Assembly: GCA_002734085.1 (NCBI GenBank)
Contig: NVXV01000001.1
Coordinates: forward strand, 159,783 to 223,782
Reading direction: 5' to 3'
From: Fluviicola sp.
Lineage (GTDB): Bacteria > Bacteroidota > Bacteroidia > Flavobacteriales_D > Crocinitomicaceae
Length of the DNA stretch: 64,000 bases
Numbering within the stretch: position 1 is the stretch's first letter; each line of letters starts with the position of its first letter. Position numbers and translations under genes: made by a program. Below the pieces are notes generated by a model that saw nothing but the letters and a program-made list of their open reading frames with translations, searched no databases and was not told the DNA's origin. Below are positions 1-64,000 of the stretch, in pieces.

Positions 1-463
1 GATAAGAAGACTTGTGACCTCGTATTTCATTATGAACTTCTTTTGGCCCATCCAAAGAGATGAAAAGTTCATTTAAACCTCCTGCAATAAGTTCATCCGC
101 CTTTTGGCGTAAATTTAGTGCATTGGTTGTGATGGAAGTAAACAGGTTCGCCTTATTTGCATAGTCCAATGAATCAAATAAACTTGGATAAATCAGAGGT
201 TCTGTAAACGCATAACCCAACTTTGTGGTTGGAAAATATTTCTTAGTCTGATCAACAATATTTTGAAACAATTCAATGGGCATATTGATTGGATGCGTAC
301 CCACTAAATTCTGAGCGAAATTGGTTTCTAAATTTTTGGTTCCAACATCACACATTTTACAATGCAAATTACAAATATTATTAACTCCTAAAACTAACCA
401 TTGTGGAGAATAGTACAAATGTTTAGGCCAGAACTTTCTGTTTACAGATTTTAATTTATTCAT
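1..463 (-). CDS. radical SAM protein (partial; 3' end runs off the window start)
   Basis: Minus-strand translation from the ATG at 461-463 reads MNKLKSVNRKFWPKHLYYSPQWLVLGVNNICNLHCKMCDVGTKN... CNLHCKMC is a CxxxCxxC radical-SAM cluster motif. It is absent from the ORF track because it is incomplete. Its start overlaps the stop of the upstream gene by 8 nt. Confidence 0.75.
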   Translation of the reverse strand, partial: MNKLKSVNRKFWPKHLYYSPQWLVLGVNNICNLHCKMCDVGTKNLETNFAQNLVGTHPINMPIELFQNIVDQTKKYFPTTKLGYAFTEPLIYPSLFDSLDYANKANLFTSITTNALNLRQKADELIAGGLNELFISLDGPKEVHNEIRGHKSSY

Positions 464-1130
464 AGGGCTCTATTTCATAAATGATATTCCATTCTTGCAG
501 TTTTTTCTTTCGATGGACTTCTTTTAAGGTCAATTTGTTTTCATCTGCCAATCTAGTTATTTCTTCAATTTGACAATCCTCCGATAAAATCATGAAGACC
601 GTATAATCCATCTCTCCTTTATTGAGTCCCGCAAATAATCGTTTAAAATAATCAAAATCTTCACCACAGTAAAATGCTGCATCGCGATTGTTAAAGACAT
701 CTTTTGGATAGTATGGAGGATTAATAAGTATTAAATCTATCTTCTTAAGATCAATTTTTTCAAAAAGATTTGATTCAACTACTTCAATGGGGATTTGCAG
801 TTTTTCACTATTTAACTTTAACCCTTCAATGGCATTTGGATTGATATCAGAAGCCGTCACCTTTGCTTCAGAGTGCATTGCCAAGTAAAATGAAATAAAC
901 CCACTTCCAGCACCCAGCTCTAAAACTCTTTTATTTTTTAATTCCTTCGAGGATATGAAGTCGAGTAGAATATTGGTTGACAAAAAGTACCCAGGATGAA
1001 ATACCTCAGGCAGAATAGTCAATTCTATTCCCTTGTTTTTATAAGTTCGTGCCTTTGCATTATTCTTTTCATACCACTTCGACAGAAACGGATAAAATAA
1101 CTTCTTTATTTTTCCTCTCATGGCTTTCAT
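456..1130 (-). CDS. class I SAM-dependent methyltransferase, small-domain/HemK-like with NPPY motif
   Basis: SAM-binding motif VLELGAGSGFIS and LILINPPYYP. NPPY is typical of N-directed (amino/amide) methyltransferases. There is a 4-nt overlap with the upstream B12-rSAM gene. Confidence 0.75.
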   Translation of the reverse strand: MKAMRGKIKKLFYPFLSKWYEKNNAKARTYKNKGIELTILPEVFHPGYFLSTNILLDFISSKELKNKRVLELGAGSGFISFYLAMHSEAKVTASDINPNAIEGLKLNSEKLQIPIEVVESNLFEKIDLKKIDLILINPPYYPKDVFNNRDAAFYCGEDFDYFKRLFAGLNKGEMDYTVFMILSEDCQIEEITRLADENKLTLKEVHRKKKLQEWNIIYEIEPYE

Positions 1131-2638
1131 TCTGCGTAAAACCCTTGCTCTTCTGGTTGTCTATATTTCCAAATCTTAAGTAAAGCTTTTAATTCATATG
1201 GAAAATGATAAAACCCCGTATGATATCGCCATGAAGCCAAGGTCCTTATTAAAACTCTTTTCCAAGAATGAATTTTATAGTCAGAAGCGGTTGGATAATA
1301 AGCGTTTAAGACTGTTTCGAAGTTTTGTATCTTCTTTACGTTTGCAGGTTTCAACCAAGGAGTAAGCGGATTTTTTCTTAAATCAAATTTTTCCCAAGCC
1401 GGTGAAAGCCAGTCTTCCAATTTTTCTGGAAACGAAAAGCCTTGCTCTGTAATTGTTTCATATAACTCACTTCCCTCAGTAGGAACGGGGCTATATAGGT
1501 AAATAATAATTTCAGTATTCGGATTTATTCTTTTGATCTCTTTAATAAAAGCTATATCCTGATCAATTTGATCTTTCACTTTTTTAGGATCGTCTCCTGG
1601 CATCCCAAGAACAAAACTATATTCTGGCACAATCCCAATTCGCTTCATGCGCGCTGCAAACTCTTTTATTTGTTTCCCTGACTGCGTTCCGCCTTTATCC
1701 ATTGCCTTTAATACTTCGTCATTGCCAGTTTCTGCACCGAGAAAAATCATTTTAAGACCGGCTCTTTTTAACAAAAACAAGTCGTCATCAGAGTATTTAT
1801 TAATTGTGTCAATTCTTCCTTCTCCCCACCAAGTAATGTTTGCGTTTTCAATTTTTTCCGCAAGTTCAACCACCCGTTTTCTGGCAGTGAAAAAATTATT
1901 GTCGTGAAACTCTACGGCATCGATTCCATGCTTTTTTTTCATCGTTAGTAGATCTTCAGCGATTCTGTCTGCAGACAATCCTTTCCACTTTGTGTTGTAA
2001 ATCGGCACAACAGCACAAAAAGAACAAGTGAATGGACAACCAAAACTGGAATGATAGCCCAATGTTTTATTTCCCAAAAATGTTTTAGAAAGGTAACTTT
2101 CTATTGGATAATACTTCCCTAACGTTTCGTACGGAAAGTCAGGGATATTTTTCATATCGGGAATAGCACTCTTTTTGGTTTTGATAACTTCACTGTCTCT
2201 AACGTAAATCAAGTTTGGAATCGAGTCAAAATCTTTCGATCCTTCCTCAATTTTAGTAACAAACGCTTCAAACATATCATCACAAGGACCATCAATAATA
2301 TAATCTACCCATCCAGAATCAAGGACACTTTTATATTGGTTCGAAGCAAAATAACCACCCCAAATAATTGTAAGATCTGGGTATTTTTCTTTAATGAACT
2401 TTGTAATTGGTATGGCTTGTTTTAACTGAGGACCAGGCATTACAGTAAGTCCAAAAACTATTGGTTTTTCCGACTCAATTAATGAAATAATTCTTTCCTG
2501 AGGGTCTTGTTCTGCATTTCCATCAACGAACACTGGCTCATATTTCCCCCTTAAAGCCCCTCCAACTTGTAATATTGAATTAGGAATTCTATGATTAGAG
2601 TCTGCGCTGCGTGGATTAAAAAGTAATACCTTCCTCAT
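1127..2638 (-). CDS. B12-binding-domain radical SAM protein
   Basis: 503 aa. The N-terminal Rossmann-like region (VLLFNP...GLTVMPGPQL...IIWGGYFAS) is followed by FGCPFTCSFCAV (CxxxCxxC). Confidence 0.85.
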   Translation of the reverse strand: MRKVLLFNPRSADSNHRIPNSILQVGGALRGKYEPVFVDGNAEQDPQERIISLIESEKPIVFGLTVMPGPQLKQAIPITKFIKEKYPDLTIIWGGYFASNQYKSVLDSGWVDYIIDGPCDDMFEAFVTKIEEGSKDFDSIPNLIYVRDSEVIKTKKSAIPDMKNIPDFPYETLGKYYPIESYLSKTFLGNKTLGYHSSFGCPFTCSFCAVVPIYNTKWKGLSADRIAEDLLTMKKKHGIDAVEFHDNNFFTARKRVVELAEKIENANITWWGEGRIDTINKYSDDDLFLLKRAGLKMIFLGAETGNDEVLKAMDKGGTQSGKQIKEFAARMKRIGIVPEYSFVLGMPGDDPKKVKDQIDQDIAFIKEIKRINPNTEIIIYLYSPVPTEGSELYETITEQGFSFPEKLEDWLSPAWEKFDLRKNPLTPWLKPANVKKIQNFETVLNAYYPTASDYKIHSWKRVLIRTLASWRYHTGFYHFPYELKALLKIWKYRQPEEQGFYAE

Positions 2639-2860
2639 AATTTGTAAAAATATTCATTTCCTTCGAACAAAGAAATTAAACTGTCTGGTATTACTCTCCT
2701 TAGATTCAATAATCAACGCTTTAGTGGAAAAATCTAACGTTTTTGAAATATATTAAAATTTGATAGTTTAGATAGAAAAATAAACTTTATCCTTGTAAAG
2801 GAGATTATTCAATCTTATTGCTTAGATAAACGCAAGAAGATACCTGAAAGTACACAACTT

Positions 2861-4285
2861 ATGATTAGCAAAGTCAGCTCCTTAAATAAATACATCGTCC
2901 CCCATTGGTTGGTGTTTTTTCTCCTTGGTGGAGGTCTGTTCGTTGTTTTCCATTTTTTCTTGGGTTTTAACGGACTTTATGGTCAGGATAGTCATGCTTA
3001 TTATCAGTATAGCTTAAAAATAAAAGAAATGCTCCAGGGATCTGAAGATGAACTAGGGTACTTTTTTTGGCCCAAGCTCTATCCTTTTTTTGGTGCTCTG
3101 ATTGGACTAACGGGAGTTCCCGTGCTTTTTAGTTTGAAGCTAATCTCCTTACTCTCTTTCATTGGAATCTTAACCTACATCAATAAGTTAATTCAGCTTT
3201 ACCACAAAAAAAATGGGATTCTGTTTATATTAATAGCAGCAGCCACTCAAATTTATTTCTTACGCGGTGGTTTTTTAGTTATGTCTGACATGTTAGCTGC
3301 ATTTTTCTGCATTTTTGCTTTTTATCAATATAGTTTATATGCTCAACAAGGTTTGTTTAGAAATGTAGTATTATTCTTTGTTGCAGCAATTTTAGCCTTT
3401 TTCACGAGATATCCAACTGGCGTATTATTATTTATTCCTGCAGTAGCAATGAGTTACTTAATATTTAAAAAGTCAAGTGTGTTAATCCGTTTGATAATTG
3501 TTTTAGGTTCAGTTGGATTGATTTGGTTTTTAATGGTATTTAATAGTAATTTTCTAAATAGTTTAAATCACCTTATTGGAACGTGGAGTCCATCGCACAT
3601 TTTTTCTAGAAATTTTAAAACTCCTGATGGAGTCAGTGAACACCTCGTTCCTAACGGTATGTATGCCTTTGGTAATTTTTTCCATTTTGGTTATTTGTCT
3701 TTTGGCTCTTTACTTATACCATTTTATAAAAAACTGAAAAACGCTAAACCAGTTCTTGTAACGAGTATTATCTTTTATTTACTCTTCTTGGCTGGGCATG
3801 AAACGCAAAACTATCGTTTCTTGTTAATTGTGCACCCCTTTGTACTACTTCTACTTTTCCATGCCCACTCTTCTCTCAAAAGCTGGTTGAAAGAAAGACG
3901 TTTATTTTTTCTATTTATAATTGGCGTTCTGCTATTTAACGTTGGGTTTGCATGGTATTCATTTCGAAAAATATACAAGGTTCACGCTATTGAAGTTGAA
4001 ATCACACAACGTGTAAAAAATGAAAATTACGAAGGACTAATCTATAGTTTCTATGTCGATCAATCCTTTAAATCATATGGTTTAGACAATGAAGTAAAAA
4101 ACTTCTTTTATGAAGATTATACTCATTTTGAAAAAGGGGCACTTGTGATATTTAACAAAGACCAATTTGAAAATCAATGGGCAGAGCATCGAGTAATGCA
4201 AAATTGGATCCGATTGAAGAAAAATTATCACTTAGATACAGTAAGTCTACATACCAACAACTGGATTATATATCGAATCAAATAA
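2861..4285 (+). CDS. polytopic membrane protein, probable GT-C fold (ArnT/PMT, GT39-like) glycosyltransferase
   Basis: 474 aa with more than 10 hydrophobic segments. The first loop after TM1 reads GLYGQDSHAYYQYS, resembling the acidic loop of GT39/GT83 enzymes. The gene is followed by a GT4 gene. Confidence 0.5.
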   Translation: MISKVSSLNKYIVPHWLVFFLLGGGLFVVFHFFLGFNGLYGQDSHAYYQYSLKIKEMLQGSEDELGYFFWPKLYPFFGALIGLTGVPVLFSLKLISLLSFIGILTYINKLIQLYHKKNGILFILIAAATQIYFLRGGFLVMSDMLAAFFCIFAFYQYSLYAQQGLFRNVVLFFVAAILAFFTRYPTGVLLFIPAVAMSYLIFKKSSVLIRLIIVLGSVGLIWFLMVFNSNFLNSLNHLIGTWSPSHIFSRNFKTPDGVSEHLVPNGMYAFGNFFHFGYLSFGSLLIPFYKKLKNAKPVLVTSIIFYLLFLAGHETQNYRFLLIVHPFVLLLLFHAHSSLKSWLKERRLFFLFIIGVLLFNVGFAWYSFRKIYKVHAIEVEITQRVKNENYEGLIYSFYVDQSFKSYGLDNEVKNFFYEDYTHFEKGALVIFNKDQFENQWAEHRVMQNWIRLKKNYHLDTVSLHTNNWIIYRIK

Positions 4286-4349
4286 GCACATAGCGATTAT
4301 TACACCGGGGTTTCTTAAAAATGATCGGGACACAACCTGTATTCCTGCT

Positions 4350-5294
4350 TTGTACTTGTTTGTTGAGGCTTTGATTTCTAATGGTTGTACAGTTACTGTA
4401 TTTACAATACATTATCCATATACGTTGATCGAATATCAATGGAAAGGCGCTCGTGTAGTTCCGTTAAATGGAGCAAACAGTGAACTTAAGAAAAGGATTT
4501 CTCTTTACTCTAGGCTTAGAAAAGCTTTTGATCGAATTCACAATACTCAACCTTTCGATTTAATCCACGCTTTCTGGCTGAACGAGGCTACGCTATTTGG
4601 GCAAAAGCTAAGTTTAAAACATAATATTCCAATTTTAGCCACTGCAATGGGGCAAGACGTATTAGATTCTAATCGGTATAAAAAAAGGGTGCTTTCTAAA
4701 AATATTCCTATCGTTGTTCTCAGCGAATTTCATTCAAATTTTATCAGTAAGCGAAAAACAGAAATCATTCCTTTTGGGGTAAAGAAGGAAGTAAGAAGTT
4801 TAGAAAAAAACAACGATTTAATATTTATCGGAAACCTGATTAAATTAAAAAGTCCACAATATTTTCTTGAATTATGCAAAACATTGAAGAATGAGAATTT
4901 AAAAATCAAGTTAATCGGTTCTGGACCAGAGGAAACTAAATGTTTGGCTTTTAAGGAAAACCATAACCTGACCAATGTTAAAATTATGGGGCAATGTGAT
5001 TACGAACAGACACAATCCTATCTAGCCGCTTCGAAAATACTTATCCATTGCTCTTCGTTTGAAAGTTTTGGAATGATTTTCATAGAAGCCATGGCGAAAG
5101 GTGTTCACATTTTAACAAACCCTGTAGGTTTTGCATACAGAAACGCTGATGTACATGATTTAACTTTTGATTTAAAAAAGGATGCAGAAAAAGTCAAACA
5201 GCTTTTAGACCTACCTCCTCCTAATCCTAAAGCTTATTCAGTTGAAGCAACTGTACATGCCTATGAAAAGCTTTACTCCTCTTTGTATACTTGA
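4350..5294 (+). CDS. glycosyltransferase family 4 (GT-B); true start probably upstream of the ORF-track TTG
   Basis: C-terminal GT1/GT4 signature SFESFGMIFIEAMAKGVHILTNPVG (E-x7-E-like). The same frame is open from 4245 and encodes KHIAIITPGFLKNDRDTTCIPALYLFVEAL, a typical GT4 N-terminus, but has no ATG/GTG/TTG there. Confidence 0.8.
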   Translation: MYLFVEALISNGCTVTVFTIHYPYTLIEYQWKGARVVPLNGANSELKKRISLYSRLRKAFDRIHNTQPFDLIHAFWLNEATLFGQKLSLKHNIPILATAMGQDVLDSNRYKKRVLSKNIPIVVLSEFHSNFISKRKTEIIPFGVKKEVRSLEKNNDLIFIGNLIKLKSPQYFLELCKTLKNENLKIKLIGSGPEETKCLAFKENHNLTNVKIMGQCDYEQTQSYLAASKILIHCSSFESFGMIFIEAMAKGVHILTNPVGFAYRNADVHDLTFDLKKDAEKVKQLLDLPPPNPKAYSVEATVHAYEKLYSSLYT

Positions 5295-6013
5295 ATAATA
5301 GAGAAAGGTGATTGATCAGGATTAAATAAACGTCCAATTTTAGAAGGTGAATATATGACCTTATGCTTTGGGAGTTCTCCCCATGTTAAATGTCTATAGT
5401 AAGAAGCAGCTTCTGGTTCATTCAATTGATTAAAATAAATCTCTGTACGTTGTTTGGCTGAAACAACTTCATTGTCATTGTAGAAATGAGAGTCCATGAT
5501 AAAAATTTCGCCCTTATTTTGAAGTTTTGAATTCAATAGCGTCCAAAAACTTTCAGATAGATTGAAATAATGAAGACTCGCATTGAATATTATACTGTCG
5601 TAGACCGAATCTTCCAGAAGAGAGAGGTCATCACAACAAATAAACCTTAAATCATCATGTTGAAAGCATCTTGCAGCTTGTTCAAGCTCCTCCTTTCCAA
5701 CATCTACTGCATCTACTTTAAAGCCAAAATTAACCAAAGTGTTTGCAAACCACCCGTTTCCACAACCAATTTCTAGAATCTTTAGTTTATTTGTTTTTTT
5801 TAAAATCTCAAGAATCTTTTTTAACGAATGAATTCTTTTTTTCCATTCCTTATAATGCGGATGTTGCACCAGGACATTTGGAAGTGACATGACGATTTCA
5901 TCAGATAACCATCGCTCTTCTTTCTCCCGAACTCGAGAATAGATAGCTTCAAAATCCTTTTTCGGTTCAGTCAAATAGAAAACGTTATTTATCTCATTCG
6001 CTTCATGTTCCAT
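5273..6013 (-). CDS. class I SAM-dependent methyltransferase
   Basis: KILEIGCGNGWFANTL motif I. There is a 25-nt overlap with the upstream B12-rSAM gene. The 3' end overlaps the convergent GT4 gene by 22 nt. Confidence 0.8.
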   Translation of the reverse strand: MEHEANEINNVFYLTEPKKDFEAIYSRVREKEERWLSDEIVMSLPNVLVQHPHYKEWKKRIHSLKKILEILKKTNKLKILEIGCGNGWFANTLVNFGFKVDAVDVGKEELEQAARCFQHDDLRFICCDDLSLLEDSVYDSIIFNASLHYFNLSESFWTLLNSKLQNKGEIFIMDSHFYNDNEVVSAKQRTEIYFNQLNEPEAASYYRHLTWGELPKHKVIYSPSKIGRLFNPDQSPFSIIQVYKEE

Positions 6014-7341
6014 AACGCCACCTTTTGTTTAATCTTCGGAAGTAATTTTCCTGTTTTATTAGCTTGCCAACCATTCATTAAATAGCGAATCGCATTGTTA
6101 TAGTAGCTATCTGAATAAGGCAATTCAAATCGAATGTCTCTATCGCTTGAAGTCGTCCATGGCAATGGGTCAATAATTCCTGATTCAACTTCATCATATA
6201 AGTCGGTCCCTTTAATCGGATAAGCCTTTGTAAGTGTCAGCACGCTTGGATTACACCGTTCAATATGCTTCATGGTTTGCAGAATGTCCTCATGCTCTTC
6301 TTCTGGGTATCCTACCATAATAAATGTTCCAGCTTCAATACCTAATTTTTGAGCCAGACGAATAGTTGACTGTACGGTTTCTACATCAACCCTACGATCC
6401 ATTTTGTCAATTATTCGTTGTGATCCACTTTCCGCACCAATCCAAATTCTAAAACAACCCATCTCTCTTAGTTTTAAGAGTATATCTTCATTTAAGCGCT
6501 CTGCTCTTGAAATACATTCGAAGTCAATTTTTAAATCCGCTTGTATAAACTGCTTATGTAATTTTGAAATCCACTTGTGGCTTACTGTAAAAACATCATC
6601 CACGAACCATAGTGCCTCAACATCATATGCTTTGCGCAAACCAATTATTTCTTCAACCACTCTTTCTGGCGAATTTCTCCTATAGCTTTGTCCATAAACC
6701 GCAGTACTACACCATTTACAGGTATATGGACAGCCTCTTTGCGTACTTATGTTAAGCGTTCGCTTACCATGATGTTTCTGCCATACACTTAGGTATTTTT
6801 CCATATCAATCGCATCGCAATCTGGAAAAGGAAGTTCTGCGATTTCTTTAATCTTTAACCGTTCCGCATTTTCGTGAGGTACACCCTCTTTCAAATAAGC
6901 TATGCCCTGGATGTTGTCAATTTTTGAGTTAGATCCTAGGGCCTCACAAAGCTCCAACATCGTTTGCTCTCCTTCTCCAATTACTGCAAACTCAAATCCA
7001 GCTTTAAGATAGTTTTCAAGATTATAACGAACATCTGGCCCTCCAATAACAAGTCGACAATCAGGTAACTCTTTTGCCACCCAATCTCGAATTTGTAATA
7101 AGGTAACTTTAGTAACAAGATTGGAATAAAAAGCTAAAATAGAGGGCTGCTCTTCTAAAATAGCGTTTTGCCATTCTTCTCGACTCATAAACGTACTATC
7201 AACTACCGAAACACGTTTTTTATGTTTTTTCAGATAAGCTGAAATATATAATAATCCCAAAGTTGGGTAAGGTCGCATTATACCCTTTTCCTTTTCGTCC
7301 TCATTGAGAAAATACCCATGCGTTAAAACTACTTCTTTCAT
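5989..7341 (-). CDS. B12-binding-domain radical SAM protein
   Basis: 450 aa with RGCPYTCKWCS (CxxxCxxC). The N-terminal domain is paralogous to the 8100-9527 product (HGYFLNEDEKE..RPYPTLGLLY versus HSYFLFFDKKQ..KPYPPLATIQ). Confidence 0.85.
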   Translation of the reverse strand: MKEVVLTHGYFLNEDEKEKGIMRPYPTLGLLYISAYLKKHKKRVSVVDSTFMSREEWQNAILEEQPSILAFYSNLVTKVTLLQIRDWVAKELPDCRLVIGGPDVRYNLENYLKAGFEFAVIGEGEQTMLELCEALGSNSKIDNIQGIAYLKEGVPHENAERLKIKEIAELPFPDCDAIDMEKYLSVWQKHHGKRTLNISTQRGCPYTCKWCSTAVYGQSYRRNSPERVVEEIIGLRKAYDVEALWFVDDVFTVSHKWISKLHKQFIQADLKIDFECISRAERLNEDILLKLREMGCFRIWIGAESGSQRIIDKMDRRVDVETVQSTIRLAQKLGIEAGTFIMVGYPEEEHEDILQTMKHIERCNPSVLTLTKAYPIKGTDLYDEVESGIIDPLPWTTSSDRDIRFELPYSDSYYNNAIRYLMNGWQANKTGKLLPKIKQKVALWNMKRMR

Positions 7342-7342
7342 C

Positions 7343-8107
7343 TTAATTTTTCTTGAGCACGATTAAATAATGATCTGCGTAGTTAGCTAAGAAACGAAAA
7401 GAAAAAAGTTTATCCAAAAATTCAAGAAATTTCATGAGTCTATTTTTGTTCTTAAACCTATTGGCTAAATATGATGGAGGCACAAATAATCCAATCGGGT
7501 AGACACCTTCTGTTTCAAATTGTGAACCCACAAAACTCTTAGTTTCTTTTGGTGAATAATACCAAGTTTTAACTGGAACCTGGTCCACATTTACTTCAAT
7601 GAATGATTCTGTATTTCGACGATTTCTTTCTTTCCATTTTCCTTTTAAGATGAGAAAAACTCGATCCCAAAAGCATTTTTTACCCATAATAACCAATATC
7701 ATTCTTCCGTGAGAAGGCAATTGTTTATAGACATCGCAAAAGAATGTCTCTAGCTCGTCTGTTGATAAACAATTCAGCCCTCCAAAATTAGAAAACAGCA
7801 AATCATAGTTCTCTTCATATTTTTTAATCTCAGTAATATCAAATGTTTTGAAATCAATTTCTGGGAACTTTGACTGTGCTAACTCAATCATTTTGGGTGA
7901 AATGTCAGTTGATTTCACTGACTTATTCAAACCCGACCAACGTTTGGCGTCTTCTCCTGTACCACAATTAACCTCAAGAACATTTTGATGTCCCTCAAGA
8001 TTTATTTTTTTAATATTATGCCATACAAGGTTGCGTTGAATAATTCCAACTGAAGAAAACGTAAATTTCTCATCATATGAAATTGCCGCTCCATCAAAAT
8101 CACTCAT
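7343..8107 (-). CDS. class I SAM-dependent methyltransferase
   Basis: VLEVNCGTGEDAKRW motif I, then DLLFSNFGGLNCL. There is an 8-nt overlap with the upstream rSAM gene and a 1-nt gap to the downstream rSAM gene. Confidence 0.8.
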   Translation of the reverse strand: MSDFDGAAISYDEKFTFSSVGIIQRNLVWHNIKKINLEGHQNVLEVNCGTGEDAKRWSGLNKSVKSTDISPKMIELAQSKFPEIDFKTFDITEIKKYEENYDLLFSNFGGLNCLSTDELETFFCDVYKQLPSHGRMILVIMGKKCFWDRVFLILKGKWKERNRRNTESFIEVNVDQVPVKTWYYSPKETKSFVGSQFETEGVYPIGLFVPPSYLANRFKNKNRLMKFLEFLDKLFSFRFLANYADHYLIVLKKN

Positions 8108-9527
8108 GATTTCGTAATTTTATATTTAGAGTTAAAGATTTTAATCCATTATAAGGTAATAGTGCTACATATCGCCAAGCCACTTTCTTATTACCATTAA
8201 GTATTTTACTCAGTCCTTGTTTCCATCTAAACCAATGATGAACATACCTTTGTAATACTTTATAATACGCAGACGAATATTCTCCTACAAACATTAGATC
8301 GAGATCATCAGAATCCTTCCAGTTGGCTTTTTCATTTAGTTGATCTTTTACACGTTCATAAAATAGCGTACCAGGTAACGGATAAGAAACGGAAATTCCG
8401 ATATCATCGGGTTTATAGTTCTTCACCATTTCAATGGTACTGTCTATGTCCTTCTTGTCCTCTCCAGGGTATCCGAATTGAAGGAAATAAGCCACTTTCA
8501 CTCCTTTTCTTTGCAGTAGTTCTGTACTTAATCTGATTTGCTCTAAGGAAGTGCCTTTATCCATTGCATCAAGGATTTTTTGCGATCCGCTTTCAGCACC
8601 AATCCACACCTCATCCAGACCAGAAGAGACAAGCGCATCAATCGTATCATCTTTAAGCAGCAGATCCGCACGGCTTTGAATCATATATGGAATTTTCAGC
8701 CCTTCTTTTTGAAGTTCAACATTAAACTCCTGGACCCAATTTGGTTTCAGTCCAAAAATATCATCAGCAAACCAGATGTGATCAAACGAAAACAAACTTT
8801 TTATTAACTTCATTTCAGCCACAACATGTTGAGGACTTCTCGAGTTATATCTCGTACCATAAATTGGCTTTGCGCACCAATTGCATTTAAAAGGGCATCC
8901 TCGTGTTGTTGCCATGTTAATTGAGAAATACCCATGTTTCTCCCAAGCCTTTTTATAGGGTGTTATATCTATTAAATCCCATGCAGGCAAAGACAAGGCG
9001 TCAAGATTAGTAAGTATTTTTCTACTTTTCGTTTGGACAACTTCACCATCGATCTTACAAGCTATTCCATCAATGTCATTTGTTTTTTTTCCCTCGCGAA
9101 GTCGCTCTAAAATTTCAATTAGGGTCTCATCTCCTTCACCCATAAGTATTTCATCGGCACCTTGACCTAAATACTTCTCAAAGTGATCTGTCGAGTCACT
9201 AGAAGACACAATCACATGAATCCCTCTACTTTTTGCCTCTTGAATCATTTGAAATGCCGCTTCTCTCATATTGGTGAGGCACATTTTTGTCAAATAATTA
9301 AAATCATCATCATAAAGCACTAAGACGTCAGGCTTATAGTTATCCAGTTTAGCGTTTATCGCATCTGCTTTTTCCACAAAAGAAACATCAAAAAGATCAA
9401 CATCAAACCCTTTACTTCTCGCAGATGAAGCCACCTGAATTGTTGCCAAAGGAGGATAAGGTTTTCTTTGGTCCCATTGTTTTTTATCAAAAAAAAGGAA
9501 ATAACTATGACTGAATAATAACTTCAT
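8100..9527 (-). CDS. B12-binding-domain radical SAM protein
   Basis: 475 aa with TRGCPFKCNWCA (CxxxCxxC) after an N-terminal Rossmann-like domain (DVLVLYDDDFN...HVIVSSSDSTD). Confidence 0.85.
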   Translation of the reverse strand: MKLLFSHSYFLFFDKKQWDQRKPYPPLATIQVASSARSKGFDVDLFDVSFVEKADAINAKLDNYKPDVLVLYDDDFNYLTKMCLTNMREAAFQMIQEAKSRGIHVIVSSSDSTDHFEKYLGQGADEILMGEGDETLIEILERLREGKKTNDIDGIACKIDGEVVQTKSRKILTNLDALSLPAWDLIDITPYKKAWEKHGYFSINMATTRGCPFKCNWCAKPIYGTRYNSRSPQHVVAEMKLIKSLFSFDHIWFADDIFGLKPNWVQEFNVELQKEGLKIPYMIQSRADLLLKDDTIDALVSSGLDEVWIGAESGSQKILDAMDKGTSLEQIRLSTELLQRKGVKVAYFLQFGYPGEDKKDIDSTIEMVKNYKPDDIGISVSYPLPGTLFYERVKDQLNEKANWKDSDDLDLMFVGEYSSAYYKVLQRYVHHWFRWKQGLSKILNGNKKVAWRYVALLPYNGLKSLTLNIKLRNHE

Positions 9528-10407
9528 CTTGAATGTTCAACATTTTTAATTTTGATTCATAAATTGATAAAACTGTATTTTGAAAATCTTTCGGATGATG
9601 CTTAGACACCCCTCTTTCTGAACGCATGGTTTGATCAAACTTGACCTTTGGGAAGTTAGAGAATTTTCTTTGCCAGCGTTTATAGGTTAATTGCATAAAA
9701 TATATGTCTAATTTTTCACCTAAGTTTTTACTAAATATTTTCTCCAGTACACTTGACCTTTTTTTCTTTTCTAATTGGATTGTAGAGATGTCTAGATCCA
9801 CAGGAGGAATAAAGTTACTAACCCAATTGTTTTGCTTTTTTAGATCGTCAAATAATTCTAGATTGTAAACAGGTAGCAAATAAGCTATTTCGACAGCAGT
9901 AAAAATATTTTTATCTCTAATTTTCAAATTCTTCTCATCTACAAAATAATTCAAACAGAAATATTTTCTTGAGTTCAAAAGGACAATCTTTTTGAATAGG
10001 ATAAGAAGTGTACGACATAACCACATGCGGTTCTCTTGTGTAATTATAAAATAGTCGACATCACCATCTTCGTACATGACATTTTTGGACAATGAACCAG
10101 ATATAGCGATTCCCTTAACAAAAGGAAATTTTCTAATCAAACGTACATAACGCGGAAGTTTACTAAAATACTTACCTGCTTCATCCTCTTTGAATTTTCG
10201 TTGTTCTACGAGTGTTTCGACATCCGAATTGATTGAGACGTAATCACCATGGATAAAACATCGCCTTTCTTTTTCTAAATGCTCAACTTGTTCTTTGATA
10301 ACCTCCACATCACAACTACATAACTGTGCTAGTTCCTTACTTGTCAAAGGATGTTGGAAAACATCAAAATAGGCTAACCATTTTAATATGTGCACGGGAT
10401 ATGACAT
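9505..10407 (-). CDS. nucleotidyltransferase-fold protein with N-terminal winged-helix-like region (first gene of the operon)
   Basis: GIAISGSLSKNVMYEDGDVDYFIIT resembles the GS-x(n)-D-x-D minimal nucleotidyltransferase motif. There is a 23-nt overlap with the downstream rSAM gene. The function is unknown. Confidence 0.45.
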   Translation of the reverse strand: MSYPVHILKWLAYFDVFQHPLTSKELAQLCSCDVEVIKEQVEHLEKERRCFIHGDYVSINSDVETLVEQRKFKEDEAGKYFSKLPRYVRLIRKFPFVKGIAISGSLSKNVMYEDGDVDYFIITQENRMWLCRTLLILFKKIVLLNSRKYFCLNYFVDEKNLKIRDKNIFTAVEIAYLLPVYNLELFDDLKKQNNWVSNFIPPVDLDISTIQLEKKKRSSVLEKIFSKNLGEKLDIYFMQLTYKRWQRKFSNFPKVKFDQTMRSERGVSKHHPKDFQNTVLSIYESKLKMLNIQDEVIIQS

Positions 10408-10542
10408 TGATAAACGTAAATTAGGCTTAAATATATTATAATCATCGCACCTATTGATTGATTATCACGGATAGTTTGATGATTTAGTTTAAAATGATAC
10501 AATTCATTACACAAAACGCTTCCTATTTGAAAATTACAATAA

Positions 10543-11220
10543 TCAAACGCTTGTCTCATTTATCAAATCCAGACACTGTAGTTCAGGCAAATTAAAGCTT
10601 TCGAAAGAATTTGTGTAGTCGTCTAAAGCTAAAGCATGCTCTGTACAGGCAATGATAAAACAGTCCACCTCTGGATAATTGCTTTTTAATCTGTCAAACA
10701 TTTTATTAGCTGCAACAGGATTTGGCGATTCAAAATAAATGATTCGTAATTGATCTATTAAATTAAAATCAGTCTTGTTCGGTGTGATAAATTCAACATC
10801 ATAATCGTCAAATAAACTGCGAAGATAATTACTTTGCATGGTGTAACAGGTTCCTAATATCATTGCTTTTTTAATTTTCGAATCCCAATGATTGATAATA
10901 ACTGTTCCCAATGATATAAAAGGAGTGTTTACTGTACTATTCCGCTTTTGTAAGTCTATTGCTTCATGTAGTGTGATGTTCGCTAAAATAAACCGAGAGA
11001 CATCCAAATCATCCACTTTATGTAGATATGGGAGTAGCAATCTTCCTGCCTTGTCCATTTGATCAGGCAATATTTCGTTGATAGGAGTAAAGGGGATTTT
11101 CATCATTTTTATAGGGACCTCAATACTATTTCCGTGCTTTAGCCTATGCATTTCCTGACACTTTTTCAAGTACCAATTGGCTGCGTTTTCACCTGTTCCG
11201 ATGATTCCTAATCCTTCCAA
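10543..11220 (-). CDS. Asp/Glu racemase-superfamily protein, single-cysteine variant
   Basis: Aligns by eye to aspartate racemases: LGIIGTGENAAN (GILGGMGPLAT), FILANITLHEA (IIMPCNTAHAF), KKAMILGTCYTM and CFIIACTEHAL (CIIAGCTEVSV). The first catalytic Cys position is Asn and the second Cys is retained. Confidence 0.6.
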   Translation of the reverse strand: MEGLGIIGTGENAANWYLKKCQEMHRLKHGNSIEVPIKMMKIPFTPINEILPDQMDKAGRLLLPYLHKVDDLDVSRFILANITLHEAIDLQKRNSTVNTPFISLGTVIINHWDSKIKKAMILGTCYTMQSNYLRSLFDDYDVEFITPNKTDFNLIDQLRIIYFESPNPVAANKMFDRLKSNYPEVDCFIIACTEHALALDDYTNSFESFNLPELQCLDLINETSV

Positions 11221-11221
11221 A

Positions 11222-12169
11222 CTAACGTGTTTTTACAAGTGACAAGGTATAAAACTCTTTGTGATCTAGAAAATGATGTACTGTTTCAAACCCCACCTCA
11301 TTCATCAGTATTTCAACATCGGCTAAACTATATTTTTTAGAAATCTCTGTATGAATCACCTCGTTTTTTGCAAACTGAATCTCTTCATTATCGATCCAGA
11401 TTGATTGTTTCTCTAGGCATACTATATAACTATATGTTCTACCAGAAATTGGGTCATAATATGGGTAGTGATCAAAATTATCAACATTTATTTTACACCC
11501 TAACTCTCTATTCATTCTATGAAGAATATTCAAATTAAATCGTTTTGTGATTCCTTCATCATCATTATATGCCTTGAGAATTGTTTTGGGGTTTTTCTTA
11601 AGGTCGAAAGCAATAAGAATATAGTCTTCCTTGTTTAAAGCGTCTTTTAACAACTGAAGAAAAGAAACCGCTTTTTCGTGCGGAAAATTTCCAATATTAC
11701 TTCCCATGAAAAGCACCAGTTTTCGCTGGTCGGCTGTATTAATTTCTTTTAAGGTTTTAAAAAAATCCCCTGCAATGGGCTGGACAGACAGATGAGGTAT
11801 CACATTCTTTACATTTTTTTCATTTACCTCAAGAATATTTGGTGATATATCCAATGGAATGTAGTGTTCAATAACATTTAAATTATCGCCTACACGAAGA
11901 AGTTCAACCGTTTTTGTGCCATCACCCGCTCCTAGTTCTACAATATCAATTTTTTCTTTATTTCCTTTAACTTTCTCAAAAATATCTGTGCTTTTGTCTC
12001 GTAATATTTCACGTTCACAATCTGGTAGATAATAACTGGGCATTGCCATGATTTCTTGAAAAATTCTATCTCCAATTTCATCGTAAAAATATTTTGATGG
12101 TAGTGTTTTTTGATCTTTACGGAGCCCTTCTAATATATCTCTTTTAAATGCTGTATTCGTCATATTCAA
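11222..12169 (-). CDS. egtD: L-histidine N-alpha-methyltransferase (ergothioneine biosynthesis EgtD)
   Basis: 315 aa. The motifs LPSKYFYDEIGDRIFQEIMAMPSYYLPDCEREIL and VELGAGDGTKT fit the EgtD family pattern. The gene lies 1 nt downstream of egtB. Confidence 0.8.
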   Translation of the reverse strand: MNMTNTAFKRDILEGLRKDQKTLPSKYFYDEIGDRIFQEIMAMPSYYLPDCEREILRDKSTDIFEKVKGNKEKIDIVELGAGDGTKTVELLRVGDNLNVIEHYIPLDISPNILEVNEKNVKNVIPHLSVQPIAGDFFKTLKEINTADQRKLVLFMGSNIGNFPHEKAVSFLQLLKDALNKEDYILIAFDLKKNPKTILKAYNDDEGITKRFNLNILHRMNRELGCKINVDNFDHYPYYDPISGRTYSYIVCLEKQSIWIDNEEIQFAKNEVIHTEISKKYSLADVEILMNEVGFETVHHFLDHKEFYTLSLVKTR

Positions 12170-12170
12170 A

Positions 12171-13337
12171 TTATAGTGATTTAGCCAGTCGAATACCTGA
12201 AAAGATCCAGCGTTCTTGGGCGTGAAAAAAGTTGCGATATGTTTTTCTACTATGTCCTTCAGAAGTAGCGAACGAAGCTCCTTTCAAAACGTGTTGATTA
12301 ACCATAAACTTCCCATTGTACTCACCTAAGGCGCCAGGCTCCTTATTGTAGCCAGGATAAGGCAGGTAAGCAGAATTCGTCCATTCCCAAAGTTGACCCC
12401 AATTCAGTTGATCTGCCAATAACTCCCATTCTGCTTCAGTGGGTAATCTACAACCTTTCCATTCAGCAAAAGCCATTGCTTCATATAATGAAACATGCTG
12501 AACTGGTAAATTGAGGTTTAGTGGTTTCAAGCCGCCCAATGTGTAATTAAACCATTGGTTGTCTTTTTTATGCCAGTATAGAGGTTGTTGAATTTCATTT
12601 TCTTGAATAAAGTCCCAGCCTTCCGACAACCATAATTCATGATTTTGATATCCTCCTTCTTTTATAAAATCTAAAAACTCGCCATTTGTAACAAGGGTAT
12701 TTCGTAAAGCAACATTATGACAATAGGTTTTATGTCTTGGTTTTTCGTTGTCGAAGCAAAATCCATTTTTTGCACCGATTTCATAAACACCTTCTTCTAA
12801 CTGAATCCAAGAAGTATCTCTCTCTTCTTCTGTCTCAAAGCTATCCCCATAAACTGGAAACGTTGGTTGAAAACCTAAGATGAACTTGATATCATAAACC
12901 AAAAGTTCCTGATGTTGTTGTTCATGGTTTAAACCTATCTCAAGTAAGTTGTGTAGCTCTTGATCTCCACCATTTTCAAAAAATTCTTCTATATGTTTGT
13001 TTACATATTCACGATATTCATAGACTTTTTCAACAGACGGCCTAGTCATTAAACCACGATTTGGTCGCAACAAACGTTCTCCAAAATGATTATAGTAACT
13101 GTTAAAAAGATAGCCAAAATCTTCGTCAAAAACAGTGTAGCCCGTTTTATTCGGAACTAAAATGAATTGTTCAAAAAACCAAGTTGTATGTGCAAGATGC
13201 CATTTTGGAGGGGAAACATTTTCCATCGGTTGAGGAACATAATCTTCCGTACTCAAAGGTTTGCAAATCTCCTCTGTATACGACCTTATCTTTTGATAGT
13301 TCAGTACGATTTCTTTTGTTCCTACTTCTAAACTCAT
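12171..13337 (-). CDS. egtB: ergothioneine biosynthesis sulfoxide synthase EgtB (DinB-like plus FGE-sulfatase fold)
   Basis: SPPKWHLAHTTWFFEQF (DinB_2 metal-binding region) and C-terminal LPTEAEWE...WEWTNS...GASFAT...RNFF (FGE/sulfatase-modifying-factor-like). The size (388 aa) fits a short-type EgtB and not OvoA. Confidence 0.8.
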   Translation of the reverse strand: MSLEVGTKEIVLNYQKIRSYTEEICKPLSTEDYVPQPMENVSPPKWHLAHTTWFFEQFILVPNKTGYTVFDEDFGYLFNSYYNHFGERLLRPNRGLMTRPSVEKVYEYREYVNKHIEEFFENGGDQELHNLLEIGLNHEQQHQELLVYDIKFILGFQPTFPVYGDSFETEEERDTSWIQLEEGVYEIGAKNGFCFDNEKPRHKTYCHNVALRNTLVTNGEFLDFIKEGGYQNHELWLSEGWDFIQENEIQQPLYWHKKDNQWFNYTLGGLKPLNLNLPVQHVSLYEAMAFAEWKGCRLPTEAEWELLADQLNWGQLWEWTNSAYLPYPGYNKEPGALGEYNGKFMVNQHVLKGASFATSEGHSRKTYRNFFHAQERWIFSGIRLAKSL

Positions 13338-13615
13338 TTTTCAATTTTTACTCCATGCCAAAAGGCAACATAACTTTTTATCTCTTCAGCTGCTTTTTTA
13401 GGGAAAGGATAATACCAGGCAGCATCTTCATTCACTTCACCATTGACCTGCACATTATAATAATGCGCTTCTCCTTTCCAAGGACAATTCGAAGTCGTAT
13501 CTGACTCCGTAAAATAACTTTTATAGATCGAATCAGGTGGAAAATAATGATTTTTTTCGACTTCTATTGTCTCGTCACTTTCTGCTATGATTTCACCATT
13601 CCAAATTGCTTTCAT
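13334..13615 (-). CDS. DUF427 domain protein
   Basis: 93 aa. KAIWNGEIIAESDETIEVEKNHYFPPDSI matches the DUF427 signature as I recall it. There is a 4-nt ATGA overlap with egtB. Confidence 0.6.
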   Translation of the reverse strand: MKAIWNGEIIAESDETIEVEKNHYFPPDSIYKSYFTESDTTSNCPWKGEAHYYNVQVNGEVNEDAAWYYPFPKKAAEEIKSYVAFWHGVKIEK

Positions 13616-13669
13616 AATATTCTGAATTTAAGAATAGAAACACATTTTTGTGCTTTAATGTTTAAAAAA

Positions 13670-14401
13670 CTATCTATATTCAGGGTTTTCAAAGTTCCAT
13701 CGCTTACCGTCATCCCATTCCTTTCGAGAATTTCCATAGTTTGTATAGCCGTCATTCTTTTTCAACATGGAAGCTAAATGCATAAGGTTATAAGTCATAA
13801 ACGTAGTATTTCTGTTTGTGAAATCATTTTTATACCCTTCTGCCTCTTTGTCAAGATAACTTGGCCCAGGACCGACTTCACCTAACCAACCTGCATCGGC
13901 TTGTGGTGGAATAGAGTAACCAATATGCTGCATGGCATAAAGTAACCCCATTGCACAATGTTTTACACCGTCTTCATTTCCTGTAATGATACATCCACCC
14001 ACTTTTCCGTAGAAAAGGTATTGTCCTTTATCATTTTGCTTTCCACTCATACTATAGAGTCTTTCAATTAGCAATTGTGCTACTGAAGACTTTTCGCCGA
14101 GCCAAATAGGTGTTCCAATAATCAAAATATCAGCTTCAAAAATGCGATCAAATAATTCAGGCCATTCGTCTTTCTCCCAACCGTGTTCTTTCATATCTGG
14201 AAAAACACCCCGAGCTACATCGTGATCTACTAGTCGAATTTCTTCGACTTTAACACCCTCTTTTTCCATGATATCTTTCGATACTTGCATCAAACCAGCG
14301 GTGTGACTTTGCTCTGGTGATTTTTTTAATGTACAGTTCACATAAACTGCTTTTAAGTCTTGAAAATCTGTATTACTCATAGTTATAATGTTAGAATTCA
14401 T
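13670..14401 (-). CDS. flavodoxin-like NAD(P)H-dependent FMN reductase family protein
   Basis: AVYVNCTLKKSPEQSHT...ADILIIGTPIWLGEKSSVAQLLIERL fits the flavodoxin-like fold/NADPH-FMN reductase pattern. Confidence 0.6.
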   Translation of the reverse strand: MNSNIITMSNTDFQDLKAVYVNCTLKKSPEQSHTAGLMQVSKDIMEKEGVKVEEIRLVDHDVARGVFPDMKEHGWEKDEWPELFDRIFEADILIIGTPIWLGEKSSVAQLLIERLYSMSGKQNDKGQYLFYGKVGGCIITGNEDGVKHCAMGLLYAMQHIGYSIPPQADAGWLGEVGPGPSYLDKEAEGYKNDFTNRNTTFMTYNLMHLASMLKKNDGYTNYGNSRKEWDDGKRWNFENPEYR

Positions 14402-14521
14402 AAACTTTGACGAATAAGACGTGTTTTCCTTTCAATGGAATACTAACCCGTTTTTACTAAGATAAGAAATTATAAGATAGCTATTTGGATCAATACTAAA
14501 GAAATATTTAGCCTATCCAAT

Positions 14522-15262
14522 TTAATAGACTAATAAACTCTCTTTTTTCACCCAATAAGTGCGAAGGTCAGGCGTTACGATTTGAATCCATTCTTTTTGG
14601 TCTTGGATAGCAGTTAATCGCATATTCTTCGGTAAATCTCCATCCACCTCTAACCCTTCAGGGCTTAGATAAAGTTCTGTTTTTTCATCAATGGCATATG
14701 CATATCTGTATTGTTCATAATGATTTAAAGCCTCATTAAAACAAAACACGGATATAATTAATACTATTGAAAAAGGAATCACTAATCGTTTTGACATCAA
14801 TTTTTTTGAGCTTCCATTCTTTTGCGATAGTAAAAAATAGGTTGATATTGCAACCATTATACTTGAAATTAACATTAAAATAAACCAAGTAGTATCGCCA
14901 ATACTTAGAACAATTCGCTTGGTCCAGGAATAAGGATGGCTCCAAATAACATCAGGAGAAATTTGTTTCGATGAAAATTTTGCGTTGTATATTGCCTTGC
15001 TATTCGTAGGGTCGTATTTTAAAGCGGCCTCATTTGCCCAAAGTGATTTGACCCACATTTTTTGTTTAGCAAAGGCATAGCCTAAATTATAATATCCTTC
15101 AAATGAAGGGACTTCCTCAATATTTTGAGTGAAATACTCTTGGGCAGAATTATAATCTTTTGTACTTAAAGCCTCTAAACCCTTTTTATAAAGACTATCT
15201 TTTTCTTGAGCAAAACTAATTGCTACAACAGAAAAAAAATATGTGATTAAAAGCAATCGCAT
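14522..15262 (-). CDS. batE: BatE-like TPR/SH3 protein (last gene of the Bat operon)
   Basis: Signal peptide, a TPR-like N-terminal part, a TM segment and a C-terminal SH3-like tail (EWIQIVTPDLRTYWVKKESL). The position is directly after batD. Confidence 0.55.
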   Translation of the reverse strand: MRLLLITYFFSVVAISFAQEKDSLYKKGLEALSTKDYNSAQEYFTQNIEEVPSFEGYYNLGYAFAKQKMWVKSLWANEAALKYDPTNSKAIYNAKFSSKQISPDVIWSHPYSWTKRIVLSIGDTTWFILMLISSIMVAISTYFLLSQKNGSSKKLMSKRLVIPFSIVLIISVFCFNEALNHYEQYRYAYAIDEKTELYLSPEGLEVDGDLPKNMRLTAIQDQKEWIQIVTPDLRTYWVKKESLLVY

Positions 15263-16989
15263 TAGTCCAATTTCTCAATAATATTAAGAGTTTTCTTAGA
15301 TAGTTCTTCAATGTTCAGTTTTGCTCCACTGAAACCATAGCGTACCTCATCCAGTTCATTTAACAAACCAATTAATTCAGTTTTTAAGTTTTCGTCTAAT
15401 TTGTTTTGCGCTACTTTTTGATCTAAAAATTCTCTAGAAATATTTCCTTTATTCACATTCCATTCATTAGCTAAATAACCAATTATAGCAGAATAAAGCG
15501 TTTTAATTTGTTCTTCTCCACTATCAATTTTATGAGCATTTCTAATTACATTTAAAGAATCTCTTTTCGCATCTGTTTTCTGTTTGTGTTTTTGCTTTTC
15601 CTCCTCTCCACTAGTTTTTATACGAACAAAAAAACCAAAAAGTAAACTCAATAAAATGGGAGATGAAACAAGTAAAGCACCATTAACCCCTTTAAAGAAT
15701 GATTGACTGTAAACTTCTTTATAAGTAGGTTTTCTCGATATGAAAGGCTGAACTGATTTTTCTTTCTCTGTTTTTAATTCAGCATTTTCTTTAGATAGGT
15801 TCTTTACATCCTCTGAAGGCGTTACTGTGAGTGACTTAATGCTGGCTTTTGCGGCTGTATAAGATTCGCTTTCTAAGTCAAAATAAGAGATTTCAATTGG
15901 TTCTAACTGAATATTCCCGTCATTATTTGCCTGAATGTAGTATGTAAATGTTTTCATTCCTTCAGCGCCCAATGAAGAAAACGTTATTGAATCTTCTACT
16001 TCTGGATCACCATATAGAACCATTCCTTTTGGAAGTTTTAGTTTTGGAGCTTCGATATTATGTAAATTCCCATGACCGAAAACACGAATATTTAATTCAA
16101 CTACCTTTCCTTGTTCTACTGTTGTGCCGTTGAAAGAAGCCGAAACATCAAAATGACCTACTGCGCCAATAAAAGAATTTGGAGTGCCGTCAGGTAAAGG
16201 CTTAATTCTAACCTTCGTAGTATTCGATCGAATTTTTGCTCGTTCAGGAAATAATTTTCTTGGATCATCATATAATAGTATGATTTCAAATGGTGAAATC
16301 TCATAGTTCCCTGTCTTATCTGGAAAAATTAAAGATTTACCGATTTTAAACGTAACCACATCTTTCCCTGAAACAACTTCATACTGTCTTGAAACCTGAT
16401 TCGAATTTTGAAGTGAATGTATCTCAGCTGGACCTTCAAACTTGAAGGTATTAAAGTTTTCTACTTGCAAGATGTCTATTTGAGAATAAACTTTTCCTTC
16501 CAAAATAATTGGCTGGCCTTCGTAAATTTCTTTTTTAGATTGTTCGATGATTCCAAAAATTGCTTTATCCATGTTTTTCGATGGATCCTCGCTAATCATG
16601 TTTTGCAGTTTGTGTACCTTAACCATCACACTCTTTGATTCAATCTCGCCGTTAGCTGTTTGAATTTTTATTGGGCCAATTTTATATTCACCTTCAGTAT
16701 CAAAATAACCACTAAATTTTTGAAAACTAAATCGAATCACCTCCCCTTTACCGTTGCTATAATCCACAGAAGAAGACATTCCTGAATGTGTTGGCCCACT
16801 TTGAACAAATTCGTCGGGCAATTCAAACTTCACATTTCCCTCAGTATTGGTTTTAAGCGTAATGGTAACAGGTTGACCCTTTTCAACCGTGGTAGGATTT
16901 ATTTCAATATCTACAAATTCATCTTGAGACCACAATAGTGATGCACAAAATAAAATCATATTTATAAAAACAAATCTTAACATTACCAC
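15262..16989 (-). CDS. batD: BatD-like (oxygen-tolerance family) protein
   Basis: 575 aa with a signal peptide, repeated beta-rich modules and a single TM near the C-terminal third. Operon position is between batC and batE. Confidence 0.65.
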   Translation of the reverse strand: MVMLRFVFINMILFCASLLWSQDEFVDIEINPTTVEKGQPVTITLKTNTEGNVKFELPDEFVQSGPTHSGMSSSVDYSNGKGEVIRFSFQKFSGYFDTEGEYKIGPIKIQTANGEIESKSVMVKVHKLQNMISEDPSKNMDKAIFGIIEQSKKEIYEGQPIILEGKVYSQIDILQVENFNTFKFEGPAEIHSLQNSNQVSRQYEVVSGKDVVTFKIGKSLIFPDKTGNYEISPFEIILLYDDPRKLFPERAKIRSNTTKVRIKPLPDGTPNSFIGAVGHFDVSASFNGTTVEQGKVVELNIRVFGHGNLHNIEAPKLKLPKGMVLYGDPEVEDSITFSSLGAEGMKTFTYYIQANNDGNIQLEPIEISYFDLESESYTAAKASIKSLTVTPSEDVKNLSKENAELKTEKEKSVQPFISRKPTYKEVYSQSFFKGVNGALLVSSPILLSLLFGFFVRIKTSGEEEKQKHKQKTDAKRDSLNVIRNAHKIDSGEEQIKTLYSAIIGYLANEWNVNKGNISREFLDQKVAQNKLDENLKTELIGLLNELDEVRYGFSGAKLNIEELSKKTLNIIEKLD

Positions 16990-17735
16990 TTTTTACCTGA
17001 TTTCACTTCTTCATTTTTTCCCTCAGAATTTATCCCACGAACTTTCCGTTTGGTTTCCATTTCCTTTTTCAATAACTCTTCTAACATTCTATCTGTTTTC
17101 TTGTTGGAAAGCTTCTGAGAATTAGCTTCTGAACTTTGATCACCCGAGCTTTGGGAATTTTGTTGATTTTGATCTCCTTCTTGGGGATCCCCGTCTTTAG
17201 AATCCTGATTTTGATTATTCTGAGTTTGCTTTTGATCTTGATTATCCTTCTGATCTTGGTTCTCTTTGTTTTCTTTATTCTCCTTATTTTCCTCTTCTTG
17301 TTGTTTTTTCAAACGTCTTTTCGCCTCTGCTAAATTATACCGAGTTTTATCATTAGACGGATCAGCACGTAAAGCATTTTTATAACTTTCTACTGCTCCC
17401 GCATAATCTTTTTCTTTCATTTGACTATTTCCAACATTATGCCATTTCTCAGCACGTTTCATATCAGATTCTTCTGCTGCCGCTGCAGATTTAAATGCAC
17501 TTTTAGCTGTTTTGTAATCTCCTGAACGGTATGCAGCATTCCCAATATCTTTTGATAAATCTATTCCTTCCGGTGCAATTTTCTGTGCTTCTAGTAGTGT
17601 AGCATATGCTTGTGGATATTTTCCTTCCTTGTAAAGTTGCTTTCCTTTTTTCAAAGAATCCTCCCACGATTGTGCCTGAAGGCCCAACCCAATTGAAAAA
17701 ATTACAAAAAGCAATATCCATTTCATATTACGCAA
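16983..17735 (-). CDS. batC: BatC-like TPR protein with Q/N/K/E low-complexity tail
   Basis: TPR repeats (YKEGKYPQAYATLLEA, GDYKTAKSAFKSA, KDYAGAVESYKNALRADP) followed by KENKENKENQDQKDNQDQK... Confidence 0.65.
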   Translation of the reverse strand: MRNMKWILLFVIFSIGLGLQAQSWEDSLKKGKQLYKEGKYPQAYATLLEAQKIAPEGIDLSKDIGNAAYRSGDYKTAKSAFKSAAAAEESDMKRAEKWHNVGNSQMKEKDYAGAVESYKNALRADPSNDKTRYNLAEAKRRLKKQQEEENKENKENKENQDQKDNQDQKQTQNNQNQDSKDGDPQEGDQNQQNSQSSGDQSSEANSQKLSNKKTDRMLEELLKKEMETKRKVRGINSEGKNEEVKSGKKW

Positions 17736-18915
17736 ATTTCTTTCTAATTTTCAACGTTTCCCATATAAACAGCACCAATAGGCAAACCAATGCCAAAGAT
17801 AAAGGCCATTGATAGCGGTTCTCCTTTACTTCAAACTCCAAATCTACTTCGTTGGTTGTATCTGAGCTGTTAATTTCAGTTAAAAGTTTAGAAATATTGG
17901 GAAATGCATCTGAAGAGATAATATAACTTCCTTCAGCATCTTGAGCTATATTCTTAATCATTCCTTCATTTAATTTCGAAATAACAGAACGTCCCAAATC
18001 ATCTTTGAGATAACCCGAATTGGGTTCAGAAGATTTGGGTACAAGCGCTCCTTTTTTGGAGCCTAATCCAAGTACCAATAATTCAATGTTATTTTCTTTT
18101 AACACGCTATATGCACTGTTTAAACCACCTTCATGATTTTCTCCATCCGTTATCAAAACAACTACTTTCTTAACTTTTTCTTCCGAAAAGAAAATGCTTG
18201 CTTCATTCAGTGCCAATCCAATATTTGTTCCTTGATTCGACATAATGTCAGTGGAAAGTTCTTCAATATACATTTTAGCAGCAACCTTATCTGCCGTGAG
18301 GGGCAATTGTGGATAGACACTCCCTGCAAAAACGAGTAATCCTACTTTACCAGCAGGCGCCTGATTTACAAACTGAACCATTGCTTTTTTAGCTGCCTCA
18401 ATACGAGATACATCATTCGACATATCTTTTGCATCCATTGAGCTGGAAATATCCATTGCAAAAACCAATTCTACTCCATTTGTTTGGGCAGTAATTTTCT
18501 TATTACCAAAGGCAGGTTGCATTAGTGCTAGAATAACAAACACAATAGCATTTCTAATTAAAAAATACCTCCAGAAAGCACGTATCGAAGAAACAGGTCG
18601 TAGAATATTAGCTACTACACCTTCACTTCCCAATTGTTGAACCATACGATTCCTCTGGAATAGTTGCAACACAAAAATAATTACAAAAAGTAACGCCAGA
18701 ATTAAATACCAAGCATAACCCTGTTCTAAAAACACAACCCTTTCTCCGGTACTATTTTCAGAAAAGACACCAAATACATTTAGGATTTGGTAGAGCAAGA
18801 TCCAAAAAAGCACTTCCCATCCTAACACAGCGAGTATAATCGATTTAACGCGATATGTGAACTCTTTGTATTTATGCATTGTTCTTGTATAAAAATTGTT
18901 CAATGGCAAATCCAA
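17728..18915 (-). CDS. batB: BatB-like von Willebrand factor A membrane protein
   Basis: VWA MIDAS motif VFAMDISSSM plus VVLITDGENHEG, with N-terminal TM segments. The likely real start is MHKYKEF at 18879, giving an ATGcaTAA 8-nt overlap with batA. Confidence 0.75.
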   Translation of the reverse strand: MDLPLNNFYTRTMHKYKEFTYRVKSIILAVLGWEVLFWILLYQILNVFGVFSENSTGERVVFLEQGYAWYLILALLFVIIFVLQLFQRNRMVQQLGSEGVVANILRPVSSIRAFWRYFLIRNAIVFVILALMQPAFGNKKITAQTNGVELVFAMDISSSMDAKDMSNDVSRIEAAKKAMVQFVNQAPAGKVGLLVFAGSVYPQLPLTADKVAAKMYIEELSTDIMSNQGTNIGLALNEASIFFSEEKVKKVVVLITDGENHEGGLNSAYSVLKENNIELLVLGLGSKKGALVPKSSEPNSGYLKDDLGRSVISKLNEGMIKNIAQDAEGSYIISSDAFPNISKLLTEINSSDTTNEVDLEFEVKENRYQWPLSLALVCLLVLFIWETLKIRKKFA

Positions 18916-19903
18916 AAACTAAAAACAGCAATCCATAACTCAGAAAGGAGACTGGTTTATAGGGTGGTTCTCGTTTTATCGTCTCATCCACCATTTTTGT
19001 TGTTTCCATTTTTTCAATTTCCTTGTAGATTTCACGTAGTGAAGACTTATCTTTTGCTCTGAAATATGCGCCATTTGTTGCATCAGCAATTTGCTTTAAC
19101 ACTTTCTCATCAATACTTACTCGAGTGTTTTGAACGATGGTTCCAAAGACTGTGTTCACCGGCATTGACGCATATCCTTCTTTTCCGACACCAATAGTGT
19201 AGACTGTAATATTTTTGTTCTTTGCCAATTCAGCAGCTTCAAGTGGTGAAATTTCACCCTTGTTTGATTCTCCATCTGTAAGTAGAATAATTACTTTTGA
19301 TTTTAAACTATCACTTCTTAGTCGTGCAACTGCAGTTCCTAATCCGGTACCTATAGCGGTTCCTGGCTCCAGATATCCTGGCTCCACATTGTCAATTGCT
19401 GTTTTTAAATAACTGTGATTTCGGGTTGTTGGACAAGCTGTGTAAGCTTCACCTTCGTATACGACAAGACCGATTCGATCACCTTTTCTACCATCAATAA
19501 ACTCTTTTGCCACTTCTTTTGCGGCTTCTAATCTGTTGGGAAGAAAATCAGTCGCCATCATACTCCCTGAAATATCCATGGATAAAATAATATCAATTCC
19601 TTCCCCGTATTCTTCTTGATTGTCGTCAGAGTAAGGTAAAGAAGGTAATGCCAATGCCATGATTAAAAAAGCCGAGCCTAAACCAATCAAAACATATATT
19701 GCCAATATCACATATCTAATTGGTGAAAATGAAATTGCTTTTAATTCCGCTACAGGACGAGAGAATTTATGTGTTCCCAACGACTTTTTTCTTGATTGAT
19801 ATCGAAAAAAAAGCAGCACAGGAATAATCAACAACAACCATAACCAGTGTGGTGACGCGAAGTTATACTCCCAAAATCGAATATGTGCAAATACGCTACT
19901 CAT
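18872..19903 (-). CDS. batA: BatA-like von Willebrand factor A membrane protein
   Basis: IILSMDISGSM (DxSxS MIDAS), VIILLTDGESNKG, and N- and C-terminal TM segments. Confidence 0.8.
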   Translation of the reverse strand: MSSVFAHIRFWEYNFASPHWLWLLLIIPVLLFFRYQSRKKSLGTHKFSRPVAELKAISFSPIRYVILAIYVLIGLGSAFLIMALALPSLPYSDDNQEEYGEGIDIILSMDISGSMMATDFLPNRLEAAKEVAKEFIDGRKGDRIGLVVYEGEAYTACPTTRNHSYLKTAIDNVEPGYLEPGTAIGTGLGTAVARLRSDSLKSKVIILLTDGESNKGEISPLEAAELAKNKNITVYTIGVGKEGYASMPVNTVFGTIVQNTRVSIDEKVLKQIADATNGAYFRAKDKSSLREIYKEIEKMETTKMVDETIKREPPYKPVSFLSYGLLFLVFGFAIEQFLYKNNA

Positions 19904-20852
19904 CTTCTGTTGTTAATTCTAGATCTGCTATTTCATTTACTACTCTTCTTGCTTCATTAGTAACCGCAAAAACTTCAGATACTGGTGGAGCAGAACGAGC
20001 AAACTTTACCATGTCTGATTTGGTAAGTATCATTGTGACTAGTTTGATTGTTGACTTTTCTAATCCTTTTGTTGCAAGTAAATGTTCTATTTCACCTGTT
20101 GTTTTATCCAACATTCTCATCTTATAATGCTTTGCCAAGAAACTTCTAAGCAATAGCGATAAATCAAAATAAAACTCTTTTAAATCTACTTCGTAACTTT
20201 TGCTTTTTTCCAAAGCATCAATCTCTTTTAAAGTCTTCTCCCTCAAGCTAAGTTGAACTTTTGGTTTCTTATGTCTCCCCTTAATTCTAGCATAAATTAC
20301 CAAAACAATCAAAATCAGGACTATCAAAATCCACCACCAGTGTTTCATTAAGAATGCTTTCAATCCCGCTTCATCAGATGACAGGGATGTAAAATCCTCA
20401 TTGATATCATAAATCTCTTTACTCGGATCAGCTTGGGGACTAGTGATTTGAATTAATCCCGGTGGAAAGTAATGCATACTATCATCTAAATACACCTTTT
20501 CTGGAGGTAAAACCACATATGCACTGTCCCAACCAACAAGTTTGTATTTGCCTTTCCAAATAAACTCACCTCCCTCCTGAAAACTCGTATCGAAAAACAT
20601 TCCTTGAATCTCCAATTCATATTCTTCGTTTACAACACTTGACTGGTCTTTGGTGGTTTCCTTACCATAAAATATTGGATGATTTGGATTGTATCCCACT
20701 GAGTCGATGGGTTGATCTGAAACGATTGAAAAGGTAGCAATAAACGGCTCTCCAATCTGTACTTCTGGTTTGTCAATAACAAGATTGAGTTCTTGACCAT
20801 TCACTTGAAAAGCAAGAGTAATAAAAGCGATATGTATCAATAGCCACCTCAT
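19896..20852 (-). CDS. Bat-operon-associated single-pass membrane protein, function unknown
   Basis: Signal peptide and a central TM (WWWILIVLILIVLVIYA). It is translationally coupled on both sides (a 4-nt overlap and an 8-nt overlap). Confidence 0.45.
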   Translation of the reverse strand: MRWLLIHIAFITLAFQVNGQELNLVIDKPEVQIGEPFIATFSIVSDQPIDSVGYNPNHPIFYGKETTKDQSSVVNEEYELEIQGMFFDTSFQEGGEFIWKGKYKLVGWDSAYVVLPPEKVYLDDSMHYFPPGLIQITSPQADPSKEIYDINEDFTSLSSDEAGLKAFLMKHWWWILIVLILIVLVIYARIKGRHKKPKVQLSLREKTLKEIDALEKSKSYEVDLKEFYFDLSLLLRSFLAKHYKMRMLDKTTGEIEHLLATKGLEKSTIKLVTMILTKSDMVKFARSAPPVSEVFAVTNEARRVVNEIADLELTTEDE

Positions 20853-21721
20853 CTTCCCCTACTCAAAAATAAATTGTTTAATTCCACAAGATATTTACCT
20901 TCTGTTGAAAGCGTGGCATAATCGACACCTGATTTTCTAAAACTCGTATTTAGTTTTTCTTCAAAGCTCTCGTATCGTTTTTTATATTTTTCTCTTACAA
21001 AACGTGCACCTGTATTCACCCATTTTGTGACCCCTTTCTCTGCATCATACATTTGAATAAGCCCCATTTTTGGCAAGTTCTTCTCCGACGGATCGTAAAG
21101 CCTCAATGCAACAACATCATGTTTTTTATTGGCAATTTTCAATCCTTCCATAAAATCATTTGAGTCATAGAAGTCACTTACTACAAAGCAAATGCTCCGT
21201 TTTTTAATAACGTTTCGAAAATATTTTAGTCCTTGACTAATATCTGTTCCTTTTCCTTTTGGCTCAAAGTCAATTAAATCTCTTAAAATCATTAACGCAT
21301 GCGCTCTCCCTTTTTTGGGAGGAATATATTTTTCCATTTGGTCAGAAACAAAAACAGCTCCCACTTTATCATTATTCATCACTGCTGAGAAAGCTAAAAC
21401 GGCAGCGACTTCCAACATAAGTTCTTTCTTGGATTTCTTCTTTGTACCATAATCACTTGACCCTGAAATATCGAGAATTAGAATAACGGTAAGTTCCCTT
21501 TCCTCTTCAAATATTTTGACAAAAGGCTCATTGAATCGAGCTGTTACATTCCAATCAATATTTCTTACATCATCTCCAAATTGATAATTTTTAACTTCGG
21601 AAAATGCCATTCCCTTCCCTTTAAACGCAGAGTGATATTCCCCTGAGAAAACTTGTTTTGTAAGTCCTCGGGTTTTAATCTCAATCTCTCGAACTTTTTT
21701 AAGAAGGTCTTTGGTGTTCAT
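20849..21721 (-). CDS. DUF58 (VWA-like) protein, MoxR partner
   Basis: YQFGDDVRNIDWNVTARFNEPFVKIFEEERELTVILILDISGS is the characteristic DUF58 signature. The gene lies directly downstream of moxR. Confidence 0.8.
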   Translation of the reverse strand: MNTKDLLKKVREIEIKTRGLTKQVFSGEYHSAFKGKGMAFSEVKNYQFGDDVRNIDWNVTARFNEPFVKIFEEERELTVILILDISGSSDYGTKKKSKKELMLEVAAVLAFSAVMNNDKVGAVFVSDQMEKYIPPKKGRAHALMILRDLIDFEPKGKGTDISQGLKYFRNVIKKRSICFVVSDFYDSNDFMEGLKIANKKHDVVALRLYDPSEKNLPKMGLIQMYDAEKGVTKWVNTGARFVREKYKKRYESFEEKLNTSFRKSGVDYATLSTEGKYLVELNNLFLSRGR

Positions 21722-21733
21722 ATATTGCTTCTG

Positions 21734-22756
21734 TTAAGGTACTTCTACTCGACTTAATATTTTGTTCACAATATCAGTAGCGTCAATACCTTCTGCCTCT
21801 GCTTCATAAGTCAAACCAAGACGATGTTGCATCACATCTGGAGCGATTGCACGAACATCTTCTGGAATAACATAAGCCCTTCCATTCAAAAATGCGTTTG
21901 CTTTTCCTGCGAGTGCCAAATTAATACTTGCTCGAGGTGAAGCTCCAAAAGAAATCAAAGGTTCCAAGTTACCCAAGTCATATTTCTTTGGCTCTCTTGT
22001 AGCGAATACAATATCAATAATATATTTTTCTATTTTTTCATCCAGATAAATTTCACGAACCATTTCCCGTAAACGAAGCATATCTTCTGGTTTAGTAACC
22101 TGTGTTGCTTTCGCTAATCCTTCTTTTCGAACATTGCTTCGTAGAATTAACATTTCTTCTTGCTGAGAAGGATATCCTAATTTTACCTTCAACATAAATC
22201 GATCGACTTGTGCTTCTGGTAAAGGATAAGTGCCTTCTTGTTCAATTGGGTTTTGCGTTGCTAAAACAAGAAATGGTTTTGGCAACATAAATGTTTCATC
22301 ACCTATTGTAACCTGACGTTCCTGCATTGCTTCTAACAAAGCTGATTGTACTTTCGCAGGAGCACGATTGATCTCATCGGCCAAAATAAAATTAGCGAAG
22401 ATGGGGCCTTTCGTTACAGAGAATGCCTGAGTCTTTTGATTATAAATCATTGTACCCGTAACATCGGCAGGTAGTAAATCTGGAGTAAATTGAATACGAC
22501 TAAACTCACCGCCAATCACTTTTGACAACGTATTAATTGCAAGCGTTTTCGCCAATCCAGGCACACCTTCCAATAATATATGACCATCTGCTAAAAGCGC
22601 AATGAGTAGGCGTTCCATCATTCGATCTTGACCAACGATGACCTTTGACAATTCTTTGCGCATCAGATCCAGCAAGGGAGTTTCGTTTTGAATCTTCTCA
22701 GACAATTGTCTAATACTTTCAGCTGGAGTTAATTCTTCCGATTTATTTTCTTCCAT
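21734..22756 (-). CDS. moxR: MoxR-family AAA+ ATPase
   Basis: Walker A LLEGVPGLAKT, Walker B FILADEINRAPAKVQSALLEAMQE, and FLVLATQNPIEQEGTYPLPEAQVDRF. Confidence 0.9.
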   Translation of the reverse strand: MEENKSEELTPAESIRQLSEKIQNETPLLDLMRKELSKVIVGQDRMMERLLIALLADGHILLEGVPGLAKTLAINTLSKVIGGEFSRIQFTPDLLPADVTGTMIYNQKTQAFSVTKGPIFANFILADEINRAPAKVQSALLEAMQERQVTIGDETFMLPKPFLVLATQNPIEQEGTYPLPEAQVDRFMLKVKLGYPSQQEEMLILRSNVRKEGLAKATQVTKPEDMLRLREMVREIYLDEKIEKYIIDIVFATREPKKYDLGNLEPLISFGASPRASINLALAGKANAFLNGRAYVIPEDVRAIAPDVMQHRLGLTYEAEAEGIDATDIVNKILSRVEVP

Positions 22757-23040
22757 AGTGTGATGTCTATTTACTACAAATATGCCTAATGATAAGGCTA
22801 TGCAGTTGTTTAGACGTGTTAATTTATGTTAAGCTACTCATTGTCAGTAGTTATTAGGTTGGTAAGGATTCATCTATTAATTTAACGTTAATCTCTACCA
22901 AAAAAAATGTTTCACTTCTTTTGTTTGGTTTATAGTCATTTATATACCTTTGATTTCTGTATTTTCATAATTCTAAGATTATGTTAAATAATATTTTGTT
23001 ATATTCATCGTGAATTAACTGAGATGCCAAGATCAAAATT

Positions 23041-23415
23041 ATGGAGAACGAACCTAAAGAACGTGCGTGTTTAGAATGTGGAACACCCTTAAACGGCAGA
23101 AAAGATCAAAAGTTCTGCTGTGATTATTGCAGAAATACCTTTAACAACAGGCAAAATGAAGACGCTAATAATTACATGCGTCGCATCAACAACATTCTCA
23201 GAAAAAACCGCCGTATTCTAGACGAATTAAACCCTAAAGGAAAGAAGACTGTTGACGCCATGGTCTTGGCTGAAGAGGGGTTTAACTTTCATTATTTTAC
23301 AAACATCTACACTACTAAAAAAGGAAGTCAATATGTATTCTGCTATGACCAGGGATATTTAAAAATGGATGGTGAACAGTATATGTTGGTGCATAAGCAG
23401 GATTATGTGAAGTGA
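23041..23415 (+). CDS. small zinc-ribbon protein, function unknown
   Basis: CLECGTPLNGRKDQKFCCDYCRNTF gives CxxC...CxxC. Confidence 0.45.
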   Translation: MENEPKERACLECGTPLNGRKDQKFCCDYCRNTFNNRQNEDANNYMRRINNILRKNRRILDELNPKGKKTVDAMVLAEEGFNFHYFTNIYTTKKGSQYVFCYDQGYLKMDGEQYMLVHKQDYVK

Positions 23416-23541
23416 TTCTGTTTTTCAATTATTACTTTAAGTATGAAAGTATGATTGGCGGCTGTTGCACAAAGAACTCTGAGGAACTCAAAGTTACACA
23501 GAGGGTGTTTTTGATCAATATGGGTTTCTTGTTCTATAGAC

Positions 23542-23585
23542 GGTTCTCTCGGTACAATGCTCCTATCGTCGCATCACTCGAGCAC
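23542..23585 (-). repeat. intergenic hairpin repeat module, copy 1 (flanks TCGAGTG / TGTACCGAGAGAACC on the minus strand)
   Basis: The plus strand reads GGTTCTCTCGGTACAATGCTCCTATCGTCGCATCACTCGAGCACC. The inner stem is ATGC/GCAT. It is inverted relative to copy 2. Confidence 0.55.
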
Positions 23586-23639
23586 CTTTATTTCTAATTT
23601 CATATTAGCATAAAAAGAAGAACCGTAAATGTGAAGTGA

Positions 23640-23690
23640 TCGAGTGTTTTGTTTGAAGTAAAACGAAAAACAAAATGTATCGAGAGAACC
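23640..23690 (+). repeat. intergenic hairpin repeat module, copy 2
   Basis: TCGAGTGTTTTGTTTGAAGTAAAACGAAAAACAAAATGTATCGAGAGAACC, with an 8-bp stem TTTTGTTT/AAACAAAA and a 13-nt loop. Confidence 0.55.
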
Positions 23691-23717
23691 GAAAGATTTA
23701 ACCAGAATACAAGCTCT

Positions 23718-26120
23718 CTACTTCAAAAATTGATACTGAATAGTAACATATCCATTAATACCGTCGGAAGGTAAAATTCCTGGTCCTGGGTAACCTGTTG
23801 CTCTTCTGGTAAAGTATTTTTGGTTTGTGAAGTTGTTTACACCAAATTCGATTTGAAAATGCTTTTCAAATTTATACCTTCCCGAAAAATCAAAAATGTG
23901 ATAGGAAGGAACTATTCCTATTACAGCATCACCTGAAGGCTCAATAGCGTTAGAAGCATCTGAAAACTGTTCTGAATTATAGCTGAACTGAATTTTCCAG
24001 CTCCAGTTTTTGTACTCAACATTTAATCCGGTCTTCACCATTATCTCACTTACATACTCTACTTTATTATCTATATAGTTGGGTTCTTTTGAAGAAATAT
24101 AATTGGCATCAATGTATGAAGTGTTTACAAAAGTTTTTACTGACCATATTTTGGAATTTGAAATGAGTTTAGCCCAATCCACTTCCATAAATACTTCCAG
24201 ACCGTAATTCTGAGCATCTCCAATATTTGTTCTTTCCTTTTTGATTGACATAGGTTTTGGTGCTAGTCCAATTTTATCTCCGTAGAAAATATAAAATGCT
24301 GACACATCGTATATGAAATAGTCCTTTTCTATCCCCCTCCAGCCGAGTTCAGCGGTGAAACCGTATTCATCTCGAATATTGGTATCGATTTCTATATTTG
24401 GATTATTTACTCGAATATCAGAAAAATTTATCGCTCGATAATTCTGCGTGAAATTCGTGTAGATAGTAGACTGCTCCTTTACTTTAAAAGAGGTTCCAAA
24501 ACCAAACAAAGGAACCTGGCGCTCAATCCTGTTCTCGTCTTCAATAACATAAGTTTGAAGTGTATCATTATTAATAGGATGAATGCTGTATCTCTTATAG
24601 AAACCATCAGACCCACTTGAAATTCTTTCAAATCTTACTCCTGCATTTATCTTCCACTTGTCGCCGAAATAAATAATATTCTCCAAAAATAAAGACTGAT
24701 TATTCGAAGGGTAGGAGAAAGATGATGTTTCCAAATCGTTTGGGTTTAAAAAAGTGAAGTCTGCGTCATTTCCATAAGACGCACTTCCTTGATCAGTTTG
24801 TGTCTTTCCTTGATAATACCTGCCCCCCGCAACGAATGCGCCTTTTACTTTATCTGAGAAATTGTATTTTTTCAAGTATCGTAATTCTACCCCCACATTT
24901 TTGAAATCAGAATATATCATTTCTCGAGGACCACCTTGATCGGTTTGAGTGACTTTTCCCAGAAAACCAAGTGACTTCCGATTAGAAATCATTCCAAACG
25001 ATCTTAAGTTCAATTTTCCGAATTTTTTTAAATCATAATCTGAAGTGACCGCTAATAAATTCCAATCGACACTGAACCAGTTTCTATCTCTTACACTTTG
25101 TTGCGGGTCTTCTTCAAAGGCTAAGTCCGTTAAACCACCAGCTTGTCTCGCCAGATAATTCATGCGTGTATATTCGATACCAACTGTCCAGTTCTCATTT
25201 AAATAATAACCTATTTCAGCAAATAATTGATGCTGGTAAAACCTACTGTTTTCCCGGTAACCGTCACCTCTTTTGTATTGATGATAGACTTGATAGTAAA
25301 ACCTTTTATTCGTTCCAGAAACGCGATTGAAAGTACTGAAATATCCATAGCCTCCAGCCGTATTTCTAGTTGTAAACTCAAAAGGAGAATGCGTAACTGG
25401 ATCTTTTATGACGAAGTTTAATAGTCCACCGAATTGCGTTCCAAATTGAAGGGCTGCTGAACCTCTTAGGATTTCAATACTTTCAAGTGCTTCAATTGGT
25501 GGAGTATAATAACTTTCCGGATAACCCAAAGCGTCTGCACTTATATCATATCCATTCTGTCGCGTATTAAAATTTGCTGTTCTTTTTGGGCTCAATCCTC
25601 TACCGCCAATTCCCATTTGAATTCCAGCACCATCATTTTCCCAGATATTTATTCCAGGTATTTTTGCAAATACTTCTCTTGGGTTTCCAGTTGATTTTGC
25701 TCCACTTAAATTCTCTAGTTCAATAATTGAATTTGTTCCATTATTTAGTCTGACCCCCTTTATAGCTGGCATAAAACCAACATCAAAATTCGCCATTCTT
25801 TTTTTAATCACTTGAACTTCCCCTACCTCTTGCGTTTTATAACTCATATTAATCACAATTGGATCTCTGTTTTGGATTACGAAATCAGTAGTTTCAAATA
25901 ATGTTAAAGAACATCTCAAAGTATCCCCTACGCTACCTTTTATTTGAAACTTTCCGTTTAGTGATGAACGCGTAATTTTTCCATTGGATACGTTTTCAAC
26001 TTTTACGCTGGGGATTGTTTCATTATCAGTGTCTTTGATAACGCCATTAACCATGTTTTGCTGAGACCAACAAATCGACATAGAAAAAATGAATAATATG
26101 TTAACTAATCTACTTATCAT
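23718..26120 (-). CDS. TonB-dependent outer-membrane receptor with N-terminal carboxypeptidase-regulatory-like domain
   Basis: 800 aa with a signal peptide, a CarbopepD_reg-like start (VNGVIKDTDNETIPSVKVEN), a plug region (IEILRGSAALQFG) and a beta-barrel ending ...YVTIQYQFLK. Confidence 0.85.
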   Translation of the reverse strand: MISRLVNILFIFSMSICWSQQNMVNGVIKDTDNETIPSVKVENVSNGKITRSSLNGKFQIKGSVGDTLRCSLTLFETTDFVIQNRDPIVINMSYKTQEVGEVQVIKKRMANFDVGFMPAIKGVRLNNGTNSIIELENLSGAKSTGNPREVFAKIPGINIWENDGAGIQMGIGGRGLSPKRTANFNTRQNGYDISADALGYPESYYTPPIEALESIEILRGSAALQFGTQFGGLLNFVIKDPVTHSPFEFTTRNTAGGYGYFSTFNRVSGTNKRFYYQVYHQYKRGDGYRENSRFYQHQLFAEIGYYLNENWTVGIEYTRMNYLARQAGGLTDLAFEEDPQQSVRDRNWFSVDWNLLAVTSDYDLKKFGKLNLRSFGMISNRKSLGFLGKVTQTDQGGPREMIYSDFKNVGVELRYLKKYNFSDKVKGAFVAGGRYYQGKTQTDQGSASYGNDADFTFLNPNDLETSSFSYPSNNQSLFLENIIYFGDKWKINAGVRFERISSGSDGFYKRYSIHPINNDTLQTYVIEDENRIERQVPLFGFGTSFKVKEQSTIYTNFTQNYRAINFSDIRVNNPNIEIDTNIRDEYGFTAELGWRGIEKDYFIYDVSAFYIFYGDKIGLAPKPMSIKKERTNIGDAQNYGLEVFMEVDWAKLISNSKIWSVKTFVNTSYIDANYISSKEPNYIDNKVEYVSEIMVKTGLNVEYKNWSWKIQFSYNSEQFSDASNAIEPSGDAVIGIVPSYHIFDFSGRYKFEKHFQIEFGVNNFTNQKYFTRRATGYPGPGILPSDGINGYVTIQYQFLK

Positions 26121-27510
26121 GGTATGGTTCGATCCAATTTCTGTGGTATAAATTGTATTTTTTCTGAGTTAAGTCGTGACGTTTATCAACAAATAATTTC
26201 GAAGGTCTACCATTCAAACTTACATATATTTCTGCATGGATTGCTGGGTTTTCTATCTTAAACTTCTGTTCACCGTAATGCAATGTCTTCCCATCAAATT
26301 GTTCGGCTAAATAACTTGCATATTGCAAAATCATATCGGGTTGTGTCGCCATCTGATCTTCTTGAGTTCGCGTTAAATAATTTGCATTGTTAATTTCAGA
26401 AGTTCTCCCCGTTTTTCGATCTTTCATGTAAAAAACAGCATGTCCTTCTTTGTGCATTAGCATTACTCGCCACGAGAATCTAAACCCTTCCTCATTCCAA
26501 TATAAGTGCCCTGGATAAAGGATATACCTCATAGGAACCAGTAACTGAATTAATACGTAAGTTGTGATAAGTCCGGTTTTTAATCCTTTTGGAAGAAGCT
26601 GCTTTTTATGTTTAATCACTCTAGAATTCTTCTTTTCTTTTGATCCAAACATCTTTTTCAATCGAAACAGTATTTTTTGGTGGAAACCTTCACTAAAAAA
26701 AATGAGGGTTGAAAAAATCATTACCCACGGAAATACGCCAATTGGGAAAAGTAACCATGTTGTAATGTGAAATATTATAACAGCTAAATAAGCAAGCATT
26801 CTGGTTTTACGCATCATCAAAAAGAAAACAATAAACAAGTCGTAAATACACCCGAACCAGCTAAAAACATAAGCTGTTACTTCATTTCTTAAAATGTCTC
26901 CAACAAGTGGTCTTGTATGGTGTGCATGAAGCCAAGTTTTGAGTGGTTCGGCGCGTACCAGCCAGTCATAATTAATTTTTGCCAATCCAGCGAAAATATA
27001 AACTACTGCTAATTGAAACTTAAGAATTCCGATGGTCCAAGCGGCAGTTGTTTTTTGTTTTATACTTGGTTTCAAAAGCACATCTAAAGAAAAATCTCTA
27101 TTTGCAGGCAGGAAGATTAGTAAAAAACTCATTAGACTAACAAAGTAATAATGATTTAAATAGTTCGACTTATCTAATAGTTCGACGTAAGTAAAAGAAA
27201 GGAAAAATGTAAATGCTGCAACTCGATAACCTAACCCAAAAACAATAAGTAAGGAAGATATAATCATCAAAATAAAGGGTAAATACATCCAATTTCCGGG
27301 GAGTGTGTGAACCCATTCAAAGCCTAAATAACCAAAATAAAACTCAGGATCAATATAAAGTGATTTCACCCATCCTTTAGACACAAATCTCACAGAGCCA
27401 TACAAGAGCAAAGCCCCAAAAATTATTCTGAAAATAATTAGAGGGGCTATAGAAACTCTTTTAAACAGAGCCCTTGATATGATGCTTTTTAGACTTTTAG
27501 TCGCCGTCAT
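26110..27510 (-). CDS. HTTM-domain (vitamin-K-dependent gamma-carboxylase-like) integral membrane protein
   Basis: 466 aa. The N-terminal half is polytopic (SIAPLIIFRIIFGALLLYGSVRF...) and the soluble C-terminal half fits the HTTM family architecture. The gene overlaps both neighbours. Confidence 0.65.
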   Translation of the reverse strand: MTATKSLKSIISRALFKRVSIAPLIIFRIIFGALLLYGSVRFVSKGWVKSLYIDPEFYFGYLGFEWVHTLPGNWMYLPFILMIISSLLIVFGLGYRVAAFTFFLSFTYVELLDKSNYLNHYYFVSLMSFLLIFLPANRDFSLDVLLKPSIKQKTTAAWTIGILKFQLAVVYIFAGLAKINYDWLVRAEPLKTWLHAHHTRPLVGDILRNEVTAYVFSWFGCIYDLFIVFFLMMRKTRMLAYLAVIIFHITTWLLFPIGVFPWVMIFSTLIFFSEGFHQKILFRLKKMFGSKEKKNSRVIKHKKQLLPKGLKTGLITTYVLIQLLVPMRYILYPGHLYWNEEGFRFSWRVMLMHKEGHAVFYMKDRKTGRTSEINNANYLTRTQEDQMATQPDMILQYASYLAEQFDGKTLHYGEQKFKIENPAIHAEIYVSLNGRPSKLFVDKRHDLTQKKYNLYHRNWIEPYHDK

Positions 27511-28579
27511 TATCTTGGTAAGTAATCAACACACCAAACGCTGAAGTCATATCAGTTTTGATGTATACTACGTGACTTTGCAACAATAAATATAATTCGT
27601 TTAAACCTGATATATTTGTATCCAATGCTTCTTCAAATGTAGTGTTGAATGTCTGCACTTTGCTTATCATTTCCCCGAAACTGGAATCGATTGTGTTATC
27701 CAAAGTACTTCTTTCGAGGTGTACTAAATAATCATCCAATCCAATTCCTACAGTACTTCCTGAAAAACTATCACCATTATATACTTTACGCAAAGCTATT
27801 AAGCTTGCCTCTAAAAGCTCCAATGAGATTCCGCTGTATCTTGCCTCGATGTACTCTGGTAATGGTACGTCTAAACTTTGCTTTCCAAGTGGAATACCAA
27901 CTTTTGCCGTTTTTGCCAACTCAAAGTCGCGGTTAAATTCATTGATAAAGTATGAAAATGCTGAAGTTGATGAAGTACCTGTAGATTCATTAAATGTTGA
28001 TTGATAAGATGACCATTCTGATTTTACCGTATTCGATTCAGAAAGCATTTTGTTAATTACATCCTCAACATAATTCACACAATTCGGATTATTTTGAAGA
28101 GAGTCTAAAGCACCCTTTCTATAAAGTAAATAATCTAATGCTGGCAATCCAATTGCATCCAAGTTTGCTGCCGTAGATAACGAATAAGAACCTGAAGAAA
28201 TATTATTTTGAATGTCAGTAGTGTCAATCGGATAAGTCGCAATTGCACCTTTCATTCCAATATTTCGAATAGGACCAAAATCAAAGATTTTTACGGTTTG
28301 CCATGTAATATACGCCTGTTTCCAACTGTTTCTCAACAAATCTAAATTCTGTTGAGAAACATCTGCTTTAAAAGCCATTAAATTTGATTCCAATTGACTT
28401 AAATTATTATCGAACTCATTAATCGATGGAACAATAATATTTGCTGACATGTTGGCTGCCATTGTATTCTTGTCAAATTCTTCTTGCGGTTCTTCCTCCT
28501 CTTTTTTACAAGAATTAAAAAGTATCCCCAAAAAAATCGCGATCAAAACTGTATATGAAACAGACGTATATAACTTCAT
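27497..28579 (-). CDS. imelysin-like (peptidase M75 fold) lipoprotein
   Basis: Lipoprotein signal (LGILFNSC). The helical protein carries WKQAYITWQTVKIFDFGP and DAIGLPALDYLLY, typical of imelysin/IrpA-like proteins in TonB-receptor operons. Confidence 0.55.
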   Translation of the reverse strand: MKLYTSVSYTVLIAIFLGILFNSCKKEEEEPQEEFDKNTMAANMSANIIVPSINEFDNNLSQLESNLMAFKADVSQQNLDLLRNSWKQAYITWQTVKIFDFGPIRNIGMKGAIATYPIDTTDIQNNISSGSYSLSTAANLDAIGLPALDYLLYRKGALDSLQNNPNCVNYVEDVINKMLSESNTVKSEWSSYQSTFNESTGTSSTSAFSYFINEFNRDFELAKTAKVGIPLGKQSLDVPLPEYIEARYSGISLELLEASLIALRKVYNGDSFSGSTVGIGLDDYLVHLERSTLDNTIDSSFGEMISKVQTFNTTFEEALDTNISGLNELYLLLQSHVVYIKTDMTSAFGVLITYQDNDGD

Positions 28580-28583
28580 ATTT

Positions 28584-29765
28584 TTAGTATTTTGCTTGAA
28601 TTGTAGAAATAATTCCGTTCAAATCTGCAACAGACATGTCCCAGAAGTTTTCATTGAACTGAGCCATTAATGACTGGTGCTCAGTTGTAGACATTCTTCT
28701 TGTTTCTAGTGGCGCATATCTTAAGTTCAGAGCAAAAGCGTAAGCTTCGGATAACTCATGTAAAAACTTTGCATCATCTGTACCGAAATTACTAATCGCT
28801 CCTTCCAAATAGGCAATGGCTTGATATGCTGATATCTCTTCCCATTCTGTACGAATAGCTAAAATAGCCTCGTCTCTATCTGCCAATACATCATTTGAAA
28901 TTGCTGCTCTTCCTTTCAAGAAGTTATTCATCATATCTGCATTACAGTTCAAAGTAGCATCTTGATTGTTACAGTATTTACCCCAAAATCTATTTGGAAT
29001 AGTAGATGGAAAATCTGGATCAACTCCGAAATAACCAAAAGCCTCATCAAAATAATGCTCCATTGCTGTATAGTATTCACCATTTGCTGGGTCTACTGCT
29101 GTGGTGTTATCTACATCCATTTTCCCATCACCGAAATAAACATTAAGTGCCTGATTCATAAAAACAGCACCCATTAACCCTTTTTCGATAAGCTGAACAT
29201 ACTCAACTCCATTTTGATTGACAAGGTAAACAGAACCTGAACCTGCTGTTATTGTACCCGCCTGACCATTTGATGCCGTCATTCCGTTAGATGTACTTGC
29301 TACTGCTAAACTATCCATCCATTCTTCAAACATTGACACATCAGGAGCGAAACACTTATTCTTTAATTGTTTACTCGATGAAAAGCTGAAATTACCTCCA
29401 CCGTTATCACCAGTATTGGCAAACATGTCTTTTAAATCTTGAGCACTCACAACTGTTGAGTTTCCAGACTTCATTAATGTTACCATTTCTGATAATTGAT
29501 TTAATCGATCAGTTTGTCCGCTATAGCTTACAGTTGAATTTCCATCACCATCTGTAAAAGCATAAGTGTTTGGAATAGTGTAAGAATTATCTTCACTTTC
29601 TTCAGGATAAGTACAGCTTCCGTCATCCTTTTTTGCTTCTTGGTTAAAATTGGTTGCGGCTGGATCTGTACAGCCTTCCTTTCTACAAGCTGTAATAGAG
29701 ACAGCAACTGCTAATACTAATATAAATTTCTTAAACATAATTAATAGTTTTATTTTCTGGCACAA
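28584..29765 (-). CDS. DUF4856-like lipoprotein (probable start MFKKF at 29738)
   Basis: Lipobox VAVSITAC. It is the first gene of the imelysin/HTTM/TonB-receptor operon. The family assignment rests on recollection of this conserved neighbourhood. Confidence 0.45.
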   Translation of the reverse strand: MCQKIKLLIMFKKFILVLAVAVSITACRKEGCTDPAATNFNQEAKKDDGSCTYPEESEDNSYTIPNTYAFTDGDGNSTVSYSGQTDRLNQLSEMVTLMKSGNSTVVSAQDLKDMFANTGDNGGGNFSFSSSKQLKNKCFAPDVSMFEEWMDSLAVASTSNGMTASNGQAGTITAGSGSVYLVNQNGVEYVQLIEKGLMGAVFMNQALNVYFGDGKMDVDNTTAVDPANGEYYTAMEHYFDEAFGYFGVDPDFPSTIPNRFWGKYCNNQDATLNCNADMMNNFLKGRAAISNDVLADRDEAILAIRTEWEEISAYQAIAYLEGAISNFGTDDAKFLHELSEAYAFALNLRYAPLETRRMSTTEHQSLMAQFNENFWDMSVADLNGIISTIQAKY

Positions 29766-29920
29766 AGAAACTGTGAGAATTCATTTTTCACAATACCACT
29801 TTTATGGTATTTTAGAATCATTTTAAATAAGCAACTTTGTAATCCCATTCAATTTAAAATGGTTAATAAAAAAAGAAAGAGTGGTTTATACATTCTGTAA
29901 AATCTTTAATTAATTTCGTA

Positions 29921-30349
29921 ATGTGTAAACATATCCACTCCAATTGTGTTATTGAGATAAGAGAAAACAAAATGAAAGAGGATAGAAAGGGGTTTAATGA
30001 TTTAACGAAAGAGGAAGCATTTGTTATTCTTCAGAAGGGTACAGAGCGACCATTTACGGGGGAGTTATTAAACAACAAAATTGAGGGAACTTATATTTGT
30101 AAACAATGTGACGCTCCACTTTATCATTCTGAAGCAAAATTTGATTCTTCATGTGGTTGGCCTTCCTTTGATGATGAAATACCTGGAGCTGTAGAGCGCA
30201 TACCAGATGCCGATGGACGCAGAACGGAAATTGTATGCGCCAACTGTAAAGGCCATTTAGGGCACGTGTTTCTTGGAGAAGGGTTTACGGTTAAAAATAC
30301 ACGTCACTGTGTAAATTCGGTTTCTATGAAGTTTGTACCAAATGAATAA
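29921..30349 (+). CDS. msrB: peptide-methionine (R)-S-oxide reductase MsrB (likely start at 29972, MKEDRKG)
   Basis: Two CxxC zinc motifs ([20 protein letters not shown]), GWPSF, and the catalytic RHCVNS. Confidence 0.9.
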
Positions 30350-30381
30350 ACCTAATCTACTTTCAAGAAAGTTAAAAATTT

Positions 30382-32490
30382 CTAATTGGATAAAATTTTA
30401 AACTCTGTTCTTCTGTTATCTTGATGAGCGGCTTCCTTTTCAGACCTCAATTTCATTTTACTAATTTCTTCATCAGTATTAATTGGTTGCTCCTCACCAT
30501 AACCAGCATATTCCAATCGGTCTTTATCAATTCCTTTTTCGATAAGGTATTCGACAACTGTTTTAGCTCTATTTTTTGAAAGTTCCTTGTTGTACTCTGC
30601 AGAACCCCTTGAATCGGTATGACCGCTAATTTCAATTTTCAAATTTGGATTCTCAATTAATAGTTTTGTCAATCTGTTCAATTCAATTTCCGATTCACTT
30701 CTCAGTGTATACTTATTCAAATCAAAAAAGATATTTCTCAATACAATAGATTGCCCAACATCTACTCTCTTCAAGTCAATAATTTTTTCTACTTCTTTGT
30801 AGTCCGCGTCTTGTGTTACATCAAAATTCTCAGAGTGGAACAAGTAGCCTTCTGCCTTAACAGCAATTCCATAGTTTTTACCACCAGGAAGCGAAACAAG
30901 GTACCTTCCTGTTTTAGCATCAGAACTGAATTCAGCAATAACTTCATTTGTTTCATTGTCCACCAACTCAATTTCAGCTTTCAGCGGTTCTTTTGTTTTA
31001 TCATCTCTAACAATACCTTTCAAAATTGCCAATTGACTTCCCGTAACTTCAACTTTGGGCTCAATTACATTTGCTCTAACAGGAACAGATGAATTAGCAA
31101 GAAGAATGTCTTCTGAGTTGAGAATAGGTTCTTTAACAGGTCCTAAAAACGTGACTTTATATAAATCTTTATCTCCAAAACCACCCTCTCGATATGATGT
31201 CATATAAGCATCTCTACCATTTGCCGCTACAACGAAAAACACATCATCATCAGGTGTATTTACCGGGTATCCGATATTTTCAGGATCTGACCAGCTACCA
31301 TCTTCTTTTTGAACTGTTTTAAAAATATCATACCCCCCCATTGAATTATGTCCTTTTGATGAAAAGTAGAGCGTTTTACCATCGGGGTGAAGAAATATTC
31401 CATCTTCATCATACTTTGTATTAATATTTTCAGGTAATCGTTTTACATCCAACCACTCTTCCTTGTCTTCATTCCAAAAAGCAACATAGATATCACGATC
31501 TTTTGGATCTCCTCTATTTTCCAACGGGCGATCACTCACAAAGAAAAGCCGCTTTGCATCAGAAGAATACCATGCCGAAGCTTCGTGGTACGGACTACAA
31601 ATTTCATCATTAAAGCTTTTTGGCTTGGTCCATTCATTCTCTTCTCGTTTACTTTCATATAAATTACCGTCTCCTTTGTCATCTATATAAACAATCATTT
31701 TTGATCCATCAGGACTCAATGCAACTGCGGCATCATGCCCTTTTGTATTAATTGGATCGCCAACATTTGTGGAGGGAGACCAACCTTTAGTTGTGAATCG
31801 ATTTGAAGTGTAAACATCCTCAAAGTACTGATCTATCATAACATCTTTATCTCCACCTGTAGTTGAAGGTCTTCTACTTGTAAAAAATATTTCAGACGCA
31901 TCTGCTGTCATAATCATTCCATACTCGGGATATTCGGTGTTTATTTGTTTTCCCATGTTGTCAATCCAAACACGTACAGGGTTTTCTACTAATTCTTTAC
32001 CTGATTTACATTCATAGATAAACTTGTTTACATCCATAATAAGCGCAAGATCGTTTTTAGTATCTAATCTTTTTTTGTGCGCTTCGTAGTGTTTAATTGC
32101 ATTATCCCAATCAGACTGTAAATGATATCCTCTACCGATATAAAAATGAATGTCAGGATTCTTATTTGGATTTAATTCAAAAGAAGACTTAAAGAAATCA
32201 AGCGCTTTAAATTTATTGACCGTATTCAAATAACAAAGCCCTAGTTGGAAATTTAAATGAGCACTTTTAGAATTAAAAGCATAAGCTTTTTCATATAAAG
32301 GTAAAGCTTGGCTATATCGAGGAAATGGATTTGGCAGGAGTAATTCATCTCCTTCTTCAAGATAGTCCAAAGCCTCTTTAAATTCCTTTTTATTGTCTTT
32401 AAAGTTTTTCTTATCGAATGTGATCTCTTTTTGAGCGAATAAAAAAGAGCAAGTAAAAATAAAAATGGATGATATAATAATTGTCTTCAT
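30382..32490 (-). CDS. OmpA-family protein with TPR, TolB-like beta-propeller and carboxypeptidase-regulatory-like modules
   Basis: The C-terminal OmpA domain reads IEISGHTDSRGSAEYNKELSKNRAKTVVEYL...NRRTEFKI. The central part has WD40-like repeats. Confidence 0.8.
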   Translation of the reverse strand: MKTIIISSIFIFTCSFLFAQKEITFDKKNFKDNKKEFKEALDYLEEGDELLLPNPFPRYSQALPLYEKAYAFNSKSAHLNFQLGLCYLNTVNKFKALDFFKSSFELNPNKNPDIHFYIGRGYHLQSDWDNAIKHYEAHKKRLDTKNDLALIMDVNKFIYECKSGKELVENPVRVWIDNMGKQINTEYPEYGMIMTADASEIFFTSRRPSTTGGDKDVMIDQYFEDVYTSNRFTTKGWSPSTNVGDPINTKGHDAAVALSPDGSKMIVYIDDKGDGNLYESKREENEWTKPKSFNDEICSPYHEASAWYSSDAKRLFFVSDRPLENRGDPKDRDIYVAFWNEDKEEWLDVKRLPENINTKYDEDGIFLHPDGKTLYFSSKGHNSMGGYDIFKTVQKEDGSWSDPENIGYPVNTPDDDVFFVVAANGRDAYMTSYREGGFGDKDLYKVTFLGPVKEPILNSEDILLANSSVPVRANVIEPKVEVTGSQLAILKGIVRDDKTKEPLKAEIELVDNETNEVIAEFSSDAKTGRYLVSLPGGKNYGIAVKAEGYLFHSENFDVTQDADYKEVEKIIDLKRVDVGQSIVLRNIFFDLNKYTLRSESEIELNRLTKLLIENPNLKIEISGHTDSRGSAEYNKELSKNRAKTVVEYLIEKGIDKDRLEYAGYGEEQPINTDEEISKMKLRSEKEAAHQDNRRTEFKILSN

Positions 32491-33608
32491 TACTTAGATA
32501 TTAAGTTTCCACAACTTGTGCTTTGAAAATATTTGTCTGCAATCTCTACGCCTAGGTTAGAAGCCTCAGACCAGTCTTCACAGGCCTTTTCAACTTCTCG
32601 ATTCATTTCATAAGCTACGCCTCTGTTGTAATATGCAATGCCTAAATTTTTATCGTACTCTATTGCTTTTGTGCTGTACTCTATTGCTTTATCATAATTT
32701 TCTTTTTTGAGGTAGACACCAGCGATATTGTTATAAGCAGAAGCATAGTCTTTTTTTATTTGAATCACTTTTAAAAAATCTTGTAGTGCCCCGTCGAAAT
32801 CTTCATTTTCAAACTTGGCATAGCCTCTATTATTTAAAGCCAAATAATTATCTTCGTCTAAGACGATTGCTTTACTATAGGCTTGTATCGCTTTTATATA
32901 ATCACCCTTTAATCGATATGCACTTCCTAGGTTGTTAAAAGCCAAGACCATTTGAGGGTCGTGAATTGTAGCCGATCTATAGTCTTGAATTGCATCTTGA
33001 ATATTATCTAGCAGTTTATTAGCGCTACCTCTATCATTATAAGCGTCAGCAAAATCTTTCTTTAATAGAATTGCTCCAGTAAAATCGTCTTTTGCTTTTT
33101 CGTATTCTCCAAGTTTAAAATATTGTATTCCTCTTTGATAGTGATATGCTTCTTCCTTGGCGTTTGAGGCAATTGCATTTGAATAATGCCGTATCGCCTT
33201 ATGAAGGCTATCCGTCATTTCCGCTAACGCACCTAGTTCAAAATGGATTTTGTCTAAAGAAGCGTCTTGCGAAATGACCTCAAGAAAATCAGCTTCTGCT
33301 TCGCTATACTTTTCTAGTGCAATATTTGTATACCCTCTGTTACTGTAGGCTTTTGTGAATTCTGGCGCGATTTCAATAGCTTTTGAAAAGGCCGCTATCG
33401 CAGAAGTGTAATTTTTGTTTTCAAAGGCAGTTATTCCTTCATTATATGCTTTTTGAGCCTCGGGATCAATTCCCGAAGAATCAATTTCAACATTTTTTGC
33501 GACAACCATTTTTACTGAATCTTCTTGAGCATACAAGAATGTAGTAAAAGTAACTAGTAATGAAATGATTAGCGTATTAACTTTCATATAGTAAGTATTT
33601 AAAATCAT
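32490..33608 (-). CDS. tetratricopeptide-repeat protein
   Basis: About 9 tandem TPR units (AxxxYxxAIxxxP pattern) and a signal peptide. It shares a 1-nt junction with the OmpA-family gene. Confidence 0.8.
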   Translation of the reverse strand: MILNTYYMKVNTLIISLLVTFTTFLYAQEDSVKMVVAKNVEIDSSGIDPEAQKAYNEGITAFENKNYTSAIAAFSKAIEIAPEFTKAYSNRGYTNIALEKYSEAEADFLEVISQDASLDKIHFELGALAEMTDSLHKAIRHYSNAIASNAKEEAYHYQRGIQYFKLGEYEKAKDDFTGAILLKKDFADAYNDRGSANKLLDNIQDAIQDYRSATIHDPQMVLAFNNLGSAYRLKGDYIKAIQAYSKAIVLDEDNYLALNNRGYAKFENEDFDGALQDFLKVIQIKKDYASAYNNIAGVYLKKENYDKAIEYSTKAIEYDKNLGIAYYNRGVAYEMNREVEKACEDWSEASNLGVEIADKYFQSTSCGNLISK

Positions 33609-33658
33609 TGCAAGATAACAGTTTAGACTGAAAACTACAATTTACCTACCAAGATAAT

Positions 33659-34126
33659 TTATACGCACATCTTCTCAAATTCTTTACATTGGCATAGTTC
33701 GCTTCCGAATGGACAAAAATCACAATCATAATCACAAAACTCTATCGTTTGAACGCCTATGTTAACTGGAACAAATTTATCTGTCCATACTTGACGAACA
33801 AGTTCATATTTCAAGGTGTCAGGAACGTTCATCGGAAAATCTAGCTCAAACCCATATTCTGACAGTAAATTTTCTAAATATGGAAATAGCTTTGTGATCT
33901 GCGGTTTGTTTAATTTTTCAATTGGCGGAAGTAAAATTTGTTCAATTCCAACAATTTTTCCTAGCTCTATTTGTTTTCCATACAAATAATGCTCTATGAA
34001 AGCTATGCTAGCTTCATCGTCTTCTTCACTCTCAAATTCATAATTATCACAGAAAATTTCCCTGTTTGGAGCAAGTGCGATTGCCTCCTCAAGATCTTCG
34101 ATTAATTGGTGGATATATCGATTCAT
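33659..34126 (-). CDS. small acidic protein with C-terminal Cys cluster, function unknown
   Basis: 155 aa. The tail reads CDYDCDFCPFGSELCQCKEFEKMC (7 Cys in 24 residues). Confidence 0.4.
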   Translation of the reverse strand: MNRYIHQLIEDLEEAIALAPNREIFCDNYEFESEEDDEASIAFIEHYLYGKQIELGKIVGIEQILLPPIEKLNKPQITKLFPYLENLLSEYGFELDFPMNVPDTLKYELVRQVWTDKFVPVNIGVQTIEFCDYDCDFCPFGSELCQCKEFEKMCV

Positions 34127-34194
34127 AAGTTGTGTTTTACTCCAACCAAATTAAACATAAAAACAGTATGAAAAAAGAAAAAAACTGTAAAATC

Positions 34195-34965
34195 TCAGTA
34201 TTTTATTACGAAATGTTCCTTTTCTTGATGGCTTCGACGCATAATAATACCCATTTTAAATAAATCAATTGAAAGATGATATCTTTTGTCTGAAACTACT
34301 TTTTCCCATGTACGTTGCATGTCATTACTCCAACGAATATCGTCGAGCAAAATAATTGATTCTTCGTGAATGTGATTATTTAGAACATCTAGTTGTTCGA
34401 GTAGTTTTTCTCCACGGTGATCACCATCAATAAAAACGAAGTCAAAGTTTGTGCCTTTATAATCCCTTAAGTAAGAAACAAAATCGCTAATCACAAAATC
34501 AACATTTTTCGTTTGATACTCACGGTGCATTTTTTGTGCTAAAGAGGAAGTTTCTGGGCAGCCTTCTACTGTAAAAACCTTACTATTTGGATTCCCGTGT
34601 GCCAACATAAATGTTCCAACTCCGAGAGAGGTTCCCAATTCTAATATCGTTTCAGGCTTATAATGATGTACTAATTTAAAAATCAACTGACCATATCTGG
34701 AACTAGTACCTGATATTTTTGCAATACTTTTAACTTTTCTGTGTTTACTCAGCTTTTTTGATCCTGCCCCTAAGTCAGTTACTTCAATAAATGAATCATC
34801 TTGATTTAGTTGAGTTTTATAGCTTAAAAAACGTTTAAAAACGTTTTGAGACACTTTCTTTCGCAAACAATTATCCAATAAATCATATACAAACGGAGAG
34901 TGTACGCCATGTCTTCCCTTTGCAATTAGCTTATAATTTATATATTCACGAAGAATTTTTATCAT
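34195..34965 (-). CDS. class I SAM-dependent (O-)methyltransferase, Methyltransf_24-like
   Basis: ILELGTSLGVGTFML motif I and FDFVFIDGDHRGE, typical of the CCoAOMT-like/MT_24 group. Confidence 0.65.
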   Translation of the reverse strand: MIKILREYINYKLIAKGRHGVHSPFVYDLLDNCLRKKVSQNVFKRFLSYKTQLNQDDSFIEVTDLGAGSKKLSKHRKVKSIAKISGTSSRYGQLIFKLVHHYKPETILELGTSLGVGTFMLAHGNPNSKVFTVEGCPETSSLAQKMHREYQTKNVDFVISDFVSYLRDYKGTNFDFVFIDGDHRGEKLLEQLDVLNNHIHEESIILLDDIRWSNDMQRTWEKVVSDKRYHLSIDLFKMGIIMRRSHQEKEHFVIKY

Positions 34966-35014
34966 AGACCATACGAAAATACGTTATTTTAGCGTTCGTA
35001 CAAGAGAAAACGTT

Positions 35015-36427
35015 ATGGAATCACTTACTACAGATACAGAAATAGAAAGACAAAGAGCGCTTGCTTTTAGCGAGCAGCCTGAAATAAAGTTGGTCGGACC
35101 TTGTAAACTTAATGATGGTGTCATTCGACATTCCACATTTGAGCAAAAAAAGTATGTTGTAAAATTCATGAAGTCCGATATATCCATCCAGTTTTTTATT
35201 CCCGCATCTGGATCTGGTTCAAGAATGTTTCAGTTTCTGTACGATTTTTTAGAGGATCCAACAGAGGAGAATCGAAGTAAGACTGAAAAGTTTTTAAATG
35301 CGATTGAAGACTTTCCTTTTTTCGAACTTTTACCTTATGATTTAAAAGAGAGGGTGAGAGACTATGACATAAATTTAGACGAATTTGTGGCTTATATACT
35401 CAAAGAAGAAGGCCTTGGATTAGGATTATTACCAAAAGGGCTTTTACCTTTTCATAGGTCGAGAAGTTTTATTCTAAATGCTTTTCAAGAGCAGTTACTG
35501 CAAGGGCTAAGACTAAAGGAGCAAGAAATTCATTTTCACTTTACAATTAATGGTCAATTTGAGGCAAAGATTAGAAAATCCTTAGAGTCTATTGAGCAAT
35601 TAACTGGAAGAAAGTGTAAAATAACATGTTCTACACAAGACCCAAAAACAGATGCAATCGCTTTTGATCACGAGCAAAATCCAATTCACAAAAATGGTAG
35701 TGATGAAATCCTAACACGACCTTCCGGACATGGAGCTTTGCTTGAAAATCTGAATAAGCTTGATGGAGAACTTATATTCATAAAAAACATCGATAATATA
35801 CAACACGAATCAAATGCCGAAACGTCAGTAGAAAATTTACGTTATCTAGGAGGTCTGCTACAGGACTTTAGAGAGGAATTAAAAACAATTTATAATTCAA
35901 ACAGCAAACAAAAAGACCTGGAAGAGTTAAACGAAAGGTATCAATTCATTGATAAATCCATTGATTTTAAAAAGCTAAAGGATCAAGAGGTAGTTGATAT
36001 GATCAATCGTCCCACGAGAGTTTGTGGAATGGTGAAAAACGAAGGTCAGCCTGGTGGAGGTCCTTTTTGGGTGGAGGAAAAAGGATCTAGATCAAAACAA
36101 ATCGTTGAGAAATCTCAAATAAAAATGAAAGGGGAGCAATATCGACTGATGGTACAAAGTCAATATTTTAACCCTGTACTTATGGCTGTTTCAACGAAAG
36201 ACCTGAACGGAAACAAGATTGACTTAGTTGAATATGCGGATCATTCAAAATATTTTATTGTTAACAAGAAATTTGAAGGGCGGCCTATAAAATTTATGGA
36301 AAAGCCAGGTTTATGGAACGGTAGTATGGCTGATTGGCTTACCATTTTTGTTGAAGTTCCTTCACAAACATTTACTCCTGTTAAAACGGTGTTGGATTTG
36401 TTGGATGAGGCACATGAGGAGGGGTAG
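35015..36427 (+). CDS. DUF4301-like protein, possible sugar-nucleotidyltransferase fold
   Basis: 470 aa. FFIPASGSGSRMF resembles the G-x-G-(T/S)-R nucleotide-binding loop of UDP-sugar pyrophosphorylases. The family name comes from memory of Flavobacteriia annotations. Confidence 0.45.
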   Translation: MESLTTDTEIERQRALAFSEQPEIKLVGPCKLNDGVIRHSTFEQKKYVVKFMKSDISIQFFIPASGSGSRMFQFLYDFLEDPTEENRSKTEKFLNAIEDFPFFELLPYDLKERVRDYDINLDEFVAYILKEEGLGLGLLPKGLLPFHRSRSFILNAFQEQLLQGLRLKEQEIHFHFTINGQFEAKIRKSLESIEQLTGRKCKITCSTQDPKTDAIAFDHEQNPIHKNGSDEILTRPSGHGALLENLNKLDGELIFIKNIDNIQHESNAETSVENLRYLGGLLQDFREELKTIYNSNSKQKDLEELNERYQFIDKSIDFKKLKDQEVVDMINRPTRVCGMVKNEGQPGGGPFWVEEKGSRSKQIVEKSQIKMKGEQYRLMVQSQYFNPVLMAVSTKDLNGNKIDLVEYADHSKYFIVNKKFEGRPIKFMEKPGLWNGSMADWLTIFVEVPSQTFTPVKTVLDLLDEAHEEG

Positions 36428-36627
36428 GTTGGGAGGATTGGTGATTTTAATTGCTCCAATGATGCCGTAAGGAAATAGTATTTCTCATAATGCTCATTAG
36501 AATTGATTTTCTGGTTTTGCATAAATTTTTCAAAAGTCAACATTTTCAATATGCCATTCAGGAATATCAAAATCCTCAGTTTGATTTATGTGCAGGCTTC
36601 ATATTCTGTGGTATTAATAAAATTAAC

Positions 36628-37800
36628 TTAATCACTATTTTTTGATAGAGTTTCCTCAACTAAAATGGTTAACAAATCAATCCCTTCATTATAATCTTTA
36701 ATATATTTCCATGCATACCATTTTGGATTTTCGTCCATTTCAAAACCATCCTTTACATATTTAGTTGGAATTTGATCCTCTTTTTTTCCAAGAATATAAA
36801 TTCCGTAATACACCGAACCTATATCATCCTCAATCCTAAATGAAATATTATCTGGATTTTTATTTGGTATTAACTCAACATATTTCCTTTCCGTTTCTAA
36901 GTTCAGTTTTAACTCCAAACCATATTCCTCTTTAAATTTTAATCTCTTTTCCGCACATTGATCATACCAATGTTCTATTAAATCCTTGCGAAAATCATTA
37001 TACATGTTATTCATGTAGCTCATAAATGATTCTATCCCTTCATTATAGCTGCCTATCTTCTCAAGTTTTTCAACTAAGTTTAGGTTCTCAAGACCTAAAT
37101 GATTCACTAATTCTTGCTTTATTTTTCCGTTCATTTCACTATTATATTTTTCATTATCCATAAAATATTTGAGGTAATCGATGTATTGGTCTACTCCGCT
37201 ATTCAATAAATTCTGGTCTTTAGGAATTGTCTCTTCAAATTTATCGAGGATTGGGAGCAAATCTTTTTCTACAGAAACGCTTTTAAACCTTCCCTTAAAT
37301 TTGCTTTGATTTTCTACGCTAAAACTGCTGAACGGAATCTTTGATTCATTGGGTGTCAAATAAATTACATAAATTGAGTCATCTTTGAAATTCAAGTAAT
37401 TTCTACAAAAATCAATATAACGATCAATTTGATTGGGTTGATCAACTGCATCATAGAGTTTATTCTCGACAATTATCGCAAAATCCTTTTTCTGCCTAAT
37501 AAGTATATCAATTCTGTATTTTTCAACAGTCACTTCTATATTCTTAATGTTCTCAGAAAAAATAAAGTCTTCATTATCTTGAAGGTGGTTAATTAATTCT
37601 CTGGCAAAAAGATAATCGTCCTTTTTACGACACTTATACCTCAATAATTCAGCAAGAATTCGACTCTGTGCATTCTCATCAATATTGACTGCATCCAGGG
37701 GGTTAAACCTGTAAGGATATTCCTTCTCAATTGAATGCTTAATTTTCTGAAAACAATCAATCTCTGCTATCATTTTATTTACTTGACTTTTAGGTTCCAT
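36628..37800 (-). CDS. PD-(D/E)xK nuclease-family protein
   Basis: The N-terminal helix DENAQSRILAELLRY is followed by YRIDILIRQKKDFAIIVENKLYDAVDQPNQIDRYIDF. This gives D...E-x-K plus a Q..RY helix, typical of the PDDEXK_4-like family. Confidence 0.6.
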   Translation of the reverse strand: MEPKSQVNKMIAEIDCFQKIKHSIEKEYPYRFNPLDAVNIDENAQSRILAELLRYKCRKKDDYLFARELINHLQDNEDFIFSENIKNIEVTVEKYRIDILIRQKKDFAIIVENKLYDAVDQPNQIDRYIDFCRNYLNFKDDSIYVIYLTPNESKIPFSSFSVENQSKFKGRFKSVSVEKDLLPILDKFEETIPKDQNLLNSGVDQYIDYLKYFMDNEKYNSEMNGKIKQELVNHLGLENLNLVEKLEKIGSYNEGIESFMSYMNNMYNDFRKDLIEHWYDQCAEKRLKFKEEYGLELKLNLETERKYVELIPNKNPDNISFRIEDDIGSVYYGIYILGKKEDQIPTKYVKDGFEMDENPKWYAWKYIKDYNEGIDLLTILVEETLSKNSD

Positions 37801-37809
37801 AATATGAAG

Positions 37810-38319
37810 TTAATAATTTGAATTGAATTCACTCTTAATTATAAAAAACACTGCGTGAATTTCACAAGCAATTCTCTTTATCTGGTCAATTATAAATGTT
37901 TGTCTAGACAGATCTGAATCAAAATGATTTAGATCAACATAAATACATTCCAATCCGTGTATTTTTATGAGATCGTAATCCAATTTTCTTTTTAATCTTC
38001 TTATTAATGCACGTAATTCCGACATTGATAGCCGAAAATTATGAGTTTGGTATTTGTAGAGGTCAATTATAACTTTGTTGACTGTATGTAAACTATTATC
38101 ATGCGAGGACATGAAATATATACCTGATTTTACAAAGTATGTTTGATGAGATACCTGAAACAAATATTTTCCTTTTTCAAAATCAGCATATTTAATAAGG
38201 TGATCTATATTTGTCTCCAAACAAGATTTTTCAATTTGAACATCTATGTTCTCTAATAATAGTTGCATCTCACTTTTCTGTGAATGTCTCAATATTTTTC
38301 TGATGTATGACTTATTCAT
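37810..38319 (-). CDS. hypothetical 169-aa protein (orphan), co-transcribed with the nuclease gene
   Basis: Clean ORF 9 nt upstream of the PD-(D/E)xK gene. No motif was recognised. Confidence 0.4.
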   Translation of the reverse strand: MNKSYIRKILRHSQKSEMQLLLENIDVQIEKSCLETNIDHLIKYADFEKGKYLFQVSHQTYFVKSGIYFMSSHDNSLHTVNKVIIDLYKYQTHNFRLSMSELRALIRRLKRKLDYDLIKIHGLECIYVDLNHFDSDLSRQTFIIDQIKRIACEIHAVFFIIKSEFNSNY

Positions 38320-38393
38320 CTTTTAAATTTACTCATGGTTTTGTTTTTTTGTTTGATATAAATATGTGGGGATGGGTACGCCAAATGATGACG

Positions 38394-38450
38394 GTGGTCT
38401 CGATACATTTCAAAACTTCACGTTGTTTCGTTTTGAAACACTCGACCACC
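38394..38450 (-). repeat. intergenic hairpin repeat module, copy 3
   Basis: The plus strand reads GGTGGTCTCGATACATTTCAAAACTTCACGTTGTTTCGTTTTGAAACACTCGACCACC. It has the same conserved flanks as the 23.6-kb copies, a different but complementary 9-bp stem, and an outer GGTGGTC/GACCACC stem. Confidence 0.55.
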
Positions 38451-38547
38451 TTTGATTTTCGTAGGTTATGTAGCCTGCAGCTTGATATAATCTTCAAGGC
38501 ATACTAAAAACAGTTTGTTTTAAAAAAGTCGGGAACTATTTCAATAT

Positions 38548-39414
38548 CTACTTCAACCGATTCAATACAGACATAACCAAGTCGTCCATTTGGGAGAAGG
38601 CGAACCATTTTTTACCGAGATCTTTTAGAGAAGCTCCAATATGGTATAAATGCTTTTCGTCAATTATCAGAAAGCGATCGTGACTATTTTTTAACGTGTA
38701 AACTTGTATGGGGTTGTATTGCTCATTATGTTTCTCAAGATCCAAACGTAAGGCTTTTGTAATTTTATGGGTGTAAATTCTTGCACTGACTTTTTTGCTT
38801 CTTTTAGTAAGTAAGGTTAAAACACTTTCATCAATATAGTTATCAATAAGAATGATTGATTTACTCGCTGATTTGATGATTTTTGAAACTAAGGTGTAGG
38901 CATCAAATATTTCACCGTCAAAGAAAATTCCTTTCTCAGGTTGAACAGTTCCAGCTTCTAAGGCCTTAAAGACTTTTTCTACTTTTTCTTCTGTTTTGAG
39001 TTGTTTAGTTTCTAATTGGTCTAGTCTTTGAAAAAGAGAATCGTTATTTAGTAAAAATTTACGCATATTTACAAATGCTTGCATGATTTGAATGCTTGCT
39101 TTCACGGCAACATCACTGCGTAAAACAGCTGATAACATTGCTACACCTTGTTCTGTAAAGGCATAAGGATTAGAAGAACTATGCTTTAGTTTATCAAACC
39201 GGTCACAATTTGTGACCAGTTCACTTTTTTCCTCACTATTAAGTTGAAATCTAAATGATTCTGGAAAACGGTCTATATTTCTTTTGACAGCTTGATTTAA
39301 GACTTTCGTTTCCACTTGATATAATTCTGCCAGATCACTATCGAGCATTACTTGAATCCCTCTAAAGGTAAATATTTTCTTTTCTATGTGTTTGTAATTA
39401 GCTAATTCCATCAA
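38548..39414 (-). CDS. ORF6N (KilA-N-related) DNA-binding domain protein with PLD-like C-terminal region
   Basis: The N-terminus IFTFRGIQVMLDSDLAELYQVETKVLNQAVKRNIDRFPESFRFQL is the ORF6N signature. The C-terminus SASKSIILIDNYID...KKVSARIYT...SHDRFLIIDEKHLYHIGAS resembles a phospholipase-D/Nuc fold with HxR in place of HxK. Confidence 0.7.
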   Translation of the reverse strand: MMELANYKHIEKKIFTFRGIQVMLDSDLAELYQVETKVLNQAVKRNIDRFPESFRFQLNSEEKSELVTNCDRFDKLKHSSSNPYAFTEQGVAMLSAVLRSDVAVKASIQIMQAFVNMRKFLLNNDSLFQRLDQLETKQLKTEEKVEKVFKALEAGTVQPEKGIFFDGEIFDAYTLVSKIIKSASKSIILIDNYIDESVLTLLTKRSKKVSARIYTHKITKALRLDLEKHNEQYNPIQVYTLKNSHDRFLIIDEKHLYHIGASLKDLGKKWFAFSQMDDLVMSVLNRLK

Positions 39415-39482
39415 AATATGATTTAAATAAGTAGGTTACAGAATCCTTTATTGAATTTAATTATAATTCTTGAATAAGCAAT

Positions 39483-40433
39483 ATGGAGCTACCAAAAAAT
39501 GCTTTACAAGAATTTGTTATTTTTATCCTCATGTCAGCACAAGCTATAATTCGTCGTTATAAGAAAATCATTGATATTCTGGAAACAGGACAGTTTCCAT
39601 CGATGGATAGCATTCAGGAGTTTATTGAGAATACAGGGTTAAAAGCTTCTCGTCGGACTATTGAGCGAGATTTTGAGGCGATTCGCAATGAATTTGGAGT
39701 GGAGATTGAATACAATCAACATAAAAAGGGCTACTTTATTGATAAGGAAGAAGGGCTTTCGATGGATAGTTTTTTGCGGTTGTTAGAGCTGGTGGAAACA
39801 GCACATGTCTTTCAGGAAAGTTTGAAGGAGAGTAAGGAAACGTTAGAATATATCGACTTTGAGCATCAAGGGATTACTTCTGGCATTGATTACTTGCAAC
39901 CTATTTTAAGAGCAATTCGAAATCATTTGTGCATCCGATTTAAGCATGAAAGTTATCAAACTGGAAAATTCAAGAGATATCAAGTAAAGCCTTATCTATT
40001 GAAAGAGTATTTAGGTCGCTGGTATGTTATTGGTGAAGTTGCAGGAATGAATGCGATTCGTACTTTTGGAATCGATCGGTTCTCAGAATTTGAATTGTTG
40101 ACGAAAACCTTTGAACCAAAAGACAGTTATGAAATCAAAACACGGTTTCGAGAGGTCATTGGTCTTACTTATGAAGGGAGTGAAAAGGAGGAAATTATTC
40201 TTTCGTTCAAACCTGAACAAGTGCCTTATTTAAAATCGTTGCCTCTACATCACTCACAAACTTTTATCGAGGAGAATGAAAACGAAGCGGTGGTGCGTTA
40301 TTTTCTTAAACCGAATTATGAGTTTACTCAGCGTATTTTTATGCATATCGACAAGGTTAAGGTCATGGAGCCAGAATGGTTGGTGGAGCATGTGAAGGAA
40401 CGGGTTGATGAGATTCGGGGGATGTACGATTGA
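39483..40433 (+). CDS. HTH-WYL domain transcriptional regulator (YafY/BrxR/CapW-like architecture)
   Basis: N-terminal HTH (ASRRTIERDFEAIRNEFG), the WYL core YLLKEYLGRWYVIGE, and a C-terminal extension. Confidence 0.8.
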   Translation: MELPKNALQEFVIFILMSAQAIIRRYKKIIDILETGQFPSMDSIQEFIENTGLKASRRTIERDFEAIRNEFGVEIEYNQHKKGYFIDKEEGLSMDSFLRLLELVETAHVFQESLKESKETLEYIDFEHQGITSGIDYLQPILRAIRNHLCIRFKHESYQTGKFKRYQVKPYLLKEYLGRWYVIGEVAGMNAIRTFGIDRFSEFELLTKTFEPKDSYEIKTRFREVIGLTYEGSEKEEIILSFKPEQVPYLKSLPLHHSQTFIEENENEAVVRYFLKPNYEFTQRIFMHIDKVKVMEPEWLVEHVKERVDEIRGMYD

Positions 40434-40452
40434 ATTCAAATCTTAATAAACC

Positions 40453-41478
40453 CTACTTCTTCAAAATCTCCCCATTCTCAACAACCAAATTACTCAAAAC
40501 ATTATTCGTATAAAGCGATCCCGTTCCCAACCCTTGAGGAAGCTGAATATCAAACCGACTCGTAAACTGAGCAATGGCATCCAACCCAATATTTGATTCT
40601 AAAGCGCTGGTAATCCACCATGGAATATTCATAACTTCTGCAAGTTCAATCCAATCTGAAGTTCCTTTAAATCCACCAATCAAACTCGGCTTTAGTATTA
40701 TATATTGCGGCTGAGTGCTTTCTAACATTTTGCGTTTATCCTCATAAGAATAGTGTCCAATAAGTTCTTCATCTAAAGCAATTGGCAGTGGCGTTGAGGC
40801 ACAAAGCGACCTCATCTCATTCCATTGACCTTGCTTTATAGGTTGTTCTATCGAATGAATGTCATATTCAGCTAGTTTTTTCAGCTTTCCTAATGCATCT
40901 GAAGGAGAGAAGGCACCATTTGCATCAACACGCAATGTGATTTTATCCGAACTATGTTTTTCGCGAATCATTTTAAGTAATCGAAGCTCTTCTTCAAAAT
41001 CAATTGCACCGATCTTCATTTTTATGCAAGAAAATCCGGCGTTCAATTTTTCTTGGATTTGCTCTTCCATAAAATCTGGAGTTCCCATCCAAATCAATCC
41101 GTTTATTGGCAAAGCTCCTTTACCATGGTAAAAATCTGTATCGAAAAACAATCGCTTTCCTCCATTTTTCAAGTCTAACAAAGCCATTTCCAAACCAAAA
41201 TAGATAGAGGGGAATCTATTTAAACCCTTTATGTTTTCAACGTAAGCATTAATCTCATTAACTACGTCCTCAAGCTTTGATTCGTACTGCTCATCAGATT
41301 TATAATCTGGAGAAAGATTCGGAATTATACTGCACTCACCTACTCCTTTTACCGAAGGATTATTGGTGTTCCAAACAGTAATAAACCATGCTTTTTTTTC
41401 TGTTAAGACACCTCTACTCGTACCGCTGGGTCGCTTGAAGGTAAATATGCGTTTCTCAAATGTTGCCTCTAAACTCAT
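40453..41478 (-). CDS. menC: o-succinylbenzoate synthase (enolase superfamily)
   Basis: Enolase-superfamily catalytic pattern: CIKMKIG (KxK), LRVDANGAF, SIEQP, ALDEEL. There is a 4-nt overlap with upstream menA. Confidence 0.7.
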   Translation of the reverse strand: MSLEATFEKRIFTFKRPSGTSRGVLTEKKAWFITVWNTNNPSVKGVGECSIIPNLSPDYKSDEQYESKLEDVVNEINAYVENIKGLNRFPSIYFGLEMALLDLKNGGKRLFFDTDFYHGKGALPINGLIWMGTPDFMEEQIQEKLNAGFSCIKMKIGAIDFEEELRLLKMIREKHSSDKITLRVDANGAFSPSDALGKLKKLAEYDIHSIEQPIKQGQWNEMRSLCASTPLPIALDEELIGHYSYEDKRKMLESTQPQYIILKPSLIGGFKGTSDWIELAEVMNIPWWITSALESNIGLDAIAQFTSRFDIQLPQGLGTGSLYTNNVLSNLVVENGEILKK

Positions 41479-42371
41479 AAAAACGTAGATATACTATATA
41501 AAACTGCAATAAAAAACGTTGACAATGCTACCTTCTTCAATTCAGGGTCAAGCATTTTTGGGTCTTTCGTTTTCCATACTTTTAACAGGTGCAGAAATAA
41601 AAAGATATAAGGTAATACTGCAATCAATCCTATGAGGTGAGAGTTATAGGCTATAAAGAATAAGTAGGCTAAAAAAGATAAGTGAATCAACAATCCATGA
41701 TACAGTTTCGCATATTTAAAACCAATAGTAACAACCAACGTTTTTTTATTTACCGCGGCATCATTCACATGATCACGCATGTTATTTAAATTAAGAACTG
41801 CCACACTCAATAGCCCGATACACGCAGCTAATCCAAAAATTGAAATGTCTATTTGTTTTGTATACAAAGTATATACCCCGACAACACTGACAAAGCCAAA
41901 AAATAATAGCACCATTAAATCTCCCAATCCGTGATAACCATAAGCCTTTCTACCAACTGTATATGTTATAGCCGCAATCACACAGGCAATAGCCAGTAGA
42001 ACATAAGTCCATAGAACTGAGCTCGGCATATCTCTTGTACCGATAATAATCAGTGGAATTGCTGTAGCCACAGCCAAAATCGAAAACAAAATTACACCAC
42101 CAGTCATCTCTTTTTGTGAAATAGCACCCGATTGAATTGCTCGTTCGGGACCAACACGGCTTTCATTATCAGCTCCTTTGAAACTATCTCCTAAATCATT
42201 TGCAAAATTTGAAAGTACTTGCAAAAACAGTGTGGTTAACATTGCAAGCGTGAAAATCGTACTATCCCAATAACCTTGATAATATGCCGCAAAACTTCCA
42301 GCAATAATTCCCGATAATGAAAGTGGTAAAGTACGCAGTCGCGCAGCTTTTATCCAAGCTTGTAAATTCAT
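41475..42371 (-). CDS. menA: 1,4-dihydroxy-2-naphthoate polyprenyltransferase
   Basis: UbiA-family motifs NFANDLGDSFKGAD and NNMRDHVNDAAVNKKT, with about 8 TM helices. Confidence 0.85.
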   Translation of the reverse strand: MNLQAWIKAARLRTLPLSLSGIIAGSFAAYYQGYWDSTIFTLAMLTTLFLQVLSNFANDLGDSFKGADNESRVGPERAIQSGAISQKEMTGGVILFSILAVATAIPLIIIGTRDMPSSVLWTYVLLAIACVIAAITYTVGRKAYGYHGLGDLMVLLFFGFVSVVGVYTLYTKQIDISIFGLAACIGLLSVAVLNLNNMRDHVNDAAVNKKTLVVTIGFKYAKLYHGLLIHLSFLAYLFFIAYNSHLIGLIAVLPYIFLFLHLLKVWKTKDPKMLDPELKKVALSTFFIAVLYSISTFL

Positions 42372-42423
42372 GTTACAAAAATCAACAAAATTTTAGACAT
42401 AAGGTTTATTGAGAGGGATTTTA

Positions 42424-42620
42424 GTAATGAGTGACATCGATTGGGCAAGCCTGCTTCGAAGAACTCAGCACAGCGCGTCTTATTGACGAATTTGAAGGAC
42501 GTAAGGGTGGTTGATGATAAAATTCGACTCCAATGAACCCTTTTCCCCCTGCACGCACACCCTACGAATTCGTCACTAAATCTCGCCACGCGAGATGACG
42601 TCACTGGTCACTCGTCACTA
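42424..42620. repeat. GC-enriched structured intergenic element (MITE/REP-like or ncRNA) between xerD and menA
   Basis: Ends are inverted (GAGTGAC at 42429-42435; GTCACTC at 42607-42613). A long interrupted hairpin pairs 42485-42509 with 42558-42574, and a 7-bp hairpin sits at 42580-42596. Three tandem heptads GTCACTN occupy 42600-42620. Two blocks are shared with 23453-23510. Confidence 0.45.
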
Positions 42621-43520
42621 TTTTTTATTCCTCGGATGGTAGCTAATAATCGCTTCCCGAATAAACGACTTATCCAAATGCGTATAAATTTCAGTGGTAG
42701 TTATCGACTCATGACCCAACATTTCTTGCACTGCTCTAAGGTTGGCTCCACCTTCAATTAGATGTGTGGCGAATGAGTGACGAAATGTATGTGGGCTAAT
42801 TGTTTTTTGAAGACCGATTGATGCAGCAAGGTTTTTGATTATGGTAAAAATCATTACGCGTGTCAATTGTTTCCCTCTCCTATTAAGAAAGACAAAATCT
42901 TCATGCCCTTTTTGAATACTCATATGTCTTCGTGTTCCATCGACATAGATACCAATTTCTTTTTCTACACTTGGACTTACAGGAACTAAGCGTTCTTTGT
43001 CCCCTTTTCCAATTACACGTATAAACCCTTCTTTAAAAAAGATATGTGAAAACCGCAGATTAATTAATTCACTTACACGCAACCCACAACTGTAGAGTGT
43101 TTCAAGCATAGCCTTATTGCGATGACCTTCTGGTTTACTCAAATCAATAGCACTGATAAGTTGATCAATTTCATCAATGGATAAAAAAACAGGAAGTTTC
43201 GTTCCAATCTTTGGCAATTCCAAAAGAGCACTTGGATCTTCATTCATTTCTCCCTCAAGAATTAGAAAGTCATAAAATTGTTTAATACCACTGATAATTC
43301 TGCTTTGACTTCTCGCGGAAAGACCTAGTTCGTATAAACTCGCTAGAAATTCTTTTAAAACTTGAAGGTCTACATTTTTTGGATCAATATTTCCTGGTAC
43401 ACAGAAGTCCTTGAGTTTTTCAATATCACTTTGATAGGCAAAAATGGAGTTTTCTGCTAGGCCTCGCTCAATTTTAAGATAATTGACAAATGATTTTAAT
43501 TGTATTTCCCAGTTTTTCAC
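42618..43520 (-). CDS. xerD: site-specific tyrosine recombinase XerD
   Basis: 300 aa. The N-terminal SAM-like domain reads FVNYLKIERGLAENSIFAYQSDI. The catalytic region reads GLRVSELINL...HTFRHSFATHLIEGGANLRAVQEMLGHESITTTEIYTH. Confidence 0.85.
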   Translation of the reverse strand: MKNWEIQLKSFVNYLKIERGLAENSIFAYQSDIEKLKDFCVPGNIDPKNVDLQVLKEFLASLYELGLSARSQSRIISGIKQFYDFLILEGEMNEDPSALLELPKIGTKLPVFLSIDEIDQLISAIDLSKPEGHRNKAMLETLYSCGLRVSELINLRFSHIFFKEGFIRVIGKGDKERLVPVSPSVEKEIGIYVDGTRRHMSIQKGHEDFVFLNRRGKQLTRVMIFTIIKNLAASIGLQKTISPHTFRHSFATHLIEGGANLRAVQEMLGHESITTTEIYTHLDKSFIREAIISYHPRNKK

Positions 43521-43582
43521 GGTAATAAAGATAATGAAAAAAATTTGTAGAAGGCTTTGTTATCTCAATGTTTATGGCATTT

Positions 43583-44017
43583 CTACTCCTCGTCAAATAC
43601 ACGAATCATCTTGGCATATCGAGGTTCATATTTGTACTTTCTCAACGTATTTTCTTGATCCTCTTCAGAAGATATTAGATTTGGTTCGAGCGTTAATGAC
43701 TCGGATTTCGAATCAGATAAGGGAGCTTCTTTTAAATCTATTTCTAAATGACTTTTATAATAACCTTTCCTAATTACTTTAAGTCTGTAAAATTCTCCAG
43801 CGGGTAAATAAAAAGTTGACTTCTTTCTTTTAGATTGGATTTCGAAAGTCACTCCATCCGTTGTTATGACCATTACCGAAAATTTTCGCAATGCTTTCCC
43901 TTCTTGAGTTTTGGGTTCAATCGTTAGTTCCAAGAATTTATCTTGTGCACTGACTGCACTGATCATAAAACACATAATAATCAAACCCACCCATTTCATA
44001 CAGGCAAAACTAAACAT
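43583..44017 (-). CDS. small secreted protein, function unknown
   Basis: Signal peptide (GLIIMCFMISAVSAQ). No motif was recognised. Confidence 0.4.
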   Translation of the reverse strand: MFSFACMKWVGLIIMCFMISAVSAQDKFLELTIEPKTQEGKALRKFSVMVITTDGVTFEIQSKRKKSTFYLPAGEFYRLKVIRKGYYKSHLEIDLKEAPLSDSKSESLTLEPNLISSEEDQENTLRKYKYEPRYAKMIRVFDEE

Positions 44018-44295
44018 TTCGCTTTCTACTTAATTATTAGAAATGTGAACAATTGCTAAAAATCAATGCTTTTTGTCACGATTTTTAGAACAAAAATTCG
44101 CGCCAAAATAAAACTAACCCTACTATTCTTTAACCGCGGGTTAAAACCCGTGGCAAAAGAACCTTTGGTTTTATTATATCAAACCAAAAAGGAGCTCTAA
44201 ATTCAAATAATTAGTTCCCTCGATATTCATTTTCAACGGAATTGCTAGCAACCAAACAAAATTCCTAAATTTACCAACCTATTAAGTCAAACAAA

Positions 44296-45738
44296 ATGGA
44301 AAAAATACAAAACTATATCAATGGGGTTTTTGAAGCTCCTCAATCGGGAAAATACTTCGACAATATTGAACCAGCTAAGGGTGAAGTATATTCTCAAATT
44401 CCAGACTCACAAGTTGAAGATATTGAAAAAGCTGTTAGTGCTGCTAAAAATGCATTTCCCATTTGGTCTAAGATGAGTATCGAAGAAAGAGGAGATTGGA
44501 TGACAAAAGTAGCGGATGGTATAGCTAATAGAATGGATGAATTTATTGCTGCTGAGAGTCGCGACAATGGAAAACCAATAAAAATCGCTGAACACGTAGA
44601 TATTCCAAGGGCCATTTCAAACTTTAAGTTTTTCGCAACAGGGATACAACATTTTGCTTCAGAATCACATAATATGGTTGGCGTTGGCATCAACTATACT
44701 TTAAGGAAACCACTTGGTGTAGTTGGGTGTATTTCACCTTGGAATTTACCTTTGTATTTATTCACTTGGAAAATTGCTCCCGCTTTGGCTGCTGGAAATT
44801 GTGTGGTTGCTAAACCTTCTGAGGTCACTCCTTATACAGCTTATTTATTGTGTAAAGTAATGGATGAAGTTGGATTTCCGAAAGGAGTGTTGAATATTGT
44901 TCATGGTTTTGGCCAATCCGCTGGTGACGCAATTGTTCGACACAAAGAAACAAAGGCAATTTCATTCACGGGCGGTACTGCTACGGGAAAAGCAATAGCA
45001 ACAATTGCTGCACCAATGTTTAAAAAACTTTCATTAGAACTCGGAGGTAAAAACCCAAACATCATTTTTGACGACTGTGATTTTGACGAAATGTTGAAAA
45101 CAACAATACGCTCAAGTTTTGCAAATCAAGGACAAATCTGTTTATGTGGATCACGTATTTTCGTTCAAAAAGGAATTTACGATAAGTTTAAGAATGCATT
45201 TGTAGAGAAAATTAAACAAGCAAAAGTATCCAATCCTGAAGATCCAAAAGCTCAATTAGGGGCTGTTGTATCAGAGGGACATATGGAAAAGGTTTTGGGT
45301 TATATTGACTTGGCTAAAGAAGAAGGAGGAACAGTCTTGGCTGGAGGAAATCGTGTTGTTTTGGATGCTCCCTATGATAAAGGGTATTATATCGAACCAA
45401 CAATTATTGAAGGGTTAGATTATCAGTGCAGAACAAACCAAGAAGAAATATTTGGTCCAGTAGTTACAATCACGCCTTTTGAAACAGAGAAAGAGGTTTT
45501 AACCATGGCGAACTCTACAGAATATGGTTTAAGCGCTACGCTTTGGACAAATAATTTAAAACGTGCACACAGAATGGCTGATGAAATTGATGCAGGAATT
45601 GTGTGGGTCAATTCATGGTTAGTTCGTGATTTAAGAACTCCTTTTGGTGGCGTAAAATCATCAGGTGTTGGTCGCGAAGGAGGTTGGGAAGCATTGAAGT
45701 TCTTTACAGAGCCTAAAAATGTATTTATAAAGAGTTAG
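44296..45738 (+). CDS. NAD(P)-dependent aldehyde dehydrogenase (semialdehyde dehydrogenase-like)
   Basis: ALDH signatures LELGGKNP (catalytic Glu) and FANQGQICLCGSR (catalytic Cys), plus GFPKGVLNIVHG. Confidence 0.85.
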   Translation: MEKIQNYINGVFEAPQSGKYFDNIEPAKGEVYSQIPDSQVEDIEKAVSAAKNAFPIWSKMSIEERGDWMTKVADGIANRMDEFIAAESRDNGKPIKIAEHVDIPRAISNFKFFATGIQHFASESHNMVGVGINYTLRKPLGVVGCISPWNLPLYLFTWKIAPALAAGNCVVAKPSEVTPYTAYLLCKVMDEVGFPKGVLNIVHGFGQSAGDAIVRHKETKAISFTGGTATGKAIATIAAPMFKKLSLELGGKNPNIIFDDCDFDEMLKTTIRSSFANQGQICLCGSRIFVQKGIYDKFKNAFVEKIKQAKVSNPEDPKAQLGAVVSEGHMEKVLGYIDLAKEEGGTVLAGGNRVVLDAPYDKGYYIEPTIIEGLDYQCRTNQEEIFGPVVTITPFETEKEVLTMANSTEYGLSATLWTNNLKRAHRMADEIDAGIVWVNSWLVRDLRTPFGGVKSSGVGREGGWEALKFFTEPKNVFIKS

Positions 45739-45762
45739 GAGAAAATTCTTGATTTGAAAAAA

Positions 45763-45796
45763 GGGGTGCACGGCCGTGCACCCCTGCGTTTTTTTA
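45763..45796. terminator. bidirectional Rho-independent terminator
   Basis: Perfect palindrome GGGGTGCACGGCCGTGCACCCC, preceded by an A-run and followed by TGCGTTTTTTT. It lies between convergent genes. Confidence 0.75.
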
Positions 45797-45814
45797 TGTA
45801 CTGTATTTTTTATC

Positions 45815-47011
45815 TTACTTTGAAGGCATTTCTCTAGTAAACGCTGGAATTCCAGTAACCTCCATACCTGTAATTAATAGGTGAATGTCGTGTGTTCCCT
45901 CATAGGTTAAAACAGACTCCAAGTTTGCCATGTGGCGCATCATTGAATACTCTGAAGTAATCCCCATCCCTCCGTGTATTTGTCTTGCTTCACGGGCGAT
46001 GTCTAACGCTATTTCCACATTATTACGTTTTGCCATTGAAATTTGTGCAGTTGTTGCTCTTCCTTCATTTCTCAACTGACCTAAACGATAAGTTAAAAGT
46101 TGTGCTTTTGTAATTTCAGTAATCATCTCAGCCAATTTCTTTTGAATTAACTGGAATGAACCTATTGGTACATTGAATTGCGTTCTTTCTTTAGAATAAC
46201 GCAATGCTTGATCGTAACAATCCATAGCAGCGCCAAGTGCTCCCCAGGCAATACCGTAACGTGCAGAATCTAAACACGAAAGAGGTGCACCTAAACCACT
46301 TCTTCCAGGAAGAATATTTTCTTTGGGAACTTTTACATTTTCAAAAATCAACTCCCCTGTAGCAGAAGCTCTAAGTGAAAGTTTACCGTGCATTTCTGGT
46401 GTTGAAAATCCTTCCATACCACGCTCTACTAATAAACCGTGAATACGTCCAGATTCATCTTTCGCCCAGACTACAGCGACATCCGCAAAAGGGGCGTTTG
46501 AAATCCACATTTTTGCTCCATTTAGCAATACGTGATCTCCTTTGTCTTTAAAATTAGTAATCATTCCACCAGGATTTGACCCGTGATCTGGTTCTGTCAA
46601 ACCAAAACAACCAATCATTTCTCCAGTAGCCATTTTTGGTAAGAATTTCTTTTTATGTTCTTCCGATCCATATTTCCAAATAGGGTACATCACAAGTGAA
46701 CTTTGAACAGAAGCAGTAGAACGCAATCCGCTATCACAACGTTCAAGCTCTTGCATTATTAAACCATAAGAAATCTGATCAAGTCCAGCGCCTCCATATT
46801 CTTCAGGAATATAAGGACCAAAAGCACCAATTTCTCCAAGACCTCCTAAAATGTGCATGGGAAATGTCGCCTTTTCATAATGTTCGTCGATAATTGGTGA
46901 AACTTCTTTTTTCACCCAGTCGCGTGCTGTATCTCTTATTAACTTGTGTTCGTCGGACAAAAGTTCGTCCATTTGATAATGATCTGGGTGTGTATATAAA
47001 TCTGAGCTCAT
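45815..47011 (-). CDS. gcdH: acyl-CoA dehydrogenase, glutaryl-CoA dehydrogenase-like
   Basis: 398 aa. GCFGLTEPDHGSNPG and GGMGITSEYSMMRHMANLESVLTYEGTHDIH are typical of the GCDH subgroup. Confidence 0.75.
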   Translation of the reverse strand: MSSDLYTHPDHYQMDELLSDEHKLIRDTARDWVKKEVSPIIDEHYEKATFPMHILGGLGEIGAFGPYIPEEYGGAGLDQISYGLIMQELERCDSGLRSTASVQSSLVMYPIWKYGSEEHKKKFLPKMATGEMIGCFGLTEPDHGSNPGGMITNFKDKGDHVLLNGAKMWISNAPFADVAVVWAKDESGRIHGLLVERGMEGFSTPEMHGKLSLRASATGELIFENVKVPKENILPGRSGLGAPLSCLDSARYGIAWGALGAAMDCYDQALRYSKERTQFNVPIGSFQLIQKKLAEMITEITKAQLLTYRLGQLRNEGRATTAQISMAKRNNVEIALDIAREARQIHGGMGITSEYSMMRHMANLESVLTYEGTHDIHLLITGMEVTGIPAFTREMPSK

Positions 47012-47143
47012 ATTGTTTTGTTTAATTCGATTACAAAATTAAGGAAATATCTTATTTTTTTAACTATTTCAAGCATCTAAAGATGTCATTCCATATTTTT
47101 GTACTTTCGTAACAAAGGAATAATCAAAATAGTTTTGTAATAA

Positions 47144-47797
47144 ATGGACGAATTAGAATTAGTACTACGCGAATCTTTTTTCCCCTACTGGATATTATAT
47201 GCGCTACTAGTTTCTGTAGCTATTTTATCAGGAGTAAAAATGTTGCGTCCTGCTGTTTTTCAACATATATCGGCTACTTATGTCAAACCTCCGTCAACCG
47301 TTCCCAATTCAAAAGAAAATTTAAGCTTTTTTGGAAAAGCAAGTTGGATGTTGTTGATAAACTATTTTATCGTTTCTAGTATTACTGTATATATGGTGTT
47401 GATGTATTATGACATCCACCAATATTGGTTAGTACTTTTACCAACCGCTTACTATTTTGTTCAGGTTTTTGGACTCTTATTTTCTGGGGTGATAAGTCGT
47501 GAAACAAAACGACTTTCAGAGAATTTTCTATTGTTAAATTTTATTTATCAAAACATGGGATTAGTGTTAATTCCTGTTTTGATCATGTGGCTTTTAAACG
47601 TAAACTATTCACTATACTTCATCAATACAATACAAATACTGTTTGTTGCATTTTTGTTATTCAGATATATAAGGGGGTTTTTCTTTGCAATTCAAAATAA
47701 GGTATTGTGGTATTATATAATTTTATACCTTTGCACTCTGGAAATTTGGCCCTTAATGGTTATTTTTAAACTATTAACTGCTGATTTGGAAGGATAA
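47144..47797 (+). CDS. polytopic membrane protein (DUF4271-like) preceding hemD
   Basis: 217 aa with about 6 TM segments. The family name is recalled from the conserved DUF4271-hemD pairing in Bacteroidota. Confidence 0.45.
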   Translation: MDELELVLRESFFPYWILYALLVSVAILSGVKMLRPAVFQHISATYVKPPSTVPNSKENLSFFGKASWMLLINYFIVSSITVYMVLMYYDIHQYWLVLLPTAYYFVQVFGLLFSGVISRETKRLSENFLLLNFIYQNMGLVLIPVLIMWLLNVNYSLYFINTIQILFVAFLLFRYIRGFFFAIQNKVLWYYIILYLCTLEIWPLMVIFKLLTADLEG

Positions 47798-47832
47798 AAC
47801 TGTTTGTTGAATCTTATATACTACTTGATATT

Positions 47833-48579
47833 TTGAGTATTAAAACGATATTAGTATCACAACCAAAACCCGAAAACGATAAAAACCCGTACACTGCTCT
47901 GGCAGAAAAGTACAAGTTGAAAATCGATTTTCGTCCTTTCATTCACGTGGAAGGTGTTGACAAGTCTGAGTTTAGATCGCAACGTGTAGATTTAGCAGAT
48001 CATACGGCAGTGATTTTAACGTCTAAAACGGCGGTAGATCACTACTTTAGAATTGCTGAAGAATGCCGATTTGAAGTGCCCATCTCAATGAAATATTTTT
48101 GTATTTCTGAGGCAGTGGCGTATTATCTTCAAAAGTATGTTACCTATAGAAAGCGTAAAATCTTTCATGGGAAACAAACAATTGTCGACCTTATTGATGC
48201 GTTCAAAAAACACAAAAAAGAAAAGTTTATACTCCCTTGTTCTGACATACTTAGAGATAGTATTCCCAATACTTTAGATGAAAACGATATTAATTACTCG
48301 AAAGTAGTTCTATATAGAACAGTGGCTTCAGATTTGTCCGATTTAGAAGATGTATCATACGATATTCTCGTATTTTTCTCTCCTTCTGGAATTGAGTCCT
48401 TACTCAAAAATTTTCCTGATTTCAAACAAAATAAAACTAGAATTGCAGCATTTGGACCAACAACGGCTAAAGCAATTGTAGACAATAATTTGCGTTTAGA
48501 TATTCACGCGCCACAGCCACAGACTCCTTCAATGTCTATGGCAATTGAGCAATACATTAAGAGCGAAAAGAAAAAATAA
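47833..48579 (+). CDS. hemD: uroporphyrinogen-III synthase
   Basis: 248 aa. ILVSQPKPENDKNPY...VILTSKTAVDHYF...LVFFSPSGIESL fits the HemD two-lobed pattern. The start codon is TTG. Confidence 0.7.
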   Translation: MSIKTILVSQPKPENDKNPYTALAEKYKLKIDFRPFIHVEGVDKSEFRSQRVDLADHTAVILTSKTAVDHYFRIAEECRFEVPISMKYFCISEAVAYYLQKYVTYRKRKIFHGKQTIVDLIDAFKKHKKEKFILPCSDILRDSIPNTLDENDINYSKVVLYRTVASDLSDLEDVSYDILVFFSPSGIESLLKNFPDFKQNKTRIAAFGPTTAKAIVDNNLRLDIHAPQPQTPSMSMAIEQYIKSEKKK

Positions 48580-48597
48580 TATTCATTTTTTGAATTG

Positions 48598-48636
48598 AGA
48601 AACGTCATAAATTCATTTTTATGGCGTTTCTTTTTA
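48598..48636 (+). terminator. Rho-independent terminator after hemD
   Basis: A 14-bp stem AGAAACGTCATAAA/TTTATGGCGTTTCT (one G-U pair) with loop TTCATT, followed by TTTT. Confidence 0.65.
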
Positions 48637-48712
48637 TTAAATTTTATGATTCTTTCACTATAATCCTAAATTCGATTGTTCAGAAATCATTACTTTTACC
48701 TTTGAATTATAC

Positions 48713-51232
48713 GTGATGGCAAAGAAACAAGTAAAAGAAAAACCTAAGTTTAAAAAATCGATTTCAAACGGATTAATTATTCTTGTTTGGTTAGTTGGAC
48801 TTTTACCCCTTTTTGGAATACTTTATTTGCGCTACGTTCAAACGGACGATGAAAACCTCCCGTCTGAAGCAATGCTTGAGAACCAAGAGGAATTATTAGC
48901 CACTACCATTTACGCTGATGATGGTTTGACAGAATTAGGAAAATACTGGAAAGTAAACCGAACCAGTGTCAACTATGATGAGATTTCGCCTTACGTTATT
49001 TCTGCATTAATTGCAACTGAGGATGAACGTTATGAAGAGCATTCTGGTATTGATCCTAAAGCTGTCGCAAGAGCATTAATAAACATGGGGGAAGCTGGTG
49101 GTGCATCTACAATAACCCAGCAATTAGCAAAACTAATTTTTACATTAGCCCAACGTGAAGCAAAACGAAATGCTGAACTTCAAGGAGAGGTTCAAACCGC
49201 CGACGAAAAAGCCACTGAAAAGATGAGCGTTCTTGAAAAACGCCTCTATGAAAAAGTACAGGAAAATATTATCGCTCTTCGTCTAGAAAGAAGGTATACA
49301 AAAAGGGAGATCATTACAATGTATTTAAATCAATTCGATTTCTTACAGAATGCTGTTGGTATTGCATCCGCTTCTAAAGTATATTATAACAAAAAGCCAA
49401 TTGATTTGAATCCAGAAGAAGCAGCCATGTTGGTTGGAATGTGTAAAAATCCTGGATTATATAGCCCTTTCTCTTTTAAAACAAGAAATTATAGAGGTAT
49501 AATCGCTAGTAACAATAAGATTAAACCAAGTGAAGTTAGCGAAACACAAATCTCAAAAGAACGAGCTGAGGATTCGCTAAGAGCAGTAAGCAGGAGAAAC
49601 ACTGTGCTTTACAAATGGTATGAAAATTCAAAAAAAGACAATCCCGCATTAACGTCGAAAATCACCAAAAAAGAATACGATAGCTTAAAAACACTCCCTA
49701 TAATTACAGACTACCAAACAGTTGATCATAAAGAAGGACTCGCTCCTTACTTCAGAGAGTCTTTGAGAAGTGAACTTGCTAATATTTTATCGAAGAAAGA
49801 CGAAAAGGGAAATTACAAATACGCGAAAGCTAACGGTCAGCCTTACAGCATATATGAAGACGGTTTAAAAATATATACTACTATAGACCCTAACATTCAA
49901 AAGCACGCAGAAAATGCTTTAAAAAAGCATCTAAAAAAGAATTTACAAGAACCATTTACAGAAAACAACAAACGATCAAAAAAATTTCCTTTTGCCTACA
50001 ATATTGATGACGAAATAGTTGATCAATTAATGAATAGCGCAATAAAAAGGTCCGTTAGATATAAATCTGGATTAAAAAATGGTGTTCCAAAAGACGAGGT
50101 ACTAGCAGAGTTTGATAAACCTATTCAAATGAAAGTGTTTTCATGGGATGGAGAAATTGATACTGTTATGACCCCAAAAGACTCAATACGCTATTATAAG
50201 AATATCATGCGCGCCGGATTGGTGTCCATTGAACCACAAACTGGTTTTATCAAAGCTTGGGTTGGTGGTGCAGATATTAATCACTTCAGTTATGATCACG
50301 TTCGACAAGGAAAACGTCAGGTTGGCTCTACGATAAAACCTTTTATTTATTCTGCAGGGATGCGTTTTGGTGTGATTACACCTTGTGAAACGACTCCAAA
50401 TATAAGTTACTGTGTCGATGTCCAAAAAGGAGCAGAAATTACCGATATGGAATCTTGGTGTCCTCGAAACGCTGGAGTAGATATGGATGGAAAGCCTGTA
50501 ACTTTTGCAAAAGGTCTTGCAAACTCGATGAACAACATAACAGTTGCTGTTATGGCCAGAATGGGAGGAACTGCTGGACCAAATGCCGTGGCAAAATTAA
50601 TGCGAGATTTAAACATAGATATTAGAGATGAAGACGTTGTTCCTGCAATGTGCTTGGGTGTAATGGACCTATCTTTACTTGAAATGGTAGGCGCACAAAC
50701 AGCTTTTGTTAATAAAGGAATTTTTACAAAACCAACTTCTCTCTTGAGAATTGAAGACAGGCATGGAAATATTATATATGAACATACTCCTCAGTCTAAA
50801 GAAGTGATGTCAGAGGAACTAGCTTATGCAACACTATCTCTTATGCGAAATGTTGTACTTCACGGAACTGGAGCAAGTTTGAGGGGCTCTTGGAGAGGTG
50901 ATTGGGGAGGGGTGACTCAACCAACGGCAGGTAAAACGGGTACGACACAAAACAATGCTGATGGCTGGTTTATGGGACTTACTCCGGATTTAGTTACGGG
51001 TGTATGGGTCGGTGCTGAAGACATGGCTGTAAGGTTTAGATCTATGCAGTGGGGTCAAGGGGCTAGAATGGCACTTCCTATTTATGGATATATGATGCAA
51101 AACGTGTACAAAGACCCTAACATTCATATTTCAACAGAGGAATTTGAAGTTCCTTTTGGTTACGAAAATTCTATTTATAATTGTAAAAACAATAATCAGA
51201 ATAACAATAACGAAGAGTTACCTGAAATTTAA
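48713..51232 (+). CDS. mrcA: bifunctional class A penicillin-binding protein (PBP1A)
   Basis: Glycosyltransferase-51 motifs EDERYEEHSGID, GASTITQQLAK and RKxxE-like. Transpeptidase motifs STIKP, SMN and KTGTT. Confidence 0.9.
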   Translation: MMAKKQVKEKPKFKKSISNGLIILVWLVGLLPLFGILYLRYVQTDDENLPSEAMLENQEELLATTIYADDGLTELGKYWKVNRTSVNYDEISPYVISALIATEDERYEEHSGIDPKAVARALINMGEAGGASTITQQLAKLIFTLAQREAKRNAELQGEVQTADEKATEKMSVLEKRLYEKVQENIIALRLERRYTKREIITMYLNQFDFLQNAVGIASASKVYYNKKPIDLNPEEAAMLVGMCKNPGLYSPFSFKTRNYRGIIASNNKIKPSEVSETQISKERAEDSLRAVSRRNTVLYKWYENSKKDNPALTSKITKKEYDSLKTLPIITDYQTVDHKEGLAPYFRESLRSELANILSKKDEKGNYKYAKANGQPYSIYEDGLKIYTTIDPNIQKHAENALKKHLKKNLQEPFTENNKRSKKFPFAYNIDDEIVDQLMNSAIKRSVRYKSGLKNGVPKDEVLAEFDKPIQMKVFSWDGEIDTVMTPKDSIRYYKNIMRAGLVSIEPQTGFIKAWVGGADINHFSYDHVRQGKRQVGSTIKPFIYSAGMRFGVITPCETTPNISYCVDVQKGAEITDMESWCPRNAGVDMDGKPVTFAKGLANSMNNITVAVMARMGGTAGPNAVAKLMRDLNIDIRDEDVVPAMCLGVMDLSLLEMVGAQTAFVNKGIFTKPTSLLRIEDRHGNIIYEHTPQSKEVMSEELAYATLSLMRNVVLHGTGASLRGSWRGDWGGVTQPTAGKTGTTQNNADGWFMGLTPDLVTGVWVGAEDMAVRFRSMQWGQGARMALPIYGYMMQNVYKDPNIHISTEEFEVPFGYENSIYNCKNNNQNNNNEELPEI

Positions 51233-51247
51233 TAAAAATACGAAGTA

Positions 51248-51946
51248 ATGGACAAAACTGTAGAAAGCGCTGAAAAAGCATGTGAAGGAATTAAATCAGG
51301 AATGACATTAATGTTGGGTGGGTTCGGATTATGTGGAATTCCAGAAAACAGTATTGACCAATTGGTTAAAATGGGCGTTAAAGACTTAACCTGTATTTCA
51401 AACAATGCCGGAGTCGATGATTTCGGGCTGGGTTTATTACTACAAAAAAAACAAATTAAAAAAATGGTTTCTTCTTACGTAGGAGAAAATGATGAGTTTG
51501 AAAGACAAATGTTGTCAGGAGAACTTGAAGTGGATTTGATTCCTCAAGGATCACTTGCTGAACGTTGTCGCGCTGGAGGCGCTGGAATACCAGCCTTTTT
51601 TACACCTGCTGGGTATGGAACAGAAATCGCTGAAGGTAAGGAAGTCCGTGAATTTGACGGTAAGCCACACATTCTGGAAACGGCCTTAATTTCTGATTTT
51701 TCAATTGTTAAAGCATGGAAGGGTGATACAGAAGGGAATTTAATTTTCAAAGCAACAGCACGAAACTTCAATCCACTTATGGCTATGGCTGGAAAAATCA
51801 CTATCGCAGAAGTGGAAGAGTTAGTTCCCGCTGGAGAATTAGATCCAAATGAAATTCATACACCAGGTATTTTCGTGCAGCGTATTTTCAAAGGTGATAG
51901 ATTTGAAAAGCGTATCGAAAAAGTAACTACTCGTCCGAGAAATTAG
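51248..51946 (+). CDS. scoA: 3-oxoacid CoA-transferase subunit A
   Basis: [16 protein letters not shown]...SNNAG...SYVGEN...[28 protein letters not shown] is the canonical subunit A sequence pattern. Confidence 0.85.
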
Positions 51947-54075
51947 AAGTTTATTCGAATTCCCGGTCCAATCAAATAGAAAAATTTGTCTTCATTAAGG
52001 AAGTAGCCCATTCCTGCGTATAGGGGGAATGAGAATTTTCTTTCCTTTCGAGTTGGATATACTGAACCCAGAATTACAATCCCAAGATCACGTTCTGCAT
52101 CTGGATTAAAGTTAAACGCATTTTTAGCTAAAAACCCTGCTCCAATTTTATAAGGTCTTAAACGCTGAATCTCTCCTTTTTGATAAAATGAAAATTGCGC
52201 CAACATCGATAGAGATATTCCACTTAAACCAGGAAACCCATCTACTCCAACTTTCTTAATAATTAACCCAGCAGGAATCGATAAATCAACATCAAAGGTG
52301 ACCCGTTTTTCTTTTATAATCTCAATTCTTTCCGTATAACCTTTTCCACCATACATGTTTTTACGGTGTTTAATAATCAACTCTATCGTACCCCAATTCT
52401 CCAAACCATGTGTCTTGTTCGAAACATAGTCGTTGATAGATATTGCTTCATTCATACAACCATCCGGACTTGTGTAAGAAAAGCTTCTAGGCGAAGAAGA
52501 GCCAGGGCAAATTACTATATCATCAATTACTTGTTTTTCAATTAATGCATTTGACCTGTCTTTAATTCGCACCTCTATTTCTAAAAACTGTTTACCGTAT
52601 AATTCATATCTCTCGTCTATAAAGAAGTCATCAAACTGAACCAAAACATCTCCAATTGTTCCACGGTGTAAAATAGGCTCTGTTACCGAGCTTGCAATTA
52701 CAGGCTTGCCTCCGAATTCTAATATGACAAAGTCTAATTCTCTAGGTCTCTGATATTCTATTATGTCTAAAGTTCGACCCGTTTTTTTGTCCTTATTATA
52801 AATATTCACAGCTTTTTTTCTAATATCAACTGGTACTCTCAATAAATAATGAGAAACGACCTCATTTTGAACAATACTATCCGTACTAATGTCCTGAAGA
52901 TCTTCAAAATTGAAGTCTGCTCGACTCAAAGATTCTCCTTCCAAACGAATTTCAACCGTTTCTCCTGGGTATATTTGATTTGAATTAATCCAGTTTCCTC
53001 CTTCTCGAAGAATACTGATAGATTTAATCTTTGGTTCATGAGCAATATCTATGTTCGTTATATATCGAGGAGTATCACCGTCTTTAATGAATAAATAACC
53101 CTCTGCAATTTTATGAAAATTGTACGGTCTAAACATACAAAGCACTTTGTCGTTGCTAAGTCTTCTCACCGTATAAAGCTCTGCAATTAGAGGTCCGCCT
53201 TTTTCATCTGTAGCTTCAACTCGATACGTCTTATTGATTTGTAATCCAGCATGATTATCTAATTGTAATTCATACCCTTCCTTTTGATCTCTTTTCCAAA
53301 CCACTTCTCTCTTATCAAATTGTAAAAAACTCAGTCTTGAACCTTTAACATTGAAGGTGAATTTTTGTGGTTCGAGTTTATACGTCGCTTTACCGTTCTC
53401 AATGTTTGGCCGATTTAAACGTATTGGAAGTTCAAATTCTAGTTCTCCGGAAACTGTTGGGAGAATTGATAGGGATAATTCGCCTTTCTTTCTATACAAC
53501 CTGTATTCATAATTATCTTTTTTTATCCACTTCGGGTTGACTGCGATATTCGCATCATTATTTGAAACGACAGGAATCACTTTTTCTTCACCTATAAAAA
53601 AGTCTCCATCACCTGGATAAATTGTTGCATACGTGTAAGTGTAAGGGAACAAAGGGATCGGCAAATGTTTCCCTTCTGTCAATAGAAAAATATTTAAAAA
53701 TTCACTTTGACTTAAATCTATAAACTGAACTTTACACTGATAATATCCATCAATCAACAGTACCAGACTATCAACTATTTCATATTCATTTGATTTTTTT
53801 AATGCATAACTTCTATCCTTTATATCATTTGGATTAGGATAGAATCTAAAAACTGCCACTGGATTGTCCTCCCTGTATTCAAATGCAAGTTTACGCTCCC
53901 CATTCTCGACATAGACATCACTATTTAAATTGTAAGTGTTCGTGTCTACAGAAACCTCGACATTACTAAAGTATTTATTTATTCCACTCTGTCTCTGTCC
54001 TAATAAAAATTGTGGTGCAAGAATAGTCAGCATTAAAACTAAAAAGTAAGTAATTTGCAGTTTTTTTATCAGCAT
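51943..54075 (-). CDS. large secreted or outer-membrane protein, function unknown
   Basis: 710 aa with a signal peptide. It is beta-rich, and the C-terminus ...[10 protein letters not shown] ends in Phe like OM beta-barrels. Confidence 0.4.
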
Positions 54076-54184
54076 TTCAGTTTTTTTGAGCTTTGTGCAA
54101 AGATAGTTGAATTAATTTTTTCTCTGATTTAAATTAGACACTACTCTTGTAGTTTTAATAGTTGTAAATTGTATTTTTGTCTGT

Positions 54185-54952
54185 ATGACTAGAATTATTT
54201 CATTTAACGTTAACGGAATCCGAGCAATTATGAAAAAAGATTTTGCTCGTGACGTCGAACAAATGCAACCAGATATTCTTTGTTTGCAGGAAACCAAAGC
54301 ACAAAACGATCAGGTTCAAGAAGCACTGCAAAGTTTTGATTCCTATCATATATTCAGTAACTCTGCAATAAAGAAAGGGTATTCTGGAACGGCAATTTTA
54401 TCAAAAATGAAACCCCTAAACGTTGAAGTTGACATGGGAGTTGAGGAACACGACCAAGAAGGAAGAGTTATTGCAGCAGAATTTGATGATTACTTTTTGG
54501 TAACTGTATATGTTCCAAATTCGGGCAGTGAATTAAAAAGGCTCGACTATCGCACAACATGGGATCGGGCATTTCTAAACTATCTCAAAAATTTGGAGAA
54601 AAAGAAACCCGTCGTTGTTTGCGGAGATCTCAATGTAGCTCATAAAGAAATTGATTTGGCACGACCAAAAGCGAATTATAATAAACATGCAGGGTTTACA
54701 CAAAAGGAGATAGACGGGATGGATGCGTACACAGATAACGGCTTCGTAGACACCTTTCGTTTGATGCATCCCGAAGAGATAAAATATTCCTGGTGGAGCT
54801 ACCGAGGTGGAGCAAGAGACAGGAATGTTGGCTGGAGAATAGATTATTTCCTTATAAGCGAATCCATCAAAAATCAGGTCACTAAAGCTGAGATCTTAAA
54901 CGAAATTAAAGGTTCTGACCATTGTCCTGTTCTTATAGAACTTGAAAAGTAA
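54185..54952 (+). CDS. xth: exodeoxyribonuclease III
   Basis: ISFNVNGIRA, ILCLQETK, VVCGDLNVAH, WSYRGGARDRNVGWRIDYF and SDHCPV are the EEP/ExoIII motifs. Confidence 0.9.
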   Translation: MTRIISFNVNGIRAIMKKDFARDVEQMQPDILCLQETKAQNDQVQEALQSFDSYHIFSNSAIKKGYSGTAILSKMKPLNVEVDMGVEEHDQEGRVIAAEFDDYFLVTVYVPNSGSELKRLDYRTTWDRAFLNYLKNLEKKKPVVVCGDLNVAHKEIDLARPKANYNKHAGFTQKEIDGMDAYTDNGFVDTFRLMHPEEIKYSWWSYRGGARDRNVGWRIDYFLISESIKNQVTKAEILNEIKGSDHCPVLIELEK

Positions 54953-54995
54953 GTCTTTATATGTATTTTCGTCGTATATAAGATAAAACATTCTA

Positions 54996-56069
54996 ATGAA
55001 GCGACTTCTTCTTCTATTTTTTCTCTTATCTCCATTTTTCGGAGTAACACAGAAAAAGGACACCCTCGCTTTTAAGCCTAATATTGTTGGAGTTCCAATT
55101 TTGTTTTATGGACCTGAAACACGACTGGGTTTTGGAGCCGCTGGATTTTTTACTTTTAAGTTAAATAAGTTTGATACTGTATCACGTCCCTCACAGATAA
55201 ATCTTGGTGGCGCCTATACCCTAGAGAAACAGGTTCTCTCCTATGCATCTTTTGATTTATGGACATCAAGTAACAACTATAACATCACCGGTGAAATTGG
55301 TTACTATCGATACTTCTATGACTTCTGGGGGGTAGGGACTGAACCAAAAAAAATTGAACGCTATTCTTTGATTTATCCTCGTTTAAGATTAGAAGCAGTT
55401 AGAAAAATATTTACTGGACTATATGCTGGGGTGAAATATACGTTTGATGATTTTGACATTACAGAAAGAGAGGAAGGCGGGAGGCTTATACAAAATTTAT
55501 ATCCTGGAACCAAGGGAGGAACTATATCTGGTTTAGGAGGGATAGTTAAATACGATACAAGAAACAATAATTTCTATCCTACAAATGGCTATAAATTACT
55601 TGCAAGCTTTGAACGATTCGACAAAATAATTGGTAGTGACTTCAACTATAATCTGACTTGGATTAATCTCATCCGATATTTCGACTTAAAAAAAGACAAA
55701 GTAATTGCAGCAAATATTTATGGTCGATTTTCACAAGGAAGTATTCCATTTTTCCATATGTCACAAATAGGAGGAAATAAAAGAATGAGGGGTTATTATG
55801 AAGGCTATCATCGCGACAAACAAATGATTGGATGGCAAGTAGAATATCGAATGCCTGTCATCTGGAGACTTGGATTTGTTGCTTTCGCTGGAAATGCTAT
55901 TGTAAGTGAGACAATCAGTAAATTTGCAATTCAAAATACAAAAACGACCATAGGAACGGGAATTCGATTTAAACTAGATAAAGAGAGAAATGTTAATTTG
56001 CGAATAGATTACGGATACTCCAGTGACAACACATCTGGATTTTATTTAACTATTGGAGAGGCTTTTTAA
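54996..56069 (+). CDS. Omp85/surface-antigen (D15) family outer-membrane beta-barrel protein
   Basis: Signal peptide, GGNKRMRGYYEGYHRDK (the G.xx.RG[FY] motif) and a terminal ...FYLTIGEAF. Confidence 0.55.
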   Translation: MKRLLLLFFLLSPFFGVTQKKDTLAFKPNIVGVPILFYGPETRLGFGAAGFFTFKLNKFDTVSRPSQINLGGAYTLEKQVLSYASFDLWTSSNNYNITGEIGYYRYFYDFWGVGTEPKKIERYSLIYPRLRLEAVRKIFTGLYAGVKYTFDDFDITEREEGGRLIQNLYPGTKGGTISGLGGIVKYDTRNNNFYPTNGYKLLASFERFDKIIGSDFNYNLTWINLIRYFDLKKDKVIAANIYGRFSQGSIPFFHMSQIGGNKRMRGYYEGYHRDKQMIGWQVEYRMPVIWRLGFVAFAGNAIVSETISKFAIQNTKTTIGTGIRFKLDKERNVNLRIDYGYSSDNTSGFYLTIGEAF

Positions 56070-56074
56070 CTCAT

Positions 56075-59000
56075 CTAGACACGTACACCAAAAACACAAA
56101 CATCATCAATTTGATCAAGATTTCCACGCCATTCATCGAATGTTTCTTTCAGAATTTCTCGTTGCTCTTTCATCGGAAGATCAGAAATTTCTATTAACAA
56201 GTTCTTAAATGGCTTCGATTTAAATTTCTTACCTCCTTTTTCCCTAGCCGATTTGTTTTTACCACCAAACTGATCAATATAACCATCCGTGTAAAGGTAT
56301 ACACAATCTCCTTTTTGAAGTTGAATCGTATGATTTGTAAAAGGCTCTAGTTTCTCAAAATCTCCTATTGGTTGCTTATCTGCTTTTACTTCAATAATTG
56401 TTTTGTCTCTAACAATAACTAATGGATTATTAGCCCCCGCATAACTTAATTCAAGTGTATCTACATCTAAACTTGCTAGTGCCAGGTCCATTCCATCTTT
56501 TACATCATTTGTACCTTGTGCCTTGAAAGCTTCAATTACCAATTCTCGAAGTTTATTCAAAATTTCAGCTGGTTGAGACAAGCCAAACTCGTTCGTAGAA
56601 CGTACTAAAGCGTTATTTCCAACAATACTAACAAATGCGCCGGGCACACCATGTCCCGTACAATCCACTGCAGACCAAATCACTTTATTTCCAAATTTTC
56701 TAGCCCAATAAAAATCTCCTGAAACTATATCTTTTGGCAAATAGTAGACAAATGAATCATTAAAATAGGTTGATAGAATTTCAGGCGATGTTAAAATAGT
56801 ATTTTGAATACGTTTCGCATATTTTATACTACTTAATAAATCTTCGTTGATTTCAAAGATTTCATTCTTTTGTTGTTCTAAGACATTATTTTGCTTAGCA
56901 ATTTCTTTCGTTCTCTCCTTAACCGTTTCTTCGAGTAATTTGTTCTTTTGTTTAACTCTATAAATACTTATTCGAGTGGTTATAAATATGATAAGAAGGA
57001 ATCCAGCAATATAAGAAGTGTACGCCCACCATGTCATATACCACGGTGGCAAAATTGTAAATGTGTAACTATACACTTTGCTTTCAACATCATAAAAGTT
57101 TTTACCTTGAATTTCAAAAGTATATGTCCCAGGAGATAACTGATCAAAAACTTTGTAGTTCGTACTTTCATACTTTGACCAATTATCGGATAACCCGGCT
57201 AAACGAGATCTATACAACACATTTCCACCATTAAAGTAAGCAGAACTACTTAAGTTAAAACGAATCGGATTCCCGTGCTCAATAGGTTTCACAATTGATG
57301 ATTCTTCAGGAATGTTTGCCACCTTACTTCCTGAAATAACTATTTCATTGATATAGACAGACCATTCTTTGTGAACATTCTGTATTTTACTTTCATCAAA
57401 AGCAATTAAGCCATTTGCAGAACCAAAATATAATAACCCATTTATAAATTTAATATCATAAACAGCTCCTCTCTCTAAATTTTTACTTTTAACATTTGTC
57501 CAATGAAGCTTTCCCCCTTCGCTTGGTTCAAGATAACCCACAAACTTTTCAGAGTTATCATCTGTGGTCTCATCAATAATAAAAGTCCAAAGCTGATTTT
57601 TGACAGGATGCTTGTATAATCGGTGAAAATTCAACTCTTTATTTTCAAAAGACAAGTTTTCAACGTTTACCAAAACAACTGAATCATTTTTTACCTTCAA
57701 AAGCCCCTCACCAAAACCAATATAAACTATATCATTCATTTTTGAAAGATATAAGTGAGACTTGTCTAAGGCTAAATCCTCTTGGATTTTCAGTTTTTTA
57801 ATCCCATTATTTTTATCAATAGCGTAAACTCCTTTACCTTTAACTCCGAAGTATACTAAACCATTGGCCTCCTCAAATTTTATAATATCGGCTGGAAAAT
57901 CTTTTACTATCTCAAATTTCCACCCACCTTCATCAATCGTATATTTCCCTAAAAATCTTTCTCCTCCAACAAATATTTCGTTCCTATTAAAAGGAGATTG
58001 AAACAATTCCCATCCATAAAGATCTTTTGTAACTTTTATTGCTTGTTTTTCAAAATCTATAATCTCATAAATCCCACTATATCCAACAACCAATATTTTT
58101 CTGCCAAAATCAGTTTCAAATGATTTAATATCAAAAGTAGATTCGTTTATTGTATTGGTGTTTGGAAACATCAATCGATTCGATTCTCTCAAACTTTTAA
58201 AGATGCCTGAACGTGACGCAATAACTAAACGATCATCAATTTGCTCTATGGTTTCTACAACCCCTTCAAGACCATACATTCTATCCCATGTTGAAGTCGG
58301 GGAAGAAAATTCAATTGATGATATGCCGTTGTCTAAATTTAGCCACAAATTGTTGTCTTTATCAAAGAAAAACCGAAATACATTTAAATCTTGAAGTTCC
58401 TCTTTATCACCAAACACCCTGAGTAGATCTCCTTTTAAATTATATATGGCGATGCCATGATTTTCAGTTGCTGACCATATTAAATTGTCATGAAATTTTA
58501 CTGAATTCACTCTTAATGTTTCGCCGTCAATTTTTTCAAGAGAGTATGCAAAAGACAAAGAATTATTTAGCCTGTTATACTTATAAACCTGCCCATGATA
58601 ACCATATAAATAATGAGTCCCATCTATTAAACAACTGTTTCTAAAATAGTAGGTCGTTTTCTCAGTAGAAAATTTTGTTTTCGTGTATGAATTAGAATTG
58701 AAGTCGAACTTAAAAATCGCTTTTTCTCCGTAGAGATTAATCAATGAGTCTTTGTTATATTTCATACAAAGTAAGACACCATCTTCAACAGCAATACTCG
58801 TTTGAATTTCTCCATCAGAAATACTTTTAACAAGGTTCACCTCTTTGGTCGTATTATCAGCTGGATTGTAGACTAAAATCACTGATGTGGAGACAAAGTA
58901 AATGAGATTTTTTTTATCTTCATAAATCGACCATACTTTGATCAACGATTCATCATAGTGAAATGGTGTATAAACATGCTCTCCTGCATTGTTATAATGA

Positions 59001-59353
59001 ATTTTTCCTAATGAATTATCTCGTGCAACATAACACGTAGAGTCTGAAGAAATATAAAAAGACCTAACTGGTTTCTCTTTTATTTGATTTTTCGTGTACG
59101 TTGAATCTTCTGGGTTTTTATGAACAAAAGACCAATCTTTTCCGTTAAATCTTAATATATTTTCCTCATTTCCAAACAAAAACACACCGTACTCTACTTG
59201 AGTTCCACACCAAATTTGGGAAGGAGAATTAAAGTCGTCACTGGTGTAATTATTTACAGGAAAATATCCATTAATATGTCTCTCCTGAGATAGCAAAACT
59301 GAATTGCTCAAGATTATTACAAAAAGAAAGGATATTATAAAACTTCTTAACAT
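56075..59353 (-). CDS. sensor protein: periplasmic two-component-regulator beta-propeller/Y_Y_Y domain, TM, coiled coil, and PP2C-type SpoIIE phosphatase
   Basis: 1092 aa with long propeller-like repeats, then PGTYTFEIQGKN (Y_Y_Y-like) and the TM WWAYTSYIAGFLLIIFI. The C-terminus SGDFYW...AVDCTGHGVPGA...DGMDLAL...LYTDGYIDQ matches PP2C/SpoIIE motifs. Confidence 0.8.
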   Translation of the reverse strand: MLRSFIISFLFVIILSNSVLLSQERHINGYFPVNNYTSDDFNSPSQIWCGTQVEYGVFLFGNEENILRFNGKDWSFVHKNPEDSTYTKNQIKEKPVRSFYISSDSTCYVARDNSLGKIHYNNAGEHVYTPFHYDESLIKVWSIYEDKKNLIYFVSTSVILVYNPADNTTKEVNLVKSISDGEIQTSIAVEDGVLLCMKYNKDSLINLYGEKAIFKFDFNSNSYTKTKFSTEKTTYYFRNSCLIDGTHYLYGYHGQVYKYNRLNNSLSFAYSLEKIDGETLRVNSVKFHDNLIWSATENHGIAIYNLKGDLLRVFGDKEELQDLNVFRFFFDKDNNLWLNLDNGISSIEFSSPTSTWDRMYGLEGVVETIEQIDDRLVIASRSGIFKSLRESNRLMFPNTNTINESTFDIKSFETDFGRKILVVGYSGIYEIIDFEKQAIKVTKDLYGWELFQSPFNRNEIFVGGERFLGKYTIDEGGWKFEIVKDFPADIIKFEEANGLVYFGVKGKGVYAIDKNNGIKKLKIQEDLALDKSHLYLSKMNDIVYIGFGEGLLKVKNDSVVLVNVENLSFENKELNFHRLYKHPVKNQLWTFIIDETTDDNSEKFVGYLEPSEGGKLHWTNVKSKNLERGAVYDIKFINGLLYFGSANGLIAFDESKIQNVHKEWSVYINEIVISGSKVANIPEESSIVKPIEHGNPIRFNLSSSAYFNGGNVLYRSRLAGLSDNWSKYESTNYKVFDQLSPGTYTFEIQGKNFYDVESKVYSYTFTILPPWYMTWWAYTSYIAGFLLIIFITTRISIYRVKQKNKLLEETVKERTKEIAKQNNVLEQQKNEIFEINEDLLSSIKYAKRIQNTILTSPEILSTYFNDSFVYYLPKDIVSGDFYWARKFGNKVIWSAVDCTGHGVPGAFVSIVGNNALVRSTNEFGLSQPAEILNKLRELVIEAFKAQGTNDVKDGMDLALASLDVDTLELSYAGANNPLVIVRDKTIIEVKADKQPIGDFEKLEPFTNHTIQLQKGDCVYLYTDGYIDQFGGKNKSAREKGGKKFKSKPFKNLLIEISDLPMKEQREILKETFDEWRGNLDQIDDVCVFGVRV

Positions 59354-59509
59354 AAGACATTAAAAGAAACGAATTTAATAAATTATTAGGTTTTTTAGTC
59401 ATGCAAGTTATAAAATAACAACCATTTGGAACATTTCAACGTTCTATATTCTAAATAGAGGATTTATTTTTGTTCAAACTAGTATTTTGTATAAATTTGA
59501 GCCACTAAT

Positions 59510-62500
59510 ATGCTAATTATGAAATTTTTGAAACTATCATTACTTTTAACCTTAATAGCTTTTTTAGCTGTTAATGTCAATAGCCAAACTGAAGACTATA
59601 AATGGTTTGATTTAGCTAAACCGAATGGAACTTCTGGTTCAACTGTAACTGGAGATTTATCCTCTATTGAAATTACCCCTTCAGGAGATATATTTTTTAT
59701 CTATGTTGATTTTGACTTCAGTAATTTATTGGTGAAAAAACTTGATGTATTGAGTAACACCTGGTCAACAGTTTATAGTGAAACTATTTCTGGTGTTACT
59801 TTGAAAGAACTTGAAACTTATCAAACTAATCAAAATATATATATTGGAACTTCATCAAATATTGCGGGCTTTAATTTTTATTTATGGAAGTTTGACTATA
59901 ATCAAGAATCTGTTTCAAACTTGTATTATGGAGCTCCTTGTTCTATGAGTGTTGCAGGTACATTCGATTTTGTAGTGGACGAAAATAATCAACATCTGCA
60001 CAGTGCTGTAAAAGATCCGAATGGTTTTTTAGTTGTTGACACTTACAACTTGGCTACAACATCAACAAATATAGCCGCAATAACTGGTGTTACTCTGAAT
60101 AACCACCCTGAGATTGCTATAGATCATATAAATAGTTTATTATATACAGTAGGAAATGAATCATCAGAAGAATACATACTTCTTAGATCTCCTTTACAAA
60201 CGACTTTAAATTTATCGGTATATGACGGGGTGAACGGTTATATTCCTTCAAGTTTATATGCTGGTGCTAGCTACGGTAATGAAATTGGTTTTATTGAAAA
60301 AGCAAACTCTAGTCCTGATATTGTTTTGAATCATTATACTGGAACTATCTATGAAAGCTTTAGATTGGGAGAACTTAATTCCAACACAGATGCCAATATT
60401 GTACCTAGTGCTCTTTACACTCCTGAATTTATTGGTGGTTCAAATCTTTCTACTTTTTCGATTGGTTTTAATTGGGGCACGAATGAATTAATTGCATATG
60501 ATGTAAAGCCAGATGGTACCGTTAATCAAGTAGCATCAAATAACAATCCTATTTTAGAAACAGCTACTGCTGAAGGAATCGTCTTTGGAACTTCAGACAA
60601 GGATAGGCTCGCAACTTTCTTCCATGCACAAGTCGGGGGCGATGGTACGGATGGTGGACGTTTTATGATAACGAACAATCCTCCATCATTGAACTCTTAT
60701 ACAGTCAACAACGGTTGCCTCAATAATTATTCATACATAATAGAGGACTTGTCATTCACAGATTTAGATGGTGATGAAGTTGAAATTTTAAATGATGTAA
60801 CAAGTTCAAACGCATCAATAATAGATCCTTCTACTATTTACGTATATAGTAATCCTCATGTTATTGAAGCAAATCCTGAAGGAATAGGCTCTGTTGATTT
60901 AACTATACAGTTTACTGATGGATTAGACACAATTTCGGAAGTTATTACGGTTGAAGTTGTAGCGCTAGCTACAGTAAACTTTACTGTTTCAGAAATAAAC
61001 GCATGTATTTATGATGGCGAAGTTGACATAAATGAGTTTGTTACTGAGCCTGGAGGTTCTGCTTATTTGCAAAGTGAGTTTTCATCAAGTAATGGAATTA
61101 TTAATTTTAATGAGCTTTTAGACTACAATGGTAGCCCAACTTTACCCTATACAGACTTTGTTGAATTCAGTTTTATTGATGGAAATGGTTGCTCTTCATC
61201 CACTCCGTCATTAATTCCCTTTACAATTTTTGATCAACCATCGGCAAACTTGAGTGTCACGAATACTACATGCGGAAATACTGATGGAGCTATAGAGGCA
61301 TTAAATATTAATAGTCCAAATGGAACTTATTACACTTATTGGAATTCAGGAGCGCAAAATGTGAGTAGCATCAACGATCTTTCACCTGGGACTTATTACT
61401 TCAATATAATAGATGAGAAAGATTGTAAATTTACCAGTCAAGCAGATATTGAAGCTAGTGACTTTAATGTTACTGGAACCATAACTGAGCCAACTTGTCA
61501 CGACAAAACTGATGGAGCTATAGACTTAGAAGTTTTTGGAGGTTCAGGTAATTACTCTATACTTTGGTCCACTGGCCACGGATCAGAAGATTTAACTTCT
61601 TTAGGGGCTGGAAATTACGCTGTAACCGTAACGGATGATTCGGGTTGTCAAGCAACTAAATCATTTAATCTTACTAACCCTCAAGAGTTTAAAATCAATT
61701 ATTCCACGTATTTACCCAATTGCGGAAATCTCAATGGTGCGATAAATAACTTCAATTCAGAAGGGGGAGTTGCTCCTTTTACTTTTGATTGGAGTAATGG
61801 TGCCTCGACTCAAGAACTTAATAACATTGGCGCAGGTTACTATGAGGTTACAGTAACGGATGATAATAATTGTGTTGCACAAGAATCTTATTTCTTTAAT
61901 AGTATTGATGCACCAAGTGTTTATTTAGACAACAAAGTTAATGCATCATGTAATTTAGATAACGGTAGCCTCGATTTATACATTTCACCCGCATTTGGTG
62001 AGCAAATCACTTCAATTGTTTGGAGTAATGGCGCTACAACTGAAGATATTTCTGGGCTTAGTCCAGGGAATTATCAAGTTACTATCTTCCAATCAAACGG
62101 ATGTAACGCTACATACAGTTGGACCATTAAAAACAAAGCTCCCTCAAAACCTGGAATATGTATTGTTACTGTTGATACAACGACAAATACCAATTTAGTT
62201 GTTTGGGAGAAAGATGCCAATAACCCTCAAAGTATTAGTTATTACAACATTTATAGAGAGACTTCAAACGTTGGGCAATATCAAAAAATAGATACAGTGA
62301 ATCATTCAAGTATTTCCGTTTTTAATGATGTAGTAGCTTCCCCAGAAAATCGTTCTTGGAGATATAAAATTTCTGCAGTAAATGAATGTGGTGTTGAGAG
62401 TAATTTATCACAAAGTCACAAAACAATTCATTTAGTAACAACAGACTTAGGTGGGGGAGAAAAAGGAATTTCTTGGGATAATTATGAAGGATTTGAATAT

Positions 62501-63022
62501 AACTCTTACGACTTACTCAGATATACCGACGTTAATGGTTGGGAAATTCTGGAAGCGGATATTCCATTGGAAAACACACCTTTCAAGACGGACACACCTC
62601 CTTCTATCACAAATCTAAATTATATAATTGAAGTACTACCTCCTGGAGGTCTTTGCTCAGCGACTGAAGGTAAAGCTCAAGATTACAATGCTGCTCGTTC
62701 GAATAAACCGTCTTCCATTTTTAATCCAGGTGATGGAACAGGAGACCCTAATAATAGTTTATCCAAAGAAGAAAATGGAAACTACACTGTAGCCTTGTAC
62801 CCTAACCCTTCAAATGGATTGTTTAAAATTGCTTTATATCATAAAAACCCAAGTTCTAATCTAGACATGAAAGTCATTGATTTGAATGGGAAAATAATTT
62901 ATTCTAATCAAATTAAGAATGGTGTAAACTATATATCTATTGATAACATTGATTCTGGAATATACCATGTAAAAATAAGTGATGATAATTTTATTGAAAC
63001 ACTAAAAGTTATTATCAAATAG
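59510..63022 (+). CDS. T9SS-secreted cell-surface protein with SprB-type repeats
   Basis: Signal peptide and four ~75-aa repeats carrying TCGNTDGAIEA, TCHDKTDGAIDL, NCGNLNGAIN and SCNLDNGSLDL (about 61.2-62.1 kb). An FN3-like region follows. The C-terminal sorting domain reads ALYPNPSNGLFKI...GIYHVKISDDNFIETLKVIIK. Confidence 0.75.
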   Translation: MLIMKFLKLSLLLTLIAFLAVNVNSQTEDYKWFDLAKPNGTSGSTVTGDLSSIEITPSGDIFFIYVDFDFSNLLVKKLDVLSNTWSTVYSETISGVTLKELETYQTNQNIYIGTSSNIAGFNFYLWKFDYNQESVSNLYYGAPCSMSVAGTFDFVVDENNQHLHSAVKDPNGFLVVDTYNLATTSTNIAAITGVTLNNHPEIAIDHINSLLYTVGNESSEEYILLRSPLQTTLNLSVYDGVNGYIPSSLYAGASYGNEIGFIEKANSSPDIVLNHYTGTIYESFRLGELNSNTDANIVPSALYTPEFIGGSNLSTFSIGFNWGTNELIAYDVKPDGTVNQVASNNNPILETATAEGIVFGTSDKDRLATFFHAQVGGDGTDGGRFMITNNPPSLNSYTVNNGCLNNYSYIIEDLSFTDLDGDEVEILNDVTSSNASIIDPSTIYVYSNPHVIEANPEGIGSVDLTIQFTDGLDTISEVITVEVVALATVNFTVSEINACIYDGEVDINEFVTEPGGSAYLQSEFSSSNGIINFNELLDYNGSPTLPYTDFVEFSFIDGNGCSSSTPSLIPFTIFDQPSANLSVTNTTCGNTDGAIEALNINSPNGTYYTYWNSGAQNVSSINDLSPGTYYFNIIDEKDCKFTSQADIEASDFNVTGTITEPTCHDKTDGAIDLEVFGGSGNYSILWSTGHGSEDLTSLGAGNYAVTVTDDSGCQATKSFNLTNPQEFKINYSTYLPNCGNLNGAINNFNSEGGVAPFTFDWSNGASTQELNNIGAGYYEVTVTDDNNCVAQESYFFNSIDAPSVYLDNKVNASCNLDNGSLDLYISPAFGEQITSIVWSNGATTEDISGLSPGNYQVTIFQSNGCNATYSWTIKNKAPSKPGICIVTVDTTTNTNLVVWEKDANNPQSISYYNIYRETSNVGQYQKIDTVNHSSISVFNDVVASPENRSWRYKISAVNECGVESNLSQSHKTIHLVTTDLGGGEKGISWDNYEGFEYNSYDLLRYTDVNGWEILEADIPLENTPFKTDTPPSITNLNYIIEVLPPGGLCSATEGKAQDYNAARSNKPSSIFNPGDGTGDPNNSLSKEENGNYTVALYPNPSNGLFKIALYHKNPSSNLDMKVIDLNGKIIYSNQIKNGVNYISIDNIDSGIYHVKISDDNFIETLKVIIK

Positions 63023-63072
63023 CTACATAGAAAATTATGTTTAAATTTTTAATTAACAGTAAATAATTTATT

Positions 63073-64000
63073 ATGAAATACTTAAGCTACTTTATTGGAC
63101 TCTCAACCCTATTGGTATTCTTACCAATAACTACATATTCCCAAATGCAGGATGTAGAATGGAAAACCTTACCTTCTCCTGCAGTAGGAACTGAAACGAT
63201 TTCTGGTGATTTATCACAGTTAGAGATTACAGATGATGGAAATATTTATTTTATATTTTTTGATGAAAACTCTAATAGTTTAAGAATTAAACACCTAGAT
63301 GTTATGTCTGGAACTTGGTTTGAAATCCACAGTGAACAAATATCTGGAGTTGTTTTCAATCAGTTAGAAACTTACCAAGTTCAAAACAATGTCTTTTTTA
63401 CATTGGTTCGACAAGATACGTATACAATGTATATGTGGAATCTAGATCCTGCTCAGAATGTTGCTAACTTATTCTTTAATCAAACTACATCAATGGACCA
63501 AACTCTAGGTATGGACTTTATAGTCGACAAAAATTCAAATTTGATGTATTTTGCAAGTAGAGACTTGAACTCTACAATATATGTTGATGTTTTTAATCTT
63601 ACAAGTAACAGCTTTGAAAATACGAATTCATTAGGTTACATATCATATGGTAAACCTGAAATGGCGATTGATTATACTAACAACTTGTTTTATGTAGCAG
63701 GAAACAATCCTGCGGGGGATTATATTGTACACACTAGTCCACTTAGTGTCTCAACAACTTTTACTCCCATAAACGCAGGTGGAGAAATAACTTCAGGCTT
63801 AATTACTGGAAACGCCAATGGCAACAGATATAAATTAAACGAAAAGGAAAATAGCGCCCCTAGTATTGTTTTAAATCAAGGAACAACAGGTGCAGAGTCT
63901 TATCGTATAGGTTTACCCGGAACATCATTCTCTGACGTGCTACTAGAAGGTCTACCAGGTTTAGAGAAATTCGTTGTGGATGGATCTGGAGAAAATGACT
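63073..64000 (+). CDS. paralog of the preceding T9SS surface protein (partial; runs off the window end)
   Basis: From the ATG at 63073: MKYLSYFIGLSTLLVFLPITTYSQMQDVEWKTLPSP...ISGDLSQLEITDDGNIYFIFFDENSNSLRIKHLDVMSGTW. This is collinear with the 59510 product (VTGDLSSIEITPSGDIFFIYVDFDFSNLLVKKLDVLSNTW). It is not in the ORF track because it has no stop in the window. Confidence 0.65.
   Translation, partial: MKYLSYFIGLSTLLVFLPITTYSQMQDVEWKTLPSPAVGTETISGDLSQLEITDDGNIYFIFFDENSNSLRIKHLDVMSGTWFEIHSEQISGVVFNQLETYQVQNNVFFTLVRQDTYTMYMWNLDPAQNVANLFFNQTTSMDQTLGMDFIVDKNSNLMYFASRDLNSTIYVDVFNLTSNSFENTNSLGYISYGKPEMAIDYTNNLFYVAGNNPAGDYIVHTSPLSVSTTFTPINAGGEITSGLITGNANGNRYKLNEKENSAPSIVLNQGTTGAESYRIGLPGTSFSDVLLEGLPGLEKFVVDGSGEND

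Follow-up and report, generated by a model that had tools for sequence, protein, structure and literature searches.

A modular radical-SAM, methyltransferase and glycosyltransferase locus of a Fluviicola species with a possible role in envelope-glycoconjugate biosynthesis

Closest described systems

Among the closest described systems are HpnI/HpnK/HpnJ and calditol synthase (Cds), in which a radical-SAM enzyme (rSAM) of B12-type architecture acts on a lipid-linked sugar, in the series glycosyltransferase, deacetylase, rSAM (PMC13459092). The Fluviicola locus described here, at the left end of the window (the whole stretch of DNA analysed, 64,000 nucleotides), resembles them in that HpnJ is the top curated NCBIfam match both of its rSAM-475 (141.5 bits) and of rSAM-470, an extra enzyme of relatives, and in that relatives have a deacetylase and glycosyltransferases. 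However, the HpnJ scores (133-141 bits) are far under the cutoff of 577.6, indicating that rSAM-475 and rSAM-470 are not HpnJ orthologues. Furthermore, the locus has no hopanoid or tetraether genes, it carries several rSAMs and three methyltransferases rather than one rSAM, its deacetylase is of the CE4 type (PF01522), and the final transfer would be made by a GT-C enzyme.

Arn (ArnC/ArnD/ArnT) and other three-component GT-C systems share with our proposal a cytoplasmic glycosyltransferase, modification of the carrier-linked sugar, and GT-C transfer at the periplasmic face; ArnD is a member of the polysaccharide deacetylase family. Structurally, the 474-aa GT-C protein of the locus also has ArnT as one of its best matches (TM 0.61), although the sequence identity is only 11-12%. 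In addition, the partner enzyme in the window is a GT4 rather than a GT2 (GT2 and GT87 are found in other relatives), the locus has no UDP-sugar enzymes, and Arn has no radical-SAM counterpart.

GenK, GenD1, Fms7 and MoeK5 are cobalamin-dependent rSAMs that C-methylate sugars in antibiotic pathways, and a similar B12-type domain occurs in cobalamin-free enzymes such as AprD4 (PMC12931638). These enzymes are like those of the locus in having a Rossmann-like N-terminal domain and an rSAM core, with carbohydrate carbons as the (here proposed) target. AprD4, whose substrate is an aminoglycoside sugar, is a top solved match of the locus rSAMs, with E values of only 1e-11 to 1e-15, and the matches of the NPPY methyltransferase include the HemK-like apramycin N-methyltransferase. 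In contrast, AprD4 binds no cobalamin, the locus has no aminocyclitol core genes, and it is phylum-wide and apparently envelope-associated whereas antibiotic clusters are sporadic.

In the A-LPS linking-sugar pathway of Porphyromonas gingivalis (Wbp/Vim, with VimE, VimA, VimF and WaaL), an amino sugar is re-acylated by a CE4 deacetylase and a neighbouring N-acyltransferase (PMC7468200). This is likewise a Bacteroidota envelope pathway with a GT4, an O-antigen-ligase-type protein and a deacetylase beside an acyltransferase (PMC7468200). However, VimA matches the femAB-like TIGR03019 while the GNAT of locus relatives has no NCBIfam match, no Wbp genes were seen at the locus, the Vim pathway has no radical-SAM enzymes, and the corresponding deacetylase and GNAT genes lie outside the window.

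Gene content and layout

The locus comprises four rSAMs, three methyltransferases and membrane glycosyltransferases (Table 1). Our ORF calls reproduced the coordinates, rSAM motifs and gene overlaps (4, 25 and 8 nt, with a junction at 7341/7343) of an earlier sequence-only reading, and Pfam searches agreed with its assignment of Radical_SAM to all four rSAM genes, of class I to all three methyltransferases, and of GT4 (Glycos_transf_1, a clear 72 bits). Family assignment goes no deeper than superfamily level for any of the proteins, and B12 binding by the rSAMs is predicted from domain homology; both points weigh against the glycan reading given below.

Table 1. Features of the locus, in window positions
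Feature	Position	Strand	Basis
rSAM fragment, non-B12, CNLHCKMC	2-463	-	ORF translation; off left window edge
NPPY methyltransferase, HemK/MTS-like class I, 224 aa	456-1130	-	ORF, Pfam
rSAM-503, B12-type N-terminal Rossmann domain, 503 aa, FGCPFTCSFC	1127-2638	-	ORF, Pfam
Divergent intergenic region, AT-rich, 26% GC	2639-2860		sequence composition
GT-C-fold polytopic glycosyltransferase, 474 aa	2861-4285	+	ORF, AlphaFold model, Foldseek
GT4 glycosyltransferase	4350-5294 as ORF (314 aa, TTG start); 4272-5294 revised (probable)	+	Pfam, start-site comparison
MT-246, class I methyltransferase, Methyltransf_11/25 type, 246 aa	5273-6013	-	ORF, Pfam
rSAM-450, B12-type, 450 aa, RGCPYTCKWC	5989-7341	-	ORF, Pfam
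MT-254, class I methyltransferase, Methyltransf_25, weakly CMAS-like, 254 aa	7343-8107	-	ORF, Pfam
rSAM-475, weaker B12-type N-terminal domain, 475 aa, RGCPFKCNWC	8100-9527	-	ORF, Pfam
NTase, Pol-beta-type, 300 aa, first gene of 10407->5273 operon	9505-10407	-	ORF, Pfam, model
Region upstream of NTase gene, AT-rich, 25% GC	10408-10542		sequence composition

The best-conserved gene of the locus is rSAM-503 (PF04055, 58 bits; PF02310, 39.7 bits, above cutoff; top NCBIfam match BchE, 127 bits vs a cutoff of 481). It has more than 7000 homologues, relatives with 59-75% identity in at least 561 species-level genomes, and ~190 invariant positions in alignment A1, including a C-terminal RQPEEQGFY-x-E. 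The adjoining methyltransferase, with NPPY at residue 137, matches Pfam MTS (59 bits) and, under cutoff in every case, PrmC/HemK-type NCBIfam models; its nearest solved structures are HemK, RsmC, N6AMT1, METTL5 and a chain labelled apramycin biosynthesis N-methyltransferase. It is predicted to be an N-methyltransferase. Because its gene overlaps both adjoining genes, it is probably translationally coupled to them. The rSAM fragment represents the N-terminal 154 aa of a protein (Pfam Radical_SAM, 47 bits) and is 91.6% identical over all 154 aa to a full-length 356-aa gene in the relative L001. As had been supposed, the cluster continues past the left edge, and on this identity we assign the fragment as the orthologue of the 356-aa rSAM, which has a C-terminal SPASM/twitch-type domain (PF13186, with only 5 C-terminal Cys) and falls under every NCBIfam cutoff.

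In the other operon, rSAM-475 matches PF04055 with 71.5 bits and PF02310 with 27.5 bits, under the cutoff of 32.1, and its nearest solved structures are 9CCB (E 2.5e-17) and AprD4; 9CCB is QCMT, a glutamine C-methyltransferase (PMC12931638). For rSAM-450, the scores are 78 bits (PF04055) and 41 bits (PF02310, above cutoff), the NCBIfam matches are BchE (145 bits), ApyD (141), PhpK (138) and HpnJ (121), all far under cutoffs, and the nearest solved structures are AprD4, QCMT and OxsB. The B12-type domain that had been ascribed to three rSAMs was therefore recovered above cutoff in rSAM-503 and rSAM-450 but not in rSAM-475. MT-246, the last gene of the operon, has a weak NodS match (24.8 bits), NCBIfam matches that are all under cutoff and only generic PDB matches, and it is present in 23 of 81 loci (see below); the PDB matches of MT-254 are likewise generic.

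The sequence-only reading had described these genes as repeated cassettes of paralogous rSAMs, each with a methyltransferase. The three B12-type rSAMs are indeed related, but only as distant, old and divergent paralogues (30% identity between rSAM-450 and rSAM-475, 22-27% between rSAM-503 and the other two), and the methyltransferases, from three unrelated subfamilies, have no detectable relation beyond the class I fold (E > 0.02). We conclude that the cassettes are not duplications and that iteration of one chemistry is not supported.

The NTase consists of a winged-helix domain, a Pol-beta-type nucleotidyltransferase domain and a helical C-terminal domain. Its Pfam NTP_transf_2 score is sub-threshold (20.2 bits vs 21), yet the Pol-beta motif G104-S105 ... 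D116-x-D118 is invariant across 38 homologues, supporting the nucleotidyltransferase fold previously proposed for this operon opener. NCBI names a 100%-identical protein 'nucleotidyltransferase [Fluviicola sp.]'. With the AlphaFold model (pLDDT 85.9), Foldseek gave only weak partial matches to wHTH regulators, DrrA, MNT and ANT(9). Given its winged-helix domain, the protein could be a regulator. The Pol-beta fold is unlike that of sugar-1-phosphate nucleotidylyltransferases, an observation that counts against a glycan product.

The 474-aa polytopic protein was also sub-threshold in Pfam (Alg9-like and PMT_2), but its AlphaFold model (pLDDT 91.3) matched ALG12 (E 1e-6) and ArnT, then PglB, ALG9, STT3 and Emb/Aft in the PDB, and we assign it the GT-C fold on the basis of this model, in agreement with the original description. 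Across 43 homologues, G41-Q42-D43 and D143 do not vary, and the first loop carries an invariant Asp. To our knowledge, all characterised GT-C enzymes use polyprenyl-phosphate-linked donors, and a polyprenyl-phosphate-sugar donor is predicted here. The GT4 frame is open from 4245 and lacks ATG, GTG or TTG before the TTG at 4350. However, the codons at 4284-4313, upstream of that TTG, specify the conserved N-terminal strand KHIAIITPGF, and consequently GT4 probably starts at 4272 with a non-canonical ATC, so that its gene overlaps the GT-C stop codon. In relatives, an ATG or TTG lies 5-6 codons before the HI motif; the presumed start is ATC in nine Crocinitomicaceae-type loci, and one has ACC, with GTG as the next codon. 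The GT4 and MT-246 genes converge with a 22-nt overlap (5273-5294).

The promoters of both the rSAM-503 operon and the GT-C/GT4 operon are presumed, from this arrangement, to lie in the intergenic region between them, in which neither an Rfam family, cobalamin riboswitch included, nor a conserved small ORF was found. The AT-rich region upstream of the NTase gene bounds the locus on the right, and the promoter of the NTase operon presumably lies there. Beyond it lie unrelated genes (racemase, EgtD, EgtB, DUF427, then a Bat/MoxR operon), and this flank is not kept in L001.

Conservation and exchange of modules

We surveyed the neighbourhood in the 80 closest relatives (81 fetched loci, with crude ORF calls). 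It is kept across several orders and two phyla, Bacteroidota and Ignavibacteria, so that the pairing of rSAM and methyltransferase genes is co-conserved in related genomes and not a product of chance. The NPPY methyltransferase gene directly follows rSAM-503 in 77 of the 81 loci, mostly at a spacing of -4 to 0 nt, and the SPASM rSAM directly precedes rSAM-503 in 17. A second module, NTase / rSAM-475 / MT-254 / rSAM-450, recurs in about half of the loci: NTase is directly upstream of rSAM-475 in 28, MT-254 follows rSAM-475 32 times, and rSAM-450 follows MT-254 37 times. GT-C precedes GT4 in 17 loci. In a few genomes (L079, L035, L040) the rSAM-503/NPPY methyltransferase pair stands alone among unrelated genes, which is a point against the glycan reading; another is that the rSAMs (50-65% identity in relatives) are far better conserved than the glycosyltransferases (25-46%).

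The two modules are rearranged independently between genomes and are swapped even between 97%-identical strains. Strain L084 (97.4% identity) retains NTase and rSAM-475, with everything further replaced by GT9, GT87, two other rSAMs and an inverted rSAM-503/methyltransferase pair at 69% nucleotide identity; blastn identity stops at 8064, in the 5' end of MT-254. By analogy, such cassette exchange between near-identical strains is the behaviour of surface-glycan, O-antigen-type loci.

Among the 54 full-length loci, 45 have at least one glycosyltransferase and 44 have another B12-type rSAM. Recurrent Pfam neighbours include enzymes of sugar transfer (GT4, GT2, GT87, PMT_2-type GT-C, GT9), decoration (carbamoyltransferase, PAPS sulfotransferases, FkbM methyltransferase, Acyl_transf_3, SGNH/AlgX, CE4 deacetylase, GNAT) and assembly (Wzy_C, Wzz), and ABC exporters also recur. 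The deacetylase gene is followed by GNAT 8 times. In the closest relative, the leftward genes encode a fourth B12-type rSAM, an arylsulfotransferase, CE4 deacetylase and GNAT, SGNH/AlgX, Wzy_C and Wzz.

No locus protein reached a curated NCBIfam cutoff, every score being 3-5 times under it, and full-text literature searches found no description of the locus; as first noted, no characterised pathway was found to which it maps. PADLOC gave generic superfamily-level matches only, and no phage carriage of locus genes was found. We conclude that this is a real, widely conserved, uncharacterised gene cluster.

Proposed pathway and alternatives

Of the substrates suggested earlier (envelope lipid, glycan or small molecule), a glycan or glycolipid fits the gene neighbourhood better than does a free small molecule or a plain lipid. 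Most likely, the locus makes an unusually modified cell-surface sugar structure across Bacteroidota and Ignavibacteria. We consider the chances about even that the region studied forms the right-hand two-thirds of a modular locus for envelope-glycoconjugate biosynthesis. A scheme of cytoplasmic radical tailoring of a carrier-linked sugar followed by GT-C transfer to an envelope acceptor could equally be right or wrong. In this scheme, a sugar, probably an amino sugar, would be held in the cytoplasm on a carrier, either polyprenyl phosphate or a nucleotidyl handle attached by the NTase. It would be remodelled by rSAM-475, MT-254, rSAM-450 and MT-246 and separately modified by rSAM-503, the NPPY N-methyltransferase and the twitch/SPASM rSAM. 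The radical steps may be C-methylations of unactivated carbons or ring contractions or rearrangements of the HpnJ, Cds or OxsB type, with O- or N-methyl groups coming from the class I methyltransferases. GT4 and the GT-C enzyme would then attach the product at the periplasmic face to an acceptor, perhaps LPS core, another glycolipid or a surface protein, and the leftward genes of the closest relative might serve to sulfate and acylate the product and to ligate or polymerise it. Neither a sugar-nucleotide synthesis gene, an initiating phosphoglycosyltransferase nor a recognised Wzx flippase was found in the window or in L001, which tells against a glycan.

It is unlikely that the B12-type rSAMs instead methylate or cyclise a lipid hydrocarbon (polyprenoid, acyl chain or ether lipid), in the manner of HpnP/HpnR, Gmm or ladderane-type enzymes, with the glycosyltransferases adding only a head group. 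Many lipid-modifying rSAMs share the B12-type architecture (PMC13459092), and rSAM-450 and rSAM-475 match TIGR04072, 'lipid biosynthesis B12-binding/radical SAM protein', at ~113 bits and HpnR at 94-101 bits, but these scores are far under the cutoffs of 360 and 650 bits. MT-254 is weakly CMAS-like (Pfam, 27.7 bits; PDB 3ccf). However, genes for lipid synthesis (fatty-acid, isoprenoid, squalene or glycerol-ether) are missing from the recurrent neighbours, where sugar-decorating enzymes dominate, and strain-level cassette swapping is unusual in core-lipid pathways.

We regard as quite unlikely a secondary-metabolite pathway in which a small molecule of aminoglycoside, cyclitol or nucleoside type, whether secreted or cell-associated, is made by the NTase, rSAMs, N-methyltransferase, GT4, deacetylase, GNAT and carbamoyltransferase. 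The enzyme set is like that of aminoglycoside pathways: for all three B12-type rSAMs, AprD4 ranks first or second among solved matches, the apramycin-labelled chain is among the NPPY methyltransferase matches, the twitch-type rSAM is reminiscent of BtrN, and carbamoyltransferase and ABC exporters recur in relatives. Nevertheless, neither a 2-deoxy-scyllo-inosose or inositol synthase nor any aminotransferase was seen, and PKS/NRPS and PEP mutase genes were absent from the recurrent neighbours. The membrane-embedded GT-C, Wzy_C and Wzz indicate envelope assembly, and an antibiotic cluster would not typically occur in at least 561 species or keep 60% identity across phyla.

Very unlikely, in our view, is modification of a protein or peptide, in which rSAM-503 and the HemK-like methyltransferase, perhaps with the other rSAMs, would C- and N-methylate Gln/Asn-type residues, as in QCMT, PoyC/PoyE and PrmC, the glycan genes being mere neighbours. 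Here the pair's ability to stand alone and its very strong conservation count in favour, as do the QCMT relationship of rSAM-475 (PMC12931638), the proximity of the NPPY methyltransferase to N5-glutamine methyltransferases, and matches to ApyD and RiPP C-methyltransferase models (83-141 bits). These scores are far under the family cutoffs, though, and the pair lies amid glycosyltransferases in 45 of the 54 full-length loci. No conserved small ORF that could encode a precursor peptide accompanies it in the 81 loci, and protease, leader-recognition (RRE) and RiPP-type exporter genes do not recur; the sequence-only reading had likewise seen no precursor-peptide, PKS/NRPS or sugar-nucleotide gene.

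Finally, chance juxtaposition or assembly error with no shared pathway, conceivable for separable modules in a metagenome-assembled genome, has a negligible probability and is refuted by identical gene order in an independent assembly (L085, 99.4% identity) and in the 84% relative L001, by genes linked through overlapping start and stop codons, and by adjacency kept in the 81 loci across orders and two phyla.

Gene content and limits of the locus

The genes are named by product length: rSAM-503, rSAM-475 and rSAM-450 are the large radical-SAM (rSAM) proteins of B12 type, MT-254 and MT-246 are class I methyltransferases, NPPY-MT is the methyltransferase 3' of rSAM-503, and NTase is the product of the first gene in the operon that also carries rSAM-475. 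Our ORF map agrees base for base with that of the sequence-only reading, and the 4-, 25- and 8-nt gene overlaps and three CxxxCxxC strings that it listed were correct. Pfam likewise agrees with Radical_SAM in four rSAM genes, with the class I methyltransferase domains, and with GT4, whose 3' end has a convergent 22-nt overlap with MT-246. An Rfam scan of the window revealed no cobalamin riboswitch and no other RNA family, and the window contains no tRNA.

Positions, strands and content of features in the window and in related loci (designated L)
Feature	Sequence	Position	Strand	Content
NTase operon	window	10407 to 5273	minus	NTase (300 aa), rSAM-475, MT-254, rSAM-450, MT-246
rSAM-503 operon	window	2638 to past left edge	minus	rSAM-503, NPPY-MT (224 aa, NPPY at residue 137), first 154 aa of non-B12 rSAM
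Polytopic protein and GT4	window	between both minus-strand operons	plus	474-aa polytopic protein, GT4
GT4 reading frame	window	open from 4245	plus	no ATG, GTG or TTG before TTG at 4350
ATC at candidate GT4 start	window	4272-4274	plus	overlaps stop codon of 474-aa protein
GT4 conserved N-terminal strand	window	4284-4313	plus	KHIAIITPGF
Ergothioneine-type gene set	window	10543-13615	minus	Asp/Glu-racemase-like gene, EgtD (histidine-specific methyltransferase, 317 bits), EgtB (DinB_2 plus FGE-sulfatase domains), DUF427
Bat/MoxR aerotolerance-type operon	window	14522-22756	minus	MoxR AAA_3 ATPase, DUF58, DUF4381-like, two VWA, TPR, BatD, TPR/SH3b
Probable metal-uptake cluster	window	23718-29765	minus	TonB-dependent receptor, then HTTM/vitamin-K-dependent gamma-carboxylase-like (272 and 166 bits), imelysin (M75), DUF4856
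Left extension	L001	past left edge		complete 356-aa rSAM with SPASM/twitch domain (91.6% identical to window fragment), fourth B12-type rSAM (470 aa), arylsulfotransferase-family protein, CE4 polysaccharide deacetylase, SGNH/AlgX-like protein, Wzy_C and Wzz-domain proteins, GNAT
Replaced interior	L084	12342-20903		inverted methyltransferase/rSAM-503-like pair (69% nucleotide identity), 382-aa protein, B12-type rSAM (467 aa), GT87 protein, further rSAM (465 aa), GT9 protein
Insert	L084	3827-6779		TauE, 173-aa protein, pyridine-nucleotide-disulfide oxidoreductase; falls between window 13629 and 13671
Lipoprotein of ~376 aa	L013	4316-5446
Lipoprotein of ~376 aa	L020	8770-9894
Lipoprotein of ~376 aa	L084	14580-15728
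Membrane ORF of ~50 aa	L005	12241-12396
Membrane ORF of ~50 aa	L030	7382-7531

A close relative, L001 (84% identity in rSAM-503), served as a stand-in for the sequence left of window position 1. All ten genes of the window recur in it in unchanged order, and further genes follow. Its orthologue of the truncated rSAM contains PF13186, yet the C-terminal cysteines, five in number, are more twitch-like, and this protein scored 65.7 bits against the NCBIfam twitch model (cutoff 170). The right limit of the locus is 10407. In L001, neither the Bat/MoxR operon nor the genes for the racemase, EgtD, EgtB and DUF427 are kept beside the locus. Because this flank is not conserved there, we rejected a link between the locus and the ergothioneine genes directly to its right.

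Enzymes of the locus

In the large rSAMs the CxxxCxxC motifs, at residues 201, 204 and 211, lie within a PF04055 core of 58-78 bits (cutoff 29.5). The N-terminal B12-type domain earlier assigned to all three exceeds the Pfam cutoff for PF02310 (32.1 bits) in rSAM-503 (39.7) and rSAM-450 (41.4), but rSAM-475 (27.5) falls just below. Since AprD4 and ArsL homologues carry related Rossmann-like domains that do not bind cobalamin (PMC12931638), we only infer that the enzymes here may depend on B12. The closest solved structures, all weak matches, were AprD4, QCMT (PDB 9CCB; PMC12931638), OxsB, TokK and CysS.

The locus had been described as repeated cassettes of B12-type rSAM plus methyltransferase. 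That pattern is present, but the cassettes are not duplicates: rSAM-450 and rSAM-475 are 30% identical, rSAM-503 is 22-27% identical to both, and the three methyltransferases, one MTS/HemK-like and two Methyltransf_11/25, have no significant pairwise similarity (E > 0.02). Given these low identities and unrelated methyltransferases, the pattern is an old architectural theme.

No protein of the locus reached a curated NCBIfam cutoff; the best matches (BchE, HpnJ, PhpK, ApyD, QCMT and a "ladder" lipid rSAM) scored 90-145 bits against cutoffs of 360-750. Membership of HpnJ (TIGR03471) was rejected at 141.5, 121.5 and 114.4 bits versus 577.6, and hpn genes were absent from 81 neighbourhoods. BchE (TIGR02026) was rejected at 127-145 versus 481 bits, with no photosynthesis genes nearby. 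The phosphonate P-/C-methyltransferases of PhpK/Fom3 type, and a phosphonate pathway with them, were rejected at 97-138 versus 600 bits, with no PEP mutase found among the recurrent neighbours scanned. The RiPP rSAM C-methyltransferases (TIGR03975, ApyD) were rejected at 75-141 versus 282 or 750 bits.

NPPY-MT has a class I fold of MTS type (PF05175, 59 bits) that carries the NPPY motif. Its best PDB matches were to HemK, with RsmC, N6AMT1 and METTL5 also close, and it matched a chain labelled apramycin biosynthesis N-methyltransferase. HemK, RsmC, N6AMT1 and METTL5 are N-methyltransferases, and since the closest matches are all of this kind, they support the earlier suggestion that NPPY-MT is probably N-directed. 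It lacks the HemK N-terminal domain, the alignment beginning at about HemK residue 120, and it was rejected as a PrmC equivalog acting on release factors (TIGR03534; 67.3 bits vs 199).

For the 474-aa polytopic protein, Pfam gave only sub-threshold matches to Alg9-like (GT22) and PMT_2 families. Its AlphaFold model, built with 43 homologues, has a pLDDT of 91.3, and Foldseek matched it to PDB entries of ALG12, ArnT, PglB, ALG9 and STT3 with a probability of 1.00 (TM 0.61 for ArnT); Pmt4 and Emb/Aft were further best matches, and all of these proteins are GT-C enzymes. G41-Q42-D43 and D143 are invariant among the 43 homologues. The protein accordingly has the polytopic fold of GT-C enzymes, and an acidic residue is conserved in its first extracytoplasmic loop.

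The neighbouring GT4 (PF00534, 72.2 bits vs cutoff 26.4) may have an unusual start. In relatives from Flavobacteriaceae, an ATG or TTG lies 5-6 codons upstream of the GT4 HI motif; nine Crocinitomicaceae-type loci including the window have ATC at that place, and in the single locus with ACC the next codon is GTG. Translation may thus begin at a non-canonical AUC or depend on termination-reinitiation coupling. The evidence is suggestive only, since the overlapping Tyr-Arg codons of the GT-C gene put some constraint on the ATC.

NTase scored just under the PF01909 cutoff (20.2 vs 21 bits), and 38 homologues share an invariant G104-S105 ... D116-x-D118, which fits the Pol-beta pattern hG[GS]x9-13Dh[DE]h. 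Its AlphaFold model (pLDDT 85.9) comprises a winged-helix domain, an NTase-like alpha/beta core and a helical C-terminal domain; Foldseek gave weak matches to MNT, DrrA and ANT(9) and no whole-length match among solved structures. The catalytic motif on this modelled fold marks it as a Pol-beta-type nucleotidyltransferase; the fold of sugar-1-phosphate nucleotidylyltransferases is absent.

Conservation and strain-level replacement

Homologues of rSAM-503 number in the thousands. With one genome per GTDB species, relatives were found in at least 561 genomes, of which the best 80, from Flavobacteriaceae, Crocinitomicaceae, Cytophagales, Chitinophagales and Ignavibacteria, are 59-75% identical. 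ORFs were called and clustered in 81 non-redundant loci. NPPY-MT follows rSAM-503 in 77 of these, mostly with a spacing of -4 to 0 nt. NTase is followed by rSAM-475 in 28 loci, rSAM-475 by MT-254 in 32, MT-254 by rSAM-450 in 37, the GT-C gene by GT4 in 17, and the SPASM gene by rSAM-503 in 17. These adjacencies show that the cassettes are co-conserved in relatives, and chance juxtaposition of independent genes is refuted.

Where full flanks were available (54 loci), at least one further B12-type rSAM was present in 44 and at least one glycosyltransferase in 45. The other recurrent neighbours are nearly all glycan enzymes: glycosyltransferases (GT2, GT87, PMT_2-type GT-C, GT9 and additional GT4s); decorating enzymes (carbamoyltransferase, PAPS-type sulfotransferases, FkbM and other methyltransferases, 2OG-Fe oxygenase, Acyl_transf_3, SGNH/AlgX proteins, and a CE4 deacetylase adjoining a GNAT); and the transport or assembly proteins Wzy_C, Wzz and ABC exporters. 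Both L001 and L003 have Wzy_C and Wzz domains to the left of the window-equivalent part. Of the other genes of Wzy-dependent O-antigen/capsule loci, neither Wzx nor an initiating transferase nor any NDP-sugar gene was recognised. Relatives also share a recurrent 387-aa polytopic protein that Pfam does not match. The GNAT beside the deacetylase has no NCBIfam match at E <= 0.001 and hence none to TIGR03019, the femAB-like family of VimA (PMC7468200), so orthology with the Vim pathway was rejected.

PKS/NRPS genes and a precursor peptide, absent from the window according to the sequence-only reading, were not found in the surveyed loci either: the recurrent neighbours included no PKS/NRPS, PEP mutase or lipid-synthesis genes, and in none of the 81 loci did a conserved ORF for a precursor peptide lie beside the genes. 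The sole recurrent small ORF is a conserved membrane ORF of ~50 aa (…KKRKFWLFPLLL…GESSVLAPLVYPF), found in 10 loci next to the gene for carbamoyltransferase. It does not resemble a RiPP precursor, and a RiPP pathway was rejected. Anti-phage defence was also rejected, as the PADLOC matches were only to generic rSAM and methyltransferase domains; IMG/VR contained no phage carrying the locus.

A predicted lipoprotein of ~376 aa, absent from the window, lies beside rSAM-450 or rSAM-503 in 26 of the 81 loci. It has no match in Pfam, NCBIfam or PDB, and contains an invariant AGKPxKC(M/L)WCHE with a CxxCH c-type haem site in 26/26; it may serve as a redox partner in the periplasm or as a substrate. 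Three contigs (L019, L037 and L043) carry a Flavobacteriales-type locus yet are labelled as Verrucomicrobia, Rickettsiales and Bifidobacterium breve MAGs, probably through mis-binning in public records.

Near-identical strains differ in the interior of the locus. L085 is 99.4% identical to the window with an unchanged arrangement. L084 is 97.4% identical to window 8064-17492, and exactly past the rSAM-475 stop codon a different gene set replaces the whole interior. A swapped interior beside a conserved flank is typical of surface-polysaccharide loci.

A proposed envelope glycoconjugate pathway

We give roughly even odds to the locus encoding an envelope glycoconjugate pathway, and considerably less to any individual step. 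The gene set resembles Arn-type logic, in which a sugar is modified on its carrier before a GT-C enzyme transfers it outside the cytoplasm, and the HpnI/HpnK/HpnJ and calditol pathways, in which a lipid-linked sugar is remodelled by an rSAM of the same architecture together with a glycosyltransferase and a deacetylase (PMC13459092). On these precedents, we propose three stages. In the cytoplasm, a carrier-linked (amino) sugar would undergo radical C-methylation and/or ring rearrangement, together with O-/N-methylation; GT4 and the GT-C enzyme would then install the product on an envelope acceptor; and in relatives, accessory sulfation, acylation and carbamoylation might follow.

Against the envelope-glycan reading, there are no sugar-nucleotide genes, initiating transferase or recognisable flippase, and NTase is of Pol-beta type with a winged-helix domain. 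The rSAMs are also far more conserved than the glycosyltransferases, and stand-alone rSAM-503/NPPY-MT pairs exist, in a few genomes amid unrelated genes.

Tailoring of a lipid core is unlikely: the "ladder" lipid rSAM is among the best family matches at a sub-cutoff score, and the recurrent neighbours include no lipid-synthesis genes. Slightly less probable is an aminoglycoside- or cyclitol-like small molecule, a reading in keeping with the matches to AprD4 and the apramycin chain; the GT-C, Wzy_C and Wzz proteins point to envelope assembly. We give least weight to methylation of protein Gln/Asn by rSAM-503 and its HemK-like partner; the stand-alone pairs are consistent with it, and NPPY-MT fell well below the PrmC threshold.

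To return to the envelope glycoconjugate, a more specific version is improbable as a whole: an undescribed conjugate of Bacteroidota and Ignavibacteria, in which up to five rSAMs acting on a carrier-linked sugar would carbocyclise and/or C-methylate the conserved core sugar, with HpnJ/Cds-type chemistry within GT-C surface decoration, and the surrounding glycosyl-, sulfo-, acyl- and carbamoyl-transferases would diversify it between strains. Such a conjugate might fill the place of a missing anchor or receptor glycan, e.g., for T9SS cargo or phages.

Full-text literature searches, with most subscription journals outside their reach, found no published description of the locus. The enzyme superfamilies are known; the pathway, product and several families (rSAM-503, NTase and the GT-C subfamily) have no curated model. 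To our knowledge, B12-type rSAMs that act on sugars have hardly been described outside antibiotic pathways and the formation of two lipid head groups (HpnJ, Cds). Here, three to five of them lie in an apparent surface-glycan pathway of hundreds of Bacteroidota/Ignavibacteria species, including cultured marine and freshwater strains. On this view, an envelope glycan locus of GT-C type with radical-SAM tailoring built in would be widespread in the FCB group. If true, an ecologically dominant phylum should carry new sugar chemistry, such as C-methyl or carbocyclic sugars, on its envelope; the structure of that envelope would be linked to the supply of cobalamin, and the locus would provide a strain-variable marker of O-antigen kind. 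For enzymology, a well-defined target is the rSAM-503/NPPY-MT pair, which has no curated family and keeps 60% identity from phylum to phylum.
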